The notes under the pieces: model-generated
The model's database searches: none
The model's input: only the letters and a program-made list of their open reading frames with translations
Told to the model about the DNA's origin: nothing
In this document: positions 1-64,000 of the stretch, piece after piece
Numbering within the stretch: position 1 is the first letter of the stretch
How the letters are laid out: every line of letters starts with the position of its first letter
Made by a program: the position numbers and the translations under genes
Source: an uncultured Candidatus Berkelbacteria bacterium
Lineage (GTDB): Bacteria; Patescibacteriota; UBA1384; UBA12157
Assembly (NCBI GenBank): GCA_903877885.1
Contig: CAIRFN010000007.1
Span: 111-64,110 of the forward strand
DNA length: 64,000 nucleotides
Direction of reading: 5' to 3'

Positions 1-1083
1 ATGACAGTTAAAGATGAACTAAAGTCAAAATATGCGACCGAGCAATCGGACGAGCTTAAGGTTATTAAAGAAAAGTTAAAGTTTGAATCGGAAAAAAGAG
101 CCGAGGCCCAAAAAAAAGAATTGGATTTTATTCAAAAACAAAATGAACTCGAAGATAAATTAAAAAATCAGGAAATTGAAGTCGTCCGCCGCATTCAGGA
201 AGAAAAGAAAAACATTGAGGAAAAATTGCAAATCGAGCTGGAAGAAAAAAAGAACTTTGAAGTTTTAGAACTGCGCAAACAACTTGAAGATACTAAAAAA
301 TCCTTGTCGGAAGCCCAACGCAAGGCTCAACAAGGCTCAATGCAAACGCAAGGCGAAGTAATGGAGCTGGTTTTGCGTGATGCTTTGAAAGCCAAATTTA
401 AGTTTGATGAAATTGAGGATGTGGCTAAAGGCGCCAACGGCGCCGATATTATCCAGAAGGTTATGACTCAAAATGGCGAGCTGGCCGGCATTATCGCTTG
501 GGAATCCAAACAAACCAAAGCCTGGGTTGAGGATTGGGTCACTAAACTCAAAGATGACGGCCATCGCGTCAAAGCCAATTTGCTGGTTTTAGTGAGCAAC
601 GTCTTACCAAAAGAGATTGAGCATTTTGGACCATACAAAGGCATTTGGGTTGCTGATCATGCTTCAGCTTTGGGTATGGCTAGCGCGCTTCGCAACAATC
701 TCTTGTCGATTTATTCCGTCGCGCTCGCCAATGAAAACAGTCAAGACAAAGCGATGGTACTATACAAGCATCTGACCAGCCAAGCTTTTATTAATCGCGT
801 CCAATCAATTTCCGAAACGCATATTGCTATGATAACGGAACTATCTAAAGAAAAGCTGGCTATGGAGCGAATTTGGGTTTCAAGAGAAAAACAAATCGAA
901 AGACTCGGTGCCAACACTCGCCAGGTTTTTAATGAAATCGGCGGCATTGTTGGCGGCCAATATTCTGGTATTGAGATTTTAGAGGAATTGGCGAGTGAGG
1001 CTTTGCCAGAACCAGAATCTAACCAATCCAAAACTGGAAAACCGAAAAATCCCACTGACGAAATCCAAGCTAATTTGTTTTAA
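1..1083 (+). CDS. DUF2130-like protein: N-terminal Lys/Glu-rich coiled coil, C-terminal PD-(D/E)XK-like motif (GADIIQ...ESK). May be 5'-truncated by the window edge.
   Basis: ORF track. The N-terminal half is EK-rich heptad-like. The C-terminal block GANGADIIQKV...GIIAWESKQTKAWV resembles DUF2130 / restriction-endonuclease-like folds. The ORF starts at base 1. Confidence 0.5.
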   Translation: MTVKDELKSKYATEQSDELKVIKEKLKFESEKRAEAQKKELDFIQKQNELEDKLKNQEIEVVRRIQEEKKNIEEKLQIELEEKKNFEVLELRKQLEDTKKSLSEAQRKAQQGSMQTQGEVMELVLRDALKAKFKFDEIEDVAKGANGADIIQKVMTQNGELAGIIAWESKQTKAWVEDWVTKLKDDGHRVKANLLVLVSNVLPKEIEHFGPYKGIWVADHASALGMASALRNNLLSIYSVALANENSQDKAMVLYKHLTSQAFINRVQSISETHIAMITELSKEKLAMERIWVSREKQIERLGANTRQVFNEIGGIVGGQYSGIEILEELASEALPEPESNQSKTGKPKNPTDEIQANLF

Positions 1084-1090
1084 CCTTCCT

Positions 1091-1130
1091 TGTCATTCCA
1101 GACCGGCGGGCCGTAGGATCTGGAATCCAG
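1091..1130. repeat. Repeat A (palindromic about 40-bp element), forward copy.
   Basis: TGTCATTCCAGACCGGCGGGCCGTAGGATCTGGAATCCAG; its ends match all other A copies. Confidence 0.85.
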
Positions 1131-1137
1131 AATTTAA

Positions 1138-1425
1138 ATGAATACATATTATGTTTATATTTTAGCAAGTGATAAAAATGGTACACTTTATATTGGCGTA
1201 ACAAACAATTTGATTCGGCGAATTTATGAACATAAAAATAAACTAGCTGATGGTTTTACAAAGAAATATAATATCGAGCAGTTAGTTTACTTTGAGCAAA
1301 CAACAGATATTGAATCAGCAATAATAAGAGAAAAACAATTGAAAGCCTGGAATCGAAAATGGAAGTTGGATATAATCGAAAAAAATAATCCTAATTGGGA
1401 TGACTTGTATTTAAAAATTCTTTAA
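1138..1425 (+). CDS. Small GIY-YIG nuclease family protein (about 95 aa).
   Basis: N-terminal YVYIL...GTLYIGVTNNLIRRIYEH matches the GIY-YIG motif (GIY...YIG, conserved R and E). The gene is bracketed by inverted copies of repeat A. Confidence 0.85.
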   Translation: MNTYYVYILASDKNGTLYIGVTNNLIRRIYEHKNKLADGFTKKYNIEQLVYFEQTTDIESAIIREKQLKAWNRKWKLDIIEKNNPNWDDLYLKIL

Positions 1426-1465
1426 CTGGATTCCAGATCCTGACGCCGTCCGGTCTGGAATGACA
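1426..1465. repeat. Repeat A, inverted copy.
   Basis: CTGGATTCCAGATCCTGACGCCGTCCGGTCTGGAATGACA. With the 1091-1130 copy it forms an inverted pair around the GIY-YIG gene. Confidence 0.85.
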
Positions 1466-1483
1466 CTAAAATCATTACAAATA

Positions 1484-1520
1484 GATTCCAGATCAAGGTT
1501 GACACCTGTCTGGAATGACA
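1484..1520. repeat. Repeat A, inverted and degenerate copy.
   Basis: GATTCCAGATCAAGGTTGACACCTGTCTGGAATGACAA. Confidence 0.7.
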
Positions 1521-1534
1521 AAATAAATTCACTA

Positions 1535-2392
1535 ATGAAAAACATAATTAATTATCCAATAATTGATTTACATGTTCACCTGCGAGATAAGGTTAGTTTT
1601 TATAGCAAACAAGCTAAATATTCCGGTTTATCAATTTTAGCTTGTATGCCAAACACTAATCCTTGTTTAGATAATTTAGAAACAATTAAACAATATTTAC
1701 TAGTTAAAAACTACACCAAAATAATCCCAGTTAGCGCAATCACGCTTGGTCGAAAAGGAAAAGAGTTAGTTAATATTGATAAGCTAAAAAAGCATGTCTT
1801 GGGCTTTTCCGACGATGGTGATTGTTTAATGAATCTAGATTTGGTTAAAGAAGCTCTGGACAAAGATGTTTTACTGATGGTCCATTTAGAACCAGAAGTT
1901 GAAATGACCCGAAAATATCTCCAAGTCTTATCTAAGGTTAAGTCTGGCCGATTACATATTCAACACGTGAGTCAAAAAGAAACAGTGGATTTAATTCGCA
2001 AAGCAAAGAAAAAGGGACTTTCTGTTACTTGCGAAACTTGTCCACATTACTTTACATTTGATAATGAAATTGAGGACAAAGCAGTTAATCCGCCATTAGG
2101 AAATAGTCAGGATATTAAAGCAATCAAAAAAGGCCTAGCTGATGGTACAATCGATTGTATTGTTTCCGATTTTGCGCCTGTTCCTAGACCTAAAAATACC
2201 GGTTTTGCTTCGTTTGATGCTTTTATCTGGCTAAGTTATGGTTTAGTTTTAGAAAGAACTCTTACGCCACAGCAATTAAAAGAAAAATTATATTTAAATC
2301 CGATGAAAATTATCAAACAAAATTTAAATCCAGAAATACTGGATTCCAGACCTGACGGCGTCAGGATCTGGAATGACAACAATAACCTATGA
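1535..2392 (+). CDS. Amidohydrolase-family protein, dihydroorotase-like and short. The last ~17 codons are encoded by a repeat A copy.
   Basis: IDLHVHLRD metal-binding HxH motif near the N-terminus and an SDFAP block near the C-terminus. The ORF-track start (1460) lies inside repeat sequence, so the internal Met at 1535 is preferred. The 3' end reads through the repeat at 2339-2378. Confidence 0.55.
   Translation: MKNIINYPIIDLHVHLRDKVSFYSKQAKYSGLSILACMPNTNPCLDNLETIKQYLLVKNYTKIIPVSAITLGRKGKELVNIDKLKKHVLGFSDDGDCLMNLDLVKEALDKDVLLMVHLEPEVEMTRKYLQVLSKVKSGRLHIQHVSQKETVDLIRKAKKKGLSVTCETCPHYFTFDNEIEDKAVNPPLGNSQDIKAIKKGLADGTIDCIVSDFAPVPRPKNTGFASFDAFIWLSYGLVLERTLTPQQLKEKLYLNPMKIIKQNLNPEILDSRPDGVRIWNDNNNL
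2339..2378. repeat. Repeat A, inverted copy lying inside the 3' end of the amidohydrolase ORF.
   Basis: CTGGATTCCAGACCTGACGGCGTCAGGATCTGGAATGACA; its core CCTGACGGCGTCAGG is a perfect palindrome. Confidence 0.85.
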
Positions 2393-5300
2393 TCAACAAA
2401 AAATTTATAACTGAATTTAAGAAACTCAATGACCATCAGCGCGAAGCGGTGGAAGCAATTGAAGGACCGGTGATGGTAATTGCCGGGCCCGGCACCGGCA
2501 AGACTCAAATCTTGGCTATGCGGATTGCCAATATTTTAAAAGAAGCTCAAGTTGATGCCGGCAATATTTTGTGTCTTACCTTTACCAACTCCGGTGTTTG
2601 GGCTATGCGAAAAAGACTACTAGAAATTATTGGTCCGGCCAGCTACAAAGTCCATGTCCACACATATCATTCTTTTTGCAATGAAGTCATCCAAACTTTT
2701 CCGGAAAAATTCCTATTTAGCCGCAATTTGGAACAAATTAACGACTTGGACCAAATTCTAACCATTAAAAAGATTTTAGATGAAAATAATTTTCAAAGAA
2801 TTAAAACCCTTAAAGCGCCGTATTATTATCAATCAGCCATCTTGCAATCAATTAATAGCTTAAAGCAAGAAAATATCAGCCCGCAGTTTTTTAAGAAAAT
2901 TGTTCAAAAAGAAATTAAGACCATCGATCAAATTGAAGATCTCTATCACGACAAAGGTCCGAATAAGGGCAAGATTAAGGCTAAGTATGTGGACCTGAAA
3001 GATCAATTGGAAAAAAACTTGGAGCTGGCCGAGGCTTACAAGCTCTATAATTTAGCACTTCAAAAAAACGGTCAATACGATTACGCCGATATGATCTTGT
3101 ACGTTGTTCGTGAACTAAGTAAAGACCAGGAACTTTTGAGTTATTATCAGGAAAAATTTCAGTATTTTTTAGTTGATGAATATCAAGACACCAACAGCGC
3201 TCAAAATGAAATCGTTCGGCTTTTATCTAGCTTCTACGATGAGCCAAACCTTTTTGTGGTTGGCGACGATGAGCAATCAATCTTTCGTTTTCAAGGCGCG
3301 GCCTTGGAAAACATTTTGGAGTTTATGAGCTTACATCCGAATGCTAAAAAGATTGTTTTAGAAGAAAACTATCGGTCGGGTCAACAGATTCTGGATGCAT
3401 CAAGAAGCCTGATTAAAAATAATCAAAAACAGATTTTCAGTGTTTTAAAGATCGATAAACATCTTGTTAGCACTAAAGCGATTGAGTCTAAAATCAACCT
3501 GGCTCAGTTTAGTTCCGATCAAACCGAAAATTTTTTCATTGCCAAGGAAATTAAAAAATTACTCAAGAAAAACATTGACCCAGCCGAAATCGCTTGTATC
3601 TACAAAGAACATCGCGATGCTACCGCTTTAGCCGAAACTTTAGCTAAAAGTAAAATTCCATACTCGCAAAACAATTCTGATAATATTTTGCTTGATCCAG
3701 ACACACAAAAGATTATCAACATGCTTAAAATCGTTGCAAATGCCGACACCGAACTTTTGTTTGAAATAATGCATTATCCTTTTTTTAAGCTTAATAAACT
3801 GGATATTTACCGACTGGCTAATTTGGCTTACAAAAACAAAACCAGTATTTTTAAAACAATGGTTGATCTTAAGAAAGAGGATTTGGCCCTGCCGGCAAAT
3901 CGTAAAAAAACTTTAACCAAATTCATTAACTTGATTTTGACTAGCTCGAGTAATTTTTCCAATCTGACTTTTGCCGCCGCTTTTGAGGTTTTGGTTAACT
4001 CGAGCGGCTATTTAAATTACTTACTTAAACTCCCGGACGCGCCGATTAAACTCAATCGCTTAAAATCACTCTTTGATGAAGTTAAAACCATTAACACTAA
4101 AAATGCCAATTTGAATCTCAAAGGTTTTTTAAACTACCTTAACGAGCTGGAAGAAAATAATTTGAAGATTATGGAACGACCGATGGAGGCGGATTTTCAT
4201 GGTGTTAAATTAATGACTGCTCACCAGGCGAAAGGTTTGGAGTTTGAATATGTTTTTATGATTCATTTAACCGATAATCATTGGGGTAACAAAACGGCTC
4301 GCAAATTAATTAAACTGCCGGCCGGTTTACTGAAAATTGAAAATGATACAGATGAAAACGACGAAGAAGAACGCCGCTTGTTTTATGTTGGTCTAACCCG
4401 GGCTAAAAAAGATATTTATCTAACTTATGCCGATATTTATAATGAAAGCGCAAGTCCGACACTGCCGAGCAAATTTTTATCTGAAATCGAGCCGAAATAT
4501 TTGACTGACTTAAATGTAACTAAATACGAACAAAACTTTGTCGAAAGATTAAAAATCGAGTTAAAACCAAGTCTGCTGGCGCCAGCCAAAGACCTCAAAA
4601 AATACTTGGCAGAACTAGCCGAAAAATTTGTTTTAAGTGCCACCAGTTTTAACGCCTATTTGGATTGTCCACAAAAGTTTTTCTATAATCAATTTTTGAA
4701 AGTGCCGAAATTAAAAGATTTTAATCTTGCCTATGGTTCGGCTGTTCACTACGGTCTGGAACTGTTTTTTAAAAAACAAAAACAGGATTTTGCCTTGCCC
4801 TCAAAGAAGTTTTTACTTAACCAATTTAAGGTTGGCCTAAAACGGGAAATTCTTTCACTGGCCGAGCTTAAAAGAGCCTTACATTTGGGACGGAAGGTTT
4901 TGAGTGAATACTATGATTTTTATGCCGCCGACTGGACTCGCCACATTCCGATTGCCGCCGAATATAATTTTAGCTATCACAATGTTCATTTTGGTCCAAT
5001 TCCAATTACCGGAAAAATCGACAAGATCGAGCTTCTTGATAAAATCGGTAAATCTGTCAAAATCGTTGATTACAAAACTACCACGGCCAAAAGTCAAAAC
5101 TATTTACTGGGGCTTACCAAAGACGAAGATTTGTCCTATTTATATCAAGCTTTCTTTTACAAACTTTTGGCCGAAAATGATCCGTTGTTTGACTGGGTCA
5201 TTGCCGAAGTCGAGTTTGATTTTATTTCTTCGGACAAAGGCAAATTTACTAAAGTCAGTATTCCGATTGACCAAGCGGCCTATGAAGAATTTAAAAAACA

Positions 5301-5406
5301 GGTTGGGACTACTTATCATGACATTTTGGATTTGAAATTTTCGCCTGATTTAACCGCTTGCGCTAAGAGTCGCTACAAATGCGATTTTGAAAACCTGTGC
5401 CATTAG
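2389..5406 (+). CDS. UvrD/PcrA-family SF1 helicase fused to a C-terminal RecB/AddB/Cas4-like PD-(D/E)XK nuclease with a Cys cluster.
   Basis: Helicase motifs: VIAGPGTGKT (Walker A), FLVDEYQDTN (II), VGDDEQSIFRFQGA (III), ENYRS (IV), TAHQAKGLEFEYVF (V) and GLTRAK (VI). C-terminus: IDKIEL...KIVDYKTT (D...E.K) plus a C...CAKSRYKCDFENLC cluster. Confidence 0.85.
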   Translation: MINKKFITEFKKLNDHQREAVEAIEGPVMVIAGPGTGKTQILAMRIANILKEAQVDAGNILCLTFTNSGVWAMRKRLLEIIGPASYKVHVHTYHSFCNEVIQTFPEKFLFSRNLEQINDLDQILTIKKILDENNFQRIKTLKAPYYYQSAILQSINSLKQENISPQFFKKIVQKEIKTIDQIEDLYHDKGPNKGKIKAKYVDLKDQLEKNLELAEAYKLYNLALQKNGQYDYADMILYVVRELSKDQELLSYYQEKFQYFLVDEYQDTNSAQNEIVRLLSSFYDEPNLFVVGDDEQSIFRFQGAALENILEFMSLHPNAKKIVLEENYRSGQQILDASRSLIKNNQKQIFSVLKIDKHLVSTKAIESKINLAQFSSDQTENFFIAKEIKKLLKKNIDPAEIACIYKEHRDATALAETLAKSKIPYSQNNSDNILLDPDTQKIINMLKIVANADTELLFEIMHYPFFKLNKLDIYRLANLAYKNKTSIFKTMVDLKKEDLALPANRKKTLTKFINLILTSSSNFSNLTFAAAFEVLVNSSGYLNYLLKLPDAPIKLNRLKSLFDEVKTINTKNANLNLKGFLNYLNELEENNLKIMERPMEADFHGVKLMTAHQAKGLEFEYVFMIHLTDNHWGNKTARKLIKLPAGLLKIENDTDENDEEERRLFYVGLTRAKKDIYLTYADIYNESASPTLPSKFLSEIEPKYLTDLNVTKYEQNFVERLKIELKPSLLAPAKDLKKYLAELAEKFVLSATSFNAYLDCPQKFFYNQFLKVPKLKDFNLAYGSAVHYGLELFFKKQKQDFALPSKKFLLNQFKVGLKREILSLAELKRALHLGRKVLSEYYDFYAADWTRHIPIAAEYNFSYHNVHFGPIPITGKIDKIELLDKIGKSVKIVDYKTTTAKSQNYLLGLTKDEDLSYLYQAFFYKLLAENDPLFDWVIAEVEFDFISSDKGKFTKVSIPIDQAAYEEFKKQVGTTYHDILDLKFSPDLTACAKSRYKCDFENLCH

Positions 5407-5443
5407 TCTTTAATATCTTAAAAATAACTGATAGAATGAATTT

Positions 5444-6322
5444 ATGAAGAAAAAGCAGAAAAAAACTTCGTTTAAACCCAGATGGTCTATTTTGGTTGTA
5501 GCACTGGCCATGATATTGTTTGGTTCGTTTTTGTTGTGGCAAAATTATCAAGCCATAAAAATTCCGATCCGGCAACTAAAACCAGAAAAAGCCATCGCTT
5601 TAAAATCAGCCGAACCGCAAATATCAGCTAGTCCAATTTCTAACCATAATAATTTAGAAAAATTCCAGGTTCCGATTTTAATGTATCATTATATTCGCGT
5701 CGCTGATCCGGCCGATACGATGGGTGTGGCTTTGTCAGTTACACCGGAAAACTTTGCTGCCCAAATGACTTGGCTTAGCCAAAACGATTACGAATCAATG
5801 AAATTGACTGATTTGGCTGACCCGGCTAAAACCGTTCTTCACAAAATCGAAGCCAAAAATAAAAAACCGATCATTATTACTTTTGATGATGGTTACGACA
5901 ATGCTTATACACAAGCCATGCCAATCCTTAAAAAACACGATTTTACTGGTACGTTTTTCATTATTCGCCATTTTGTCGGCCGACCGGAATATGCTACTCA
6001 AACTCAAATCGATCAAATGGCCAAAGCAAGTATGGAAATCGGCTCGCACACCTTGGACCATAAAGATTTGGCTAAAAATTCAATCGAAGTTGATCATCAA
6101 CAAATTTTTGATTCTAAGCTTGACGCCAACACTTTTTGCTATCCGTCAGGAAGATACACCGAAGAAACGGTTAATTTAGTTAAAGAAGCCGGCTATGTCG
6201 CGGCTGTCACTACCCGCGACGGCATCGCTAATCAAGACTCGAGTTTATTCGAATTACCCCGCGTCAGAATTAAAAATGTTGATTTAGAAACTTTTGCAAA
6301 TAGAGTTAAAGGTTTGAAGTAA
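5444..6322 (+). CDS. Polysaccharide deacetylase (NodB homology domain) with an N-terminal membrane anchor.
   Basis: Hydrophobic N-terminus, then ITFDDGYDNAY and a His-containing catalytic block (SHTLDH). Confidence 0.8.
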   Translation: MKKKQKKTSFKPRWSILVVALAMILFGSFLLWQNYQAIKIPIRQLKPEKAIALKSAEPQISASPISNHNNLEKFQVPILMYHYIRVADPADTMGVALSVTPENFAAQMTWLSQNDYESMKLTDLADPAKTVLHKIEAKNKKPIIITFDDGYDNAYTQAMPILKKHDFTGTFFIIRHFVGRPEYATQTQIDQMAKASMEIGSHTLDHKDLAKNSIEVDHQQIFDSKLDANTFCYPSGRYTEETVNLVKEAGYVAAVTTRDGIANQDSSLFELPRVRIKNVDLETFANRVKGLK

Positions 6323-6366
6323 ATAAACCACGGCCCACTTCCAGGGTGGGTTATAAGGTCAAAAAT

Positions 6367-7077
6367 ATGAAAATAATTTATGAAAATGACAATTATTTGG
6401 TGGTGGATAAACCAGCGGGAGTTTTGGTTCACCCAACCGCAGCCAATGAAACCAATACTTTGGTAGATTGGTTGTGCGACAGATATTCGGATTTTAAAAA
6501 CCAAGCTTGGGCTGAACCAATGCGCGCCGGTATTGTTCATCGACTGGATAAAGACACTTCCGGTTTGATTGTGCTGGCTAAAAATCCGGCGACTTTGGAG
6601 CGACTCCAAAATTTGTTCAAAAGTCGCGAAGTTCACAAAACCTACCAGGCACTAGTAGCTGGACATGCACCGGAAAAAGGCAAAGTTGATTTACCGATTA
6701 TCCGCGACAGCCAAAAAGATCTAATGCGGACTCAAGCGATGAGTTTTTCTTTTAGCCGTGGCACGGCCCGCGAAGCGGTCACAGAATATAAAACAATCGC
6801 AAGATATAAGTTTAAAAAAGATGAATTAAGTTTGGTTGAAGTCTATCCAGCGACTGGCCGCATGCATCAAATTCGCGTTCATCTAAAAAGCGATGGCTTT
6901 CCGCTCATCGGCGACCAACTCTATTTTAATAAACTGTCCAAACGCATTTCCAAGGAATTTAAATTTGATCGTCAGTTTTTGCATGCTGTCAGATTAGAAA
7001 TCGATGGCCAAACATTTGAGTCAGATTTAAGCGATGATTTAAAAGAAATTATAACCAAACTAAAGGTAATCGAATGA
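6367..7077 (+). CDS. RluA-family 23S/tRNA pseudouridine synthase.
   Basis: HRLDKDTSGLIVLAKN catalytic Asp motif. An internal Met with context is preferred over the ORF-track start. Confidence 0.85.
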   Translation: MKIIYENDNYLVVDKPAGVLVHPTAANETNTLVDWLCDRYSDFKNQAWAEPMRAGIVHRLDKDTSGLIVLAKNPATLERLQNLFKSREVHKTYQALVAGHAPEKGKVDLPIIRDSQKDLMRTQAMSFSFSRGTAREAVTEYKTIARYKFKKDELSLVEVYPATGRMHQIRVHLKSDGFPLIGDQLYFNKLSKRISKEFKFDRQFLHAVRLEIDGQTFESDLSDDLKEIITKLKVIE

Positions 7078-7643
7078 GCAAAATCTTTATCATTTCTGGT
7101 CCATCCGGTTGCGGAAAAGGCACGATTATCGATAAGCTTTTGCAAAATCAAGAGCTTAATTTGTACTGGGCTAAAAGTTATACCACTCGGCCCATTCGCG
7201 AATCGGACCGCAAAGAAAATAAATATCTTTTTACTACAGTTAAAGAATTTAAGGAAATTGAACGCCGCGGCGAGATTTTGGAGTCGAATTTGTATAATGG
7301 CAATTGGTACGGCACCTCGCGGATGGAAATTCAAAATGCTTTAAAAAAAGGGGTAAATGTTATTAAAGACATTGATGTTCACGGCGCAATGGCCTATACC
7401 AAAATGTTCCAAAATTTAGTTTTGATTTTTATCAAAAGCGATTTGGTTGATATTGAAACCAGATTACAAAATCGCCAGCAAAATTCCGAAGAAGAAATTC
7501 AAAATCGTTTAGCTGAAGCTATTAAAGAAATGGAATTTGCCAAACACTATGATTATGTCGTCGAAAACAAACAAAATCATTTGGACGAAGCAATCACAGA
7601 AATATCAAATATAATCAAAAAGGAAAATAATGAGAGAAATTAA
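7074..7643 (+). CDS. gmk: Guanylate kinase.
   Basis: P-loop IISGPSGCGKGT, SYTTRP and a GMP-binding region. Overlaps the upstream gene by 4 nt (ATGA). Confidence 0.85.
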   Translation: MSKIFIISGPSGCGKGTIIDKLLQNQELNLYWAKSYTTRPIRESDRKENKYLFTTVKEFKEIERRGEILESNLYNGNWYGTSRMEIQNALKKGVNVIKDIDVHGAMAYTKMFQNLVLIFIKSDLVDIETRLQNRQQNSEEEIQNRLAEAIKEMEFAKHYDYVVENKQNHLDEAITEISNIIKKENNERN

Positions 7644-8100
7644 CAGAGAAATTGTTTCAGCCGTAATTATTTCGAAGGATAATAAAATCTTTATGGGTCG
7701 TAGTGGCGACCAACGCGGCCAGGTTTATTCTGATTGTTGGCGAATTCCTGGTGGTGGTGTTGAAGAAGGTGAGGATCAAATCACTGCCTTAGATCGAGAA
7801 ATGATTGAAGAAACAGGAATTGATACTACAAAATATAATAAAGAATTAATTACTGATCAAAAATTTGGAAATTGCGAAAAATGCCTAAGAACGACCGGCG
7901 AAAAAGTTTTAGTTCATATGCATTTCTTTGATTATAAAATCACAATTGGCGATAAAGACGCCGATGAGATTGTATTAAAGCCAGTTGACGATGAATTTGA
8001 TGAAATTAAATGGTTTACTCCAGATGAAATTAAAAAATTAAAACTTTCCCCACCATCAATCGAATTATTTGAAGAGATGGGGATTATTTCAGGAGAATAA
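7630..8100 (+). CDS. NUDIX hydrolase.
   Basis: Nudix box GGGVEEGEDQITALDREMIEETGI (GX5EX7REUXEEXGU). Confidence 0.8.
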   Translation: MREINREIVSAVIISKDNKIFMGRSGDQRGQVYSDCWRIPGGGVEEGEDQITALDREMIEETGIDTTKYNKELITDQKFGNCEKCLRTTGEKVLVHMHFFDYKITIGDKDADEIVLKPVDDEFDEIKWFTPDEIKKLKLSPPSIELFEEMGIISGE

Positions 8101-8158
8101 ATAAATGACCTTTGATACACCTACGAGGTGTATCAAATTGGTGACATAAAGGATTAAA

Positions 8159-8524
8159 ATGTTAAACGAAAAACAAATTGAACTTTTAAAAAATCAAAAA
8201 ACTGTTGTGCTAACAACATCAGACGCTGATAACCAACCTCGATCGGTTTTTGTTGAAGCCAGCATTGTTAGAAACGATAGTATTTTTATTACAGACAATC
8301 ATTTAGAAAAAACAATAGAAAATATCAAGCAAAATGAAAAAGTTTTTATTTTAGCTTACAAAGAAGATTACAGTTATATTGTTTATATCACTGGCACAAC
8401 AATTTATCATGACAATGGTAATATTCTTGAAGAAATTAAAAATCTCCCAGAAAATAAAAAATACAATCCAAAAAGCGTGATTGAAATAAAAATAAATAAG
8501 ATCGAAGAACCTTTTAATATTTAA
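8159..8524 (+). CDS. Pyridoxamine 5'-phosphate oxidase-like FMN-binding split-barrel protein (putative).
   Basis: Size and N-terminal pattern (LL...TVVLTT...G.P...V) resemble the PNPOx-like fold. This is a weak call. Confidence 0.4.
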   Translation: MLNEKQIELLKNQKTVVLTTSDADNQPRSVFVEASIVRNDSIFITDNHLEKTIENIKQNEKVFILAYKEDYSYIVYITGTTIYHDNGNILEEIKNLPENKKYNPKSVIEIKINKIEEPFNI

Positions 8525-8533
8525 GGAGCTAAC

Positions 8534-9100
8534 ATGGCTGAAGTAAAAGTTTTAATTGAAGGTTGGACCAATGCAGATACAAAAGCAGAGGGTGAAGACG
8601 AAACAACTTGTTGTACAACCTGTTTAATAACTGACGATAATTTAAAAATCGTCACTGATCCAGGCGTACTCGCTGACCAAAAAATTATGACCGATGCGCT
8701 CGCTAAAGAAAATTTAAGCGTCAATGATATTACTCACGTTTTCCTTACTCATTCTCACATCGACCATTATCGAAATATTGGAATGTTTCCAAATGCCAAA
8801 ACCGTGGAATATTGGGGACTTTGGGACGGCGCTAAAACTTGGGACCGACCTGAAAAACTATCTGATAATATCGATATTATCGAAACGCCTGGCCATAACT
8901 ATGATGGTTTATCGCTTATTGTTAATACTAATGAAGGTAAGGTTGCAATTGTGGGTGATGTTTGGTGGAAGGAGGATTATCCAGAAACCGATCCCTATGC
9001 TTCAGATCCAGAAAAACTCAATAAAAGTCGCAAAAAAGTTTTGGAATTAGCCAACTATATAATTCCTGGACATGGGAAGTTGTTTAAGGTGGAGAAGTAA
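8534..9100 (+). CDS. MBL-fold metallo-hydrolase.
   Basis: THSHIDHY (HxHxDH) motif and downstream His/Asp ligands. A strong RBS (AAGGAG) lies upstream. Confidence 0.75.
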   Translation: MAEVKVLIEGWTNADTKAEGEDETTCCTTCLITDDNLKIVTDPGVLADQKIMTDALAKENLSVNDITHVFLTHSHIDHYRNIGMFPNAKTVEYWGLWDGAKTWDRPEKLSDNIDIIETPGHNYDGLSLIVNTNEGKVAIVGDVWWKEDYPETDPYASDPEKLNKSRKKVLELANYIIPGHGKLFKVEK

Positions 9101-9102
9101 TC

Positions 9103-9636
9103 ATGCAAGAATATTTTGATGTTTTGGATGAAAATGGCAAGAAGACAGGACAGATAAAATTGCGGTCCGAGGTTCATCGTGACGGCGATTGGCACGCGGC
9201 AGTTCATATCTGGATTTTGAATTCTAACAATGAATTATTGATTCAAAAGCGATCACCAGAGAAGGACTCGCATCCTAACCTTTGGGATATTTCCGCCGCC
9301 GGCCATATTTCCGCTGGCCATGAAATTATCGATTCAGCTATTCGCGAAATCAATGAAGAACTTGGCCTAAATATTGAGCCATCAGAGTTAGAACATCTCT
9401 ATACCTACACTCAAAAACATACCCACGATGGTTTTAATAATAATCAACTGAATTATGTTTATCTTTTAAAAAAGGACCTTGATATCGATAAACTCGTTTT
9501 ACAAAAAGAAGAAGTTGCCGAAGTTAAATTTATTCCTTATCAAGAATTAGCAGTTTTATCAGCTAATGGCACGATGGTGCCACATCCTGAGGAACATCAA
9601 AAAATCCTTGAAGTTTTGAATGAAAGGTTTAAGTAA
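9103..9636 (+). CDS. NUDIX hydrolase, type-1 IPP-isomerase-like.
   Basis: HRDGDWHAAVHIWILN...LLIQKRS..K...P..WD.S.AGH pattern and a REINEELGL Nudix-box remnant. Confidence 0.6.
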   Translation: MQEYFDVLDENGKKTGQIKLRSEVHRDGDWHAAVHIWILNSNNELLIQKRSPEKDSHPNLWDISAAGHISAGHEIIDSAIREINEELGLNIEPSELEHLYTYTQKHTHDGFNNNQLNYVYLLKKDLDIDKLVLQKEEVAEVKFIPYQELAVLSANGTMVPHPEEHQKILEVLNERFK

Positions 9637-9650
9637 TGAATTGAATGATA

Positions 9651-9687
9651 GATTCCAGATCCTGCGGCCCGCCGGTCTGGAATGACA
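9651..9687. repeat. Repeat A, inverted copy.
   Basis: GATTCCAGATCCTGCGGCCCGCCGGTCTGGAATGACA. Confidence 0.8.
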
Positions 9688-9721
9688 ATAATTATTTATA
9701 AAATAATATAAAAGGAGCTAA

Positions 9722-10036
9722 ATGAACGAAAGCAAATATCAACCACCATATGATGATGAATTAATTGCCGGCACTACGACCGAAAAAAACCGAATTGAAA
9801 TTAATAGCATTCTCGCCGAAGAAGAAATTCAAAAATACGAGACCTATTTGGCTCATTTAAAAGAATCGTTTGCCAAAACAGCCAGTCCAAGAATCGGTCG
9901 GGATATTGCTAGAATTGAGGACATGCTCGCTCGGATGAAACATGACTATAAGGAACAAAAAGAAAATGTCGAGGGTTATAGAAAACAGGTTAGTTATCCC
10001 TTTAAACCAAAAGAAGAACAAAAACAAGTTGACTAA
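9722..10036 (+). CDS. Hypothetical protein.
   Basis: ORF with a good RBS (AAAGGAGC). No recognisable domain. Confidence 0.5.
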   Translation: MNESKYQPPYDDELIAGTTTEKNRIEINSILAEEEIQKYETYLAHLKESFAKTASPRIGRDIARIEDMLARMKHDYKEQKENVEGYRKQVSYPFKPKEEQKQVD

Positions 10037-10065
10037 TTACAGGTTTCAACCTAGAATAGAGACAT

Positions 10066-11148
10066 ATGCAAAATAATAACTACATTGTCATAATGGCAGG
10101 TGGATCTGGGACCAGGCTTTGGCCGGTGTCTCGAGCTAATTTACCCAAACAATTTCACAAGTTCTCGGACAATGAAAAATCGTTAATTCAAGAAACATAT
10201 GACAGGGTTAAGGATTTGGTGCCGCGCGAGAATATTTATGTTTCGCTAGTTAGCAATATTTTCAAAACCACTCGCGAACAATTACCAGATATTCCGGAAC
10301 ACAATTTTATTATCGAGCCAGAAGGCAAAAACACAGCGCCGGCGATTGGACTGATCGCTAGTTTAATCGAGCACGAAAATCCCGAAGCGATTGTTGCTAC
10401 TGTAGCATCAGATCATACGGTTGAAGATGTAGAACAATTTCAAAAAGTTCTAAAACAGGCTTTCAAATTCGTTAAAGACCGTCCAGGGTATTTAGTCACC
10501 GTTGGTATTAAACCGACCGAGCCAAATACTGGTTATGGCTATATTAAACTTGGCCGTAAGTTTCCTAATGAAGAAGTCCATGAAGTCGAAAAGTTTGTGG
10601 AAAAACCAAATTTAGCGACCGCCAAACAATATGTTGATTCCGGCGAATATCTTTGGAACGCCAGCTATTTTATTTGGAAAGCTAGCCAAATGATTGCCAA
10701 TTTCGTTAAACACGCACCACATATTCACTCTCATTTAAGCTCAATTTACAAAGCGGTTAATACCAAAAACTATCAAGAAACTTTGGAAAAAGAATATGCT
10801 AAGTTTTTGAAAGAACCAATTGATACGGCTATTATTGAAAAATTAACCAAAGTCGCAGTTATTCCGGCCGATTTAGGTTGGTCCGATGTTGGCACCTGGT
10901 CCAGCTTGTACGAGTTGCTAAGCAAAAATACTGGTGAAACCAATGTTACGCGCGGTCATCACATTGGGGTTGACGACAAGAACTGTTTAATTTATGCTCA
11001 AGATAAGTTATTGGCTACGGTTGGGTTAGAAAATATCATCATAGTAGACACACCAGATGTGACTTTAGTCTGCGATAAGAGCAAAACCCAAGAAATCAAA
11101 GCCTTAATGGAAAAATTAAAAGAACAAGGTCAAGAAAAATATTTGTAG
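10066..11148 (+). CDS. manC: Mannose-1-phosphate guanylyltransferase (GDP-mannose pyrophosphorylase).
   Basis: N-terminal IMAGGSGTRLWPVSR...PKQF nucleotidyltransferase signature. Typical length. Confidence 0.8.
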   Translation: MQNNNYIVIMAGGSGTRLWPVSRANLPKQFHKFSDNEKSLIQETYDRVKDLVPRENIYVSLVSNIFKTTREQLPDIPEHNFIIEPEGKNTAPAIGLIASLIEHENPEAIVATVASDHTVEDVEQFQKVLKQAFKFVKDRPGYLVTVGIKPTEPNTGYGYIKLGRKFPNEEVHEVEKFVEKPNLATAKQYVDSGEYLWNASYFIWKASQMIANFVKHAPHIHSHLSSIYKAVNTKNYQETLEKEYAKFLKEPIDTAIIEKLTKVAVIPADLGWSDVGTWSSLYELLSKNTGETNVTRGHHIGVDDKNCLIYAQDKLLATVGLENIIIVDTPDVTLVCDKSKTQEIKALMEKLKEQGQEKYL

Positions 11149-11166
11149 AATACAAAGGAGCTCATT

Positions 11167-12486
11167 TTGCGACGAAATCTCTGGATAATTTTAGGTGTAA
11201 TTTTATTAATCGCCATTGGCGCTGGTTTTATGGATTGGCCAACCGGACCAAACATTTCCATTGGTAAGTTTTACAAGGAAATTAAGGTCCATGAAGGTTT
11301 GGATTTACAAGGTGGGACCCATTTAGTTTATGAACTTGACACTTCCAAAATCGACCAAAAAAATCTCCAATCCGCCAGTCAGTCTGTGGTCAATGTGATT
11401 GATCGCCGTATCAACGGTCTTGGCGTTTCCGAACCAGTGATTCAAACTGCCAAAATCGGCGACAAACAAACCGTTATTATTGAACTACCTGGCATTTCCG
11501 ATATTAATGAAGCCACTAACTTGATTGGTAAAACCGCCCAATTAAAATTCAAGGAATTAGATACGACAGCCCAGCCGACAAAAAATGCCGATGGCTCAAC
11601 TACTATTAGCGGTGGTCAAAATGTTGGCACAACTTGGAAAGATACGGAATTAACCGGCGCCAATTTACAAAGCGCAACGGTTGATTTTAGTAAAGATAAT
11701 GGCGAGCCAGAAGTGGCGATTCAGTTTAATAATGATGGCGCCAAAATTTTCTCGGCTCTAACGCAAAAGAATTTACAAAAACCGATTGCCATTGAACTTG
11801 ATGGCGAAATTATTTCCGCCCCAACTGTGCAAACTCAAATCGATAACGGTCAAGCGGTCATCACTGGTAAATTTACTATTCAAGAAGCTAAGAAATTAGC
11901 TTTAGAGCTTAACGCTGGCGCACTGCCAGTGCCAATTAAATTGATTGAGCAACAAAATATCGGCGCAACCTTAGGGACCGAATCAGTCAAAAAGAGTTTG
12001 GTTGCCGGCTTAATTGGACTTTTGCTTGTCGCTGTCTTTATGATTGTTTATTACCGTCTACCAGGCGCTCTCGCCGTCGTGGCTTTGTTTATTTACACTT
12101 TGGTAACATTGGCTTTATTTAAACTTATTCCAGTTACTTTAACCCTGGCTGGCATTGCCGGTTTCATTCTTTCTGTTGGTATGGCCGTGGATGCTAACAT
12201 CTTAATTTTTGAACGCGTCAAAGAAGAATTAAATATAGGCAAGTCTATGGGGTTAGCGATTGAAGAAGGTTTTAAACGCGCTTGGAGTTCCATTCGCGAT
12301 TCCAACATTTCATCGCTTATCACTGCCGGCATTTTGTATTATGGCACTACCGGCGTGGTTCGCGGCTTTGCTGTCACTTTGGCTTTGGGTATTTTCATTT
12401 CACTCTTTACCGCCATTACTGTCACCCGAACATTCTTACGATTGTTTGTCGGCACCAGCTTAGAGAAATATTTAACTGTTAAATAG
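11167..12486 (+). CDS. secD: Protein translocase subunit SecD.
   Basis: GLDLQGGTHLVYEL motif and six C-terminal TM helices. TTG start after an AAAGGAGC RBS. Confidence 0.9.
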   Translation: MRRNLWIILGVILLIAIGAGFMDWPTGPNISIGKFYKEIKVHEGLDLQGGTHLVYELDTSKIDQKNLQSASQSVVNVIDRRINGLGVSEPVIQTAKIGDKQTVIIELPGISDINEATNLIGKTAQLKFKELDTTAQPTKNADGSTTISGGQNVGTTWKDTELTGANLQSATVDFSKDNGEPEVAIQFNNDGAKIFSALTQKNLQKPIAIELDGEIISAPTVQTQIDNGQAVITGKFTIQEAKKLALELNAGALPVPIKLIEQQNIGATLGTESVKKSLVAGLIGLLLVAVFMIVYYRLPGALAVVALFIYTLVTLALFKLIPVTLTLAGIAGFILSVGMAVDANILIFERVKEELNIGKSMGLAIEEGFKRAWSSIRDSNISSLITAGILYYGTTGVVRGFAVTLALGIFISLFTAITVTRTFLRLFVGTSLEKYLTVK

Positions 12487-12498
12487 GAGTCCATCATT

Positions 12499-13404
12499 AT
12501 GAACATTATTGGTTACAGAAAAATTTGGTATACAATTAGCGGCATTTTAATTATTCCTGGCATTATCGCTCTCTTTGTATGGGGTTTAAAACCCGGGATC
12601 GATTTTAAAGGTGGCACCATTATTGAAACAAAGTTTAGTCAAAATACTTCAGTTGACCAGGTTAAAAATGGCTTAGGGGAGTTACAACTTAAAAATCTAA
12701 CCGTGCAAACAACTTCGCCAAATACTTTTTTTATCCGAACTGAACCAATTACGCAAGATCAACACTCAAAAATTGGTGAGAGCCTTATAAAAGTAGGGGA
12801 GAACCAAGAATTAAGTTATCAAACTGTTGGTCCAACTGTCAGTAATGATTTGAAGACAAAGGCGGTTGTGGCTGTTATTTTAGCTAGTTTTGCCATTATT
12901 TTTTATGTCGCATTTGCTTTTCGTCAAGTCCCCCGTCCAGCCAGTTCTTGGAAATTTGGGGTAGCGGCAGTGCTCGCTTTAATCCATGATTTAGCTTTTG
13001 TCACTGGTATATGGGCGATTCTAGGCCATTTTCTTGGTTATGAAATCGATTCCTTGTTTATAACCGGTTTACTTACGATTATGGGTTTCTCGGTTCACGA
13101 TACCATCGTTGTCTTTGATCGTATCCGAGAAAACCTGCGTAAACATCCGTCATTGGGCTTTGAAGAAAATGTGAATAATAGTATTATCCAAACCATCAAT
13201 CGGTCACTTAATACGTCTTTGACCGTTCTAATCGTTTTGGCGGCCTTGTATTTCCTTGGCGGTGCTTCGCTTAAGCATTTTGTCTTATTACTCTTAATCG
13301 GCATTACCATTGGCACATATTCATCGATATTTAATGCTTCGCCGATCTTAGTCAGTTGGCAAGGATGGGCCATGAACCGTCTTAATAAAAAGACTGCGGC
13401 CTAG
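12499..13404 (+). CDS. secF: Protein translocase subunit SecF.
   Basis: GIDFKGGT motif and C-terminal TM bundle. Immediately follows secD. Confidence 0.9.
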   Translation: MNIIGYRKIWYTISGILIIPGIIALFVWGLKPGIDFKGGTIIETKFSQNTSVDQVKNGLGELQLKNLTVQTTSPNTFFIRTEPITQDQHSKIGESLIKVGENQELSYQTVGPTVSNDLKTKAVVAVILASFAIIFYVAFAFRQVPRPASSWKFGVAAVLALIHDLAFVTGIWAILGHFLGYEIDSLFITGLLTIMGFSVHDTIVVFDRIRENLRKHPSLGFEENVNNSIIQTINRSLNTSLTVLIVLAALYFLGGASLKHFVLLLLIGITIGTYSSIFNASPILVSWQGWAMNRLNKKTAA

Positions 13405-13723
13405 GCCCGTGTAGAGCCTTATTTAACAGGTTCAAAGTCTAACTAAAAATACGATCGTAAGCCAAGTAAACGTCTGCAAATCTACTTAACTCACGATCGT
13501 ATTTTTAGTAAAATAACTACTATTATATAGTATATATAGTAGTGGAGACAGGTGAGAGTCAGGTTGAAAAACAGCACTACAGGCTGACTAGTTAGCTCCT
13601 GGTATAAAAAGATAATAGGTTAGTTGATATGATTTTACCTGTTATTCGTCAAAATGATGTAAATAATGCGTCTGAAAATAAACCTTTTGCGACGCAACAA
13701 TAGTATCAGATATAAAGATCTAT

Positions 13724-13752
13724 AAAAACACTTTTATTTAAGAGTGTTTTTG
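13724..13752. terminator. Intrinsic terminator-like hairpin in the secF/ATPase convergent intergenic region.
   Basis: AAAAACACT...AGTGTTTTTG. Confidence 0.45.
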
Positions 13753-13890
13753 ATTAAATAAAGGATTTCAAATTTTGTTAAATTACTCTATTTTGCAATG
13801 TTTAGCGCCCGACATTAAAATAAAACTACTTTTGAAAAAGTGCGAAAAATTCGAAATTCGCCTCTCTCGCCCTCTCCCCCAGTCTATTTC

Positions 13891-13924
13891 CAAAAATAAC
13901 AGGTTTGTGAACCTGTTATTTTTG
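13891..13924. terminator. Bidirectional intrinsic terminator.
   Basis: AAAAATAACAGGTT-TGTG-AACCTGTTATTTTT: an 11-bp stem flanked by an A-run and a T-run, about 70 nt past the stop of the 941-aa ATPase gene. Confidence 0.65.
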
Positions 13925-13996
13925 CGGAAAACTAGAAAACAACATGTCGCTAGACTGTTATTTTTTACTCAATCACCTATTTGTGTCTATATCATC

Positions 13997-16822
13997 TTAA
14001 ATTTTAACCGATTTACCCTCTTCTAAAGGCTCTGCATTACTATTTGCTAGGCTTTTCATAATAATAGCTTTATCTTCTTCAATCTCTGAATTGATTGGCT
14101 TAAGCACTACTGGAGCTATAACAGCTGGCTCTTCGGTAGAAGTTTCTGGCTCTAATGCCGCCAGACGATCCTTTTGCCATTGTTCCATTTTATCATCAAA
14201 AACTTCCGCTTTTTCTTCAGTTTTTTGAATTTTTTCTTGGACCGTTTCTTCAGTTAAAGGTTGATCTTCGGTGCCACCGCCCAAGTACCAACGAACATCG
14301 CCGGGGTTTTGGACTTCGCGGTAATAGGTCTCCCCTATTTTTGGTGGGATTTTCACCACTAACTTCTTTTGCTGTTTAGTCATAATCTCTTCAATTTTTG
14401 GTAAATCCGCAATTTGACCAATTTGGGCTTCAACATATTCCCGATTCTTACTGTAAGTTTTCCGGGAAAACTCAATGATTTTTTCCACATTATTAAACTT
14501 AGTGGCGCTTCGCGGTAAGGTCTTGGCAGAAAACGCCGGGCTCGTCACACTATCAATGGACATCTTCACATAGACATGATAGTTATCGAGGTTAATTAAA
14601 TCATTGGCTTCGAAAATCGGCATAAACTCTGATTGTAGAAAATCCGCATCCGGTGAGCCAACGCGGAAAGTAATAATGGTCCCAACGTTACCGATAACCG
14701 CATCGCGGACCGGTTCAATCATTTGGGCCACATATTGATGAGCCATAATTAAGTTCAAATGATATTTGCGAGCTTCAGACAAAATAGTGGCAAACGATTC
14801 GGTCGCAAAGTTTTGAAACTCATCAACATAGAGATAGAAATCGCGACGATCTTCTTCTTTGATGCTGGCGCGGCGCATCGCAGTTAACTGAATTTTGGTA
14901 ATCATAAGAGAACCAAGCAAGGCCGAAGCATCTTCACCAATCTCACCAGTAGAAAGATTGACCAAGAAGATTTTGCCCGTATTCATAATTTCTTCAATAT
15001 TGATGGTCGACTTTGGCTGGCCAATAATATTACGAATCGTGGAGCTGGAAAGAAACTGACCAACTTTGTTTTGAATTGGAGCAATGGCTTCAGTTCGAAA
15101 CTTTGGATCGTATTGCTCATATTCGTTGACAAAGAAATCTTTAATCACCGGATCGGTAATTTGGGTGACGACTTTGTCGCGATAGGATTTATCAACCAGA
15201 AGTCTGGTTACGCCGAGCATAGTGGAATTTGGCACATCCAAGAGCGCCAGGACCGTGTTACGCAAAATGTATTCCAGTCTTGGACCCCAACTTTCACCAA
15301 AGATTTTTTTGAAAATACCGACGACACCAGAGGCGATAATGTTTTTCAAATCTGGATCAACGTTTTCCAATGGATTAAAAGCCACCGGATAGTTTCGATC
15401 GGCTGGCGAGAAAATAACCACATCTTTAATTCGCTCTTCGGGAATATATTCAATAATATGATTAATCAAATCACCATGAGGATCGACCACGGCAATACCA
15501 CGACCTTCGCGAATATCATCAATGGCCATATTTTCCAGCAAAGTTGATTTACCGGTCCCAGTCTTACCAATGACATACATATGATAGCGGCGATCCGGGA
15601 TCTTAATCCCAAATTTGTGTTTCAAATGCCTGAAGTCGGTTTGACCAAAAATCGTTAAATCTTGCGGGTCCACATTTTCTTCAATTGGCAAGTTCGCTGG
15701 CGGTTCGCCTTTTTTACTTCCGGCCCAAACAATGTTTGGCGTGGCGACGGTAATACTCGGTAAATGGTAAATGCTAGCTAATTCTTCGGTATTTAGAACA
15801 TAGCCTTCATCGATAAACAAACGGTGAGCATAATCAGCCCAGGCCGTCGGAGAGGTGTTAAGCGAACCGGATTTAAAACCATTCATATTTAAAAGATTAA
15901 ATTGTTTAAAAGCGCTCACGATTTCGGTAATTTTAGCTCTAGCTGTATTTTCATTGGGCGCGACTGATAATAAACGGATTTTGGTCCCGAAGCCCAATTT
16001 AGTCACTTTGGTTTCAATGCCTTTAAGTCCTGCCTCTTCAGTCCCGGACAGTTTAGTTTCTTCAGCCTTAACTCCACGAGCCGATTCTGGTGTAGTGCCA
16101 GTCATAATTGTGGTAAAAATCGCCGAGAGACTTCTGGCGACAGTACCCCAGAAAATCTCACTTAGATTTTTGCCTTTGACAGTGCCAGACTTAACCGCTT
16201 TAATATGTTTCATGCCCTTGGATTGCCAATCATCAGGCACAGGTTTAACCATAATTTGCATCCAGATTTGTTCATCACGTTCGATTTTTGATAAGACACT
16301 AGTAATAGCAGACAAAGGATCGACTTCAAAATTTAAGAAGGATTTAATCGGAAAAACATCGTTATTGGTTAAACTAATTTCGGTCCCAGCAACTTTGGCG
16401 CTACCAGAATTAACATGTTCAGCTTCTTCTAGAGTGTAGTCATCGACTTCGTTAATTTCCGCAGTCGGATATTGGGCATAGATCTGACCGGTGACAAAAT
16501 CTTTTAAATGAGTTGGAGTGCAAACATAGAAATAGATGTATTTATCACGCGCCGCAATTTCAAAACTAATATATTCTTGATAAGGATTTTCTGCTCGGTA
16601 AATACCATGAATAGCCGAAAACATTTGTTCGGCAGCTAATGGTGTTTTTTCATTGTTTTTTGGGACCAGAATTCTAAGGACAACAAAACGTATTTTCGAA
16701 AACCATTCGATTTTCTGGTTTTGTTGGCGATTCTTGATGATTTTAGAAATAATCAGCATTGGCATCAAAATAACTCCGAGTAGAATTAAGCCTTTAATAA
16801 ATAGTGGTAATAATGTTTGCAT
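13997..16822 (-). CDS. Membrane-anchored FtsK/HerA-superfamily ATPase, TraG/VirD4 (T4CP)-like, with a long N-terminal domain and an acidic C-terminal tail.
   Basis: N-terminal TM helix; Walker A VIGKTGTGKST followed by AVVDPHGDL (T4CP DPKGE-like); Walker B YLYVDEFQNF. Paralog of the 17384-19900 gene. Confidence 0.7.
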   Translation of the reverse strand: MQTLLPLFIKGLILLGVILMPMLIISKIIKNRQQNQKIEWFSKIRFVVLRILVPKNNEKTPLAAEQMFSAIHGIYRAENPYQEYISFEIAARDKYIYFYVCTPTHLKDFVTGQIYAQYPTAEINEVDDYTLEEAEHVNSGSAKVAGTEISLTNNDVFPIKSFLNFEVDPLSAITSVLSKIERDEQIWMQIMVKPVPDDWQSKGMKHIKAVKSGTVKGKNLSEIFWGTVARSLSAIFTTIMTGTTPESARGVKAEETKLSGTEEAGLKGIETKVTKLGFGTKIRLLSVAPNENTARAKITEIVSAFKQFNLLNMNGFKSGSLNTSPTAWADYAHRLFIDEGYVLNTEELASIYHLPSITVATPNIVWAGSKKGEPPANLPIEENVDPQDLTIFGQTDFRHLKHKFGIKIPDRRYHMYVIGKTGTGKSTLLENMAIDDIREGRGIAVVDPHGDLINHIIEYIPEERIKDVVIFSPADRNYPVAFNPLENVDPDLKNIIASGVVGIFKKIFGESWGPRLEYILRNTVLALLDVPNSTMLGVTRLLVDKSYRDKVVTQITDPVIKDFFVNEYEQYDPKFRTEAIAPIQNKVGQFLSSSTIRNIIGQPKSTINIEEIMNTGKIFLVNLSTGEIGEDASALLGSLMITKIQLTAMRRASIKEEDRRDFYLYVDEFQNFATESFATILSEARKYHLNLIMAHQYVAQMIEPVRDAVIGNVGTIITFRVGSPDADFLQSEFMPIFEANDLINLDNYHVYVKMSIDSVTSPAFSAKTLPRSATKFNNVEKIIEFSRKTYSKNREYVEAQIGQIADLPKIEEIMTKQQKKLVVKIPPKIGETYYREVQNPGDVRWYLGGGTEDQPLTEETVQEKIQKTEEKAEVFDDKMEQWQKDRLAALEPETSTEEPAVIAPVVLKPINSEIEEDKAIIMKSLANSNAEPLEEGKSVKI

Positions 16823-16834
16823 AAGTTATTTTCT

Positions 16835-17347
16835 TTACTTTTTTTCAACTAAATTTTCGATGGCTGCCCAATCGCATTCACCAACTTTTGGTACCACAGC
16901 GGTAACTTTGTCGCCAGCTTTGGCTTTGAAATATGTGACTGATGATTGCAGACATTGATACTTTTTGTTATCACAAGTAACATGCCAGCGTTCACTAGTT
17001 TTTTGCAATTTGCCCATCACACGTTTGCGTTCGACTGGTCCAATTTGTTTAAAGATAAAAGAGCCGTCGGGACTGATGGTTAGTTTCATTTTGTCGCCAG
17101 CCACCAATTTTGATTTGGACGCATAGTTAGCGGGCACAGAATGCTTGGTCCCATCTTTATCAATCATTTCTTCGCCATCAAACACACCTTCGATAATCGT
17201 TAACGGTCCGGTGGTAATCATTTCTAAATTCTCGGCTTCTTCTTGATAAACTTGCTCAAACATAATCCGACGCACCGATCGAACTTTTTCTTCAATTTCT
17301 TCTAATAGTTTTCTAAGTTGTGTAAATTTTTTACCATCTTGATCCAT
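16835..17347 (-). CDS. Hypothetical 170-aa protein encoded between the two T4CP-like ATPase genes.
   Basis: ORF, co-directional and tightly spaced with its neighbours. No recognisable domain. Confidence 0.5.
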   Translation of the reverse strand: MDQDGKKFTQLRKLLEEIEEKVRSVRRIMFEQVYQEEAENLEMITTGPLTIIEGVFDGEEMIDKDGTKHSVPANYASKSKLVAGDKMKLTISPDGSFIFKQIGPVERKRVMGKLQKTSERWHVTCDNKKYQCLQSSVTYFKAKAGDKVTAVVPKVGECDWAAIENLVEKK

Positions 17348-17383
17348 AGTATCCTCATTTTTGTTTTTGTATTTTAAAGTATC

Positions 17384-19900
17384 CTACAAATTGTTTAGTG
17401 GTCCATTTGCTCCAGCTGGTGGAGTAACTGGCGGTTGAGCTGCGAAACTTTCGGCCATAATTTGATTTATTTCGGCTACCGGTCGGCAATAATTTTGGCG
17501 CGACAGGTTCCTCACTTGCTCACGAACTTCCGGATTTGAAGGAACACCGCTTTTAATTCCTTTCATACTAAACGGCTTGGTCGGCGTACCATCAACCAGT
17601 AGTTTAGTATAAGTGTTAAATTTATCTAAATTGGTCATATCGTCAACTGACAGCCCCGGAAATTCCTTGACCATGAACTCGGCGTCAGCCGCACCAATGC
17701 GATAGCAAATCATGGTGCCAGCGTTACCGACGACCGCATCACGAATCTTTTCGGTTAGTTGAGCAATATATTGGTTGGTAATATTTAAGCTTAGTCGATA
17801 TTTGCGCGCTTCAGACAAAATAGTGGCAAAACTGTCGGTGGCAAAGTTTTGAAACTCATCAACATAGAGATAGAAATCCTTGCGGGTTTCCTCTGGCATA
17901 TCGGCGCGGGAGAAGGCGGCCATTTGGATTTTATTAACAATAATCAAACCCAAAAGGCTCATATTGACTTCGCCGATTTTACCTTTACTTAAGTTTACCA
18001 ATAAAATTTTGCCTTCATCCATAATCTGGCGAAAATCAAAAGCCGATTTTTTCTGACCGATAATATTGCGCATCATATCGTTGGTCATAAAACGACCAAA
18101 TTTAGATGTAAAATAATTTAACATTTCCGATTTATGAAAATCAGCGGTTTTAGCCATTTGCTGATCCCAGAAACCCTTGACCACCGGGTCGGTGACATAG
18201 GACACGACTTTTGTTTTGAAAGCATCATCGGTAAAAATACGCGGAATATCGATTAAGGTACCGCCGCCTGGTTGAGCCATAATAGTTAGTGCCGCATTTC
18301 GAAACCAATGTTCAAATTGCGGTCCGACCATACCGGTACGATTCGGGTCAAATAATTTATAGAAAATCTCGATCACTTCTTGAATTAAAAAGTCACGATC
18401 TTCCGCATTTTTAAATTCCATCATGTTAAGACCAGCCGGCCATTCGGTATCCGAGGGGTCAAATAGAATAACATCTTTCATTCGTTCCGGTGGAATTTTA
18501 CCAAGCAAATCTTCGATGGCGTCGCCCAATGGATCAATATAACAACAACCGTGACCGGCCAGAATATCTTGCTCAATCATATTGGTAAACAAAGTGGTTT
18601 TACCCACACCGGTTTTACCAATCATGAAAATGTGGCGGCGGCGGTCATCAGGCTTAATTTTAATAAAAGTTTCTTGGTCCCGATAAACCGACAAGCCCAT
18701 GGTTGTGCCTTCGGTTGGCACATTGGCTGGCGGCGCCATTTCTTTAGCCAAGAGCCAGCGAATGTTTGGGGTTTCAATGTTTTGGTTGGGAAAGTGATAT
18801 AAAGTCGCCAATTCTTCGGTATTTAGGATAAAGCTCTTTTTACCTCGAAGAAAGCGTCGCAAAATGTATTCTTTGGCTGTAGTAGCATCGCCAGATTTGA
18901 TTTTAAAACCATTAAGTTCCGGTGTACCCAAAACCGCAAAAGCCGAAGCCATATTTTGCAAATTAGTGCTCGCCGACATTTTATCGGTGGCCACACTCAC
19001 TAAGCGCAAAGTTGTCTTAAAACCGTTTTTAGAAACCTTTTCATTGAGAGCCTTCATCAAACCATCTTGAATCGGGGTCATTGGTTTGTAAGTATTTTTA
19101 TCCATGCCTGGCGGTTTGTTGGCAATGGAATCGGTCCCGGAATGGACCGCACTGGAAAAACTATCAAAAAACCAATGAATCGCTTTAATATACCATTTGT
19201 CGATTAAAACCGAGGTCTTACCTTCCTGAACTTTTTTAATCGCGGTAATGGCCGGAATGCGCCAGTTCTCACCGGCTGGTCGAATAATCATTTGGAATGC
19301 GGCATTAGCACCTTCGCCCAATTTACTCATGGTGTTAGTAATACTATTTAAAGGATCACTTTCGAGCGCGGCATAGGTTTTGATCGGCAAAATAAATCTT
19401 TTAGTTAATTTCATCGTAGCGGTGGCGAAATCACCGGTTTGAACTTGGCCATCAGCATTTTTAAGTTCAAAAATATTTGGGGTTCGCACTGACACTAAAT
19501 TGGCAGTTGGATATTGCGATTGGATTTGTTTAGAGACCATTTCCTCAATCATTTTGGGACAAGAAACATAGAAAGAAATCAAATTGTCCTTGGCCACAAT
19601 TTCAAAGGAAATTTGTTCTTGTTCCTGAATGATTTGATTAGTGATGTCCGATGAGTACAAGCTGGCAAAAGACGAAAACATTTGCTCAGCCACAGAAATA
19701 AGTTGTTTAAAATCTTTTGGCGCTTCCTTGTCGCTAACATGATGAAGTTCTTTAGGTAGAGTCACCAAGAAAACCCGAGTATTTAAAACCCGTTGAATTT
19801 CCAAGTTTTTGCGATGATTCTCGACCAGCCAATAAATAAAATAAGCTAGGCCGAAAATTGCGACAACTATCAGCCAAAAAATGATAAAATTAAATTCCAT
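17384..19900 (-). CDS. Membrane-anchored FtsK/HerA-superfamily ATPase, TraG/VirD4 (T4CP)-like, paralog of the 941-aa protein.
   Basis: N-terminal TM; MIGKTGVGKTT then YIDPLGD; YLYVDEFQNFATDSFATILSEARKY is near-identical to the block in the 941-aa paralog. Confidence 0.7.
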   Translation of the reverse strand: MEFNFIIFWLIVVAIFGLAYFIYWLVENHRKNLEIQRVLNTRVFLVTLPKELHHVSDKEAPKDFKQLISVAEQMFSSFASLYSSDITNQIIQEQEQISFEIVAKDNLISFYVSCPKMIEEMVSKQIQSQYPTANLVSVRTPNIFELKNADGQVQTGDFATATMKLTKRFILPIKTYAALESDPLNSITNTMSKLGEGANAAFQMIIRPAGENWRIPAITAIKKVQEGKTSVLIDKWYIKAIHWFFDSFSSAVHSGTDSIANKPPGMDKNTYKPMTPIQDGLMKALNEKVSKNGFKTTLRLVSVATDKMSASTNLQNMASAFAVLGTPELNGFKIKSGDATTAKEYILRRFLRGKKSFILNTEELATLYHFPNQNIETPNIRWLLAKEMAPPANVPTEGTTMGLSVYRDQETFIKIKPDDRRRHIFMIGKTGVGKTTLFTNMIEQDILAGHGCCYIDPLGDAIEDLLGKIPPERMKDVILFDPSDTEWPAGLNMMEFKNAEDRDFLIQEVIEIFYKLFDPNRTGMVGPQFEHWFRNAALTIMAQPGGGTLIDIPRIFTDDAFKTKVVSYVTDPVVKGFWDQQMAKTADFHKSEMLNYFTSKFGRFMTNDMMRNIIGQKKSAFDFRQIMDEGKILLVNLSKGKIGEVNMSLLGLIIVNKIQMAAFSRADMPEETRKDFYLYVDEFQNFATDSFATILSEARKYRLSLNITNQYIAQLTEKIRDAVVGNAGTMICYRIGAADAEFMVKEFPGLSVDDMTNLDKFNTYTKLLVDGTPTKPFSMKGIKSGVPSNPEVREQVRNLSRQNYCRPVAEINQIMAESFAAQPPVTPPAGANGPLNNL

Positions 19901-19939
19901 TATCCCCTGCCCTCTTTGTTTTTACAAATATTTTTTGTT

Positions 19940-20350
19940 TTATTTTTGAACTGGTTCGTCAACGGTGTAGGCGCTGACTTTGTCAGCTAAATCACGAAGA
20001 GCATCTAAAGTTGGCGCTGGAGTGTCGATTAAACTTTCGGCGTAGTCCAATGAATTTTCGGCTTTGATCACTTCTTTAGCTGGGATTGGCGCTGGCATAT
20101 TTTCTGGAGTGATAACCGGAGTTGGTTCAATTGGCGGTGGTGGCGGTAGCTCGGTCACGGTTTCTGGCGCTTTAATATTTTGAATTGGTTCAACCGCAAC
20201 TGGAATTTCTGGAGTCGGCAAATTTACTGGAGTTGGTGCAACTTCAGTTGGACTTGGAGTAACAGGTGGCGTATTTGGATTTAGTTCTGGCATTGCGCCA
20301 GGTACTGGCGGTATTACCGGTGGCGTCATTGGATTCTGATTTGGATTCAT
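19940..20350 (-). CDS. Proline-rich low-complexity protein, first gene of the ATPase operon.
   Basis: ORF of 136 aa, about 30% Pro (PPV/TP repeats). Good RBS (GGAG). Confidence 0.5.
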   Translation of the reverse strand: MNPNQNPMTPPVIPPVPGAMPELNPNTPPVTPSPTEVAPTPVNLPTPEIPVAVEPIQNIKAPETVTELPPPPPIEPTPVITPENMPAPIPAKEVIKAENSLDYAESLIDTPAPTLDALRDLADKVSAYTVDEPVQK

Positions 20351-20424
20351 AAAGATTAGCTCCCTTCTAGCTAATATTATACCGCAAATAAATTAGAAGT
20401 AAAATCAAAAAGGGTAATACAACT

Positions 20425-20518
20425 TGTCATTCCAGACAGGTTGGCAACCTAGATCTGGAATCCAGGAAAATTATTCTGGATTCTTGATGTCGAGTTACCA
20501 CTCGGCTCGAGAATGACA
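20425..20518. repeat. Composite repeat A+B unit.
   Basis: TGTCATTCCAGACAGGTTGGCAACCTAGATCTGGAATCCAGG, a 9-nt AT linker, then TCTGGATTCTTGATGTCGAGTTACCACTCGGCTCGAGAATGACA. Lies upstream of the ATPase operon. Confidence 0.85.
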
Positions 20519-20571
20519 TTTGTTATTTATTGATATATTGATTATCTCATAAATTGAGATAAAAAAATACC

Positions 20572-21693
20572 TTAGATCTCTTCTCTAACTCTACGCATGA
20601 GTTCATGAAGGAGCCACAAATTATGAAGGCTTAGCAAACGCATGCCAAGCATTTCACCAGATCGGATTAAGTGCGATAAATAGGCTTTGGTGTAGCCGGC
20701 TCGACAGCTTGGACACTGACAATTTGGCATTAATATAGAATTATCTTCGGCAAATTTTGTTTTAGCAAGATCGGTTTTGGAAAATGATTTCCAGTCTTCA
20801 GTTACCCACACAATCCCGTGACGGCCCAATCTGGTAGGTAAAACACAATCAAACATATCAATCCCCTGCTTGGTGGCAAACAAAATATCTTCGGGTTCCC
20901 CTACTCCCATCAAATAGCGTGGCTTATTTAACGGAATAAGCGGCAAAGTATAGAGCAAAGCGTCTTGTTGTTTCTTTTTGCTTTCGCCGCCGTTAGCGAC
21001 ACCGCCGATGGAAAAACCATCAACTGGAAATTGACTCAAAAAATTATAGGATTTTTCGCGTAAATCTTTGTAGAAACTACCTTGAATAATGGCAAAAATA
21101 GCCGGACGCTTTTCCATATCTTTAGTTTTTAAAGCGAAATGCTCATAGGCTTGTTTAAACCAGATATTGGTGACATCAACCGCGTGTTCAATTTCTTCTT
21201 TGGTCGCATCAGCGCTGGGGCAAAAATCAAGCGGCATGATAATGTCAGAGCCAAGTGCCAATTGAATATCAATCACCTTTTCCGGCGTAAACAAATGTTT
21301 TGAACCGTCCAAATGCGAGCGAAACCAGACACCGCGCTTGACCACTTGAGTTAAGGATTCGGTTCTTTTGCCGTAGACTGTGTATTTATCGGACAGCGAA
21401 AAAACTTGATAACCGCCGGAATCAGTTAACATCGAATGTGGCCAGTTGATGAATTTTTGTAAGCCACCTTGGTTTTGAATCAAACCTTCGCCGGGACGCA
21501 AATATAAATGATAGGTATTACCTAAAATCATTTTGTAACCAATCTCGTCGAGTTCTTCGGCCGAAATTCCTTTAACCGAACCGTTAGTCGCGCACGGCAT
21601 AAAAACCGGAGTATCAATTTTACTTCGGTGAGTTTCCAATTGGCCTAAACGAATGGCTGATTCTTTTGATTGTTTGGTGATTTTAAATTTCAT
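20572..21693 (-). CDS. tgt: Queuine tRNA-ribosyltransferase.
   Basis: TPVFMPCATNGSVKG, LGNTYHL, and the zinc site CQCPSCRAGYTKAYLSHL. Confidence 0.9.
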   Translation of the reverse strand: MKFKITKQSKESAIRLGQLETHRSKIDTPVFMPCATNGSVKGISAEELDEIGYKMILGNTYHLYLRPGEGLIQNQGGLQKFINWPHSMLTDSGGYQVFSLSDKYTVYGKRTESLTQVVKRGVWFRSHLDGSKHLFTPEKVIDIQLALGSDIIMPLDFCPSADATKEEIEHAVDVTNIWFKQAYEHFALKTKDMEKRPAIFAIIQGSFYKDLREKSYNFLSQFPVDGFSIGGVANGGESKKKQQDALLYTLPLIPLNKPRYLMGVGEPEDILFATKQGIDMFDCVLPTRLGRHGIVWVTEDWKSFSKTDLAKTKFAEDNSILMPNCQCPSCRAGYTKAYLSHLIRSGEMLGMRLLSLHNLWLLHELMRRVREEI

Positions 21694-21745
21694 ATGATAT
21701 CATCATACCATAAAAATCAGCTTCTGTCACTTAATTTATACAAAA

Positions 21746-21778
21746 AAACCGCCGTTGATGTGATCGCGAGCGGTTTTT
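21746..21778. terminator. Putative terminator downstream of rplL.
   Basis: AAACCGC-N17-GCGGTTTTT with an upstream A-run. Usable on either strand. Confidence 0.4.
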
Positions 21779-21789
21779 GATACATATTA

Positions 21790-21833
21790 TCTGGATTCTT
21801 GATGTCGGATTACCATCCGGCTCGAGAATGACA
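21790..21833. repeat. Repeat B copy.
   Basis: TCTGGATTCTTGATGTCGGATTACCATCCGGCTCGAGAATGACA, between rplL and tgt. Confidence 0.8.
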
Positions 21834-21845
21834 AGATAAGATTAA

Positions 21846-22229
21846 CTATTTGAGCTCCACTTTTGCGCCGGCAGCTTCAAGCTTTTTCTTGGCTTCTTCT
21901 GCATCAGCTTTTGGCATGTCTTTTTTGACTTCTTTTGGAGCGGCATCAGCTAAGTCTTTGGCTTCTTTTAAGCCTAATTCTTGGTTGATTTCGCGAAGAG
22001 CTTTAATAACGGCGATTTTTTGAGCGCCGGCATCGGCTAAAACCAAAGTGTATGAAGATTTTTCTTCAGCAGCTTCGGCAGTGGCAGCAGGAGCACCAGC
22101 AGCCATCATCATTGGAGCGGCGGCTGAAACACCAAATTTTTCTTCTAAAGCTTTAACTAATTCTGAAAGTTCCAAGGTGGTTAAACCTTCGATTTCAGTA
22201 ATCAATTTTTCGAATTTTTCGTTTGCCAT
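21846..22229 (-). CDS. rplL: 50S ribosomal protein L7/L12.
   Basis: N-terminal dimerisation region, Ala/Glu-rich hinge, and a C-terminal domain ending KVELK. Confidence 0.9.
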
Positions 22230-22290
22230 TGTTTTTCCTTTCCCGCCTCATCGGCGGGTCACCGTAGAGGTGACTTTATATTATTTTAAT

Positions 22291-23079
22291 TTATTCTTTG
22301 TTTGCTTCTTCAGCTGTTTCATTGTCAGTGTTAATCGCAGCAATTTCGGCTGGGATTTCGGCATCAGCGCCAACTGCTTCTTCTTCGGCGGCCGAGACTT
22401 CGGCCACTTCATCAACAGATGAATTTTCTTCAGCTGATGGATTTAAATCAAGCTTGGCCTCAACTTCTGCTTCGGCTTCGGCTTGTTTTTCTTCTTGTTG
22501 GACTGGATTGTCATTTGCCATGGTTTCTCCTTTATCACCTCTAATTTTATTATAACCTCTGGTTTGGTTATATTGATCTAAAATAGAAACTAGACTTCGT
22601 AGGTTACCTTGCAGAACATTGACCAAGCCAACCAAAGGCGCATTCAAGGTTCCCACCAATTTGGCATATAGTTCTTCTCGACCAGGAAGAGCTGCTAATT
22701 GCTTAATGGTGTTAGCGTCTGCAAATTGATTGTTAACAATTCCACCGATAATCTGTAATTTTTCCGCTTCTTTGGTAAAGCTGACTGTTGATTTAGCTGG
22801 TGTAACTTCATCTTCTTGGCCCCAAACGACCGCAACTGGTTGGTCCAAGATTTCAGCCGGAATTTCAATCCCCTGTTTCTTTAACACGATTTTAAACAAG
22901 CTATTTTTCACGATCTGAAAATGAATGCCGACTTCGAGCAATTTCTTTTTCAAATTATGAATTTCTTTAACCTTCAAACCTTGGTAATTAACTAAAACTA
23001 CCGTTTTGGCGGTTTGAATTTTTTCGGCCATTTCGGCCACTAATTGTTCTTTTTCAGTACGATTTAATAACATTATCAC
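22291..23079 (-). CDS. rplJ: 50S ribosomal protein L10 with a ~90-aa acidic C-terminal extension.
   Basis: The L10 core covers residues 1-170 (KEQLVAEMAEK...VLVNYQGLKV). A long E/A-rich tail follows. Immediately upstream of rplL. Confidence 0.85.
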   Translation of the reverse strand: MIMLLNRTEKEQLVAEMAEKIQTAKTVVLVNYQGLKVKEIHNLKKKLLEVGIHFQIVKNSLFKIVLKKQGIEIPAEILDQPVAVVWGQEDEVTPAKSTVSFTKEAEKLQIIGGIVNNQFADANTIKQLAALPGREELYAKLVGTLNAPLVGLVNVLQGNLRSLVSILDQYNQTRGYNKIRGDKGETMANDNPVQQEEKQAEAEAEVEAKLDLNPSAEENSSVDEVAEVSAAEEEAVGADAEIPAEIAAINTDNETAEEANKE

Positions 23080-23321
23080 CTCTTTACAAATTACAAATTT
23101 ATATACAAATTTACAAATAAAAAAAGACTCATGTCGCGAGTCAATAATAATATCAAAATGGATTTGATACTAATTTTGTCTCGTAAGGGAATTAATCCGC
23201 CAACTGGCGGAACCTTATTTCTACGACAGATATATAATATCAAAATTTCTGAATTTTGTCAACAAAAAAAGTTTAACCATATACCAATCTCATACTAACC
23301 TTGGAAGTTAGTATGGGTAAT

Positions 23322-23350
23322 AAAAAAACCGCCAGAGTTGACGGTTGGAG
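23322..23350 (-). terminator. Putative terminator after the small-protein pair.
   Basis: Minus-strand AACCGTCAACTCTGGCGGTT followed by TTTTTTT. Confidence 0.4.
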
Positions 23351-23352
23351 TT

Positions 23353-23721
23353 TTAGATAAAATCGCGGGCATAGACACCAGGCGAATTACCATGAGGTAA
23401 ATCCAGGTAAAGCATGACTCGGCCGCAGGGCCAGAGAAGAATTCGTTTGATTTTATAGGGACCACGACCAAGCCATTGAAGATTAAAAGTACGATGTTGC
23501 TTGGCGAAAAACTCTTCATCGCTTCGCTTTTGAGCTTTTTCTTTTTCTGATAAATCTTTCTTGGCCAACACTTCGTCGACCATTGCCATGTATTGATTAA
23601 CTGGCATCAGGTCCACCATATCGCCGACCACCACTTTTCGGCCGTTTAGTAGAGTAGCTTCATCAATATATTCTGAATTCTGTGATCCAAGTTGTATCAT
23701 AGGTACACCTCCTTCTAACAA
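23353..23721 (-). CDS. Hypothetical small protein, paralog of the adjacent 96-aa ORF.
   Basis: Shares ATL..GR.V.VGD.V-L and WLG.GPY blocks with the 23715-24005 ORF. Locally higher G+C. Confidence 0.5.
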   Translation of the reverse strand: MLEGGVPMIQLGSQNSEYIDEATLLNGRKVVVGDMVDLMPVNQYMAMVDEVLAKKDLSEKEKAQKRSDEEFFAKQHRTFNLQWLGRGPYKIKRILLWPCGRVMLYLDLPHGNSPGVYARDFI

Positions 23722-24005
23722 AAATCGTTCATTTTAGCTGTCGGCTCGCCGACACAGGTACCATTACCGGATGTTTCGAGCGTTAACATTGTCCAGTCAT
23801 TGGGCCAGTGTTCGGTCCGAATAATCGTATAAGGACCGGCCCCGAGCCAACTACACAAATGTTCGTAATGCAACCGCGTCAGATGGTTCTCGTGATCGGT
23901 CCTGGTCAGTCGAGGTGCCAGCGGAATTAATTCCACTTGATCGCCAACTTTAACAGCCCGACCAGAAGTTAAGGTCGCTTCAGCAATGATTTCGATCTTG
24001 TCCAT
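23715..24005 (-). CDS. Hypothetical small protein, paralog of the 23353-23721 ORF.
   Basis: Same conserved blocks. Overlaps the downstream paralog by 7 nt. Confidence 0.5.
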   Translation of the reverse strand: MDKIEIIAEATLTSGRAVKVGDQVELIPLAPRLTRTDHENHLTRLHYEHLCSWLGAGPYTIIRTEHWPNDWTMLTLETSGNGTCVGEPTAKMNDFC

Positions 24006-24111
24006 AGAATCCCCCTTAGTTCCTTTTTGACTTAAAGGAACTTAAATGCATGATAGTCGCTTTATGGAAAAAAGTCAACAAAAAACCGCCGGGTTGCCCT
24101 GGCGGAAGATG

Positions 24112-25344
24112 TTATTTGTGATTTAGAATTTCGGCGTTTATGAGTCGAATTAGATTTTCAACTAATTCTTCTGATTTACTGGTTTGTCGACATCTCTGGA
24201 TTTTGCATGACAGGTCAATGCTGACTCGATAACGCGGACCATATTTATTTATCAAATGGCTCTCATTTAGTTTTTGACAGCCGGTTTTCACAAATTTAGT
24301 CATATTTTGAAGGTTAACTAAATTATCAACTCCGCCGAAATTAATCAGATTTGCCAGCAAATAAGCTGACGAGACTACTTCCAGATTCGCTATCCCGGCA
24401 AAAATCTGATATTGATCAATGTTCTTTGAAGAATGTTTAAGCAAGGCTACCAAATTCATTGTTTTGACAATCAAATCACTTTCAGTCAAAAACGTGGTGA
24501 CAATTTCATGACTTTGAGTAAAACAGCTGATAACATAGGCTTGGGCTAAAAATGCTTCGAATGTTTCCGGCTCAACCGTCTTAATTTTGATAATACAAGA
24601 ATTGAGTTTCTCGCCAAAGGCCGAATAATCGACTGGTTTAGGCATAGACTCAAGTTCTTCATTTTCTATCTCTATTCTCGATTGTTTTCTCCGATTAGCT
24701 AAAATCGACATTGCTTCAGCCACAATCGGTTTAGCTTTTTGGGCCGCTTGTTTCGGCTTTCCAGATTCAAAACATTGATCCATAACATAGGCTTGGAACA
24801 TATTTGGAAAATCAAACCGATAGCACACATATCCTTTTTCGGTGCATTCTTCTTTAGCCTCCACTAAATCCAATTCTATCCAATACTTTATTTTTCGAGC
24901 GGTAACGAGCTCGATTTCCTCAATCAGACCGGCCGTCGGCCGAAACTGTTCGATTAGCACATTAGTGAACAAAGTCTGGATAGAACTAGCACTGTGACGA
25001 CAAAAGATCGAACTGGTAATTTGCGGATCTGGGCCAGAATTAAAAAAGAATTTATGGTAGTTACAAGCTATTTGCGCTTTTCGAATTGAGAAAGTTCCTG
25101 ATCCGAGACTCATTGCCACCATATAGGCTTTAATCATCTCGGAGCCAGTGTACTCACGATTCTTGCCATCGCGGATACAATCGATCATTTCACAATCAGT
25201 CCAATAACCTAATTGCCGAGGACTAATACCGATTAATTCGGCAGCCTGACCAATTTTGTAATGGTGGTTCAAGATTAGCCCAAAATAGTCATCCAAAAGG
25301 GTTTTGGCTGAAGGGACTACTACTGGTGCAGTTGCTTTTTTCAT
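24112..25344 (-). CDS. MerR/excisionase-like HTH-containing protein (410 aa); the remainder is uncharacterised.
   Basis: IGQAAELIGISPRQLGYWTD helix-turn-helix near the N-terminus. Start chosen at MKKATAP, which has a GGAGG RBS 6 nt upstream; the ORF-track start (25401) lacks an RBS. Confidence 0.55.
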   Translation of the reverse strand: MKKATAPVVVPSAKTLLDDYFGLILNHHYKIGQAAELIGISPRQLGYWTDCEMIDCIRDGKNREYTGSEMIKAYMVAMSLGSGTFSIRKAQIACNYHKFFFNSGPDPQITSSIFCRHSASSIQTLFTNVLIEQFRPTAGLIEEIELVTARKIKYWIELDLVEAKEECTEKGYVCYRFDFPNMFQAYVMDQCFESGKPKQAAQKAKPIVAEAMSILANRRKQSRIEIENEELESMPKPVDYSAFGEKLNSCIIKIKTVEPETFEAFLAQAYVISCFTQSHEIVTTFLTESDLIVKTMNLVALLKHSSKNIDQYQIFAGIANLEVVSSAYLLANLINFGGVDNLVNLQNMTKFVKTGCQKLNESHLINKYGPRYRVSIDLSCKIQRCRQTSKSEELVENLIRLINAEILNHK

Positions 25345-25491
25345 GTTCGCCTCCAAAGTGCAGGATGAGCAAATGATAACACAAAAAGCGATTTTAGTCA
25401 ATCATATTTGAATCGATTTGTACCAAAAAGGACAGTCCTTTCGTTCATTGAAGGACTGTCCTTGAGATGCTAATTACTAATTTCTCATCTC

Positions 25492-26382
25492 TTACTTCTG
25501 GATCTTAATACTTGGTCCCATAGTGGCGGAAATATTAATGGAAACAGCTTTTTCAATTGGAAGACTGACAACCAAAGCTTTGTAGTTAGCGGCTAGTTCT
25601 TCAGCTTTGCCGGAAACCTTACCAATGATTTGATGAACAATGCCATAGGAATCGGATTTGAATTCGGCGCGGCCACCTTCAAGTTCAGCTTTAGTTTTGG
25701 CTGGGTCCAAAGTGATAGTGCCAGATTTTGGATTTGGCATTTTACCTTTTGGTCCCAAGATGCGAGCCAATTTAGCCACTTTCGGCATATCAGCCGGAGT
25801 GGTTAGATAGACATCGGCATCGGCTTTACCAGACTTGATAATTTCTTCAATGGTCGCTTCATCCAGAATTTCGACACTGACTTTTTTGCCAGTGGTATGT
25901 GGATAACTAATCATCCCGCGAACTTGTTCTGGTTTGCCAGATTTACCAATTAAGCGGATGTGAACTTCGACATTGCCATCGAATTTGGTTAAAGAGGTTT
26001 TCTTTACCAATTCCAAGGCTTCGGCAATGGTGTATTTCTTGTTTTTATCAACTAATTCCAAAGCTTTAACGTATTTACCGGAGCGGACTTTGACTTTAGC
26101 TTTCTTGGATTTTTTTCCACCGTCGCCTTTGGCTTTGGTGGACTTCGCTTTGCTCGCTTTTTCTTCCGTTTCGATAGTTTCACCAGATTCAATTTCTACT
26201 TCTTCTTCTGCCGCTTCATTAGCTTTAATCCGAGCTTGTTTGATTTCTTCTTCAATATTTGATTTTTGGTCTTTTTCGTGAGACTTTTCTTTACCGTGAT
26301 GATCAGTTTCGATCTCACCTAAATCCCCACCTTTTCCAAGGGTTTCTTCTGCTGATTTTAATAGTTCGTCTAAATCTGCCAT
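25492..26382 (-). CDS. rplA: 50S ribosomal protein L1 with a ~70-aa charged N-terminal extension.
   Basis: The L1 core runs from KYVKALELVDK... to the end (GPKGKMPNPK.GT). Start at MADLDELL, which has an AGAGGA RBS; the ORF-track start lies further upstream and is hydrophobic with no RBS. Confidence 0.85.
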   Translation of the reverse strand: MADLDELLKSAEETLGKGGDLGEIETDHHGKEKSHEKDQKSNIEEEIKQARIKANEAAEEEVEIESGETIETEEKASKAKSTKAKGDGGKKSKKAKVKVRSGKYVKALELVDKNKKYTIAEALELVKKTSLTKFDGNVEVHIRLIGKSGKPEQVRGMISYPHTTGKKVSVEILDEATIEEIIKSGKADADVYLTTPADMPKVAKLARILGPKGKMPNPKSGTITLDPAKTKAELEGGRAEFKSDSYGIVHQIIGKVSGKAEELAANYKALVVSLPIEKAVSINISATMGPSIKIQK

Positions 26383-26501
26383 AGTGTTTTCCTCTGTGGT
26401 ATTAGCGGCTTGCGGCCTCCCACTGGATATTAATTTACTTTTACTAAAACATAACATACCACAAATATGATAGATCGTCAATAAGAATATAATAAATAAT
26501 C

Positions 26502-26530
26502 TTGACACTCATATAAGTTCCCTATATAAT
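26502..26530 (+). promoter_or_regulatory. Sigma-70-type promoter, exact consensus TTGACA-17-TATAAT.
   Basis: TTGACACTCATATAAGTTCCCTATATAAT, about 90 nt upstream of the 26621 ORF. Confidence 0.6.
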
Positions 26531-26620
26531 GATCTGTAGTGATAAATCGCTCGAACCTAATAAAATATAATTGCGTCAGACCATTTTGGCTGATGAGAAC
26601 ATACCCAAAGGAGAACGGAT

Positions 26621-26986
26621 ATGATGCCTGAAACAACGTCGACTGAAACCAAAATTTCTGTGAATACATTTAGCGTCGGTAAGCTTAGTATCGACGTCGA
26701 TAAACAAATTTCTGAAAGCAAACCAATGAAGTTCGATTGGCCAGTAATAGAAATTGATCAAGCAAATCTAAGTCAGTTAGGATCAAAAGGTAAAAAAATC
26801 GTTTTAAAAGTTTTAGCTCTGGACGGAGTGTTAAGCATTACTATTAGTCGCTATCAAATCACGGTTTGTCTTGGAAATTTATTTAATAATAATACCGTCT
26901 ATGAAAACATTCTCCAGATAATCGAAGAAATCTTTCCTGATAGTTCGGTTATCGGCGCCGGTTGGCGACCACACGGTAGTATGTAA
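26621..26986 (+). CDS. Hypothetical protein, a stand-alone transcription unit.
   Basis: Consensus promoter at 26502-26530, RBS AAAGGAGA, and an intrinsic terminator at 27015-27044. Confidence 0.5.
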   Translation: MMPETTSTETKISVNTFSVGKLSIDVDKQISESKPMKFDWPVIEIDQANLSQLGSKGKKIVLKVLALDGVLSITISRYQITVCLGNLFNNNTVYENILQIIEEIFPDSSVIGAGWRPHGSM

Positions 26987-27014
26987 AGTATTTAACTGTA
27001 GATATTATCGCAGC

Positions 27015-27044
27015 ATCCCACTAGAATTATAGTGGGATTTTTTA
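27015..27044 (+). terminator. Intrinsic terminator for the 26621-26986 ORF.
   Basis: ATCCCACTA-GAATTA-TAGTGGGAT then TTTTTT. Confidence 0.7.
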
Positions 27045-27593
27045 ATTAAGATTAATTGATTCAGTTTTAAGACCATTGTCCAAAGAGCTCATTACATAGT
27101 CAGCGGTTTTGTCAACCATATCATTGAGTTTGGCGTCGTCTTCAAAATTCATTAAAACCCATTCTTCGGTTGGGATAAGATCAGACTTACCCACTCCAAC
27201 GCGAATGCGCCAGAATTGATCGGTCCACAGTTGATCAATAATCGATTGAACGCCTTTGTGTCCAGCCGATGAACCACCGAGTGCGATACGGACTTTACCA
27301 AAATCCAAATCAATATCGTCATGGATAACCCAAATATCTTCAGTATCCAGTTTATAGTAACTGCGAAGTTTGCTTACCGATTGGCCGGATTCATTCATGA
27401 AAGTCTGTGGTTTAGCCAGCATGGTTCGGTCATTGATATCGCCAAAATCCCCTTTTTCCGCTTTGAAATCGTTTTCCAAACGCATCACAATTGATTTTTT
27501 TGCGGCGATATCATCCACCACCAAAAAACCCATATTATGACGAGTCTTTTTATACTTCTCACCAGGATTTCCTAACCCAACTATTAGTTTCAT
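27042..27593 (-). CDS. pth: Peptidyl-tRNA hydrolase.
   Basis: MKLIVGLGNPG...HNMGF signature. Confidence 0.9.
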   Translation of the reverse strand: MKLIVGLGNPGEKYKKTRHNMGFLVVDDIAAKKSIVMRLENDFKAEKGDFGDINDRTMLAKPQTFMNESGQSVSKLRSYYKLDTEDIWVIHDDIDLDFGKVRIALGGSSAGHKGVQSIIDQLWTDQFWRIRVGVGKSDLIPTEEWVLMNFEDDAKLNDMVDKTADYVMSSLDNGLKTESINLN

Positions 27594-27601
27594 AATGTTA
27601 A

Positions 27602-27684
27602 TGTCATTCCGGACAGGTTGGTAACCTAGATCCGGAATCTAGTCTGGATCCCCGATGTTGAAATACCATTCAACTCGAGGATGA
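27602..27684. repeat. Composite repeat A+B unit (diverged).
   Basis: TGTCATTCCGGACAGGTTGGTAACCTAGATCCGGAATCTAG then TCTGGATCCCCGATGTTGAAATACCATTCAACTCGAGGATGACA. Confidence 0.8.
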
Positions 27685-27698
27685 CAGAATAAATATTT

Positions 27699-27998
27699 CT
27701 ACATTCCTGGAATATTAAGGTCGCCGGCAATGGCTTTCATTTTTTCCGCGGCAATAGCCTGAACGCGTGAAAGCGCTTCGGCAATAGCTTGTTGCAAAGC
27801 CTTTTCCAGATCCCGTTTGTTTTCCGCTTTCAAGAGACTTTCATCAATGGTAATTTCCTGAACATGCTGTTCGCCGTTAAAAACTACGGTAATTAAACCA
27901 TTGGCCGCTTTGGCTTCGACTTCAGTTTCTTTTAATTCTTTTTGAATGGCACGGGCTTTTTTTTGTAATTCCCACATTTGTTTAGCTTTGTCTAACAT
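27699..27998 (-). CDS. ybaB: YbaB/EbfC-family nucleoid-associated protein.
   Basis: About 100 aa with N- and C-terminal helices and a central conserved block (LITV..NG...V). Confidence 0.85.
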   Translation of the reverse strand: MLDKAKQMWELQKKARAIQKELKETEVEAKAANGLITVVFNGEQHVQEITIDESLLKAENKRDLEKALQQAIAEALSRVQAIAAEKMKAIAGDLNIPGM

Positions 27999-28016
27999 AG
28001 TAACTCCTAATTAATA

Positions 28017-28982
28017 TTATTTTTGATATTTCAGATAGCTTTCGATAAAACCGTCTAAGTCGCCGTTTAAGACTGCGTCGGGATCAGTCGAAGTATAATC
28101 GGTCCGATGGTCTTTGACTTGTTTGTATGGATGCAGAACATAGGAGCGGATTTGCGAGCCAAACTCGGCCGAGATATGCTCACCACGAAGTTTAACTTCT
28201 TCCTCGCGCTGTCGTTTTAATTCTAAAGCAAGCAACCGTGATTGTAAAATCTTCATGGCCATTTCTTTGTTTTGCAGTTGCGAACGTTCGTTTTGAACCG
28301 CAACAACTAGACCGGTTGGCAAGTGTGTTAACCGCACGGCCGAGTCAGTCGTATTGACTGATTGGCCGCCATGGCCGCCAGCGCGATAAACATCAACTTT
28401 CAAATCTTTATCTTCAATCGTAATATCGGTGGACTTATCAACTTCCGGCACGACTTCGACTAAAGCGAATGAGGTGTGACGAGCTTTGTCGGAATCATAG
28501 GGGCTTAGTCGGACTAAGCGGTGAACACCGGCTTCGCCTTTTAGTAACCCGAAAGCAAATGGTCCCTTAATTTCCAAAGTCGCGGACTTAATCCCCACTT
28601 CCTCGCCCGATGAAACTTCCAAAATCGTTTGAGTGAAACTTTTGCGGTCCGCATAGCGCTCATACATTCTAAGCAACATTTCCGCCCAATCTTGAGCGTC
28701 AGTGCCACCGGCTCCGGCGTGAATGGAAATAATAGCATTATTAGTATCGTATTTACCAGACAGCGTCGCTTTAATTTCCAGCGCATGAATTTGATCTTCG
28801 GTTACAGCCTCTGTCCATTCATCAACCAGTTTTTGCAAACTACTCATTTGTTGAGTCTTAAGCCCAGCTTCTTGAGGGTTAGCCCAAAAATCGGGACTAT
28901 TCATCTCTTGGTGAATGGCGGTAATTTTCTCTTCTTTAGCCGCTATATTTAATAAATTATATAATTCTTCTTTACTTGTCAT
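28017..28982 (-). CDS. prfB: Peptide chain release factor 2, encoded in a single frame with no programmed frameshift.
   Basis: GGQ motif (AGGHGGQSVNTTDSAVRLTHLPTG) and SPY (SPF-type) specificity loop RLSPYDSDKARHTSFA. Confidence 0.85.
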   Translation of the reverse strand: MTSKEELYNLLNIAAKEEKITAIHQEMNSPDFWANPQEAGLKTQQMSSLQKLVDEWTEAVTEDQIHALEIKATLSGKYDTNNAIISIHAGAGGTDAQDWAEMLLRMYERYADRKSFTQTILEVSSGEEVGIKSATLEIKGPFAFGLLKGEAGVHRLVRLSPYDSDKARHTSFALVEVVPEVDKSTDITIEDKDLKVDVYRAGGHGGQSVNTTDSAVRLTHLPTGLVVAVQNERSQLQNKEMAMKILQSRLLALELKRQREEEVKLRGEHISAEFGSQIRSYVLHPYKQVKDHRTDYTSTDPDAVLNGDLDGFIESYLKYQK

Positions 28983-29033
28983 GATTAGATTATAACAGGA
29001 AGGTCCAATAAGCTCAAGTCGGTTTAGTTAAGT

Positions 29034-29060
29034 ACAAAAAAACCGCGAAATAAATCGCGG
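29034..29060 (-). terminator. Intrinsic terminator after the 437-aa gene.
   Basis: Minus-strand CCGCGA-TTTATT-TCGCGG followed by a T7 run. Confidence 0.65.
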
Positions 29061-29074
29061 AATAAGTTTCGATA

Positions 29075-30388
29075 TTAATCGCCAGATTTTAACAATCTGA
29101 TAATATCCTGTTGTAAATTGGCTTTGACAAAGATTGGCTGCCAATGTTCAGCCGTGTCTTTGCCAGTATCGTAGGGTAAGACATAAGTCGAATTTTTGCT
29201 CAAATGTTTGATGATATCCAGACCACTTTGGCGCTCGTAGTCTTCGACTTTTGTGCGTTGTATGTCAGACATCTTGGTTTTTCGAACATGACCGCGAACC
29301 GCATGCGGCGATTTAAAGTTATTTGTGCATTCTTTGCGAATCGGTTTTAGTTCATCGGTTTTGAGAACTTTAGTAGAAATAGTCCGCTGAATGTAGATAA
29401 ACCGTGGTTTGTATTCGGAAATTAGCCGAACACCATAGGTTTTGGCTGGTTTCCAATCCTGGCGCGCCTGACTTCGATCATTAACTTTAACTTCCTTGGC
29501 TGTGCATAAGTCATGATAGATCAGCCAAGCAATAAAGTAAGCGAAATTGTAAGGACGGCCGCCATGGTCCATACCGATAGAAGTAAGAACATCGGGATCA
29601 ACGGCAACCATTGTCAATGAACCATAAGTGAATTCGGCTTTAATCATTAAGCCAAAATCGCCGGTCCCATACATCTGTTTGGGTTTAATTTTAACCCATT
29701 TGAGAATCGGATAACCGTGAATAACCACCTCGGTCCCGTCTGGGTCCGGCGCGTAACGGAAATTTTCTTTCAAGTCTTGATAGAGATTAGTAATAATACG
29801 TAAATCATTGAAAATTGGAATCTGATCGACAATTTGTTCAATCTGATAAATATCCGTCGGATCCGAAATGTAATCAAGATCAGTTTCATTGTCATACCAT
29901 AGTAACTGACCTTTGACTGGCAAAATCATTGTTCGCAAATCTTCAACCGATGTAACTTGTTTGCGGAGATTTTTAAACAATGGTTTACGGCCACTATAGC
30001 CGACTAGAACTTTGGTTTCATCGCCGATCAGATAATGAATCTGAACAATGATAATGTAAAGCAAGCTGTAAATATCATCGTCACCATCCACCCGAATTTC
30101 GGCCAGAATAGTATAGAATTCATCGAGTAGACTGAACTGCCGAGTGACTTCGATTTGCTTGGCAATAAGCGAAATTTTTTCAAACAGTCGATCAATAAAC
30201 AGTTCGGCCGATTCTTGATATTTATCGTCCGACATTTCAGTCATCATCGAAGTCAAAAATTTGCCACCGGTAGCGCAATCATCAGGCACCGGCAAAGTGA
30301 TGTTCGGATTAACACAAACTTTTTGAAGTAGTCGATGAGCCGCGCTTCGCGCAAGATAAGTCTTTAAAATTTCTGGCTTCTGCCACAT
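29075..30388 (-). CDS. Hypothetical protein (437 aa), GC-richer than the core genome.
   Basis: ORF followed by an intrinsic terminator at 29034-29060. No recognisable domain. Confidence 0.5.
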   Translation of the reverse strand: MWQKPEILKTYLARSAAHRLLQKVCVNPNITLPVPDDCATGGKFLTSMMTEMSDDKYQESAELFIDRLFEKISLIAKQIEVTRQFSLLDEFYTILAEIRVDGDDDIYSLLYIIIVQIHYLIGDETKVLVGYSGRKPLFKNLRKQVTSVEDLRTMILPVKGQLLWYDNETDLDYISDPTDIYQIEQIVDQIPIFNDLRIITNLYQDLKENFRYAPDPDGTEVVIHGYPILKWVKIKPKQMYGTGDFGLMIKAEFTYGSLTMVAVDPDVLTSIGMDHGGRPYNFAYFIAWLIYHDLCTAKEVKVNDRSQARQDWKPAKTYGVRLISEYKPRFIYIQRTISTKVLKTDELKPIRKECTNNFKSPHAVRGHVRKTKMSDIQRTKVEDYERQSGLDIIKHLSKNSTYVLPYDTGKDTAEHWQPIFVKANLQQDIIRLLKSGD

Positions 30389-30486
30389 ATCAGTCTCTCC
30401 TTTTGTCTGCAGGTTGGATTGTTAAGGTCGCATCGATAATAAGTAATTTTAACACCAAAACGACTAATCGTCAAGATTTTTAGTAC

Positions 30487-30527
30487 TAAAAAAGACTCTT
30501 TTGATATTATCGCCAGAGTCTTTTTTC
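30487..30527. terminator. Bidirectional terminator downstream of the LPXTG gene.
   Basis: AAAAAAGACTCT-N15-AGAGTCTTTTTT. Confidence 0.6.
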
Positions 30528-30538
30528 TTATATTAACT

Positions 30539-31147
30539 TTAGAAGTTTAATAAGTGAGAAACTGAATTGATACCTTGTTTGGTCCGATTAATTAGATAAC
30601 CGGTAGTTCCCAAACCAGCGACCAATAATGAAACAGCCACGTCCGCACCAGTTTTTGGCAAAGTGCCAGAACTGACCGGAGTACCAATTTTCACAACATT
30701 ACTGTTGGAGTTGGCATTGCTGTTCTTGCTGGTTTTATTGCTGGTTGAAGAAGATTTCTTGCTACCAGCAGTAGATTTGGCATTAGCAGTTGCTGAAGCC
30801 GAACCAGAAGCAGAACCAGAACCAATGTTAATAACATTGTTATTGGCATTAGCGTTAGCATTACTATTAGCATTGTTGTTGCCAGTAGTAGTCGCCAACT
30901 GGTGACTGGTTTGATGAGTAGAAGTGGTGTTGTTGGCCGCAGTTGATTTAGCGGTCGAATCAGCATCGGCTGAACCTTTAGCTGAGCCTGAACCAACGTT
31001 GATAACATTGTTGTTAGCATTTGAGCTAGCATTAGAGTTAGCATTATTGTTGGTAATTACAGCATCACTAGCATATGAAATGCCAGTAGTTGCCAATAGA
31101 CACAAAGCCATGGCCACTGCCACGAAAGTTTTGTTAGTTTTGTTCAT
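30539..31147 (-). CDS. LPXTG-anchored Asn/Ser-rich repetitive surface protein.
   Basis: Signal peptide and NANSNA.NNNVIN.GSGSA repeats. C-terminal LPKTG, then a hydrophobic stretch, then a basic tail (NRTKQ). Confidence 0.7.
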   Translation of the reverse strand: MNKTNKTFVAVAMALCLLATTGISYASDAVITNNNANSNASSNANNNVINVGSGSAKGSADADSTAKSTAANNTTSTHQTSHQLATTTGNNNANSNANANANNNVINIGSGSASGSASATANAKSTAGSKKSSSTSNKTSKNSNANSNSNVVKIGTPVSSGTLPKTGADVAVSLLVAGLGTTGYLINRTKQGINSVSHLLNF

Positions 31148-31329
31148 TTTATCCTTTCTTGGATATTATATGTTTTTTGAAATAAAATCAAATTCAAATT
31201 TACAAGACAACCCTGGAAGTTACCTTCTGATTCAAATTGACATTTTTTCGCCTTTCGACAAAGGCCTTGGGATTCTTCCCAAATTCGATTGCCTCGGAAG
31301 TTACTCCGAGGCGTTCGATCTAGAAGGAA

Positions 31330-32151
31330 TCAGCGGGCTACCGCCCAATTGTTGTTGGCGTTGCTATTAACATTTGAATTCAAGTTGTTGTTGGTTATCG
31401 GACCAACCGATCCACCGGTGGCCGATCCACCGGCTCCGCCGGTGGCAGTCGCAGACACATTGATTCGCGTCGGCGACGTTGTCGAAATACCGATCAACTG
31501 CCATGTGTTCATGGTCGCGCCATAAACACCACCCATCTGCGCGCAACCGTATTGTTGCGGTGCGAAGTTGTTCGTGATGTTATACACCACGATTGGTTGC
31601 ATCGGCGGTTGCGGTTGAGGCAGCGTAACTTGTTTTTCGATAACCCGCTCGATCACTCTTGTCTCACCAGGGTCACCTTTATCGCCTTGTTTACCTGTCG
31701 CCCCGACTAATCCCTGAATCACTGTCGTCGTATTCTTTTGAACGACGATTGTTTCAGGTTTGTCAAGCTTGCCATAGAAGAGAATCGCGTTACCGCGGAT
31801 CCCCTTCTGGGCATGCAGGAAATGGCCGTCGCCCGTCTGAAAGGTTACTCCAACCATTTGGGCTGACTCTTGCGGCGTGACATCCGGCCAAGGGACAGCA
31901 TCGTCCGGAGCAATACCCCACCGAAATTTGCCATTGGCACCAACCGGCAGATTTTCTTCAACACCTTCGTGTTTTGTAAAAAAATCCTTCGGCAGGCCAA
32001 ACCAATGAGCAAACCCAGTGTATCGCGCATCGGTACGAACCTCACTGACTGTGAGTTTCGCACGCTGTTCGGTCACATAGCCAGGCACACTAGCCTGGAC
32101 AAGGGTTACTGCCATTACGGCTAGCAGCAAAGCCATCACCAGATTTTTCAT
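31330..32151 (-). CDS. Secreted protein with a short collagen-like G-X-Y run and an Asn/Ser-rich C-terminus.
   Basis: Signal peptide; GATGKQGDKGDPGE; C-terminal NNNLNSNVNSNANNN resembling the adjacent LPXTG protein. High G+C. Confidence 0.5.
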   Translation of the reverse strand: MKNLVMALLLAVMAVTLVQASVPGYVTEQRAKLTVSEVRTDARYTGFAHWFGLPKDFFTKHEGVEENLPVGANGKFRWGIAPDDAVPWPDVTPQESAQMVGVTFQTGDGHFLHAQKGIRGNAILFYGKLDKPETIVVQKNTTTVIQGLVGATGKQGDKGDPGETRVIERVIEKQVTLPQPQPPMQPIVVYNITNNFAPQQYGCAQMGGVYGATMNTWQLIGISTTSPTRINVSATATGGAGGSATGGSVGPITNNNLNSNVNSNANNNWAVAR

Positions 32152-32154
32152 CGA

Positions 32155-33504
32155 CTAATCCTCCTCAATCGTGATGAAATCCGTTTTTATCGTGGGTATT
32201 TCACCACGATAAATATGTATTTCCAGGATATTCACATCCGCGTTGGTACACTGGACGGAATTCGCCGTAGCCGTGGCATAAGCAAGGACGGCACCAGTCT
32301 TATGGTCACAGAGTGAGATACACTGCGGTTTAGCCATTAACTGGTAAAACCACTTACTATTGACCAACTGAGTTGGGCATTTTATATTCTTAATGCCCTT
32401 CCAGATAACGACTGTGACACTCAAATTGAGTGTAACTAACTCTTCAGACGGTTGCGTTTTTATAACAGTTGATACGCTCGCCGTCGCTGTCGATGATGCA
32501 GTCGCGGTTACACTCACCGATGAAGATGAGCTTACTCGTACTTGTCCATCAACATGAATTGTTGGCGGAATATTCGATTCCACCTGCGGTACTGTTGGCA
32601 CAATTGCCTGCGGTACAGCTGGCGGACCAAGTGGTTCTCCTTGCGGCATTGGTGGCTCGATTTTCTGTGGTACCACCACCGGCGGCAACGGAATCGGAAT
32701 CGGAACTGGAGTTGGCGGCGGCGCTTGTTGACTTGGACTTGGCGGCGGTTGGGTATGATTATTAGTCATACCAGCCACTGTGTTATTCAAAGCCACCACA
32801 GCCGGATCAGGTGTTGCCCAACTGGGCACAAAACCTCTAAGATACGTAAATGTCGTATGATCGCCGTCAATAGTATTCGGTATTTGGTCGAAATCAGGCA
32901 TTGCCTGCTGGACCATAATATCGAATCCGACTGTTACCTTGCGAGTTGAGTCATAAGTAATCGGAATAATTACGATTGTGATTTTATTATGTTTATCACA
33001 AACCGCGACTTTCCATTCTAGACTTGACATCTCACCAGGCGTTAACGCGACTGCAATATCGCGCGACTCATAGACATCCTTATCTTTCGCCTTTTTCTTT
33101 GGCATTAGAACTTTACATTTCATTAACACCGGCTCATTGCCGATAGGTAATGATAATGAATAGCCCTTATTGACAAAAAAATTAGTCTGCCAAACAGTGT
33201 TGCCACCATCTGGCGTCATAATCGCCTCTTCGATTTTTCCACCTTCGATACCGACAGTGGAAAGCGAAACTTCGTAAGACATCGATGAATGCGCTGTTAC
33301 CACAGTTAAAACATTCATCTTGGTGCTTGTACCACCGACCGGACGACCAAAGTGCTTGGCATTACAACGTGACGAAAGCCCAGTTAGGTCAGTCCATTCA
33401 GTGATGGAAATTCCACCACTCCATTGAAAGTCTTGCGCCAGAATCGGCGCTACTGTAATCGCTATGATTACAGCAAGAAACCAAATTTTCAAATTACCTC
33501 GCAT
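32155..33504 (-). CDS. Secreted protein with a Pro-rich linker and a Ser/Thr/Ala-rich segment.
   Basis: Signal peptide (AVIIAITVAPILAQ); PPPSPSQQAPPPTPVPIPIPLPP linker; SSSSVSVTATASSTATAS. High G+C. Confidence 0.5.
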   Translation of the reverse strand: MRGNLKIWFLAVIIAITVAPILAQDFQWSGGISITEWTDLTGLSSRCNAKHFGRPVGGTSTKMNVLTVVTAHSSMSYEVSLSTVGIEGGKIEEAIMTPDGGNTVWQTNFFVNKGYSLSLPIGNEPVLMKCKVLMPKKKAKDKDVYESRDIAVALTPGEMSSLEWKVAVCDKHNKITIVIIPITYDSTRKVTVGFDIMVQQAMPDFDQIPNTIDGDHTTFTYLRGFVPSWATPDPAVVALNNTVAGMTNNHTQPPPSPSQQAPPPTPVPIPIPLPPVVVPQKIEPPMPQGEPLGPPAVPQAIVPTVPQVESNIPPTIHVDGQVRVSSSSSVSVTATASSTATASVSTVIKTQPSEELVTLNLSVTVVIWKGIKNIKCPTQLVNSKWFYQLMAKPQCISLCDHKTGAVLAYATATANSVQCTNADVNILEIHIYRGEIPTIKTDFITIEED

Positions 33505-33677
33505 GTCGATACCTCCTCAACTGAATTTCGATTGCGAATTTTTTTGCCAAAAGATTTTGGCCTTGTTAAAGGGCGGAGATCTTTTTGGCGAAAGATTAGC
33601 CGGAGTAAGGGACGAGGGGCAGACCCAATATAATAAGGGTCAACTCTCCACAAACCCCAGCTAATCTTTTGTCAAAA

Positions 33678-33706
33678 AGAAGGGCACCTTGGCCCTCTCC
33701 TTTTTT
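33678..33706. terminator. Putative terminator downstream of cysS.
   Basis: AGGGC-ACCTTG-GCCCT then CTCCTTTTTTT. The stem is short. Confidence 0.4.
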
Positions 33707-33746
33707 TATTTTCAACACTAAATTGTAACACAAACCGACTGGTTTG

Positions 33747-35102
33747 TCAAGGTTTATTTAGTATTTTTGTGCCTTCAGCCGTGTCTTCGATATTAATGCC
33801 TTGCTCGGCCAACTCGCTTCTTATTTTATCAGATTTAGCCCAATCACCAACCTTGCGCGCCGCTTCGCGTTCTTCAACCATTGATTTTTGTTCGACAGAT
33901 AATTCGGTTTTAGCCTCTTTTTGAATTAAGTCCAAACCCAAAACCCTATCCATTTCAGCAACGGTTGCTAGCTTATCTTCAGGGCTAATTTTGTCATCGC
34001 GAACCAATTCCCAAAGAACTGACAATGCCCCTGGCGAATCTAAATCATTAGCCATTTTAAGGTTAAACTGGCCAGAATATTCAGTGTTAATACTACCAAT
34101 ATTTACATCAAAATCCTCGATTATCCGCTTTAATCTGGTTCGCGCGTTTCTGGCACCTTCCAGACCATCCCAGGTAAAATTCATTTTAGTTCGATAATGG
34201 GCCCCTAAGCAAAGATAACGAAAATCGAGCCCGGAAAAACCCTTAGCTTTGATATCGTTTAAAGTATAGAAATTATTTAAGGATTTGCTCATCTTCTTGT
34301 TGTCAACCAAAAGATGTTCGTTGTGGAGCCAGTAATTAACAAATTTAACCCCGGTTTTGCCTTCAGATTGAGCAATTTCGTTTTCATGGTGCGGAAAAAT
34401 ATTATCAACGCCGCCGGTATGAATATCTAGAGTGTTACCCAAAATATCCATCGACATCGCCGAGCATTCAATACTCCAACCAGGCCGACCTTTACCAAGT
34501 GACGTTTCCCAAAAAATCTCGCCGTCAGCTTCGTCCCAAGCTTTCCATAAAACAAAATCAGCCGGGTTTTCCTTGTCATATTCGTCTTGATTGACTCTAG
34601 CACCAGGCTTTAAACTAGTCTGATCCAAATGCGCCAATTTACCATATTCAGGAAATTTGGCAATCGAAAAATAAATTGAACCGTCGCTGGTTTTATAGGC
34701 CAAACCTTTTTCCAGCAATACTTCGATAAATTTAACCATTTTGTCAACGTATTTAGTCGCGTTAGTCACCACATTTGGCTTCAGATTATTAATTTGGGAA
34801 AAATCAGACCAAAACTGGTCTTCATATTTTTTAATCACCTGCTCAAATTCCGCCCTCTTGCCCTCGCCTTTTTTGATTGTTTTATCGTCAATATCAGTAA
34901 TATTCATCACCCGATTCAGATCGTATCCGGCGTGAGTCAAAACTCTGGTCAAAAGATCAGCAAAAATATAGGCGCGCAAATTGCCAATGTGAACCGAGTC
35001 GTAAACCGTTGGACCGCAAGTGTAAAGTTTAACTTTACCCGGTTCGATTGGTTTAAAATCTTCGATTTTACGATCTAAGGTATTAAAAAATTTAATCGTC
35101 AA
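33747..35102 (-). CDS. cysS: Cysteinyl-tRNA synthetase.
   Basis: CGPTVYDSVHIGN (HIGH) and KMSKSLNN (KMSKS) motifs; Zn ligands. Confidence 0.9.
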   Translation of the reverse strand: MTIKFFNTLDRKIEDFKPIEPGKVKLYTCGPTVYDSVHIGNLRAYIFADLLTRVLTHAGYDLNRVMNITDIDDKTIKKGEGKRAEFEQVIKKYEDQFWSDFSQINNLKPNVVTNATKYVDKMVKFIEVLLEKGLAYKTSDGSIYFSIAKFPEYGKLAHLDQTSLKPGARVNQDEYDKENPADFVLWKAWDEADGEIFWETSLGKGRPGWSIECSAMSMDILGNTLDIHTGGVDNIFPHHENEIAQSEGKTGVKFVNYWLHNEHLLVDNKKMSKSLNNFYTLNDIKAKGFSGLDFRYLCLGAHYRTKMNFTWDGLEGARNARTRLKRIIEDFDVNIGSINTEYSGQFNLKMANDLDSPGALSVLWELVRDDKISPEDKLATVAEMDRVLGLDLIQKEAKTELSVEQKSMVEEREAARKVGDWAKSDKIRSELAEQGINIEDTAEGTKILNKP

Positions 35103-35331
35103 ATTTATCTTCTTCCTCTTCGTCAGCCTCTTCTAATGGCACGATTTCAATCTCACCATCTTTTTGAACCATATCTTTCGGATACGATTCCAAATCTTCA
35201 TCGTCAAATTCATCATAAGCGGAATTACCTTCCGAAAAAACACCACCGCAAATGTCGCAAATATCCCCAATTGGACCTTTTTCGCCACATTCACAGACAC
35301 CTTCTAAAAGTTGATCTTCTGTCATTTCCAT
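35092..35331 (-). CDS. Small acidic protein with a CxC...CxxC zinc-ribbon-like cluster.
   Basis: 79-aa ORF with GVCECGEKGPIGDICDICGG and D/E-rich flanks. Overlaps the cysS start. Confidence 0.4.
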   Translation of the reverse strand: MEMTEDQLLEGVCECGEKGPIGDICDICGGVFSEGNSAYDEFDDEDLESYPKDMVQKDGEIEIVPLEEADEEEEDKFDD

Positions 35332-35340
35332 CTCCCTTTA

Positions 35341-35420
35341 TTAATTATTTAATGCAGAATGCAGAATTAATTAATTTATTTTTTAATTCTTTTATTCTGA
35401 ATTCTGAATTATCTAATTAT
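35341..35420. repeat. Repeat D copy 1 (AT-rich palindromic element).
   Basis: Contains ATGCAGAATGCAGAATTAATTAAT...TTCTGAATTCTGAATTA. Immediately downstream of the recR stop. Confidence 0.5.
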
Positions 35421-36022
35421 TAATATTCTTTTCTTCCCTCTAATGCTCTAGTTAGAGTGATTTCATCGGCATATTCCAGATCGCCACCAACCGGCAAACC
35501 TCTGGCAATCCGGGTCACCTTAACTTTGAAGCCTTTTTTATGTATTTGGCTATCCAAATACATACTGGTCGCTTCCCCTTCCAATGATGGGTCGGTAGCC
35601 AAAATCACCTCTTTAATTTCGGGGTTCTTCTCGATTTTAGCTAAAAACTCCGCAATACGCAAATTTTCCGGGCCAATACCATCGATCGGCGAAATTACCC
35701 CGCCTAATGTAAAGTATAAACCATCGTAATCGGTCTTTTCCAGTGCCACAATGTCAAGAGGTTCCTCCACTACCATAATTTTAGTTTTATCGCGTTGAGG
35801 ATTAGCGCAAATTTCGCACGGTTCGCTTTCAGTAATATTAAAACATTCGGAACAATATTTTAGGTTTTTCTTGAGATTTGAAACCGCCTCGCCCAGGTTT
35901 TTAATATCATAATCAGGTTTATTAAGTAAATAAAAAGTCAGCCGCCCGGCGGTTTTAGGCCCAATTCCAGGCAGTTTTCCAAATTCTTCAATTAAATTTT
36001 CGATCGATTTCGGTAACCGCAT
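35420..36022 (-). CDS. recR: Recombination protein RecR.
   Basis: LPGIGPKTAGR helix-hairpin-helix, C4 zinc finger CSEC...CEIC, Toprim domain. Start at MRLPKS. Confidence 0.9.
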   Translation of the reverse strand: MRLPKSIENLIEEFGKLPGIGPKTAGRLTFYLLNKPDYDIKNLGEAVSNLKKNLKYCSECFNITESEPCEICANPQRDKTKIMVVEEPLDIVALEKTDYDGLYFTLGGVISPIDGIGPENLRIAEFLAKIEKNPEIKEVILATDPSLEGEATSMYLDSQIHKKGFKVKVTRIARGLPVGGDLEYADEITLTRALEGRKEY

Positions 36023-36115
36023 ATATTGAATATATAAATTACTGGATGTTTTAGCAAGGGGCATTTTCCACCACCGCCACTTCGGAAGTGGAGGTGAGGT
36101 TTGAGCCCCGTCCTC

Positions 36116-36144
36116 TTGACTTTTGAGGGATTTTGGAGTATGAT
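36116..36144 (+). promoter_or_regulatory. Sigma-70-type promoter TTGACT-17-TATGAT for cassette 1.
   Basis: TTGACTTTTGAGGGATTTTGGAGTATGAT, followed by an AAGGAGG RBS. Confidence 0.55.
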
Positions 36145-36181
36145 ATTATATTGAATCTGGAAATCGAAAAGGAGGAAATAG

Positions 36182-36403
36182 ATGAAAGATTGTATGGACA
36201 TCACGTCCCCAAAGGGGACAAAAGTCCGGTTTTCCTACCCTAAAAATGGGTATGACAGTGACCAGGCCACGGCTAAAAAACATTTAACTGTCGGTCAGGT
36301 CTATACCGTGGACCACACCGTGGTTCACGACTGGCACACTGAAGTCTTTCTCCAGGAAAAGCCTGGAGTAAGCTTCAATCACGTGCATTTTGCGAAAGCA
36401 TAG
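36182..36403 (+). CDS. Hypothetical 73-aa protein in self-contained cassette 1.
   Basis: Own consensus promoter, AAGGAGG RBS and intrinsic terminator. GC-richer than the flanks. Confidence 0.5.
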   Translation: MKDCMDITSPKGTKVRFSYPKNGYDSDQATAKKHLTVGQVYTVDHTVVHDWHTEVFLQEKPGVSFNHVHFAKA

Positions 36404-36417
36404 GCACATTCTAACAG

Positions 36418-36484
36418 CCCGCGAAAAGACCCGTGAAGACATAAATTTATTTTTATTTCTTCATCCCGTCTTCGCGGGTTTTTT
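36418..36484 (+). terminator. Intrinsic terminator of cassette 1.
   Basis: CCCGCGAAAAGACCCGTGAAGAC...GTCTTCATCCCGTCTTCGCGGG then TTTTTT. Confidence 0.7.
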
Positions 36485-36508
36485 CGTATTTAAAAAATAC
36501 ACTTACTC

Positions 36509-36537
36509 TTGACAAATGACGGATTTTACCATATAAT
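36509..36537 (+). promoter_or_regulatory. Sigma-70-type promoter TTGACA-17-TATAAT for cassette 2.
   Basis: TTGACAAATGACGGATTTTACCATATAAT. Homologous to the cassette 1 promoter (CTCTTGAC...TGA.GGATTTT). Confidence 0.6.
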
Positions 36538-36566
36538 TGCTATATCAAAATCCAGAGGAGGACGTT

Positions 36567-36869
36567 ATGTCTTTACGACCATTTCACGAAACGATTGTGG
36601 ATGCCATTAAGCGATGCAAGCCCAGTCCATCTGCTGGCGAGATTCTTCATCTCCATCGATTGATTATGGACACCAAAATCCCGTCAAATCACGATGCAAT
36701 CCTGGAAGCGCTTCGCAAATATTGGGATTTCCCAGGATCCAGTAAATGGGGCCTCGAAATTCAGGACGTTGAAAAATCTCTGCGTGAGCAGAAGCAGAAA
36801 CATCTCGAAGAACAGGCTGAACACCAGCCGAAAATGACCGAAGAGGAAGACTACCGTCTGCGTCGATAA
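36567..36869 (+). CDS. Hypothetical ~100-aa protein in self-contained cassette 2.
   Basis: Consensus promoter TTGACA-17-TATAAT, AGGAGG RBS 6 nt before the ATG at 36567, and a terminator homologous to that of cassette 1. Confidence 0.5.
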   Translation: MSLRPFHETIVDAIKRCKPSPSAGEILHLHRLIMDTKIPSNHDAILEALRKYWDFPGSSKWGLEIQDVEKSLREQKQKHLEEQAEHQPKMTEEEDYRLRR

Positions 36870-36893
36870 AATATAACCAATAACCCGCGAAAG

Positions 36894-36930
36894 CGGCGGA
36901 AAAGCCCGCCCTCTAGTTCGCGGGTTTTTT
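36894..36930 (+). terminator. Intrinsic terminator of cassette 2, homologous to the cassette 1 terminator.
   Basis: CCCGCGAAAGCGGCGGAAAAGCCCGCCCTCTAGTTCGCGGG then TTTTTT. Shares its ends and 3' flank (TTTTTTCGTA.TTAAAAA) with the 36418 element. Confidence 0.7.
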
Positions 36931-37013
36931 CGTACTTAAAAATATAAAATTTATATCTTTTCATACCTTTCCATCCACCTCGTAGGTGGAACAATAGGTT
37001 TAGTAACCAGTTA

Positions 37014-37055
37014 CTGGATTCTTGATGTCGAGTGCCACTCGGCTCTAGAATGACA
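37014..37055. repeat. Repeat B copy.
   Basis: CTGGATTCTTGATGTCGAGTGCCACTCGGCTCTAGAATGACA, downstream of the topA stop. Confidence 0.8.
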
Positions 37056-37068
37056 ACTATAATGAGAA

Positions 37069-39222
37069 CTATTCTTTACACACTGGGCATTGGAGTTCGC
37101 CCTTGGGAGTTTTGGTCATTATACCCTTACATTTTGGGCATTTTTCAGTCGTTGGTTCATTCCAAAATGCGGTTTTGCACTCTGGATAACCTTCGCAACC
37201 CCAAAACATGCGGCCGCGTTTACTGCGGCGTTTTAATAATTTTTTACCGCAATTTGGGCAAGGCACTTCTGCCGCCGGTGCCAAACTCTTAGTTTGTTTA
37301 CATTCCGGGTAACCTGAACAAGCCAAAAATGCACCAAAACGCGATTGCTTTAAAACCATTGGTTTACCGCACTTTTCGCATTTTTCCTCACTCGCCTTTT
37401 CCGCCGCTTCTTGAGTTTTAGCATCAAGTAAAGGTTTAGTATATTTACAATCCGGGTATTTTGAGCAGGAATAAAATCGGCCAAAACGACCGTGTTTGAT
37501 TACCACTGGTGCGCCACAGTCAGGACAAATTTCATCGGTTTCTTCATCCAGATTTTCTTTCACCACGCTTTTGGTTTTTTCTTCCAAGTGTTTTTCAAAC
37601 GGTTCATAAAAATCTTTAATCACTGGTTGCCAACCAACTTTACCTTCGGCAATATCATCAAACTGATCTTCAATCTTGGCCGTAAAATCAAAATCCACAA
37701 TCTCAGGAAAATGCTCGACTAAAATATCGTTAACCCGAACACCAATTTCCAAAGGTTTCAACCGACCTTCCAATTTTTCGACATAACCACGTTCTTGAAT
37801 TGTCGATATGGTTGGCGCGTAAGTTGACGGTCGACCAATCCCCCGTTTTTCCAGTTCTTTTACCAAGGTGCCTTCAGAGTAACGAGCCGGCGGCTCGGTA
37901 AAATGCTGAAGTTTTTCCAATTTTTCTAAATCTAATTTTTCATCAACCTTAAGCGGTGGCAATTGCTGGCTAGCGCGATCATCATCTTCGATATTATAAA
38001 CTTTCAAAAAACCGTCGAATTTAATTTTTGAGCCATTAGCGTTAAAACCGTATTTACCAGCGCTAATTTTGGCTTGAGTTTCGGCAAATACAGCTTCCGG
38101 CATTTGGCTAGCCATAAAACGCTGCCAAATCAATTTATACATTCGCTCGCTTTGACTATCTAATTTGACTGCTTCCGGGCGCAAACCTGGTTCAGTTGGA
38201 CGAATTGCTTCGTGCGCTTCTTGGGCGCCTTTGGATTTGGTTTTGAAAAATCGCGGCGAAGTTAAGGCGTATTTATCGCCAAATTCTCTTTTCAAAACTT
38301 CGGCCGCTTCTTTGGCCGCAATCGGCGAAATATTAACCGAATCGGTACGCATGTAAGTGATTAAACCGTCTTCATAGAGTTTTTGAGCCAGGCGCATGGT
38401 TTGCTTGGCCGAATAACCTAATTTATGGCCAGCGTCTTGTTGCAAAGTACTGGTTGTAAATGGCGGCAACGGATTGCGAACTCGGTCTTTTTCTTCCAAA
38501 CTTTTAATAATATATTCTGCTTTTTCCAAATCAGCTAAGATTTTTTGGGCATCAACATCGGCACAAATTGCCATTTTGTCGATTTTTTTACTATCAATCT
38601 CGGTTAAAATCGCTTTAAACGGTTTTTTGATAGTCGATAACATGGCTTCAATTGACCAATATTCTTCAGATTTAAAATTTTCCACTTCCCGCTCGCGCTC
38701 GACAATCAACCGCAAAGCCACAGATTGGACCCGGCCAGCCGAAAGGCCGCGAGCCACTTTGGCCCATAAAAATGGCGAAAGTTTATAACCAACCAACCGA
38801 TCCAGAACCCGGCGAGCCTGTTGAGCATCAACCAGGTTCAAATCAATCTGACGCGGATTTTTAACCGCTTCCAAAATCGCAGGTTTAGTAATTTCGTGAA
38901 AAGTGATTCGTTTAGTATTTTTATCTTTCAAACCAGTTGCTTGGACAATATGCCACGCAATCGCCTCCCCTTCGCGGTCATAGTCAGTAGCAAGATAAAC
39001 AGTATCGGCTTTAGCTATCGCCTCTTTCAAGGCTTTGATGGTTTTTTTGGCTCCAGCCGGAATAATATAACTTGGTTTGAAATTATCTTTAACATCAACG
39101 CCGATTTTACTTTTCGGTAAATCGCGGACATGACCAAAAGAGGCCAGAACCTTATAGTCCTTGCCTAAATACTTTTCAATTGTTTTGCCTTTTGCCGGCG
39201 ACTCAACGATAACTAAATTCAT
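37069..39222 (-). CDS. topA: DNA topoisomerase I with C-terminal Cys4 zinc-ribbon repeats.
   Basis: Toprim N-terminus (VIVESPAKGKTI), catalytic Tyr region, and four CxxC...CxxC ribbons. Confidence 0.9.
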   Translation of the reverse strand: MNLVIVESPAKGKTIEKYLGKDYKVLASFGHVRDLPKSKIGVDVKDNFKPSYIIPAGAKKTIKALKEAIAKADTVYLATDYDREGEAIAWHIVQATGLKDKNTKRITFHEITKPAILEAVKNPRQIDLNLVDAQQARRVLDRLVGYKLSPFLWAKVARGLSAGRVQSVALRLIVEREREVENFKSEEYWSIEAMLSTIKKPFKAILTEIDSKKIDKMAICADVDAQKILADLEKAEYIIKSLEEKDRVRNPLPPFTTSTLQQDAGHKLGYSAKQTMRLAQKLYEDGLITYMRTDSVNISPIAAKEAAEVLKREFGDKYALTSPRFFKTKSKGAQEAHEAIRPTEPGLRPEAVKLDSQSERMYKLIWQRFMASQMPEAVFAETQAKISAGKYGFNANGSKIKFDGFLKVYNIEDDDRASQQLPPLKVDEKLDLEKLEKLQHFTEPPARYSEGTLVKELEKRGIGRPSTYAPTISTIQERGYVEKLEGRLKPLEIGVRVNDILVEHFPEIVDFDFTAKIEDQFDDIAEGKVGWQPVIKDFYEPFEKHLEEKTKSVVKENLDEETDEICPDCGAPVVIKHGRFGRFYSCSKYPDCKYTKPLLDAKTQEAAEKASEEKCEKCGKPMVLKQSRFGAFLACSGYPECKQTKSLAPAAEVPCPNCGKKLLKRRSKRGRMFWGCEGYPECKTAFWNEPTTEKCPKCKGIMTKTPKGELQCPVCKE

Positions 39223-39227
39223 AAGTA

Positions 39228-39285
39228 ATTATTTAATTCAGAATGCATAATTAATTAATTCTGAATTCTGCATTATCCAATTAAT
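39228..39285. repeat. Repeat D copy 2.
   Basis: TTCAGAATGCATAATTAATTAATTCTGAATTCTGCATTA, immediately downstream of the dprA stop. Shares the CAGAATGCA / TTAATTAAT / CTGAATTCTG blocks. Confidence 0.5.
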
Positions 39286-40393
39286 TTTTCAGTTTCCCCC
39301 TAATAACATACCTTGTGCCTCCGAGGTTGGAAACCGCGCCTTTCATTTCTAACATAATTAGGGTGGTGTTGACAAGGGGTGGAGCCATTTTTGTGGCCAT
39401 AATCAGCTCATCAACCAACATTGGTTCTTTCAATAATCTTAACAGAATTTCTTCGTTTTGGCTATCGGCAACAATCACAGCTTGAGCTTCTTTCTCGAGT
39501 AAACTTTGTTCCATATTAAATTCAACCAAGATATCTTGGGCGTCCATAACCATTTTGGCACCCATTTGAATTAACCGATTTGGCCCTTCCGAAGTTTCCG
39601 AAAAAATTGAACCAGGAACAGCAAAAACTTCACGATTATAATCGAGCGCCGCTCGAGCCGTAATGAGCGAGCCGGAGTCAACCGCGCCTTCAATCACTAA
39701 AGTACCCAGCGACATTCCGGCAATAATTCGGTTGCGCATCGGAAAATTAAATTTTAAGGCCGGCGTACCGACAGGAAATTCCGAAATAATCGCTCCCCGA
39801 CCCTGAATGATCTGGTCTGCAAGGCGCACATTGCTCGCAGGATAGATTTGATCCAGTCCGCAACCTAAAACTGCCAGGGTACGGCCGCCGGCACGCAAGG
39901 CGGCCGTATGAGCCAAGGTATCGATTCCTAAAGCTAACCCTGAAATAATGGTCATTTTTTGTTTGGCCAGCGGATAAATTAACTTTTCCACTGCCCGCTC
40001 GCCATAATCAGTATATTTTCGAGAACCAACTACACCGATTGACAGTTCATCAACCAGTAAAATTTCGCCGCGATAATATAAAATTGCCGGCGGATCAGGA
40101 ATTTCTTTAAGTAGCTGTGGATAACTTTTGTCGGCCAGAGTCCAAACTTTGATTTTAAATCGATCTAATTTGGCCATTTCGCGATCCGGATCAACCCCGG
40201 CCACTACCTCTAAAACCGCTTTGATTTGACTAGAATCTAACCCTGACTCAAGCAATTTTCCTTTTTCACCTGTCCAGATTTTTGACATCTTGCCAAAACG
40301 TTTGTAAAGCTTTGTCAGCGTTCTGGCACCGATTTTCGGGTGAGTTGAGAGCGCGACCCAAAATTTTCGATCAAATTCAACTTCGTTTTCCAT
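39281..40393 (-). CDS. dprA: DNA-processing protein DprA (Smf).
   Basis: Rossmann-like GSRKYTDYG...GLALGIDTLAH...GCGLDQIYP signature. Confidence 0.85.
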   Translation of the reverse strand: MENEVEFDRKFWVALSTHPKIGARTLTKLYKRFGKMSKIWTGEKGKLLESGLDSSQIKAVLEVVAGVDPDREMAKLDRFKIKVWTLADKSYPQLLKEIPDPPAILYYRGEILLVDELSIGVVGSRKYTDYGERAVEKLIYPLAKQKMTIISGLALGIDTLAHTAALRAGGRTLAVLGCGLDQIYPASNVRLADQIIQGRGAIISEFPVGTPALKFNFPMRNRIIAGMSLGTLVIEGAVDSGSLITARAALDYNREVFAVPGSIFSETSEGPNRLIQMGAKMVMDAQDILVEFNMEQSLLEKEAQAVIVADSQNEEILLRLLKEPMLVDELIMATKMAPPLVNTTLIMLEMKGAVSNLGGTRYVIRGKLKN

Positions 40394-40450
40394 GTTTTAA
40401 TTGTACCAAAAAAGCCTGAAAATATCAGACTTTTGAGGTTAAAAATAAAT

Positions 40451-41101
40451 TTAAAATATTTTACTGTCGCTCGGACCATGACTGGAAGATGATTTTGTTG
40501 AGGGTTTGGTCGAAGCATTTAAAGTCGGTGATGGCGCTGTTGGCACTGGAACTGGTGATAATGATAAAGTTGGAGTCGCCACTGGGGCCGGCTTTAAATA
40601 TTGGTAATTTGGACCGTAAATTACTTGCCAAGCGTTATTACTGCTGGCTGTAAAAATCAAATGATCCTGCATCGCCTTTTGCGCTTGCATTACCTGATCT
40701 TTAACTATGGTTGGACCAGATTTGGTTGCGCCTAAAACCGTCGTATGATGAACCAAATTTTCGGCAATAGTTTTATCATCAAAAACTTTTATATTGTAAG
40801 TGACAACTTGACCTTTGACTGGTTTGATTTTTTTGTTATTTTTGGCATCGCTCTTAACCCGATTAACTAAACTAGTAATTGTTTTAGCATTCGCATCAGA
40901 TTTAGCTAAATAAACAATCACCTCTGAACTGCCTTTGGTCGATACGATTTTGTATTTCTGAGTTAGCGCAATGAAACCAAAATAGCCGCCAATAATTAAG
41001 GCAACAATAATCAGACCAACCAAAAGCATTGGCACAAAACTTTTTTTGATTTGGCGCGGCATGATATGCGACGTTGACTGTGCTTGATTCATCGAGTTCA
41101 T
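40451..41101 (-). CDS. Membrane-anchored hypothetical protein with a Pro/Ser-rich C-terminus.
   Basis: A single TM helix near the N-terminus. No recognisable domain. Confidence 0.5.
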   Translation of the reverse strand: MNSMNQAQSTSHIMPRQIKKSFVPMLLVGLIIVALIIGGYFGFIALTQKYKIVSTKGSSEVIVYLAKSDANAKTITSLVNRVKSDAKNNKKIKPVKGQVVTYNIKVFDDKTIAENLVHHTTVLGATKSGPTIVKDQVMQAQKAMQDHLIFTASSNNAWQVIYGPNYQYLKPAPVATPTLSLSPVPVPTAPSPTLNASTKPSTKSSSSHGPSDSKIF

Positions 41102-41188
41102 ATTCCCCTCCGATATTTAAAATTACCCCTCCGGGACCACATATTAATCATACATATTAAATAAAAAGATGTAAAGACGGCCGCTCTA

Positions 41189-41217
41189 TTGACATTTTAG
41201 GTTTAATATGGTATAAT
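41189..41217 (+). promoter_or_regulatory. Sigma-70-type promoter, exact consensus TTGACA-17-TATAAT, driving a non-coding transcript.
   Basis: TTGACATTTTAGGTTTAATATGGTATAAT. No ORF follows before the terminator at 41413-41437. Confidence 0.55.
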
Positions 41218-41223
41218 AGTTTA

Positions 41224-41438
41224 ACAGAGTCGAAAGACCTGTATCAAGGTAAAAGGAAGAAATCTGGTTCGCCTACCCGTTTGTAGCGGATGTACTCAGG
41301 TTGGCCAGTTTCTCTCTGTTACCTTCACCCCAGTCTTGTACTTTAAAAAAAATTTGAGGCTGGTAAAATCCCGTAAGGGTGGTTGAGGTTCAAAGGAGAG
41401 GATAAACAAAAAGGAACTGCGCAAGCGGTTCCTTTTTG
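41224..41438 (+). ncRNA. Candidate small non-coding RNA (~215 nt) of unknown class.
   Basis: Lies between a perfect consensus promoter and an intrinsic terminator (GGAACUGC-GCAA-GCGGUUCC followed by UUUUU). No ORF over 30 codons. Located between convergent/tandem minus-strand genes. Confidence 0.35.
41413..41437. terminator. Bidirectional intrinsic terminator (ends the candidate ncRNA; also usable for yrdC on the minus strand).
   Basis: GGAACTGC-GCAA-GCGGTTCC with a GNRA loop, A5 upstream and T5 downstream. Confidence 0.65.
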
Positions 41439-41456
41439 TGTATAAAATAATTTTAA

Positions 41457-42026
41457 TTACCGAATGTCTTTTTTGAGGTCTAAATGATAAATTGAGCTCG
41501 GAGTGCCTTTGAGTTTTTCATTAGTTTCGATGGTTAGATCGGCTTCTTTTTTGATTTGATCTGAAACCTCAGCAAAATTGGCAGGAGTAGGCTCGCCTTT
41601 TTTATTGGCTGAAGTGGTCACAATTGGACCAACTTCGTCAATGAGCTTAGAAAGCCACGCATGATTTGGCAGTCGAATGCCAATCGTATTGTCTTCGGCC
41701 ACAATCATTTTGGGAAATTCAATGGCGTAATTTACAATATCATCGATAATCGTTAATTCGCCAGAATAGAATTTCTGATCTAATTTTAAGTCCAAAACCA
41801 AATCACTGTTTCTTTTACCATCAAAAACATTGCGACTCATTAAAACTGCAGTTGGTTGAGTCGCCGGCCGATTTTTAATTTTGTAAAGTTTGCGAATCGC
41901 TGTTTTATTTAAAATACAACCAATCCCATAAACCGTATCGGTAGGCATTACCAAAACACCACCAGAAGTTAAAACTTCGGTGGCGTTTTTTAGACTATCT
42001 TTTGATTTAATATCGATGATATTCAT
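41457..42026 (-). CDS. tsaC: L-threonylcarbamoyladenylate synthase (YrdC/Sua5/TsaC family).
   Basis: VLVMPTDTVYGIGC motif; about 190 aa YrdC domain only. Confidence 0.8.
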   Translation of the reverse strand: MNIIDIKSKDSLKNATEVLTSGGVLVMPTDTVYGIGCILNKTAIRKLYKIKNRPATQPTAVLMSRNVFDGKRNSDLVLDLKLDQKFYSGELTIIDDIVNYAIEFPKMIVAEDNTIGIRLPNHAWLSKLIDEVGPIVTTSANKKGEPTPANFAEVSDQIKKEADLTIETNEKLKGTPSSIYHLDLKKDIR

Positions 42027-42033
42027 AGTGAAT

Positions 42034-42086
42034 TATTGCGATGGAATACAGAGCAACAAGGTTCTGCCGCAAGGCAGGTTCTTACT
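42034..42086. repeat. Repeat C copy 1 (about 52 bp).
   Basis: ATTGCGATGGAATACAGAGCAACAAGGTTCTGCCGCAAGGCAGGTTCTTAC, downstream of the rplK stop. Contains CTGCC-GCAA-GGCAG (a GNRA-loop hairpin). Confidence 0.7.
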
Positions 42087-42504
42087 TAACTTCAATCCCC
42101 ATGCTTTTGCAGGTTCCGCGAACGATTTCTTTAGCTGACTCTAGTTCAAAAGCATTGGTATCTTGCATTTTTTGTTTGGCAATTTCTTCAACTTGAGCTT
42201 CGGTGATTTTGCCAACTTTTTCACGATTCGGCACGCCTGAACCTTTAGCCACACCAGCCGCTTTCATAATGAGGTTAGCCATTGGTGGCTGTTTCATAAT
42301 GAAATCAAAAGTACGATCTTCATAAACAGTGATTTCGACCGGAATAACAGTGTCGCCCATGGAACGGGTCGCTTCATTGAATTTGTTTACAAAGTCCATG
42401 ATGTTTAAACCATGTTGACCCAAAGCTGGACCAATTGGAGGCGCTGGATTAGCTTTTCCGGCTGGAGCTTGTAATTTGATGATTGTTTTAATTTTCTTTG
42501 CCAT
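42082..42504 (-). CDS. rplK: 50S ribosomal protein L11.
   Basis: MAKKI...[23 protein letters not shown] signature. Confidence 0.9.
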
Positions 42505-42526
42505 GATATCCTTTGGAATATTTTAT

Positions 42527-43273
42527 TTATACTTTATTTACTTGTAAAAAGTCGAGGGAGACTGGTGTTTCACGACCAAACATATTAACCAAGACTTTAA
42601 TTTTACCTTTGCTTTCATCAATTTCGGTCACTTTGGCTTCAAAACCCTTGAGCGGACCATCATTGATACGAACCAAATCGCCAGGGCGATATTCGATTTT
42701 ATATTTCGGTTCTTCTACACCCATCCGTTTTTTAATTCGATCGATTTCATCTGGCATCATTGGAGTTGGTCGCACCCCGAGACCAATAAAACCAGTCACG
42801 TTTGGAGTATTTCGAACAATATACCATGAATCGTCGGTAACGGTCATTTCGACCATGACATAACCTGGGAAAATTCTTTTTTCGACAGTTTTTCGTTTGC
42901 CATTTTTGATTTCAATTTGCTTTTCTTTCGGCACCAAAACTTGGAAAATTTTATCTTCCATACCCAAAGATTCGATTCTTTGTTTAAGGTTTTCCGCCAC
43001 TTGTTCTTCGTAACCAGAATAAGTATGAATTACATACCAACCACGGTCACCAGTTTGCTTTTGGGTTAAAAATCGATTTTCAGTTTCAACCGCATCATCA
43101 ACAATATCTTCTTCGGATTCTTCTTTAGTGTCTTTAGCCGCATCTTCAGTTGGTTCAGCCGCTTCGATTTCGCGACCAACTTCCTGAATTATATCATCTT
43201 CAACCTTAATTTCTTCGGCTGAAGTTTGATCGATTTGGTCTTTAGTTGTTTGTGCTTGGTTATTTTGATCCAT
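42527..43273 (-). CDS. nusG: Transcription termination/antitermination factor NusG with an acidic N-terminal extension.
   Basis: NGN domain (WYVIHTYSGYE) and KOW (GDLVRINDGPLKGFEAKV). Start at MDQNN, just after the secE stop; about 70 aa of D/E/Q-rich sequence precede the NGN domain. Confidence 0.85.
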   Translation of the reverse strand: MDQNNQAQTTKDQIDQTSAEEIKVEDDIIQEVGREIEAAEPTEDAAKDTKEESEEDIVDDAVETENRFLTQKQTGDRGWYVIHTYSGYEEQVAENLKQRIESLGMEDKIFQVLVPKEKQIEIKNGKRKTVEKRIFPGYVMVEMTVTDDSWYIVRNTPNVTGFIGLGVRPTPMMPDEIDRIKKRMGVEEPKYKIEYRPGDLVRINDGPLKGFEAKVTEIDESKGKIKVLVNMFGRETPVSLDFLQVNKV

Positions 43274-43304
43274 TTTGTCCTCTTTTTTAAAGTGGATTGT
43301 TTGG

Positions 43305-43499
43305 TTAGACTTTAGAATAGATGAGCCATTGAATTGTGGAGAATAATCCGAAATCAATCGCTGCAATTAAAGCCATGGCTACGGCAACTGCCACAATCAC
43401 AATAATCGTATGGTTGATGACTGTTTTACGGTCTGGCCAAATGACTTTTTTTAATTCTTCGTATGATCCGATGAAAAAATTTTGAATTTTTCCAATCAT
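43305..43499 (-). CDS. secE: Protein translocase subunit SecE.
   Basis: About 64 aa with a single C-terminal TM helix. Start at MIGK, immediately after the rplU stop. Confidence 0.7.
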   Translation of the reverse strand: MIGKIQNFFIGSYEELKKVIWPDRKTVINHTIIVIVAVAVAMALIAAIDFGLFSTIQWLIYSKV

Positions 43500-43500
43500 A

Positions 43501-43770
43501 TTATTTAATAGCCTCAATCTTAATTTCAGTAAACGCTTGACGGTGACCCTTAGTTCGTTGATAACGTTTCTTAGAATTGAATTTCAAAACTGTGATTTTA
43601 TCATGACGACCTTGGCCCAAAATCGAAGCGGTCACTTTTTTACCACCTAAAATATCGTCGAAATCGAGTTTGGCGTTATCTTCGCCTTCGATTTTTTCGA
43701 CTTTGATCACGTCGCCGGCTTCAACTTTATATTGTTTTCCCCCAGTTTTGATAATGGCAATTTCTGACAT
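43501..43770 (-). CDS. rplU: 50S ribosomal protein L21.
   Basis: AIIKTGGKQYKV...VEKI and C-terminal GHRQ.FTEIKI pattern. Confidence 0.75.
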   Translation of the reverse strand: MSEIAIIKTGGKQYKVEAGDVIKVEKIEGEDNAKLDFDDILGGKKVTASILGQGRHDKITVLKFNSKKRYQRTKGHRQAFTEIKIEAIK

Positions 43771-43822
43771 AAATCCTCTTTAACTTCTTTAATTTTATTA
43801 TATATAAATTTTTGTCGATTTC

Positions 43823-43840
43823 AAAAAATCCCCGAGGGGA
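43823..43840 (-). terminator. Putative terminator after rodA/ftsW.
   Basis: Minus-strand TCCCCTCGGGGA hairpin followed by TTTTTT. Confidence 0.5.
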
Positions 43841-43884
43841 CTGTTACATATCTATAATATAACAGTTGTCGATGTTTGTCAAGA

Positions 43885-44985
43885 CTAAAAATTAATCTGG
43901 CGATGACGCATGTAAATGCTTTGTAGAATACCAATCGCCGCCATATTAGTTAGCATGGCCGAGCCGCCATAAGAAACAAAAGGTAGCGGAATACCAGTTA
44001 CTGGCATAATTCCCATATTCATGCCAATATTAACCAGAATTTGAAACAAAAACATGGCCGCAAAGCCAACACTCAAATACATCCCAAAGTCATCTTTAGC
44101 CACTTTGGCAACGTTTATGACTCGAAAAACTAAAATCATTAATAGAATAAACAGAAAAATTGAGCCGAAAAACCCGGTCGATTCGGCAGTGCCGGCAAAA
44201 ATAAAATCAGTGTGAGCCACTGGCAAAAAGTTAAGTTGCGACTGCGAACCTTTGCCTAAACCAGTGCCAACTAGGCCGCCGGAGCCAATGGCAATTTTCG
44301 ATTGACTGACATTGTAACCGGCGCCATGCGGATCAGACGCCGGATTAATAAAAGCTTCAATTCGATTTTTTTGGTATGGCTTTAAAAAATGCCAAGCTAC
44401 CGGCATTAAACAGAGGAAAACTGCCAAACTGATAATTAAATACAATTTTTTAATTGGCGAAAGAATTAACATCACAATCGTGACAATAAATACAACCGAA
44501 GCCGTACCTAAATCTGGTTGAACTAAAATAAGTAAAAGCGGCAAACCAATTAATCCTAAAACCCAGAAATATTTTTTTAAATCAAACTCGCCGGCCCAGT
44601 CAGTAAAAAGTTTGGCTAAAAATATCACCACTACCAATTTAAAAACTTCCGATGGTTGAAGTTGGAAAACATATAAATTAATCCAGCGAGTCGCGCCAAA
44701 AGTACTGGCACCCAAAAATAGAACCAATAAAAGTAAACCCAAACCAAGTAAATAGAGAATTAAATATAAACCTTTGAGCGTGCGATAATCGAAAAACATT
44801 AAAGCAACGGCAGCAATTAAACCAATAACTAAATATTCGATTTGATCAATTGCGATATTTGATTTACTACCGTAGCTAATGGAAAAAATAATCACAATCC
44901 CGAAAACAGCTAAAAGAATTGGAATGATGTACAGACTCCAATCAAAACCAAAGTTAAACTTTAGTTTTGGCCAACCAATTTTCAC
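43885..44985 (-). CDS. FtsW/RodA/SpoVE-family peptidoglycan glycosyltransferase.
   Basis: About ten TM helices and the conserved SEAG-family C-terminal blocks (VAHTDFIFA, PFVSYGGS). Confidence 0.8.
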   Translation of the reverse strand: MKIGWPKLKFNFGFDWSLYIIPILLAVFGIVIIFSISYGSKSNIAIDQIEYLVIGLIAAVALMFFDYRTLKGLYLILYLLGLGLLLLVLFLGASTFGATRWINLYVFQLQPSEVFKLVVVIFLAKLFTDWAGEFDLKKYFWVLGLIGLPLLLILVQPDLGTASVVFIVTIVMLILSPIKKLYLIISLAVFLCLMPVAWHFLKPYQKNRIEAFINPASDPHGAGYNVSQSKIAIGSGGLVGTGLGKGSQSQLNFLPVAHTDFIFAGTAESTGFFGSIFLFILLMILVFRVINVAKVAKDDFGMYLSVGFAAMFLFQILVNIGMNMGIMPVTGIPLPFVSYGGSAMLTNMAAIGILQSIYMRHRQINF

Positions 44986-47765
44986 GCTTTTTCTCCTAGA
45001 ATAATGTCAGCGCCTTCTACTTGGCTCACGTTCGACAAGTTAGTTTCTTTTTTCAATTCTTCAGTATATTTTTCAATTATTTCAAAATCAGCAAAATCCT
45101 TGCCGTAAAAAAGTTCTACTTTATCGCCTTGATTTAAGCCAGCCGCTTTTCGCAGATCTTGAACCACTCGTATCAAATCGCGATATCTACCTTCTACTAG
45201 CAAGTCGTTCGTGAGCTTAGTATCGAGCTCGATTTCGCTAGTAATATTTTTGTCAACTTTTATTTCTTTGACATTGATTTCATCTTTCAAAATTTCTTGC
45301 AGTTCATTTGCTAATTCGATTTTAATTGTGGCACTAGCCAAAGGTTGTCGAATTCGGATTTTGGCTTCGGCCCTAGCCGCGTGGGCTTTTTCAACTAATT
45401 CTTTAACTTTCGCCATTTGATCTAAAATTGTTTGATCAATCTCCCCTGCTTTTGGCCAGTCAGCAAGATGGACAGATTCAGCACCATCAGTTTTCAAATT
45501 TTGATAAATTGCTTCAGCTGTAAAAGGGATAAAAGGCGCGGAAAGCTTGGCCAAATTAATTAAAATATGAAATAATGTGGCATAAAAATCATTATCACGG
45601 CGTTTGCGCGATCGGCGTAAATACCAGGTTGAAAGTTCGTTAGTAAATTCACTAATTGCCCTGGCGGCATTCATAATATTATACTCATCTAAATTTTCAG
45701 TCACATCGGTTATTAGTTGATTAAACTCACTTAAAACCCATTTATCCAAAAGATTTTCGGATTTAGATTGCCAATTTGGATCGCGAAGAGCAGGTTTAAA
45801 TTCATCGATATTCGCGTAAGTAGTGAAAAAGGAATAAACATTCCAGAGTGTTAAAATAAATTGACGCAAAGTTTGTTCCATGTTTCGCGCGCTCATTCGT
45901 TTAGGCATGCCTGGATCATTGACTGTGTAGAAAAACCAACGGACCGAGTCGGCGCCGAATTGATCAATCACTTCCCATGGACTGATAATATTACCCTTGC
46001 TCTTACTCATCTTCTTACCAGTTTCATCTAAAATATGAGCATAACAAATGACATTTTTGTATGGTGATTCCTCACCTAAACAAGTTGCAATTGCCAACAA
46101 AGTGTAAAACCAACCTCGAGTTTGGTCGATTGCCTCGCAAATATAATCTGCCGGATAATTTTCCGGAAATTCTCCACTAGCAAAAGGCATTGCACCAGAG
46201 TCAAACCAAACATCAATCACTTCGGAAACTCGATGCATTGATTTGCCACAACTATCACATTTAATTTTTACCTCATCAACATATGGTTTATGCAAATCTA
46301 AATCATCGGCAAAATTTGTTATTGCTTTTTCTTTCAATTCTGTCACACTACCAATAATCTGATGTTGGCCGCACTCGCATTCCCAAATTGGCAACGGTGT
46401 CCCCCAATAACGTTCTCTTGATAATGCCCAATCCTTAATATCTTTGAGCCACTCGCCAAAACGGCCATTTTTGATATAGCCAGGAATCCAGTTAATTGTC
46501 TCATTATTGCTCAATAATTTATCGCGAAGTTGGTTCATTTTGATAAACCAAGTTTGTTTGGCAAAATAGATGAGCGGTGAATCACAGCGCCAGCAAAATG
46601 GATATTCGTGTTTAAATTTTTCTTCTTTATAAAGCAAGTGACGTTCAGCTAAATCGGCTTTGACATCAACATCAGCATCTTTAACAAATTTTTCTTTCGC
46701 AAGATCTGTTAGCATTTTACCGTCTGGCCCAACCGTCATCGGGATAGAAAAACTATTTTCTTCTTGCAAATTTTTATCATCAACACCATAAGCTGGAGCA
46801 ATATGGACAATGCCAGAACCGTCAGTATCAGTCACAAAATTAGCCGCCCAGACACGATAATCTTTAGCTGGATTTAGTTCGACAATTTTAGAAATATCAA
46901 ATAGCGGTAAATATTCTTGGCCGACCAAATCCTGTCCACTTAATTCACGAACAACGTCGTAATTAGGTTTCAAAACTTTCAACCTACTTTCGGCTAAAAT
47001 TAAATTACCTTCTTCAGTTTTTACTTCAACATATTTGAAATTTTTATTAATAGCCAAGGCGATATTGGCAGGCAATGTCCATGGTGTAGTTGTCCAAACC
47101 AGAAAATAAGTATCTTTCTTGTCTTTTAAAGCAAATTTTACATAAGCCGATTGGTCTTCAACGATTTTATAACCTTGAGCAACTTCATGACTAGATAAAG
47201 TTGTGCCACAACGTGGACAATATGGTACTACTTTAAAACCGGAATAGATTAAATCTTTATCCCAGATTTTTTTGAGCACGCCCCAAACTTTTTCAATATA
47301 GGAATTTTCGTAGGTAATATATGGCTTATTTAGATCAACCCAAAAACCGATTCGCTCGGTTAATTTCTCCCACTCGGTTTTATAAGTCCAAACACTTTCG
47401 CGACATTTTTCATTAAATTTGGCAACACCATAATCTTCGATTTGTTTTTTTCCAGAAATACCTAGTTGCTTCTCCACTTCAATTTCCACCGGCAAACCAT
47501 GAGTGTCCCAACCAGCTTTACGACTGACGTGATACCCACGCATAGTTTTGTAACGCGGAATTAAATCCTTAAACGCTCGGCCGATAACATGATGAATGCC
47601 AGGTTTACCATTGGCTGTTGGCGGACCCTCATAAAAGACGAATTTTCCCGATGGAGCGTCTTTTTCTAAGGATTTCTTAAAAATTTCATTCTTTTGCCAA
47701 AATTGCAGAATTTCTTCTTCTAATTGAGGAAAATTTTGTCTTGGATCAACTTCTTTAAAATTCAT
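44982..47765 (-). CDS. ileS: Isoleucyl-tRNA synthetase.
   Basis: PPTANGKPGIHHV (HIGH), KMSKSKGN, CP1 editing domain, C-terminal zinc Cys pairs. Confidence 0.9.
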   Translation of the reverse strand: MNFKEVDPRQNFPQLEEEILQFWQKNEIFKKSLEKDAPSGKFVFYEGPPTANGKPGIHHVIGRAFKDLIPRYKTMRGYHVSRKAGWDTHGLPVEIEVEKQLGISGKKQIEDYGVAKFNEKCRESVWTYKTEWEKLTERIGFWVDLNKPYITYENSYIEKVWGVLKKIWDKDLIYSGFKVVPYCPRCGTTLSSHEVAQGYKIVEDQSAYVKFALKDKKDTYFLVWTTTPWTLPANIALAINKNFKYVEVKTEEGNLILAESRLKVLKPNYDVVRELSGQDLVGQEYLPLFDISKIVELNPAKDYRVWAANFVTDTDGSGIVHIAPAYGVDDKNLQEENSFSIPMTVGPDGKMLTDLAKEKFVKDADVDVKADLAERHLLYKEEKFKHEYPFCWRCDSPLIYFAKQTWFIKMNQLRDKLLSNNETINWIPGYIKNGRFGEWLKDIKDWALSRERYWGTPLPIWECECGQHQIIGSVTELKEKAITNFADDLDLHKPYVDEVKIKCDSCGKSMHRVSEVIDVWFDSGAMPFASGEFPENYPADYICEAIDQTRGWFYTLLAIATCLGEESPYKNVICYAHILDETGKKMSKSKGNIISPWEVIDQFGADSVRWFFYTVNDPGMPKRMSARNMEQTLRQFILTLWNVYSFFTTYANIDEFKPALRDPNWQSKSENLLDKWVLSEFNQLITDVTENLDEYNIMNAARAISEFTNELSTWYLRRSRKRRDNDFYATLFHILINLAKLSAPFIPFTAEAIYQNLKTDGAESVHLADWPKAGEIDQTILDQMAKVKELVEKAHAARAEAKIRIRQPLASATIKIELANELQEILKDEINVKEIKVDKNITSEIELDTKLTNDLLVEGRYRDLIRVVQDLRKAAGLNQGDKVELFYGKDFADFEIIEKYTEELKKETNLSNVSQVEGADIILGEKA

Positions 47766-47766
47766 A

Positions 47767-48198
47767 TTAAACTCCGTTTTGATTATCCAGCGCTTTGTTA
47801 ACTAAAGCGTCGGCTTCTTTATTTTGTTCACGAGGAACGTAACTAAAATTAATTTGACCACCCAAATCCATCATCAACCCGCGAATTTGCCAAAACAAAG
47901 GTTTTAATCCTTCATTTTTCATTTTGTAGTTACCATTTAATTGTTCCACCACTAATTGTGAGTCCAGAAAAAAATCGATTTCCACATCGTCTTTAATATT
48001 TTCTTTGACCCACTCTAGAGCTTTAACAACGGCTGAATATTCGGCAATATTATTTGTAGCCACACCAATAAATTCGGAGATTTCTTCGACTCGATCGCCT
48101 AAATTTATAACCACACCGCAAGCGGCCGGCCCAGGGTTACCACGAGAACCACCATCAGTATGAATAATTATTTTTTGAATTTTTTCAGTTTTTTCCAT
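47767..48198 (-). CDS. rnhA: Ribonuclease HI.
   Basis: IHTDGGSRGNPGPAA and the DEDD catalytic pattern. Confidence 0.85.
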   Translation of the reverse strand: MEKTEKIQKIIIHTDGGSRGNPGPAACGVVINLGDRVEEISEFIGVATNNIAEYSAVVKALEWVKENIKDDVEIDFFLDSQLVVEQLNGNYKMKNEGLKPLFWQIRGLMMDLGGQINFSYVPREQNKEADALVNKALDNQNGV

Positions 48199-48270
48199 AT
48201 CTATATCTTACCGATTTTCCCCTACAATATCAAGACCAAAAACAATCTAAAAAAATATTGTTTAGTTCTT

Positions 48271-48306
48271 TTAACACATTATGCGCATATACGCAAAATG
48301 TGTTAA
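48271..48306. promoter_or_regulatory. Palindromic operator-like site (TTAACACATT-N16-AATGTGTTAA) between the PaaX-like gene and rnhA.
   Basis: Perfect 10-bp inverted arms with a GCGCATATACGC core. Confidence 0.5.
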
Positions 48307-48334
48307 ATAATTATTTTAGATTATATTATTTTAT

Positions 48335-48958
48335 TTATCTTTTCCTTGATCTAAGATCCTTTCCTTGATTTAAGATACCTCGATCGACAAATTCAGAGAC
48401 TAAATCAATTTCTGATTCGATAATATCGGCCACCAAATATTTAACATATAGCTCGATTTGATAGAGATCTCTTAAATAACTAATCTCGCGAGCGCAATCA
48501 TAAGGAAAAACAAAAACTGATTTTTGAATTTGATAAAAACCAATTTCCTGGAGTTTGCGTCGGAAAGCATCCCTGGTTTTACCCTTAGTATTAGGAATAT
48601 CGAAAAGTACAATTCGCCATTTTCCATCCCAACTAGTTTTGGCAACTTTAGGCATTTCTCTAGCCAAATAATTGGGCACCAAATTTTTCCCTTTTTGAGT
48701 CAACTCGACTATCTCCCTGTTATCCTTATGAAAAACTTCGATAATTTTTTCTTTTTTTAACCGGTTTAAAATAGCTCGAAAACGACTTTTATCAAATTCT
48801 CGCCAAGAAAAATAATCGTCAATCGCCTTTTGATAATTCTTACTACCATCAAAAATTTGATACATAAAATTGTGCGCATCGATCAAATAAAGCATAATTT
48901 GTCTGGTAGTCAAAATAACTTTTTTTACCATTATTTTCTTTTGCATTTTTATCTTCAA
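48335..48958 (-). CDS. PaaX-family-like transcriptional regulator (winged HTH plus a Cas2-fold middle domain).
   Basis: WDGKWRIVLFDIPNTKGKTRDAFRRKLQEIGFYQIQKSVFVFP matches the PaaX W.G.W..V.YDIPE..R..R...L...GF..LQ.SVW..P block. Flanked by palindromic operator-like sites. Confidence 0.6.
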   Translation of the reverse strand: MKIKMQKKIMVKKVILTTRQIMLYLIDAHNFMYQIFDGSKNYQKAIDDYFSWREFDKSRFRAILNRLKKEKIIEVFHKDNREIVELTQKGKNLVPNYLAREMPKVAKTSWDGKWRIVLFDIPNTKGKTRDAFRRKLQEIGFYQIQKSVFVFPYDCAREISYLRDLYQIELYVKYLVADIIESEIDLVSEFVDRGILNQGKDLRSRKR

Positions 48959-48972
48959 TTTTTATAATTTTT

Positions 48973-48997
48973 TGCGCATATACGCAAAATGTGTTAA
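48973..48997. promoter_or_regulatory. Second copy of the operator-like core (TGCGCATATACGCAAAATGTGTTAA), just upstream of the PaaX-like gene.
   Basis: A 25-bp exact match to the right half of the 48271-48306 site. Confidence 0.5.
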
Positions 48998-49184
48998 TGA
49001 ATTTTATATTTAAATACTTATAACAAATCTTTGAAATGGTCATTTATATTGAAGATGAAGAAATATTACTTTGGCGAGAGCTACCATCCGTATGAATAAT
49101 TATTTTTTCCATAAACTAATCATACGGATTTTAGAGAACTTTTTCAAGATTAAATTAGTGTTATTTTCATACTAATTCTAATTT

Positions 49185-51131
49185 TTACTGATACACTACA
49201 CCCAAATTACCATTACTGTATTTATTAATCTTAAAATTGCCATTTGTAGCTAGCCAATAGATAGGTTGATCATTAAAACTTATCCCGAAATCATAATATT
49301 GAAAGAAATAACTAAAAGAACTGGAAGTAAGATTAAAAATCTTAAATATATCCTGATCTTGACTAGTCCATGAATAAGAAGCAGTTACTGCTTTCGGTGT
49401 AAAATTATTCCACGGTACAACTCCGAGATTATCATTCAAGCCAATACTCATATTAGATGTCCGATAACCACCATTTAATCCAGTACCAGACCGAAGTGCA
49501 TCTGTGACATCACCTTTAACCGCGATCCAATACATACCGCAAGGATTAGCAACAGGTACCGTAACATCATAAGTATAAGTAACCCATCCACCATTATAAG
49601 GATCATAATTAAAATAAGTTTCTTCAGCGGTTTCGCCAGTCTTTTTCTGATAAGAACAATCTGTAGCCACTGAATCATCCCCGGCATATTGGAAACCATC
49701 TTTAGTCACATTGAAAACTTTGGACATTTGATCATTTCCTTGTCCAGCGTAATTTCTAGATATTACCACAGTAGGCGCCGAGTCAAAAAACCCGGCTGGA
49801 AAATTGACTTGGTTAATATTATCATCAATCGGACTATTAGCATGAAAACCACCAGTAATAACATTTTGAATTTGACCTTTTAGGATAATATAGTAAGCAC
49901 CACAGGTATTTGCAGGTTTACTACTTGAATCAGTACAGCCACTACCACCGGCACCATTAATTCCAAAGCTATTCGAAAAAAGATGATTAATATTTGCCAT
50001 GATACTACTTCGCGCCCAAGAGTTCACAGAGATTGTTATTGCTGACGGTTGAGCATTGCCGGTAAAAGGTTGAAATAATGTATTCCAAGCACCCGTAATC
50101 TGGTCATCATAACTTGCTAAATTAGGGTTAACAAACCCTGACCGGATTTCGGCTGTTTCGATAATTACAGGATTAGCTATCACTGCCACGCTGACCGAAG
50201 CGCTTGCCGGTGTCGTGCCTTCGGCGCCATAACAAGTAATTGAATAAGCCGTGGTAGTTGTGGGCGAAATTGCTTGAGTACCGTTTAGGCCAGAAACAAC
50301 AAAATTAACAGCTGAACAAATATTAGTATTGGTCGATGTCCAGGTTAAAGTGCTGGAACTGCCAGAAGTAATCGTAGTTGGATTAGCAACTAAAGTAACT
50401 GTTGGCGGCACTAATGGCGGTGGGATATTATTTACAGTAACATCGGCCGTTGCATCGACTAAAGCACCAGCGCTATTATAACAAGTCAGATGATAAGTCG
50501 TAGTAGGAGCAGTTGAAGGGGAAATTGGTGCAGAGCCGTTTATTGAATTGGAAGTATTAAAATCTGCGCTAGTACAATGATCAGTATTTATTGATGTCCA
50601 AATTAAAGTCGATGGCGCTCCCAAAGTAACAACACTGGGACTAGCATAGAATGATGTAATTAGTGGCGCTGGCGGCGCCACAGGTGGAGTTACTGTAATT
50701 TTTACGCTAGTATTAGCTGGGGTTGTACCATCAGCACCAATACAATTAATATAATATGTTGTATCTACAGTTGGACTCACTGGTTGTGTGCCATAAATAT
50801 TATTTGGATGAAAATCCGAATTACTACTTGTACAACTAGTAGCATTTTTGGGACTCCAAGTTAAAGTACTAGAACTACCAGAATTAATCGATGTCAGGCT
50901 AGTCGTCAAAGTCACTGTTGGATTTTGAACAATAGTTGGATTTGGTAACAACAAATCAAAATTACTATCAACTTGTTGGCCATTTTCATCCCAAAAAACA
51001 TCAACACCAATGTGGCGACCGGGATTAGTTGCGGCAAAAACTTTGGTACCAAAAGTTAGAACTAGAATAAAAATCAGTCCGGCAAATAACAAGGCTTGAA
51101 AATTGAATTTGTGTTTTGTCATATTTTGCAA
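49185..51131 (-). CDS. Large secreted protein with Ig-like repeats; candidate pilus-associated adhesin, paralog of the 52996-54789 gene.
   Basis: Signal peptide plus a shared N-terminal module TFGTKVFAATNPGRHIGVDVFWDENG. Repeated ~90-aa T/S-rich units (TLTWTS...C...GT...SPT...Y.I.C). Shared C-terminal NGNFKINKYSNG.LG..YQ. Confidence 0.6.
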   Translation of the reverse strand: MQNMTKHKFNFQALLFAGLIFILVLTFGTKVFAATNPGRHIGVDVFWDENGQQVDSNFDLLLPNPTIVQNPTVTLTTSLTSINSGSSSTLTWSPKNATSCTSSNSDFHPNNIYGTQPVSPTVDTTYYINCIGADGTTPANTSVKITVTPPVAPPAPLITSFYASPSVVTLGAPSTLIWTSINTDHCTSADFNTSNSINGSAPISPSTAPTTTYHLTCYNSAGALVDATADVTVNNIPPPLVPPTVTLVANPTTITSGSSSTLTWTSTNTNICSAVNFVVSGLNGTQAISPTTTTAYSITCYGAEGTTPASASVSVAVIANPVIIETAEIRSGFVNPNLASYDDQITGAWNTLFQPFTGNAQPSAITISVNSWARSSIMANINHLFSNSFGINGAGGSGCTDSSSKPANTCGAYYIILKGQIQNVITGGFHANSPIDDNINQVNFPAGFFDSAPTVVISRNYAGQGNDQMSKVFNVTKDGFQYAGDDSVATDCSYQKKTGETAEETYFNYDPYNGGWVTYTYDVTVPVANPCGMYWIAVKGDVTDALRSGTGLNGGYRTSNMSIGLNDNLGVVPWNNFTPKAVTASYSWTSQDQDIFKIFNLTSSSFSYFFQYYDFGISFNDQPIYWLATNGNFKINKYSNGNLGVVYQ

Positions 51132-51133
51132 AA

Positions 51134-51175
51134 CCTAGATTCCGGATCTAGGTTGCCAACCTGTCCGGAATGACA
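51134..51175. repeat. Repeat A, inverted copy.
   Basis: CCTAGATTCCGGATCTAGGTTGCCAACCTGTCCGGAATGACA, between the Ig-like protein and the vWA protein. Confidence 0.8.
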
Positions 51176-51186
51176 AAAAGGAAATT

Positions 51187-52917
51187 CTAATAATTATAGG
51201 TCACGTGGATGGTGGCGCCAGATGGTGGCACAAAGGAACCAACGAAAACAATCGCTTGTTTAAGTTCATTATAAGTCCAACCATTATCACCTTGAGCAAT
51301 AACCGTGCCATTGACCGTAACCTTGATCGTCGAAACGATTGGTTTATTCTTTAGTGTAAAACTACTCGCTAAATCAGCAATATTATTACTGATTAAATCC
51401 ATAATTTTTTGATAGTTAGCTATAGTGCCAGTGGAATTAAAAATGCTAGCAATAAGCCCGCCTGTCTCTGTGGCCGCTTGCTGATATCGATCGCTTCCGA
51501 GAGTATCACTAGTTGTACCACAATTTGGATTTACCGAATCATTAATATTTGAGGGCCTGGTTGTTCTAGATGTATCTACAACTACATCAATCACAACTTT
51601 CTTGGGATTAGCTTTTAACGCTCGAAGTCGATTAATATACGACATCGTACTGCCACAAGATTGATCATTTTCGTCAGACACAATAATCGCAATTAACCAA
51701 GCGTCAGACCTAAGAAAACCATAATTTTTATTAATGGTGGTTCCCCATTTTTGAGGCGCACTGACACTGCCATTTTCAGCAGCTTTGGCTGCCGCTACCA
51801 AACCCTGTTCGACACTTTGACTAATTCCGACCAAAACATTGCTTTTGAAATAATTAATAATATTTGACACTGTCAAATAATTAGGATCTAGAATCGGGTA
51901 AGCGCCAACAAAAAGACCATCGGTGTTTGCTTCAGCACCACCATTTTTAACTGTTGTGATTCCAATTTTATAATCAATTTTATTATTCGGATCGGTCAAA
52001 TTATTAATAAAAGCGGCGGCATTATCTTTTAAAGCATCTTGATCATCGTACATTGAACCAGAATTATCCACCACCCAAATAATATCGGCTTTGTTATTCG
52101 CAGAATTTTGAGTAAAAACTTCATCAGCCGAGTTTGGAAGCGGAGCTGGCGGAGTCGGTGGAGTCGGCGGAGTCGGCGGCGAAGGTGGCGCCGGGTTAAC
52201 CGTAATTATGGCTTCAGCGCTATTTGAAATATCATCATTATTTTTACAGGTTAAGTTATAATTGAAATTTGTAGTAGTGGCTGCTGTTGGTGAAACATCT
52301 TGATTGCCACTAGAAATAGAAGTTGATGTAAAACCAGACCCAGTTCTTGTACAACTTTTAACATCTGGTGATAAAATCCAGGTTAATTTACTTGAATTAC
52401 CAGAAATGATAGTTGTTGGATTGGCAGCCAAAGTCACTTTTGGTTCAACTGTAACGGTTATACTTTGACTAGTATGCGGATTAGTAGCTGTCGGATCGCC
52501 ATCACAATCAATCTTATAAGTTGTCTTGGCTGTTGGATTATCTGATTTATTACCGGATTCACTATTTGTTGCGGTTGAAATTGCAAAGCTACCCAAGTGA
52601 GATGAACTACAACTTTTAACATGTTTCACTGTCCAATTTAATGTTACTGAATCGCCATAGGTAATACTTGTCTGACTAGCAGTTAAAGTAATACTTGGAT
52701 CTGGAGCTGGTGGCGGATTCAAAACTGCAAAAGTGCCAGTGACAGTTTGGCTTTGATCATCCCAAGAAACTAGAACTTGAGCCCGGCGAACCAGATTCAA
52801 AGAACTAGCTTGGAAAAAACCTTCGTTTAAAAAAACGCCAACCATAATCGCTAAAACCACTGCCACCGCGGCAGTATAAAATAGAAATTTTTTGTTTTTG
52901 ATTAGTTTTTTAAACAT
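51187..52917 (-). CDS. Membrane-anchored protein with Ig-like repeats, a (PTP)n linker and a C-terminal von Willebrand factor A domain (MIDAS DNSGS); PilY1-like candidate tip adhesin.
   Basis: N-terminal TM; TLTAS/TLTAN repeats; PPSPPTPPTPPTPPAP; IIWVVDNSGSMYDD...AF..N MIDAS motif. Confidence 0.65.
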   Translation of the reverse strand: MFKKLIKNKKFLFYTAAVAVVLAIMVGVFLNEGFFQASSLNLVRRAQVLVSWDDQSQTVTGTFAVLNPPPAPDPSITLTASQTSITYGDSVTLNWTVKHVKSCSSSHLGSFAISTATNSESGNKSDNPTAKTTYKIDCDGDPTATNPHTSQSITVTVEPKVTLAANPTTIISGNSSKLTWILSPDVKSCTRTGSGFTSTSISSGNQDVSPTAATTTNFNYNLTCKNNDDISNSAEAIITVNPAPPSPPTPPTPPTPPAPLPNSADEVFTQNSANNKADIIWVVDNSGSMYDDQDALKDNAAAFINNLTDPNNKIDYKIGITTVKNGGAEANTDGLFVGAYPILDPNYLTVSNIINYFKSNVLVGISQSVEQGLVAAAKAAENGSVSAPQKWGTTINKNYGFLRSDAWLIAIIVSDENDQSCGSTMSYINRLRALKANPKKVVIDVVVDTSRTTRPSNINDSVNPNCGTTSDTLGSDRYQQAATETGGLIASIFNSTGTIANYQKIMDLISNNIADLASSFTLKNKPIVSTIKVTVNGTVIAQGDNGWTYNELKQAIVFVGSFVPPSGATIHVTYNY

Positions 52918-52948
52918 ATTTTTTTACTCCTCGAACATTTTATGAAAT

Positions 52949-52988
52949 CTGGATTCCAGATCCTGATGCCATCCGGTCTGGAATGACA
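52949..52988. repeat. Repeat A, inverted copy.
   Basis: CTGGATTCCAGATCCTGATGCCATCCGGTCTGGAATGACA. Confidence 0.8.
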
Positions 52989-52995
52989 AGACAGA

Positions 52996-54789
52996 TTACT
53001 GATATGTTGTGCCAAGGCTACCATTTGAATATTTATTAATTTTAAAATTACCATTGGCGCCCACCCAGAAAAATGGTCTCGTGGTCGATGAACCAAAACA
53101 ATAAACTCTTGGGGAAAATTGAAAACTATTCTGGACAATATTAAAAATACTATAAATATCTTGTTGGCCATCAATATAACCCGTGCTGCCAAAAGCAGCG
53201 ACAATCGCTTTAAGATTCGTGGCCGAGCTGATATTTGTTGTGCCTGTAGCATTGTCACCATATGGACTAGCGCCGCAATCTTCTCCTGTACCGGAACGAA
53301 TAGCATCAGTAACATTTCCTTTAATTGCAATCCAATGAACACCACACCAGTTGGCGGCTGAATTGCCATTCAAATCTAAACTGGAAGTATCATCACAGTC
53401 AGTCGTATAATAACAAGGATTATTAACACCATCTTCAACGCATTCAAGATGCGAAGCTACTCCGGCAGTTTGAATATATGTCAAATCGCCAGTATATTGA
53501 AAACCATCTTTAGTAATATTCATCACCATTGGCATTTGCTCACTTTGTTCAAACCAGTTTCTCGAAAGAATAACTGCGGTCGGCGCAGTTGTGAAAGAAC
53601 CGGCTGGAAAATTAACTTGATTAATAGTTTTATTCGGGTCAGAACTAATATTGTAATTTGCATGAAAACCGCCAGTAATTACATCTTTGACTTGACCAGT
53701 TAGGCCGATGTAATAAACACCGCATCGATTCGTGGTTGTAGTTACACCTCTGGCGGTTCTAACGATATCTGGGTAACCAGTGGATGAATCTTTACAGCCA
53801 TCGATTTGAGTTGTGCCATCGCCAGAATAGCTAAAAGAGTTTGATGTCAGACTGTGCGCTTTTGGCATTTGATCGTTGCCACCCCAAAAGTTACGAGCAA
53901 TAACTAAAGCTGACGGATTTCCAAGCGTAAATGGTTTAAAAGTAGCTTTAAAATTGTCTGTGCCGGTATTGGCAATAAACCCAGAACGGATTTCGGCCGT
54001 GCCCTCGATGGTTGGCGTCGGAGTAGGAGGAGAAGCAACAGTAATGCTAACTTGTTTGTAAGCTGATACTGTTTTTGTAGCATCATAACATCTGATTTTA
54101 TAAACCGTATCTGTCGTTGGATGAACAATCGCACTACCATTCAAGCCTGGATTATAACCCGTACCTTGATCGTCACAACTAGTTGCGTTAGTTGAAGTCC
54201 AAACCAAAGTTGCTGTTTCGCCAGAGTTGATAGTCGCACTCGACAGACCATTAACAGTTAAAGTTGTGTCAAGTATTGAAACGGTTACACTAGTAGTAGC
54301 TGGTGGTGTACCCGTCGCACCGACACAATTTATATTATAAGTTGTAGTAGTTGCAATTGGATGAACTATTGCCGAACCACTGGTGCTTATTGGATTTATA
54401 TAATTAGGATCAGTATTAATGGTTGTACAACTGTTAGCATGTGTCGATGACCAAGTCAGAATCGCAGACCCTTGAGAATTGATAATTGCGCTCGACGAAC
54501 CATTTACTGTTAAAGTAACTATCGGAGCCAAAACTACTGGTAAAGGATTATCCGGTGTAGTATCCGAAGGCGGTTCTGCCGGAGGATTAACAATAATATT
54601 CTGGTTTGGTAATAACAGATCGAAATTACTATCGACTGTGATGCCATTTTCGTCCCAAAAAACATCGACACCGATATGGCGGCCAGGATTAGTTGCGGCA
54701 AAAACTTTGGTACCAAAAGTTAGGACTAATACGAAAATAATTAGTGAAAATAACAAGGATTGAGAATTGAATTGTCTTAATTTCTTCAT
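52996..54789 (-). CDS. Large secreted protein with Ig-like repeats; paralog of the 49185-51131 gene.
   Basis: Identical N-terminal module (TFGTKVFAATNPGRHIGVDVFWDENG) and C-terminal module (ANGNFKINKYSNGSLGTTYQ). Confidence 0.6.
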   Translation of the reverse strand: MKKLRQFNSQSLLFSLIIFVLVLTFGTKVFAATNPGRHIGVDVFWDENGITVDSNFDLLLPNQNIIVNPPAEPPSDTTPDNPLPVVLAPIVTLTVNGSSSAIINSQGSAILTWSSTHANSCTTINTDPNYINPISTSGSAIVHPIATTTTYNINCVGATGTPPATTSVTVSILDTTLTVNGLSSATINSGETATLVWTSTNATSCDDQGTGYNPGLNGSAIVHPTTDTVYKIRCYDATKTVSAYKQVSITVASPPTPTPTIEGTAEIRSGFIANTGTDNFKATFKPFTLGNPSALVIARNFWGGNDQMPKAHSLTSNSFSYSGDGTTQIDGCKDSSTGYPDIVRTARGVTTTTNRCGVYYIGLTGQVKDVITGGFHANYNISSDPNKTINQVNFPAGSFTTAPTAVILSRNWFEQSEQMPMVMNITKDGFQYTGDLTYIQTAGVASHLECVEDGVNNPCYYTTDCDDTSSLDLNGNSAANWCGVHWIAIKGNVTDAIRSGTGEDCGASPYGDNATGTTNISSATNLKAIVAAFGSTGYIDGQQDIYSIFNIVQNSFQFSPRVYCFGSSTTRPFFWVGANGNFKINKYSNGSLGTTYQ

Positions 54790-54807
54790 TATTCTTTCCT
54801 TTGTATG

Positions 54808-55224
54808 TTAATCTGCAATTTTAATAGTTCGTCTAAAATCTTTTTTGTCGATAGTTATAACATCTTCATTAGGCATATTTGCACAAACTTTTTGATCAGT
54901 GGACCAATTACCAGCATCATCTTTACAGCGATATAATGATTGATCTGCTATATGAATATAATAAATTCCGGCAGCGCAAGTATCTAAATTTGGACAATTA
55001 CCAGTAGTAATATCTGGAGCTCCGACGGTTCTTTGCTGGTCAGCCATAGATTTAACAATGTTCATCCCCTCTTGAGCAATGCCATTGGCTTGAACTTTGT
55101 ATTTGTCTTGTGCGCCAAATTTAATATTGCCGGTTTCCACGGCAACAAAGGCAATAATTACGATGATAAAAATCACCATAGCGATTAGGACTTCGATTAG
55201 GGTGAACGCTCGTTTAGTTTTCAT
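54808..55224 (-). CDS. Type IV pilin-like (minor pilin/pseudopilin) with a prepilin leader.
   Basis: MKTKRAFTLIEVLIAMVIF: a class III signal with G/A-FTLIE and Glu at +5. Confidence 0.75.
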   Translation of the reverse strand: MKTKRAFTLIEVLIAMVIFIIVIIAFVAVETGNIKFGAQDKYKVQANGIAQEGMNIVKSMADQQRTVGAPDITTGNCPNLDTCAAGIYYIHIADQSLYRCKDDAGNWSTDQKVCANMPNEDVITIDKKDFRRTIKIAD

Positions 55225-55244
55225 TTGTACTCCTTTATTTATGA

Positions 55245-55339
55245 TGTCATTCCAGACAGATTGGCAATCTTGATCTGGAATCCAGGAAAATTGTTACTGG
55301 ATCCCCGATGTTGAATTACCATTCAACTCGAGGATGACA
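55245..55339. repeat. Composite repeat A+B unit.
   Basis: TGTCATTCCAGACAGATTGGCAATCTTGATCTGGAATCCAGG then CTGGATCCCCGATGTTGAATTACCATTCAACTCGAGGATGACA, between minor pilin genes. Confidence 0.85.
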
Positions 55340-55353
55340 AGGAGAAATTATTA

Positions 55354-55899
55354 TTAAAAAGATTCGCTGGTTTGATAAATTCGGATCGTATCTTTATTAT
55401 GAATTCCATTTCCGATAGAATTACCAGAATTATCAGTAATTTTTGCTTTTAATGTAATTTTGCGACCGTTTTTATAACCGGTGCTTAAAATATTGTCGCA
55501 TACTCCACCAGAACATTTGACTTGGTAGATATATACGCCAGCAACCAAAACATCTGAATTACTATTTTTCCAATTTACTAAGTCTGATTGTGATTTTTTA
55601 ATGGTTTTATAACCATCAGTAGGATCATTATAATAAATATTTACTTCATTATCTGACGGAATAGAAGAAATCGACGCACCAGAAACTCCAGATTCAACAT
55701 TAGAAGCTTGTTGTAAATATGCAGTCCAGCCGTTATTAATACCGCTTCGCGCTAGGCTATAGGTTTCGGTAATGGTTTTTGATTGAGAAGTAAGTTTAAC
55801 ATCGGAAACAATCGCCAGAGAAATGGCGGTGATGACAATTAAAACAATGGCAGTAAAAAGTAAGACTAGAATTAAAGCAAAACCTTTTTTTTGACGCAT
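55354..55899 (-). CDS. Pilin-like protein (PilX-like minor pilin).
   Basis: Start at MRQKKGFALILVLLFTAIVL (prepilin-like hydrophobic N-terminus without Glu5). The ORF-track start overlaps the upstream gene. Confidence 0.55.
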   Translation of the reverse strand: MRQKKGFALILVLLFTAIVLIVITAISLAIVSDVKLTSQSKTITETYSLARSGINNGWTAYLQQASNVESGVSGASISSIPSDNEVNIYYNDPTDGYKTIKKSQSDLVNWKNSNSDVLVAGVYIYQVKCSGGVCDNILSTGYKNGRKITLKAKITDNSGNSIGNGIHNKDTIRIYQTSESF

Positions 55900-55927
55900 T
55901 TTTTCCTTTAGAATATTATGGACCAGC

Positions 55928-56575
55928 TTACGGCGCCGCAGTATATTCCGGATTTGGAATTGAAACCATATTTCTGGTATTTTCCCCATCCATAGTGAAA
56001 GTGGTAGCCAAATTAACTTCATCATTAATATCATTAGCGCTAACAGCCGTAATTTTAACTGCTAATTTAGGGATAAATTTAGTATTAGATGGATCTGTCA
56101 TTGGTTTATAACCAGTTAAATCAAAAGTTTTGATATGAACTTTTTCAGGGGTTAAACTACTACCAACTGATGATAAATCTGTTGAATGTAACAAATCTCC
56201 AGAACAATTATTTTGAGCTGTTTTTAATGAATTGTCAGCTAGACCGAAATAAGTACAGACTGTACTTCCGGTCTCGCCTTTTGAAACAATTACAACCATT
56301 TGATTTGGACTAGAATCATAGGCTTTAAATCCATAGACGGAAGTACCACCGATTGTCGCTTCGTCATTCGCATTATTCATTCTAACGGCCATTTCGTCTA
56401 AAGCGCGGCGAATGGAATCATTCAAAATTTTAATTTGCGCGGAGCGAAGTCGGCCGGCAGTAAAATTGGCTAATCCAGAAACCATAACTACAACCATAGC
56501 CAAAATACCCAGCGTGACCAACATTTCTACTAATGTGAAAGCTTTTTTCTTCATATGTTTATAGAGTTTTAACAT
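55928..56575 (-). CDS. Type IV minor pilin/pseudopilin.
   Basis: MKKKAFTLVEMLVTLGILAMV prepilin leader. Confidence 0.7.
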   Translation of the reverse strand: MLKLYKHMKKKAFTLVEMLVTLGILAMVVVMVSGLANFTAGRLRSAQIKILNDSIRRALDEMAVRMNNANDEATIGGTSVYGFKAYDSSPNQMVVIVSKGETGSTVCTYFGLADNSLKTAQNNCSGDLLHSTDLSSVGSSLTPEKVHIKTFDLTGYKPMTDPSNTKFIPKLAVKITAVSANDINDEVNLATTFTMDGENTRNMVSIPNPEYTAAP

Positions 56576-57119
56576 AAGTTACTAAACCAGTTAATTTATC
56601 GATTGTTATAGTAAAACTATTTTCAGGAATAGTGGTGTTATGGATCTTAAAAGATAGATTATTATCAAGCGACTTGCCATTTGATATATCTTCTAGCATA
56701 CCGATTGTTGGCGCATTGTCAGCAACGAAATCAAGACAATAATCAGGTGAGCAAGAGTTAACATCAAAAGTAAAATTTTCTAATTTTATGTCTCCAGTTA
56801 AATCCAAAAGTAATTTTTCACCAGTCTGATTTCCACTTTTGTCAATCTGATAACCCCAAATTTGTGGCGGACTTGAAACAATTCTTATTCTTTCCGCTTT
56901 CATTCCAGATGTAGCGTCAAAAGCCGGCAAAATAGCTAAATTGCGTGTTTCGGCAAAAACATTTTGAATCTGTGAAGCATAGCTTTCAACCATTTTATTT
57001 CGTCTGGCTGATTGATAAACCCCAACGCTAATAGTCATCATAATTGCCATGATCGCCATAACAATCATCGTTTCTACCAAAGTGAAAGCTTTTTTATTTT
57101 GATAAAGATTTTTTTTCAT
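56559..57119 (-). CDS. Type IV minor pilin/pseudopilin (GspH/FimT-like).
   Basis: KKAFTLVETMIVMAIMAIM prepilin leader. Confidence 0.7.
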   Translation of the reverse strand: MKKNLYQNKKAFTLVETMIVMAIMAIMMTISVGVYQSARRNKMVESYASQIQNVFAETRNLAILPAFDATSGMKAERIRIVSSPPQIWGYQIDKSGNQTGEKLLLDLTGDIKLENFTFDVNSCSPDYCLDFVADNAPTIGMLEDISNGKSLDNNLSFKIHNTTIPENSFTITIDKLTGLVTYVKTL

Positions 57120-57120
57120 T

Positions 57121-57909
57121 TTAGCGAATAAGTAAATGTGTATACCAAGTTAAAATTTGATTCCCCCAAAAAATCGTAATAAACAGACCTAAAATTAGAA
57201 ATGGCGCAAACGGTAATTGATCTTTTAATTTGGATATTTTACAAATCATCAGGATAATTCCAACAACAGCGCCTAAAAAGAATGAGAAAAAGGAACTGAT
57301 TAAAACTAATGGCCAACCAATAATGGCGCCAAGCAGAGCGCCAAGTCCAATATCCCCCGCGCCCATCCATTTTTCCTTGGATATTAGAACCATCAAACCA
57401 AGGAAACCACCGAGAGCAAGAGCGCCATAGAATGAAGAAAGAAGCATGGAGTATGGAGCATGGAAAAAGAAAAATGATATTGCTAAATAAATTATCCACA
57501 GGCCGGCGGCGATGATAATTAACCAGTCGGAAATTTCTAGGTTCAACATATCGTAAACCAAGGCCACGATTAAGACACAAGAAATGGCCATCAAGAAATA
57601 TGTTTCAAGATTGGTTAAACCGAATTTCCAAAAAATTAAAGCAAAGATGATAGCAGTACCGGCTTCGACCAACGGATATTGCCACGAGATCGGTTTCTGG
57701 CATTTACTGCATTTGGCGCGAAGTAAAATAAAAGATAAAACCGGAATTAGTTCATACCAAACCAGGGTTTTCTGGCAATGCGGGCACTGCGACCGACCGA
57801 AGAAAATCGTGGTTAAATCATCGAATCGCAAAATAATCACGTTTAAAAACGAACCGATGATCAGTCCAGAAATGATAAAAATTAAGTAATCAAGAATAAT
57901 GTTGTTCAT
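57121..57909 (-). CDS. pilD: Prepilin peptidase (A24 family).
   Basis: N-terminal tetra-Cys (CPHC...CSKC), TM helices and the conserved catalytic Asp blocks. Confidence 0.85.
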   Translation of the reverse strand: MNNIILDYLIFIISGLIIGSFLNVIILRFDDLTTIFFGRSQCPHCQKTLVWYELIPVLSFILLRAKCSKCQKPISWQYPLVEAGTAIIFALIFWKFGLTNLETYFLMAISCVLIVALVYDMLNLEISDWLIIIAAGLWIIYLAISFFFFHAPYSMLLSSFYGALALGGFLGLMVLISKEKWMGAGDIGLGALLGAIIGWPLVLISSFFSFFLGAVVGIILMICKISKLKDQLPFAPFLILGLFITIFWGNQILTWYTHLLIR

Positions 57910-57928
57910 ATGGTATTAAGTTTTTGCT

Positions 57929-58023
57929 TGTCATTCCAGACAGGTTGGCAACCTAGATCTGGAATCCAGGACAATTAATCTGGATTCTTGATGTCGGATT
58001 AACCATCCGGCTCGAGAATGACA
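57929..58023. repeat. Composite repeat A+B unit.
   Basis: Near-identical to the 20425 and 59141 copies, between pilD and the pilin-like gene. Confidence 0.85.
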
Positions 58024-58035
58024 ATTCGATTACGT

Positions 58036-58587
58036 TTACATATCTGCGCAAGTGAAGGTTTTGCCGTTAACTAAACCAGTATCTGGACATTGGCTATTTT
58101 GGAAAGTATTGGGGAAACTGGTACACAATCTAACTTTACCGGCATCATTGGCGCAAATCGTTGGTTGATCCGGGCTATTGGTTACATTTTTACTTGGCAA
58201 AAGCGCGGAAACAGTCCAATGAGTGGCGTCACTTTGAATTGTAACATAACCAGCAAAGTCTGATTGATTATTGTCAATATCACTGGCAAATTTAGCAATA
58301 TTAGTCGCGGTTTCCGGTGAAACTAAAGCTGGTTGCCAGCTAGCTGTTAGCTGACCGCAACTTGGCACGGTTGTCGGGTTGCATTTTCCAACCAGATAAG
58401 TCCCGAGTTGATTATTGACCTGAAAAATCGAAAGTTGTTGAGCTATACCTTTAATATCCGAACGCACCCGAATATCTTGAGAATTTCGTTTAACCGAATA
58501 ACCAGCTATAACTACACCATAAGCTAAACCGCCAACAATTAAAATAGTTAAAGCAATTTCTAAAAATTTAACACCTTTTTCATTCAT
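58036..58587 (-). CDS. Pilin-like protein with a non-canonical N-terminus.
   Basis: MNEKGVKFLEIALTILIVGGLAYG: hydrophobic alpha-1-like helix with a Glu, but no G/FTLIE cleavage motif. Confidence 0.45.
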   Translation of the reverse strand: MNEKGVKFLEIALTILIVGGLAYGVVIAGYSVKRNSQDIRVRSDIKGIAQQLSIFQVNNQLGTYLVGKCNPTTVPSCGQLTASWQPALVSPETATNIAKFASDIDNNQSDFAGYVTIQSDATHWTVSALLPSKNVTNSPDQPTICANDAGKVRLCTSFPNTFQNSQCPDTGLVNGKTFTCADM

Positions 58588-58680
58588 ATTTTCCTTTTGA
58601 TATTATTCATCTATATCTTTTCTCAAGGGATCGCCCCACCTCCGCCGCTTGGCGGTTGAGGCGATTTGCTTGAAAACTAA

Positions 58681-59121
58681 TTATGAAGCAGGACAGACAG
58701 TCGCAGTCAAAGCAATCGGTGTAGAAGTAGAAGCTAAGGCTTTGCTTGTACCTGCACTATCGATACAATAATAACCTGTAGATGTTTTAGCCTCGATAAC
58801 ATAGGTTGTTGCATTCAACGCTTGATAATAATTTCCACCAGTTGGAACATTAGCTAGAATATCCGTAACAACTGTTTTATAATTACCAGTAAGATCGGCA
58901 ACAGCTGGACTTAACACTGTAGGATCAGCAGCAGTGATAGCAAAAGTATTAGCAGTATTATCTGATTCTAACTGGGTGCGAATTTGTGTTAGACCAGAGA
59001 TTACTCTTGTGTCTTTAGCTTTACTACGTGCTGAATTCAATGAAACTAGAACCATGGCGGCCAAGATACCAATAATGGCGATGACGACCAAAAGTTCAAT
59101 AAGTGTAAAAGCTTTTTTCAT
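58681..59121 (-). CDS. pilA: Type IV major pilin (PilA-like).
   Basis: MKKAFTLIELLVVIAIIGILAAMV leader and a C-terminal Cys pair (C...C). Confidence 0.8.
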   Translation of the reverse strand: MKKAFTLIELLVVIAIIGILAAMVLVSLNSARSKAKDTRVISGLTQIRTQLESDNTANTFAITAADPTVLSPAVADLTGNYKTVVTDILANVPTGGNYYQALNATTYVIEAKTSTGYYCIDSAGTSKALASTSTPIALTATVCPAS

Positions 59122-59140
59122 TTTTCTCTCCTTTTATTAC

Positions 59141-59235
59141 TGTCATTCCAGACAGGTTGGCAACCTAGATCTGGAATCCAGGATAATTAATTCTGGATTC
59201 TTGATGTCGGATTACCATCCGGCTCGAGAATGACA
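59141..59235. repeat. Composite repeat A+B unit.
   Basis: TGTCATTCCAGACAGGTTGGCAACCTAGATCTGGAATCCAGG then TTCTGGATTCTTGATGTCGGATTACCATCCGGCTCGAGAATGACA, between pilA and pilC. Confidence 0.85.
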
Positions 59236-59300
59236 AATTTTTTGATTATTTGATTATTCCTTAGGCTTAATCGACCAACTAGCCTTTTATTAAGGATAAA

Positions 59301-60377
59301 TTAAAAGCCTGTCGAGGCGATAGAATAAATCGGTGACATAATAGCGTAAACCAAGAAACCAACACCGCCACCAATAATCACAATAATCATTGGCTCGATT
59401 AAACCAGCCAAACCTTTAATCATATTATCAGTTTCTTTTTCATAAAAATCGGCCATTTTGTTTAAAACAATTTCCATTTTTCCGGTTTGCTCACCGACCA
59501 TAACCATTTCGGAAATCAAAACTGGAAAATTTTTATCACGTTGCATTGGTACCGACATTGGAATGCCGCGTTCAACTTGGGCACTGATGTTTTTCAAACT
59601 GACAGCATAAACACGATTTTGAATCACGTCCGAAGTAATGGCAATGGTTTCGATAATTGGCAAGCCCGCGCCAATTAACATACTCATGGTGCGGCAGAAC
59701 CTGGCCATATAAATTTGAGTATATAAATCTTTAATCACCGGGAATTTGATCTTTAATCTGTCCCATAAACTACCGCCGTTTTCACCGCGGAAAAAGTAGA
59801 ACAAAATTATACTGACAATAATAAGCGCGATTAATTCAGCCCACCAAAATTTAACTGTAAAATCAGACAAAGCCACAATCATAGCCGTAGCAAATGGTAG
59901 TTGTGTGCCGGTCGAGTCGAACACGGTTTTAAGTTTAGGAATAACAAAAATCATCATAATAACGATAATGCCAATCATGGCAATCAAAATGAAAGCCGGA
60001 TAAAACATAGCGGAACGAACTTTACTGGTAAAATCTTGATTCATTTCCAACTGATCAGCCAACTGATCTAAAACTTTGTCGATTTGACCCGAACTTTCAC
60101 CAGAACGAACAACTGAAATAAAAACCGGATCAAAGACATCTTTAAATCGGCTCAAAGCATTAGAAAGGCTTTGGCCTTGTTCGAGATCAGCGATGACTTG
60201 TTGCGCCACTTTTTGCAAATACGGATTAGCGCTTTGTTGGGCGATCACTTTAAAAGATTGGTCGAGAGCTAAACCCGCGCCAAGCATGGTCGCCAACTGG
60301 CGAGTTAAAAAGACTTTCTCTTTTAGTGAAACGTGATTAAAAAGAGAAATGTTGCCACCAAGATTAAGTTTAGCCAT
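59301..60377 (-). CDS. pilC: Type IV pilus assembly platform protein PilC (GspF family).
   Basis: Two GspF repeats, three TM segments, a conserved MLIG.GLP...I block. Confidence 0.85.
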   Translation of the reverse strand: MAKLNLGGNISLFNHVSLKEKVFLTRQLATMLGAGLALDQSFKVIAQQSANPYLQKVAQQVIADLEQGQSLSNALSRFKDVFDPVFISVVRSGESSGQIDKVLDQLADQLEMNQDFTSKVRSAMFYPAFILIAMIGIIVIMMIFVIPKLKTVFDSTGTQLPFATAMIVALSDFTVKFWWAELIALIIVSIILFYFFRGENGGSLWDRLKIKFPVIKDLYTQIYMARFCRTMSMLIGAGLPIIETIAITSDVIQNRVYAVSLKNISAQVERGIPMSVPMQRDKNFPVLISEMVMVGEQTGKMEIVLNKMADFYEKETDNMIKGLAGLIEPMIIVIIGGGVGFLVYAIMSPIYSIASTGF

Positions 60378-60504
60378 GAGTTTACCCCTCCAAAATCGAC
60401 GAATGTCGGTTTTATTTCCCTGATACTATTATAACAAATTCTATAAAAAAACCATAGATGATGTTGCGTCATTGCCATGACGAAAACGCTGCGCGTTTAT
60501 CGGC

Positions 60505-61572
60505 CTAGTAAACCATCATCTTAAACGCCTTGGGATCTAAGGCCCAGGTTAAAGCGCTGTCAATGGTAATATCGCCTTTGGAAACCAGTTCGGCCAAAAC
60601 CTTATCCATACTAATCATGCCTTCGGCGGCCGAAGTTTGAATGATGTTAGTAAGTTGATGAGTTTTGCCTTCACGAATCGTGTTGCGAACCGCCGAATTG
60701 GCAATCATAATTTCGCAAGCCGCCACTCGCCCACCTTGAGCTTTTGGAATTAGTCTTTGACTTACTACGCCTAATAAAACATTAGCTAATTGCATTCTAA
60801 CCTGTTGTTGTTGATGCGGCGGAAAAACATCGACGACACGATCAGCCGTTTGTGCCGCCGAGTTGGTGTGCAAAGTGGTAAAAACCAAATGGCCAGTTTC
60901 TGCCATAGTCAAGGCCGCTTCAATTGTTTCCAAATCGCGCATTTCACCGATTAAAACCACGTTTGGATCTTCTCGAAGAGCGGAACGTAAAGCCCGGCCG
61001 AAAGTGTTAGTATCGGAACCGACCTCGCGTTGGGAAATAATCGACTTTTCGTGTTCAAATACATATTCAATCGGATCTTCAATCGTAATAATATGCTCGG
61101 TTCGAGTGTGATTGATCTGGTTGATCATCGCGGCCAAGGTGGTTGATTTACCATGCCCGGTTGGACCGGTAATAATGACCAAACCCTGACTTGGTGTAAT
61201 GAACTTTTCCAAAATCGGCGCTAGGCCAAGTTCAGCAATATTTTGAACCAATTTGGGAATAACTCGCAAGCTGGCGGCAATATAACCTTTTTGAAAATAA
61301 ACATTAGTTCGAAAACGCATGCTCTGATAACCAAAGGAAAAATCAATTTCCTTGCGGATTTTTAGCCGTTCAACTTGATCTTGAGTCATGAAACTCTGAA
61401 CCAATTGCAACGCCACCTCGCCAGTAACTGGTTGAGTTTGGGCGATTGGCATTAAAACACCATCAATTCGAAGCATTGGCGGCATACCAACCGTGATATG
61501 TAAGTCCGAAGCTTTACGCTCAACTGCCATATCCAATAATTTTTTCATTTCCGGAATTAAACCAATTTGCAT
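60505..61572 (-). CDS. pilT: Twitching-motility retraction ATPase PilT.
   Basis: GLVIITGPTGHGKSTTLAAM Walker A; His/Asp boxes; about 350 aa with no N-terminal GSPII domain. Confidence 0.85.
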   Translation of the reverse strand: MQIGLIPEMKKLLDMAVERKASDLHITVGMPPMLRIDGVLMPIAQTQPVTGEVALQLVQSFMTQDQVERLKIRKEIDFSFGYQSMRFRTNVYFQKGYIAASLRVIPKLVQNIAELGLAPILEKFITPSQGLVIITGPTGHGKSTTLAAMINQINHTRTEHIITIEDPIEYVFEHEKSIISQREVGSDTNTFGRALRSALREDPNVVLIGEMRDLETIEAALTMAETGHLVFTTLHTNSAAQTADRVVDVFPPHQQQQVRMQLANVLLGVVSQRLIPKAQGGRVAACEIMIANSAVRNTIREGKTHQLTNIIQTSAAEGMISMDKVLAELVSKGDITIDSALTWALDPKAFKMMVY

Positions 61573-61593
61573 AGACCCTCCTAATTAATAATT

Positions 61594-61646
61594 TTATTGC
61601 GATGGAATACTGAGCAACAAGGTTCTGCCGTCAGGCAGGTTCTTAT
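61594..61646. repeat. Repeat C copy 2.
   Basis: ATTGCGATGGAATACTGAGCAACAAGGTTCTGCCGTCAGGCAGGTTCTTAT, downstream of the pilB stop. About 90% identical to copy 1. Confidence 0.7.
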
Positions 61647-63937
61647 TCTATTAATGTGACTCTTAAAACTTCGCTGATAGTAGTTAAACCTTGAAGTGCC
61701 TTTATCAAGCCGTCTTGTTTCATGGTAATCATGCCGTCGGCAATGGCCGCCACTTTTATTTCCGAAGCTGGTCGACGGTTAATAGCTAAATCTTCAATTT
61801 TTTCTGTCATCGACAAAACTTCATAAATACCCAATCGGCCGGAATAACCATTATTGCATTCCGTACACCCGGTGCCTTCAAAAAATTTATATGGTTTGGG
61901 TAAATTAAGATTCGCCAATTCTTTTTCAATATCGGCCACAAGTTGCGGCGGAATATTAGCCTCGTGTCTACAATGCGGACAAACTTTTCGCACCAAACGT
62001 TGACCAATCACTAAATTGATTGAAGAAGTAATTAAGAATGGTTCCACGCCCATATTGGTAAGTCGCGGCAAAGCGCCAGCGGCATCATTGGTGTGAAGCG
62101 TCGATAAAACTAAATGCCCTGTTAAAGCGGCGTGAGTCGTCATACCAGCAGTTTCGGCGTCACGAATTTCTCCAACCATAATAATATTTGGATCTTGTCT
62201 TAAAACCGAACGTAAACCTTCAGCAAAGGAAAAACCGATTTTTGGTTTAACCTGACATTGATTAATGCCAGGCATTTCATATTCAACCGGATCTTCGAGA
62301 GTAATCACATTAACCGATGGACCGGCAACTTTTTTAAGAATTGAATACAGAGTAGTTGATTTACCTGAACCAGTTGGACCAGTTGAAAGAATCACGCCAT
62401 ATGGTTTGGTGATATTTTCTTCCAAAACTTTCAAATTTCGACCCGAAAAGCCTAAATCTTCCAAGGTATAAATATTTTGAGATTTATCTAAAATACGCAA
62501 AGCCGCTTTTTCGCCACGAATCGTTGGCAGGGTTGAAACACGCAAATCGATTTCGTGACCTTGAACTTTAACATCAAACCGACCATCTTGCGGCACGCGC
62601 GTTTCATCGATTTTCATACGAGATAAAATTTTAATTCTCGAAACGAGCGCAGCGTGCAAAGCCAGTGGCGCTTTTAAGATATCGCGCAAAATACCATCAA
62701 CACGGAAACGGAAACGCAAATCAGCGCCTTCAGCCTCGATATGAATATCGGAAGCTTTCATGGCTACGCCAAGCGCAACCACGCCAGCTAAAATTTGCGG
62801 AATATTTCCGGTTTGAACGATATTTTTGAAAGTATCGATATTGGTAACTGGCTGACCCAAAAACGTATCCAAATCATTTTCCGGCGCAATCACCGCTTTG
62901 GCTTCCATTTCTTCTTCATTACGATCCGTCAGTTGAGCCTGCTGTTCTTGTTGGATTTTAGCGGTTTCGTAAGGAATCGGCCGACGAACAAATTTTTTGC
63001 GTTCATTTGGCGTAACTGGTTGAACTGAATTCGACGGATTGGATATTGTAGCCGCCAGCGCAACTGGAGCCGGTGTAACATTTTCGGAAATTGGCGCAGT
63101 CGAAGTGATTGTCGGTACATTTTGCGGTGGTGGCGGTACTGGCATATTTGGGCTTTCTGCCGAATTTTCTTCCGGTTTTCGATAATAAAGCTTAATTGAT
63201 TCGTCAATTTCAGTCGGGCTGGCGACAAATTCTTCAATCACAATATTATTTTTATTGCGGACAAAGTCTAAAATTTCTCGAACTTTTTGATCGGTTGGAT
63301 CAGACAATGCCACTTGAATGGTATTTGGAGCGGTGCTGGCAAAAACCACCATTTTATATTTTTGAGAAATTTCCACCGGAAATTTGGAAATAACATCGTA
63401 AGGAATTTTAATTGTCCGTAAATCTACGGTTCGCAGATGAGAAATTTCCGGATAAGAAACGTCTTTATCCAGAGTTTTAACTTCAGCTGTTGGACCGCTG
63501 GCAAATCGAGCGGCCACCTTTTGAATATCTTCTGGTGTGGTAATATAAAGTTCAACAATCAAACCTTTTTTATCTTTAAGATCAGCTAAAATCGCCGGCG
63601 GATTACCGCTTAACTGGCTCGGCGCGCCAATCGCCACTTTAATTTTTCGTTCGCCCAGACGCTCGAAACTTATGAGTTGATATTTTTGCACATCAGCTAA
63701 AGGAATAAGATTAAACGCCTCGGGCGTGATTTCATAACCTTCCAACCGAATAAACGGCAAGTCAAAAATCACCGCGTAGGCTTTAGCAATATCTTCCGAA
63801 GTTGCTAACTTTTCTTGTCGCAGTTTAGCTTCAATTTGCTCGTTTGTCGCTTGTTTATCAAAATCTCCCACCTGATTTGGTGTGAGCCGATTTTTTTCTA
63901 AAAGCACATCGATAATTGTTTTTCGAACTGTATCCAT
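61643..63937 (-). CDS. pilB: Type IV pilus extension ATPase PilB (GspE family) with a long N-terminal region and a Pro-rich linker.
   Basis: N-terminal GSPII-like domains, Walker A STGPTGSGKSTTLYS, and a C-terminal tetra-Cys (CPHC...C..C) zinc site. Confidence 0.85.
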   Translation of the reverse strand: MDTVRKTIIDVLLEKNRLTPNQVGDFDKQATNEQIEAKLRQEKLATSEDIAKAYAVIFDLPFIRLEGYEITPEAFNLIPLADVQKYQLISFERLGERKIKVAIGAPSQLSGNPPAILADLKDKKGLIVELYITTPEDIQKVAARFASGPTAEVKTLDKDVSYPEISHLRTVDLRTIKIPYDVISKFPVEISQKYKMVVFASTAPNTIQVALSDPTDQKVREILDFVRNKNNIVIEEFVASPTEIDESIKLYYRKPEENSAESPNMPVPPPPQNVPTITSTAPISENVTPAPVALAATISNPSNSVQPVTPNERKKFVRRPIPYETAKIQQEQQAQLTDRNEEEMEAKAVIAPENDLDTFLGQPVTNIDTFKNIVQTGNIPQILAGVVALGVAMKASDIHIEAEGADLRFRFRVDGILRDILKAPLALHAALVSRIKILSRMKIDETRVPQDGRFDVKVQGHEIDLRVSTLPTIRGEKAALRILDKSQNIYTLEDLGFSGRNLKVLEENITKPYGVILSTGPTGSGKSTTLYSILKKVAGPSVNVITLEDPVEYEMPGINQCQVKPKIGFSFAEGLRSVLRQDPNIIMVGEIRDAETAGMTTHAALTGHLVLSTLHTNDAAGALPRLTNMGVEPFLITSSINLVIGQRLVRKVCPHCRHEANIPPQLVADIEKELANLNLPKPYKFFEGTGCTECNNGYSGRLGIYEVLSMTEKIEDLAINRRPASEIKVAAIADGMITMKQDGLIKALQGLTTISEVLRVTLIE

Positions 63938-64000
63938 CCCCTCCCTTTTTAGTTCGTCACCACTTTGTCCTTATATTTAGTATATTATAAATAAAGATTT

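Follow-up and report, generated by a model that had tools for sequence, protein, structure and literature searches.

The closest described relative of the protein considered here is PaaX, a repressor that responds to phenylacetyl-CoA in E. coli and Pseudomonas (8A39 and 3L09), in which a winged-helix N-terminal domain is likewise followed by a Cas2-like central domain. PaaX recognizes an inverted repeat with distant half-sites, TGATTC-N27-GAATCA, and acts as a repressor at its own promoter (PMC9493321). AspA of pNOB8 and TubR resemble the N-terminal domain of our protein in being winged helices, and their palindromic sites adjoin their own genes. Another autoregulating, site-specific winged-helix protein with palindromic sites adjoining its gene is RTP of B. 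subtilis. A different arrangement is found in the REP/RAYT systems. Here transposase-like RAYT genes, the products of which have an HUH/Y1 fold, are flanked by REP elements, and REP/REPIN copies are dispersed extragenically; the background to REP/REPIN–RAYT reportedly comes from Nunvar in 2010, Bertels and Rainey in 2011 and Ton-Hoang in 2012.

The gene that we describe lies in a 64 kb stretch of DNA, the window, from an uncultured Candidatus Berkelbacteria bacterium. Its product is a two-domain ‘mini-PaaX’, a winged helix followed by a Cas2-like domain, and truncated PaaX-type proteins of this kind are typical of CPR/Patescibacteria. Those relatives of the protein that have names, together with the RNase H next door, likewise indicate CPR/Patescibacteria, probably close to Berkelbacteria. 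With about 190 amino acids, compared with about 310 in PaaX, it lacks the C-terminal effector-binding domain. The site also differs from that of PaaX in being fully self-complementary, with a conserved GC-rich centre and a second copy past the stop codon. No paa genes were seen among the neighbours annotated within about 8 kb, which are rnhA, ileS, ftsW, nusG and genes for pilin-like and unknown large proteins.

Mini-PaaX has in common with the Cas2/VapD superfamily the ferredoxin-like fold, with the hallmarks [FY]D[IV] and Q.SVF conserved. Cas2 is a stand-alone protein of about 90–100 amino acids, whereas mini-PaaX is fused to a winged helix–turn–helix domain. In topology, a palindromic ‘repeat’ as long as a CRISPR repeat stands on either side of its gene, but these two, separated by about 690 bp, are the only ones; the neighbours are housekeeping genes, among which neither cas1 nor a CRISPR array was seen, and no evidence ties mini-PaaX to CRISPR adaptation. 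In contrast to AspA and TubR, it has no partition ATPase or tubulin partner genes nearby. The likeness to REP/RAYT is close: cognate palindromes flank the gene, palindromes of the same type occur between genes elsewhere (orphans), several gene/element families are found per genome and hairpin potential is kept by compensatory change. In contrast, there is no HUH/Y1 fold, copies number tens rather than hundreds and the relative orientation of the flanking copies is mixed. The flanking arrangement is found in the window and in the family; dispersed copies were seen in one related subfamily, with none of the window's type in the 64 kb.

The features of the locus, in window coordinates, are as follows.

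47767..48198, minus strand: rnhA (RNase HI family), the downstream neighbour; context, outside the module.
48205..48233, minus strand: rnhA core promoter, TTGATA-17-TAAGAT, then 6 nt and the ATG (leaderless); between D and rnhA.
48271..48307, no strand: downstream site D, a complete 37 bp composite palindrome starting 28 nt past the stop codon.
48335..48946, minus strand: mini-PaaX gene, from ATG 48946; alternative start ATG 48931.
48961..48997, no strand: upstream site U, with 25 nt shared exactly with the D core and one arm.
49044..49112, minus strand: rnhA 5'-end remnant, a 22-codon open reading frame, MEKIIIHTDGSSRQSNISSSSI and stop, assigned by similarity to the real rnhA 5' end.
49119..49147, minus strand: promoter-like TTGAAA-17-TATGAT with an ATG 6 nt later, a consensus match only; a copy of the leaderless rnhA promoter.

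The preliminary description, made from the sequence, gave a PaaX-like protein of 207 amino acids. The open reading frame (48335..48958, minus strand) does have 207 codons when counted from a TTG, the least likely start; ATG 48946 (203 amino acids) or ATG 48931 (198 amino acids) is likelier, and an identical database protein, P0001, has been called at 198 amino acids from ATG 48931. The translation includes WDGKWRIVLFDIPN...LQEIGFYQIQKSVFVFP and also reads WDGKWRIVLFDIPN...QKSVFVFPYDC. The assignment to a PaaX-type, Cas2-fold protein is borne out by Pfam PF20803 (PaaX_M, the central Cas2-like domain of PaaX), which matches residues 104–177 with an E value of 2.6e-21 and 76 bits against a cut-off of 24. 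The Cas2 profiles PF09827 (CRISPR_Cas2; 24.1 bits, cut-off 23.8) and NCBIfam TIGR01573 (25.4 bits, cut-off 24.5) are matched in their N-terminal half only. The equivalog profile for PaaX itself, TIGR02277, reaches 42.8 bits where 264.55 is the cut-off; it is matched over positions 32–152 of 279, and the protein ends about 25 residues past the Cas2-like domain. The effector domain being absent, this is not a full PaaX.

An AlphaFold2 model built from 30 family sequences has a mean pLDDT of 85. Its top PDB matches in Foldseek are E. coli PaaX 8A39 (E value 2.8e-5), 3KFW and 3L09; by name, the proteins matched best are E. coli PaaX, Rv0674 and Jannaschia PaaX. In structure matching and in helix–strand topology the modelled N-terminal domain resembles the winged helices of MarR, TubR and AspA; at the level of sequence, AspA and MarR are matched only weakly, with E values of about 0.01–0.1, and the Pfam PaaX N-terminal domain was not matched in the protein at E ≤ 0.01. 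The modelled C-terminal domain matches the Cas2 structures 5ZYF, 3EXC and 2IVY, and a search of the PDB with the sequence of the Cas2-like domain alone gave zero matches. The Cas2 hallmark motifs [FY]D[IV] and Q.S[VI][FWY] are near-invariant in the family, the former occurring in 81 of 84 members. PaaX_M and Cas2 were the only domains detected in the Pfam search, which found no HUH/Y1, DDE, serine recombinase or tyrosine recombinase domain. A role as a component of a defence system was rejected, PADLOC yielding weak Cas2 matches only.

Site D comprises 10 bp outer arms, TTAACACATT (48271–48280) and AATGTGTTAA (48297–48306), separated by 16 nt in which non-complementary spacers enclose a GC-rich core; this core, TGCGCATATACGCA, is nested and near-palindromic. 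A 25-mer from D, TGCGCATATACGCAAAATGTGTTAA, recurs exactly at 48973–48997, in U. It had no match in 100 shuffles, and its sole other match is the palindrome's own second arm. The two copies, 691 nt apart, are 84% identical across 44 nt, the start-proximal outer arm of U being lost or degenerate. Both carry in the core a mismatch that is G–U-compatible on the sense strand. As single-stranded DNA, D folds at −14.2 kcal/mol (z −6.6), far better than shuffled sequences, and U at −7.9 kcal/mol (z −2.1), which does not stand out. Searches for the core with up to two mismatches, and for the arm with the core edge, returned only U and D within the 64 kb, and the idea of a regulon inside the window was dropped on the outcome of these mismatch-tolerant searches. 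Chance repetition was also rejected, with zero matches expected for a 25 nt exact copy and the layout kept in relatives, as was a simple tandem duplication, the copies of the rnhA 5' end being 932 nt apart rather than 691 nt. Neither site is called as an intrinsic (Rho-independent) terminator in a scan, and D sites of the family lack a T-run; Rfam gave zero matches at E ≤ 1 across 47400–49900.

A palindrome 3' of the regulator gene with a second copy of its core upstream, as the preliminary description had it, is real. Its account of the surroundings requires some correction. The 15 bp between the second copy and the start of the gene holds for the TTG only, the distances being 26 nt to ATG 48946 and 41 nt to ATG 48931. 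This copy is not just downstream of the last adhesin gene, from which about 187 nt separate it. The other palindrome, which had been placed in the rnhA/ileS promoter region, is indeed between the regulator and rnhA, but its edge is 37 nt upstream of the rnhA −35 hexamer.

The interval between U and the adhesin gene holds a remnant of the rnhA 5' region, consisting of a copy of the rnhA promoter (about 64% identical) and the first 13 codons; bases 49075–49108 are 91% identical to the true rnhA 5' end (48143–48176). The rnhA promoter itself is leaderless since the ATG comes 6 nt past the −10 hexamer TAAGAT, and its copy at 49119..49147 is a candidate promoter for the regulator transcript, judged from its consensus match in a region where promoter-like sites overall are not above chance (ten found, 8.6 expected). 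Were the regulator transcribed from it, U would lie in the transcribed leader. Relative L005 has an rnhA remnant similar to that of the window, and the unrelated family member L018 carries a remnant spanning codons 1–14 of secA, its downstream gene, in which the ATG has been mutated to TAG. Of about 51 testable loci, only these three show remnants of the 5' end of the downstream gene. The idea that long target-site duplications are general was accordingly rejected; a match at L026 proved to be the site itself. We infer that the module was brought in by a recombination for which the downstream gene served as anchor; this could have been a homology-facilitated illegitimate recombination or a Campbell-type event, with no need for element-encoded transposition.

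Three relatives, L001, L004 and L005, encode proteins 77, 59 and 59% identical to the regulator of the window and show the same order of genes: pilin-like and large unknown genes, regulator, rnhA, ileS and ftsW. In each there is a palindrome upstream of the regulator and another between the regulator and rnhA. The GC-rich centres of the close relatives are TGCGTATATGCGCA, TGCTCTCGAGCGCA and TGCGCACGTGCGCA; the outer arms have changed and yet remain inverted, for example CCGACAA...TTGTCGG in L004. This clade has Shine–Dalgarno motifs, with the upstream site placed after a promoter-like element and before the ribosome-binding site. The same synteny is found without the regulator and without the palindromes in L087, in L088 and in the contigs of P0128 and P0134, the last two judged from gene maps. 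The RNase H of these regulator-less relatives is 66–72% identical, as close as in the regulator-bearing ones. Since the gene and the palindromes are absent together from synteny-matched relatives, the unit that is present or absent is site, gene and site. The preliminary description would have given up its proposal for a palindrome that occurred at this locus only and was not conserved with the gene; the three relatives and the family at large carry palindromes in both positions, so that the palindrome is co-conserved with the gene and the proposal stands in this respect.

A scan of species-representative genomes found at least 579 relatives, all in candidate-phyla bacteria, from which 80 loci were kept; in a profile search 994 clusters at 50% identity reached E ≤ 1e-30. 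Several paralogues per genome are common. When the 250 nt that precede each gene were compared with the 300 nt that follow it and matches of at least 30 bits were counted, the upstream region matched the palindrome just past the stop codon in 52 of 78 loci, which come from diverse CPR species, against none of 78 mismatched pairs. When all downstream sequence was searched, the best match started between −5 and +140 nt from the stop codon in most loci. Short-loop palindromes scoring at least 12 occur within 220 nt upstream in 31 of 81 loci and downstream in 33 of 80, where the background is 0.017 per 220 nt. Palindromes are enriched about 25-fold beside PaaX_M genes, and those on either side of one gene are of the same type. 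The sites of the family are about 40 bp long, with a short conserved GC-rich centre (ACGATCGT, GCTATAGC, GCGATCGC or GCGATAGC/GCTATCGC) and arms that vary between loci but remain self-complementary. Paralogues of one genome have differing site types, and orthologues partly keep theirs.

The median gap between U and the start codon is 33 nt, and that between the stop codon and D is 20 nt. A −10-like hexamer peaks 30–34 nt 3' of the centre of U (14 of 43, compared with five of 50 for D) and in 23 of 82 loci such a hexamer ends exactly 6 nt before the start codon; Shine–Dalgarno-like motifs are found in just five of 82. With the −10 hexamer so placed and Shine–Dalgarno motifs so rare, most genes of the family appear to be leaderless. 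From these sequence features the upstream site appears to cover the −35 region and the DNA upstream of it in most members. Asymmetric centres, GATA and TATC, show no strand bias, which fits duplex DNA recognized by a symmetric dimer. Neighbouring genes are diverse (177 of 294 are singletons) and about 30% of downstream neighbours are convergent; orthologues at 70–77% identity often keep their neighbours, and inheritance is therefore mainly vertical. The gene is thus bracketed by its own palindromes in nearly the whole family, a layout of which we could not find a published account, our literature search yielding nothing relevant beyond a PaaX review.

CPR/Patescibacteria have very few recognizable regulators, and gene control in these organisms is almost uncharted. 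Each member of the family comes with a predicted DNA target, namely the palindromes that flank its gene, so that specificity, autoregulation and any regulon can be tested directly from sequence. The unusual properties of the sites, which are a conserved centre, fast-changing complementary arms, a copy past the stop codon and orphans of 50–70 bp that come and go between relatives, bear on the relationship between Cas2 and PaaX and may point to a DNA-structure-related role of the Cas2 fold outside CRISPR.

The orphans were identified by scanning metagenome contigs with the motif of one subfamily, CAGCAAW-N6-CKATMG-N6-WTTGCTG. There were 104 matches, 29 of which flank PaaX_M genes (14 before and 15 after), while 44 are true palindromes without a PaaX_M gene within 250 nt and mostly with none in the whole fetched locus. 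All orphans are intergenic, never within open reading frames, and extend to perfect palindromes of 50–70 bp. Their contexts (n = 24) are co-directional in 17 cases, convergent in five and divergent in two. Further palindrome types recur in the orphan-bearing contigs, about one per 20–30 kb, and 53 of 85 non-redundant perfect palindromes of this class flank a PaaX_M gene across the sequence analysed.

Up to 17 nt from the centre, the two copies at a locus differ by a compensatory double change (51 cases) about as often as by a single break (47 cases). The region between the centre and the arms varies yet stays complementary, and the same holds for the N6 segments of the orphans. Given the compensated arms and the orphans that vary while remaining complementary, hairpin or cruciform formation matters, and could do so through selection or through template-switch ‘correction’ of quasipalindromes, a process that can create perfect symmetry without a dedicated protein. 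A preprint on template switching creating hairpins exists. The arms are only 0.42 identical between proteins with 60–80% identity in the N-terminal domain (Spearman 0.09). Coevolution of protein and site, considered by Mantel-type tests and by partial correlations with the N- and C-terminal domains, was too weak to assign the arms to the winged-helix domain.

The explanation that we prefer, and to which we give about an even chance of being correct, is that mini-PaaX, as a dimer, binds the palindromes beside its gene and regulates its own expression, with the downstream copy serving as a second operator of the same module. The dimer would sit on the dyad of the palindrome; in PaaX, the Cas2-like domain is the dimerization domain. 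The conserved GC-rich centre would probably be read by a conserved part of the protein, and the fast-evolving arms would correspond to the fast-evolving N-terminal domain. Site, gene and site would form one unit, passed on, acquired and lost together. In most members the upstream site is predicted to cover the −35 box of a leaderless promoter and DNA upstream of it, and in the clade of the window to lie between a promoter and the ribosome-binding site; as it would overlap the gene's own promoter, occupancy would feed back on transcription. By analogy with PaaX at its Px promoter, repression is to be expected. The autoregulation put forward in the preliminary description is in this way plausible across the family. 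As to the site past the stop codon, our guess is that it is a second operator, which could work through cooperativity or looping or could block read-through, and not a dedicated rnhA/ileS operator; to our knowledge there is no established precedent among autoregulators for a second operator directly past the stop codon. Several observations sit uneasily with operators. The arms diverge much faster than the protein, a dimeric protein that binds duplex DNA does not require compensatory complementarity, five of the 24 orphans are between convergent genes, where there is no promoter, and in the window U is one arm short and the regulator's own promoter is a low-confidence candidate.

Could the same dimer, in addition to regulating itself, control rnhA–ileS, the pilus/adhesin operon or both, as the preliminary description proposed? 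The location of D between the regulator and rnhA invites this, and D itself matches TTAACA-17-CATAAT reading towards rnhA; elsewhere in the family the downstream neighbour is ileS at seven loci and rnhA at four, and the D site of L018 directly adjoins a consensus promoter for secA. Nevertheless, D is anchored to the stop codon of the regulator, with the distance from its centre to the start of rnhA being 74 nt in L001, 85 nt in L004 and 91 nt in the window, and a site past the stop codon is found family-wide whatever follows, the downstream neighbours being unrelated in most loci. The relatives with the same synteny and neither gene nor palindromes keep the leaderless rnhA promoter, and one of them, L088, has the pilin operon without the regulator, the family as a whole occurring in many unrelated contexts. 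These observations therefore do not support control of rnhA/ileS or the pilus genes, nor any link with the latter, and we regard this extension as very improbable. With nearly the whole family sharing the layout, the module is self-contained and is not a switch for these neighbours. About as improbable is the notion of palindromes that belong to the general structural equipment of these genomes, as cruciform-prone insulators or terminators for example, or that are sites of another host factor, and that tend to flank horizontally acquired genes without being recognized by the helix–turn–helix protein. Orphans without a nearby PaaX_M gene and the weak tracking of protein by arm similarity would suit such elements; the enrichment at PaaX_M genes, the shared type on the flanks of one gene, the differing types of paralogues within one genome and the share of perfect palindromes found beside a PaaX_M gene would not. 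Slightly lower still we rank RNA hairpins, which would serve as 5' or 3' stabilizers, processing sites or protein-dependent terminators to be bound or cut by the RRM-like Cas2-fold protein. D sites and many orphans do occupy 3' untranslated positions, G:T mismatches exceed A:C on the sense strand of D sites (18 versus five), the window core has its G–U-compatible mismatch in both copies and some orphans are flanked by A-tracts and T-tracts like bidirectional terminators. However, U sites lie upstream of leaderless starts and are therefore outside the gene's own mRNA, and they have no such G:T bias (11 versus ten). The GATA and TATC loops have no strand preference, only four of 50 D sites have at least five T in the next 8 nt, stem mismatches are mostly of the transversion type (88 of 132) and no Rfam family is matched. 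An RNA-level function of the palindromes is unlikely.

The compensatory variation, the mismatch between the rates of arm and protein and the orphans are features that an ordinary operator does not explain, and they bring us back to REP/RAYT. On such an explanation the palindromes are a selfish system of dispersed hairpin elements and the winged-helix and Cas2-like protein is the cognate partner that binds their ends or processes them, a nuclease-type mobilizer or maintenance factor and not primarily a transcription factor; we think this improbable, though a more serious contender than the others. Because bracketing, orphans and several gene/palindrome families together resemble REP/RAYT, a selfish or DNA-structure-processing role is conceivable, at perhaps one chance in several. 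In its favour, each gene is bracketed by its own type of palindrome, and genomes hold several such pairs of paralogue and type; the orphans are extragenic, with roughly one further palindrome of the class per 20–30 kb, their presence differs between relatives, doublets occur at unrelated loci and compensatory variation preserves the potential to form hairpins. The near-invariance of the Cas2 hallmarks, the presence or absence of the module at one locus among relatives and the downstream-gene remnants that precede the module in the window, in L005 and in L018 also speak for it. Against it, the known transposase and recombinase domains (HUH/Y1, DDE, serine and tyrosine) are all missing, and we know of no Cas2-fold protein that transposes DNA. 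Copy numbers are low, only the two flanking sites being present in the 64 kb of the window, inheritance is mostly vertical and the orientation of U relative to D is mixed, with nine direct, four inverted and 16 ambiguous. Incoming DNA that recombined through anchoring homology could account for the remnants, and perfect symmetry can arise by template switching without a dedicated protein. If, as we hold doubtful, this is an unrecognized palindromic-element system of the CPR, an analogue of REPIN/RAYT built on a winged-helix and Cas2-like protein, each paralogue would recognize and be bracketed by its own palindrome family and would generate, spread or maintain the orphans genome-wide, and the Cas2 fold would act on palindromic repeats outside CRISPR.

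Two comparisons between relatives bear on the mobility of the sites. Polymorphism between a solo site and a full cassette at one locus was not found among those compared, the difference between L162 and L104 being an unrelated gene of 269 amino acids. At one orthologous junction, where L028 has 8 nt, L137 has an insert of 130 nt that holds two palindromes and has a possible direct repeat of 9–10 nt at its edges.

Upstream of the regulator lies a second copy of the start of rnhA, the gene that is its downstream neighbour:

49044-49147, (-) strand, duplicated rnhA promoter and first 13 codons

The copy reads TTGAAA-17-TATGAT, 6 nt and then ATG, and it forms a leaderless mini-ORF of 22 codons. 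Comparable remnants of the downstream gene are present in L005, a relative with the regulator in rnhA/ileS synteny, where the gene is again rnhA, and in L018, an unrelated family member, where the gene is secA and the ATG has been replaced by TAG.

Within rnhA of the window, an A-rich expansion of 18 nt past codon 3 (about 48163-48190) corresponds to six codons, TEKIQK. This expansion is missing in the remnant copy and in L087 and L088, two relatives that share the synteny and carry neither regulator nor palindromes. In L004, another relative with the regulator, an insertion of about 95 nt (5711-5810) directly follows nt 13 of rnhA; here ATGCAAACACTTA is present in duplicate and TATAGACAAACAA occurs twice as an internal repeat. 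Rearrangements seem to concentrate at the 5' end of rnhA.

A leaderless appearance is shared by rnhA, in the window (48198-48233) and in L087 (1624-1661), and many PaaX_M genes. The pattern, a -10 hexamer followed after exactly 6 nt by ATG, was found in 23 of the 82 family genes, and a Shine-Dalgarno-like motif in only five.

Within the regulator gene, ATCTTTTCCTTGATCTAAG stands twice in tandem at the 3' end (48337-48374); this 19-nt duplication shifts the frame and produces a basic tail, ...LNQGKDLRSRKR. The genes upstream of the regulator that were described as adhesins (49185-54789, (-) strand) matched no Pfam family; one of them (51187..52917) is weakly similar to CglD and MIDAS/VWA adhesins. 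Nearby is one further feature:

54808..55224, pilin-like N_methyl protein

In L088 (479-841) and in the contig of P0134, a relative likewise without the regulator, rnhA and ileS have a small 23S_rRNA_IVP/bAvd-like gene between them or close by.

Long palindromes of two different types form doublets, and class palindromes are also present directly 3' of the stop codons of other genes:

L137 1434-1568, doublet
L104 7528-7612, doublet
L127 6857-6904, doublet
L035 5559-5596, 3' of a stop codon
L079 5749-5780, 3' of a stop codon
L068 5787-5832, 3' of a stop codon

The doublet types are CAGCAAT... and ATCTACTTATAC..GTACTATAGTAC..., and the three loci are unrelated. The orthologous junction in L028 is without the L137 doublet, and the insert in L137 may be bounded by direct repeats, TAG(A)GTCTTC, of 9-10 nt. 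One of the genes followed by a palindrome is uvrB-like. In L068 copy 2 of the regulator palindrome sits 2.25 kb downstream, so that the regulator and two more ORFs are bracketed. Two related contigs share an orthologous orphan palindrome, a copy with no PaaX_M gene nearby (L146 821-879 and L175 4738-4798), differing by a compensatory A-T/T-A swap, AGAACGC..GCGTTCT versus AGTACGC..GCGTACT.

Follow-up and report, generated by a model that had tools for sequence, protein, structure and literature searches.

Candidate pilus-tip adhesins encoded beside a truncated minor pilin in a Berkelbacteria type IV pilus operon

The PilC/PilY1 adhesins of type IV pili dock on the minor pilin PilK through β-strand addition, either in trans or in cis, as described by Ellison et al. 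(PNAS 2026, PMC13533445) and Denic et al. (bioRxiv 10.64898/2026.09.18.752573). In the Saccharibacteria strain TM7x, PilX1 and PilX2 have no recognisable prepilin signal and are required for host binding (PMC11623550). As the minor pilin CofB illustrates, sugar binding does not follow from an H-type lectin fold (PMC6048534). Here we analyze a pilus operon whose last three genes encode candidate adhesins.

Organization of the operon

The window, the whole 64,000-nucleotide stretch of DNA analyzed, derives from an ultra-small bacterium of the Berkelbacteria (CPR) with a complete type IV pilus operon. Three minus-strand open reading frames of 597, 576 and 648 amino acids (proteins 1, 2 and 3) close the operon, that of protein 3 being the final gene. 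Four pilin-like genes (mp1 to mp4) immediately precede them, and upstream of these are genes for PilD, two pilins, PilC, PilT and PilB (Table 1). Only 18–78 nt separate the three genes from one another and from mp4, and no convincing terminator was found. The gene order proposed in the original prediction, with three proteins appended to a minor-pilin operon, is confirmed, as is the presence of copies of a dispersed repeat in the intergenic gaps. However, the proteins are mid-sized rather than giant. The length of protein 3 is counted from a TTG start; it is 645 residues in public data. The mp3 protein lacks Glu5, and its true start is probably internal, at MRQKKGFALILV...; in public data it has 211 residues. 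The host is probably monoderm, and in such a cell Sec export already reaches the outside.

Table 1. Features of the pilus operon, as positions in the window
Feature	Position	Strand	Remarks
183-aa pilin-like protein, major pilin, PilC, PilT, PilB	58036..63937	-	Upstream part of operon
Prepilin peptidase PilD	57121..57909	-	Pfam A24_N_bact 8e-33, Peptidase_A24 3e-9
Minor pilin mp1, GspH/ComGD-class	56559..57119	-	Pfam, NCBIfam
Minor pilin mp2, GspJ/PilW-class	55928..56575	-	Class by elimination only
Minor pilin mp3, GspK/PilX-class	55354..56034	-	Pfam PilX_N 0.017; NCBIfam GspK 0.004
Minor pilin mp4, PilV/GspI/ComGE-class, truncated	54808..55224	-	138 aa; Pfam N_methyl 8e-7
Protein 1, 597 aa	52996..54789	-	Sec-type signal peptide, hairpin, 2 Cys-pair repeats, 3 H-type-lectin-like units, conserved tail
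Protein 1 hairpin tag	54604..54681	-	RHIGVDVFWDENGITVDSNFDLLLPN; directly past predicted cleavage site VFA/AT
Protein 1 two ~85-aa repeats	54022..54525	-	TLxW...C...Y.I.C; Ig-like fold presumed
Protein 1 triple H-type-lectin-like module and tail	52999..54006	-	Tail NGNFKINKYSNGSLGTTYQ
Protein 2, 576 aa	51187..52917	-	N-terminal hydrophobic segment, hairpin, 2 repeats, PTP linker, vWA/MIDAS, C-terminal β-sandwich
Protein 2 hairpin tag	52714..52788	-	RRAQVLVSWDDQSQTVTGTFAVLNP
Protein 2 two ~85-aa Cys-pair repeats	52201..52707	-	
Protein 2 proline-rich (PTP)n linker	52142..52186	-	9-nt tandem repeat
Protein 2 vWA domain	51364..52134	-	MIDAS D-N-S-G-S, Ser in G-I-S loop, Asp of VSDE
Protein 2 C-terminal β-sandwich	51190..51363	-	pLDDT 80-96
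Protein 3, 648 aa	49185..51131	-	Signal peptide, hairpin, 3 repeats, 3 H-type-lectin-like units, tail
Protein 3 hairpin tag	50940..51017	-	RHIGVDVFWDENGQQVDSNFDLLLPN
Protein 3 three ~85-aa Cys-pair repeats	50163..50930	-	
Protein 3 triple H-type-lectin-like module and tail	49188..50162	-	

Domains of the three proteins

Protein 1 is a paralog of protein 3 (BLASTP 1e-71 and 2e-47), and their first ~60 residues are nearly identical. The original prediction had recognized this relationship and the common N-terminal module, which it confined to these two proteins; a short motif of the module is also present in protein 2. The arrays that it called Ig-like are real repeats, although the fold is only presumed, and they amount to only 2, 2 and 3 units of ~85 residues. 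What it took for a short C-terminal tail is really a region of ~330 residues with three tandem H-type-lectin-like units. For protein 2 the (PTP)n linker and the vWA domain with an intact MIDAS motif (DNSGS) both held, but the vWA domain is not C-terminal, as an extra β-sandwich sits behind it, and the proposed membrane anchor could also be a signal peptide. The helix may persist as an anchor because its cleavage site is poor. The binding heads are inferred to be the H-type lectins and the vWA domain, not the repeat arrays.

H_lectin (PF09458) was a leading match for the second lectin unit of protein 1 (E 0.069) and the top match for that of protein 3 (E 0.067). A profile of the unit found H-type lectins as its best PDB matches, namely SLL-2 (0.021) and the Helix agglutinins. 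For the protein 3 module, AF2 returned a poor and unusable model (pLDDT 39.7), yet an all-β one. The lectin head of proteins 1 and 3 is likely to be a single-chain pseudo-trimer, a geometry that is inferred.

An exhaustive HMM search of 1.84e9 proteins yielded just 10 representatives of the lectin module. Five of the eight relatives outside the window are type IV pilins (P0136–P0140) with the module fused at the pilin C terminus. Pfam confirmed N_methyl in all five and H_lectin in four (E 5.6e-7 to 1.2e-3), though among these four the gathering score was reached by P0136 and P0139 alone; no H_lectin match was found by Pfam in P0140. Against PF09458, P0139 scored 6e-12 and P0134, with 6 units, 6e-42. 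P0134 and P0140 are located outside pilus loci.

The vWA fold and DNSGS motif of protein 2 are supported. The best family matches of the domain were myxobacterial CglD and the Bdellovibrio "MIDAS family adhesin" (NF033765 and NF052240; 1.2e-10 and 1e-8), with scores far under the family cut-offs. Protein 2 has DxSxS and SDE motifs in common with homologous vWA lipoproteins of ~350 residues, among which the β-sandwich is also conserved; the serine of the G-I-S loop is threonine in homologs. The linker is length-polymorphic, with a version in contig L004 (protein P0001) that lacks 18 nt, and this indel is the sole variant in the sampled population. The predicted diversification is seen between species, where the adhesin cassette is replaced as a whole. 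No PilY1/PilC homology was found by Pfam in any of the three proteins.

Pilin truncation and the hairpin motif

The best NCBIfam match of mp4 was PilV (7.8e-8), followed by ComGE and GspI, every one below cut-off, and the PilV-class assignment rests on these sub-threshold matches to the N-terminal helix. The protein aligns to columns 2–111 of the 148-column family HMM and to nothing beyond. It ends just past the strand F-R-R-T-I-K-I, and the last two β-strands of the family are missing. The stop codon, TAA, is followed by 18 nt, including a ribosome-binding site, up to the ATG of protein 1. The mp4 ortholog at locus L007 in a neighboring species also ends near column ~111, as do the pilin of L087 and the fragmentary pilin of L126.

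Right past their signal sequences, all three proteins carry a two-strand β-hairpin of ~25 residues, similar to the two-strand hairpin at the C terminus of PilV/GspI-class minor pilins. The pilin part of P0136 is homologous to mp4, its NYYRTVSFGD pairing in the alignment with the terminal DFRRTIKIAD of mp4, and the hairpin past this point is the region that aligns best with the N-terminal modules of proteins 1, 2 and 3. P0136 is thus a cis version, with lectins, pilin and PilV-class hairpin in one chain. For protein 1, the best local match was P0136 residues 138–165, with a score attained by 1 of 1000 shuffles; the corresponding counts were 9/1000 for protein 2 and 20/1000 for protein 3. By PSSM, the adhesin hairpins had z values of 4.8–7.1 (4.8 for protein 1 and 5.4 for protein 2), equaled or beaten by 23–84 of 759,287 sequence windows. 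The hairpins of proteins 1 and 3 escaped detection by an HMM built from distant pilins only, which gave the others just 4–11 bits, that of protein 2 falling weakly on columns 120–139. The homology is statistically modest.

Across about 120 surveyed loci, of which about 80 are CPR pilus operons, the hairpin was found at the C terminus of small PilV-like pilins in 39 cases; the only large non-pilin proteins to have it were in the window and in its closest relative, L007. Between proteins 1 and 3 the hairpin is identical at 24 of 26 residues; two otherwise unrelated L007 proteins have 17 of 26 in common. It is the sole element common to the otherwise unrelated downstream proteins of the two loci, and its sequence is retained while its place varies (N-terminal, internal or C-terminal).

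A truncated pilin beside a hairpin-bearing protein recurs in two loci beyond the window. In L007 the pilin is followed by a β-propeller protein with a C-terminal hairpin and a 735-residue protein with an internal one; in L126, 13 nt separate the pilin from P0142, a triple-lectin protein whose hairpin is C-terminal. P0135 is encoded directly behind a 141-residue pilin, and the slot right behind the last minor pilin is retained in four loci. L130 is the reciprocal case, in which a pilin carries the lectins and the PilV-like pilin keeps its hairpin in cis. Only three split examples have readable DNA, two of which, the window and L007, are close relatives.

Proposed docking, alternatives and known systems

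Because the three proteins have hairpins and the adjacent mp4 has none, they probably plug into the pilus tip. We put at about 0.55 the probability that they are alternative tip adhesins whose hairpin complements mp4 in trans. Each would be exported by Sec, with the 2–3 small β repeats as its stalk and the triple H-type lectin (proteins 1 and 3) or MIDAS-type vWA domain (protein 2) as its binding head. The hairpin would fill out the β-sheet of mp4, the inferred docking partner, and the pair would join the minor-pilin priming complex and so reach the tip. Competition of three adhesins for one pilin would then give pili of different specificity. The data directly establish the gene order, the identity of the domains, the truncated pilin, the similarity of the motifs, the recurrent arrangement and the lectin-pilin fusions; physical docking, tip location and ligand binding are all inferred. 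The original prediction of tip adhesins acting with minor pilins in the manner of PilY1/PilC is supported, on comparative and computational evidence only, because the lectin module is fused to pilins in five of its few relatives, because the N-terminal module resembles a PilV-class hairpin absent from the adjacent pilin, and because the arrangement recurs elsewhere and the vWA/MIDAS call holds.

It remains possible that the proteins are pilus-associated but attached otherwise, through the stalk, the C-terminal tail, the protein 2 helix or another minor pilin such as mp3, the hairpin being left over from an earlier fusion to a pilin or forming a structural element in its own right. The lectin-pilin fusions and synteny support pilus association but are silent on its mode, the hairpin statistics are modest, and the pilin complemented in published systems is PilK-class, not PilV-class (PMC13533445). 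Against this, the truncation point is the exact hairpin boundary in four pilins, the hairpin is all that the unrelated downstream proteins of the window and L007 have in common, and a variable place with a kept sequence suits a functional tag better than a vestige.

We consider it unlikely that the three are no more than adhesins of the ordinary secreted or cell-surface kind, or exoproteins that bind glycans, co-transcribed with the pilus genes but acting independently of the filament. Their signals are of the Sec rather than prepilin type, hundreds of unrelated exoproteins contain the repeat domain, the vWA homologs found in Bdellovibrionota and other bacteria are lipoproteins that stand alone, and two lectin relatives lie outside pilus loci. 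However, most non-window lectin relatives are pilins (5/8), the slot behind the last minor pilin is kept, and the pilin-derived motif occurs in 3/3 proteins. Least likely is that the pilus machine exports or presents them as cargo, the N-terminal motif being a transient recognition signal for a minor pilin. CofJ and TcpF are indeed operon-encoded, secreted proteins whose flexible N termini bind the tip minor pilin (PMC6048534, PMC9565799), and the motif is at the mature N terminus of all three window proteins. Yet Sec alone should suffice in a probable monoderm, the motif is C-terminal or internal in related loci and resembles pilin-fold β-strands, not the CofJ peptide, and here it is the secreted protein that has the lectin fold and the pilin that lacks it.

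Several known systems resemble the window proteins in part. Streptococcus sanguinis PilB (vWA) and PilC (Ig-like and lectin) present an equal module repertoire at a monoderm pilus tip (PMC8179133, PMC9934059). P0136–P0140 are true modular pilins of this kind, whereas the window has its modules on proteins that are separate from the pilins and exported by Sec, and the window lectin is H-type in three tandem copies where that of S. sanguinis is ConA-like. The type IVb minor pilins CofB and TcpB also place an H-type lectin fold on the tip as a unit of three domains, through trimerization of a lectin domain at their C terminus (PMC6048534, PMC9565799). However, CofB is a pilin homotrimer rather than three units in one non-pilin chain, its site binds a secreted protein rather than sugar (PMC6048534), and we claim a relation at the level of fold family only. 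TM7x PilX1 and PilX2, described as lectin-like minor pilins, are likewise large tip-adhesin candidates in the minor-pilin locus of a CPR bacterium, but of a different phylum and with β-jelly roll and seven-bladed propeller domains; no hairpin tag or truncated pilin is described there (PMC11623550). CglD and the MIDAS family adhesins, unlike protein 2, are lipoproteins or gliding-motility adhesins not encoded in pilus operons.

With PilC/PilY1, the window proteins share being large non-pilin adhesins encoded alongside core minor pilins, a proposed docking by addition of strands that the minor pilin is missing, and the occurrence of equivalent strands in cis in related systems. A vWA domain is carried by PilY1 of some species, and L007 has a β-propeller protein with a C-terminal tag. 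The differences are that the window tag is an N-terminal two-strand hairpin rather than a strand of ~10–12 residues, that the deficient pilin is apparently PilV/GspI-class rather than PilK-class, and that one operon of a CPR host has three alternative adhesins. If our reading is correct, proteins 1–3 would be interchangeable adhesins on the pilus tip, attached by a variant of the PilC/PilY1-PilK β-strand "plug" published in 2026.

Pilus operon and gene layout

A complete type IV pilus operon occupies the minus strand of the window from 63937 down to 49185, with the gene order PilB, PilT, PilC, major pilin, a 183-aa pilin-like protein, PilD, four minor pilins (mp1 to mp4) and three large proteins (proteins 1, 2 and 3). 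The last three genes lie directly 3' of the minor pilins. The gaps are 18-78 nt: mp4 is separated from protein 1 by 18 nt, which include a AAGGAAAG ribosome-binding site, protein 1 from protein 2 by 78 nt, and protein 2 from protein 3 by 55 nt. The operon shows no convincing intergenic terminators, and the window contains no Rfam matches. In the GTDB collection the nearest relative is a Candidatus Berkelbacteria MAG (L007), the PilC of which is 79% identical, and the window organism is therefore a CPR/Patescibacteria bacterium. The same genes are present in six public metagenome contigs at 99.7-100% identity, where variation is limited to one SNP and an 18-nt indel in the PTP linker, showing that the gene structure is not an assembly artefact.

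Coordinates of features in the window and in two related loci
Feature	Position	Strand	Remark
183-aa pilin-like protein	58036-58587	-	
mp1	56559-57119	-	
mp2	55928-56575	-	
mp3 (mechanical ORF)	55354-56034	-	GspK match (NCBIfam), sub-threshold
mp4	54808-55224	-	
mp4 stop to protein 1 start	54787-54810		
Protein 1	52996-54789	-	597 aa
Conserved tail, protein 1	52999-53055		
Protein 2	51187-52917	-	576 aa
(PTP)n linker, protein 2	52142-52186		9-nt tandem repeat
Protein 3	49185-51131	-	648 aa
Conserved tail, protein 3	49188-49244		
PaaX-like gene	48335-48958	-	207 aa
Near-palindrome	48269-48312		
Near-palindrome	48960-49003		
Dispersed repeat	20425-20455		
Dispersed repeat	27602-27632		
Dispersed repeat	51145-51175	-	
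Dispersed repeat	52967-52990		partial
Dispersed repeat	55245-55275		
Dispersed repeat	57929-57959		
Dispersed repeat	59141-59171		
L007 386-aa protein	15325-16485		beta-propeller
L007 735-aa protein	17142-19349		beta-helix-like
L130 GspK-like pilin	2780-3790		336 aa

The class III signal features are met by mp1 to mp4, with mp3 an exception at Glu5, which it lacks like GspK/PilX-class pilins. The mechanical mp3 ORF overlaps mp2 by 107 nt, and its true start is probably an internal Met before KKGFALILV (public call, 211 aa). The pilin-like N terminus of the 183-aa protein following the major pilin is degenerate (KGVKFLEIALTILIVGG); the counterpart position in L007 holds a canonical second pilin (KKAFTLIELLVVIA).

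Several of the operon gaps are filled by a dispersed intergenic repeat of ~45-120 nt with the core TGTCATTCCAGACAGGTTGGCAACCTAGATC (six copies, none expected by chance). Because copies also occur outside the operon, the repeat is not specific to the pilus. It has no match in Rfam, and in the gap between proteins 2 and 3 it contains a 9-bp hairpin (z -1.9) without a U-run. Beyond the operon, a gene that is absent from the matching position in L007 encodes a PaaX-like/Cas2-like-domain protein (PF20803, 2.7e-21) and has a copy of a ~40-nt near-palindrome, TTAACACATT.TGCGCATATACGCAAAATGTGTTAA, on either side. From their appearance, these two copies are putative operator sites for the PaaX-like regulator.

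Putative binding modules of the three proteins

Proteins 1 and 3 are paralogs. Each begins with a Sec-type signal peptide (predicted cleavage between VFA and AT), followed by a 26-residue motif, RHIGVDVFWDENGxxVDSNFDLLLPN, two or three repeats of ~85 aa in which a Cys pair is conserved, a C-terminal region of ~330 aa and a conserved tail. Pfam gave no match with the intact proteins, and PDB sequence searches with whole proteins returned nothing useful. Internal alignment resolved the C-terminal region into three tandem units. The best-conserved unit of each protein scored 13.7-13.8 bits against PF09458 (H_lectin; cut-off 24, E 0.07), H_lectin being the top match for the protein 3 unit. Relatives found by the module profile (E 4e-48 to 5e-12) exceed that cut-off: P0134, with six units, reaches 142 bits (Pfam E-value 6e-42), P0139 45.9 bits (6e-12) and P0136 30 bits (6e-7). 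Five of the six matches of the unit profile in the PDB, the best ones among them, are the solved H-type lectins SLL-2 or Helix agglutinins, with whole-unit coverage (E 0.021-0.73), a weak but specific similarity. On these three lines of evidence we infer that the units are H-type lectins. Binding of GalNAc/Gal is an inference only, and CofB shows that the H-type lectin fold can be repurposed (PMC6048534).

The lectin module is very rare: among 1.84 billion representative proteins, a search with its profile returned 10 members, both window proteins included; a further word-index search with the module profile returned just 2 proteins, and a contig search of the genome collection with profile A1 found no relative. 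An AF2 model of the module from a three-sequence alignment was all-beta but unreliable (pLDDT 39.7). H-type lectins function as trimers whose binding sites lie where the subunits meet (PMC6048534), and the presence of three units per chain, or six in P0134, therefore suggests a single-chain pseudo-trimer, an inference for which the AF2 model is of no use. In most family members the third unit is followed by a tail of the form NGNFKINKYSNGxLGxxYQ, which becomes NGNF(K/N)L(F/Y)WSYK in the pilin-fused relatives P0138 and P0139; this tail may possibly be the closing strand of the pseudo-trimer. The tail NGNFKINKYSNG of the window proteins is shared with pilin-fused relatives, which have no need of a plug.

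From its N terminus, protein 2 consists of a hydrophobic segment, the motif RRAQVLVSWDDQSQTVTGTFAVLNP, a pair of repeats, the (PTP)n linker, the vWA domain and a small beta-sandwich. The linker is 6 aa (18 nt) shorter in one metagenome contig (L004; protein P0001). AF2 modeling of the last 315 residues (pLDDT 66, pTM 0.69) gave the alpha/beta Rossmann-like fold expected of a vWA domain. The DNSGS motif lies after beta1 and the VSDE Asp after beta4; both are invariant in six homologs, and the position of the MIDAS Thr is occupied by Ser (T, S or Y in the homologs) in a low-confidence loop. The nearest sequence families, myxobacterial CglD and a Bdellovibrio 'MIDAS family adhesin', are both below cut-off. 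Protein 2 is a model-predicted candidate for a MIDAS vWA head, with metal-dependent ligand binding inferred.

The original prediction placed three Ig-repeat proteins, one with a vWA/MIDAS domain, after the minor pilins. The arrangement is confirmed with corrections. The vWA fold and DNSGS are borne out; the VSDE Asp is present as well, the MIDAS Thr being Ser as described. An Ig-like fold for the repeats was not substantiated: there was one Big_3_5 match at 0.0036 and no significant PDB match. The ~85-aa repeats are promiscuous, being common to 456 proteins of many architectures.

Truncated minor pilin and neighboring hairpins

Five of the eight lectin-module members outside the window (P0136 to P0140) are type IV pilins, confirmed by the Pfam N_methyl match, with the module at their C terminus. 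These are modular pilins, pilin and module lying in one polypeptide, and P0139 is located within a minor-pilin operon. By a domain-fusion argument the module would belong on pili. The homology of mp4 to the pilin part of P0136 is clear, with a local score of 190 across the first 58 mature residues, and the 'NYYRTVSFGD' of P0136 aligns with 'DFRRTIKIAD' at the C terminus of mp4. Beyond this point P0136 continues with 'ATNQKINVIISWQEGGVTKTQQFNSFLATA' and then the lectins. The best local match of the N-terminal motifs of proteins 1, 2 and 3 is to exactly this ATNQKINVIISWQEGGVTKTQQFNSFLATA segment; 1, 9 and 20 shuffles per 1000, respectively, reached the same scores.

In a MAFFT alignment and family HMM of the PilV-like pilins, an F-x-R-x-V-x-I strand is usually followed by a loop and then by a terminal V-x-V-x-V-x-W-x-D-G...L..L hairpin. 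The sequence breaks off at column ~111 of 148, immediately ahead of this hairpin, in four pilins, namely mp4, the L007 ortholog of mp4, one pilin of locus L087 and a pilin fragment in locus L126, upstream of the triple-lectin protein P0142. Specifically, mp4 ends at column 111 of the 148-column HMM and does not have the complete globular domain with the terminal 'V.V.V.W.DG....L..L' hairpin. Its best NCBIfam matches are PilV (7.8e-8), ComGE (2.7e-6) and GspI (7.4e-5), all below cut-off and covering residues 2-64 alone; a PDB search with the PilV-like family profile gave no class assignment. A metagenome scan with the pilin alignment returned mostly generic matches to pilin N termini, only L087 being informative.

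A hairpin HMM seeded on the adhesin motifs was run on all ORFs of ~120 loci, of which ~80 are CPR pilus operons. Its matches included the extreme C termini of 39 small pilins in the minor-pilin position, and the only strong matches in large non-pilins were the three window proteins and two L007 proteins. In every truncated-pilin case with downstream DNA (window, L007 and L126) the hairpin is carried by the next genes. All three window proteins have it at the N terminus. In L007 a 386-aa beta-propeller protein has it at the C terminus and a 735-aa protein has an internal copy, and in L126 it is C-terminal in P0142, which starts 13 nt past the pilin stop. P0135, on a contig without DNA data, combines a beta-helix, a hairpin in an internal position and a triple lectin, and its gene begins 22 nt downstream of that for a 141-aa pilin. 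Locus L130 provides the reciprocal case, where the lectins are fused to a pilin (P0139) and the PilV-like pilin keeps its hairpin in cis. The window and L007 share their machinery and flanks (PilT 92%, PilC 79%, PilD 66%, mp2 to mp4 33-40%, RNase H 62%). From mp4 to RNase H they differ by replacement of the whole cassette, of which the hairpin alone persists.

Some further features of these loci were observed. The adhesin slot of L007 holds different proteins. The 386-aa protein is of the NHL/SBBP type and ends in the hairpin, an architecture reminiscent of PilY1. The 735-aa protein has a beta-helix-like N-terminal part, one repeat, the internal hairpin and a Cys-rich C-terminal domain with a weak Xlink/C-type-lectin-like match. 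A 204-aa DUF5667-like membrane protein is encoded between the two, and a homolog follows the truncated L087 pilin. The L130 locus also encodes a GspK-like minor pilin without Glu5 that has a C-terminal beta/gamma-crystallin-like domain, another case of a cargo domain on a CPR minor pilin. In the window, the TAA stop of mp4 and the start codon of protein 1 share one frame, 18 nt apart, which is compatible with the splitting of a P0136-like modular pilin and has a random chance of 1 in 3.

The full pilin HMM placed the hairpins of P0142, the L007 386-aa protein, P0135, protein 2 and the L007 735-aa protein on the missing columns 111-147, at 4-11 bits only. An HMM built from distant pilins only did not detect the hairpins of proteins 1 and 3. 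With a pilin-only PSSM seven adhesin hairpins had z values of 4.8-7.1; 23-84 of 759,287 26-mers reached such scores, many of them true pilin termini. Because the motif is short and HMM detection weak, the case rests on convergence: the precise point of truncation, the synteny seen at several loci, the reciprocity of cis and trans forms, the bridge formed by P0136 and near-identical hairpins in otherwise unrelated proteins of one genome. Homology of the hairpin to the pilin terminus is thus supported by P0136, the PSSM ranks and synteny, and is not proven.

Proposed docking model and known systems

Other accounts of these proteins were considered. A single fused gene broken by a frameshift was rejected on the clean stop, ribosome-binding site and signal peptide, identical in six independent contigs, and on L007, where the hairpins are C-terminal or internal. 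Nor are proteins 1 to 3 modular pilins themselves, like P0136 to P0140. They have no N_methyl match and Sec-like N termini, fail the type IV pilin criterion (short leader, G/A-F-T-L-x-E, hydrophobic alpha1), and are encoded separately from the pilin, with a TAA stop, a ribosome-binding site and their own signal peptide intervening. Membership of the PilY1 family would fit their position, as PilY1/PilC are likewise encoded in the core minor-pilin operon. It was rejected, as no Pfam or NCBIfam match to the PilY1/PilC C-terminal beta-propeller domain, and no PilC domain, was found in the three proteins.

We consider docking of the hairpin in trans to be the best explanation, with a probability of ~0.55; docking is inferred, and there is no model of a complex. 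In this model the adhesins would be exported by Sec, and the hairpin of one of them would complete the beta-sheet of membrane-anchored mp4. The pair would join mp1 to mp3 in a priming complex and be carried to the tip by pilus extension, where the repeat stalk would present the lectin pseudo-trimer or the MIDAS vWA head. Competition of three adhesins for one pilin would yield pili of different specificity. The original prediction's reading of the proteins as tip adhesins is supported by the comparative evidence. A bolder reading, which we would back no more readily than reject, is that a portable hairpin derived from a PilV-class C terminus is a docking tag for unrelated binding proteins, with triple H-type lectins, vWA, beta-propeller and beta-helix proteins exchangeable on a 'split' minor pilin that is deliberately left incomplete. 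The CPR pilus tip would then be combinatorial for host recognition, and the strand-addition licensing principle would reach beyond PilK to a second minor-pilin class.

For CPR/Patescibacteria, which live attached to other microbes, the best-supported means of recognizing a host is the type IV pilus (PMC11623550). To our knowledge, the occupants of the pilus tip have not been identified outside Saccharibacteria. If true, the hairpin-tag model provides a sequence rule for tip adhesins in uncultivated lineages, namely a truncated PilV-class pilin with a hairpin-bearing neighbor. One pilus machine could present several heads (lectin, vWA) that are interchangeable, entire cassettes being replaced from one species to another, and the beta-strand addition of PilC/PilY1-PilK would also work via another minor pilin with a different geometry.

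In PilC/PilY1-PilK beta-strand addition the strand comes either from the adhesin, in trans, or from GspK, ComGG or CpaL, in cis, and the principle of our model is the same (PMC13533445; bioRxiv 10.64898/2026.09.18.752573). The details differ. The PilY1/PilC plug is an extreme C-terminal strand of ~10-12 residues that completes the PilK sheet, which proteins 1 to 3 do not have; the window tag is an N-terminal, ~25-residue, two-strand hairpin resembling a PilV-class C terminus. Our model furthermore involves no PilY1 homology, a tag of variable position, several alternative adhesins and a deficient pilin that appears to be PilV-class. The module repertoire of the window is mirrored elsewhere: in two true modular pilins of Streptococcus sanguinis, PilB with vWA and PilC with an Ig-like part and a lectin (PMC8179133, PMC9934059), in CofB, a type IVb minor pilin with a trimerizing H-type lectin domain (PMC6048534), and in the lectin-like tip candidates without prepilin signals of Saccharibacteria (PMC11623550).
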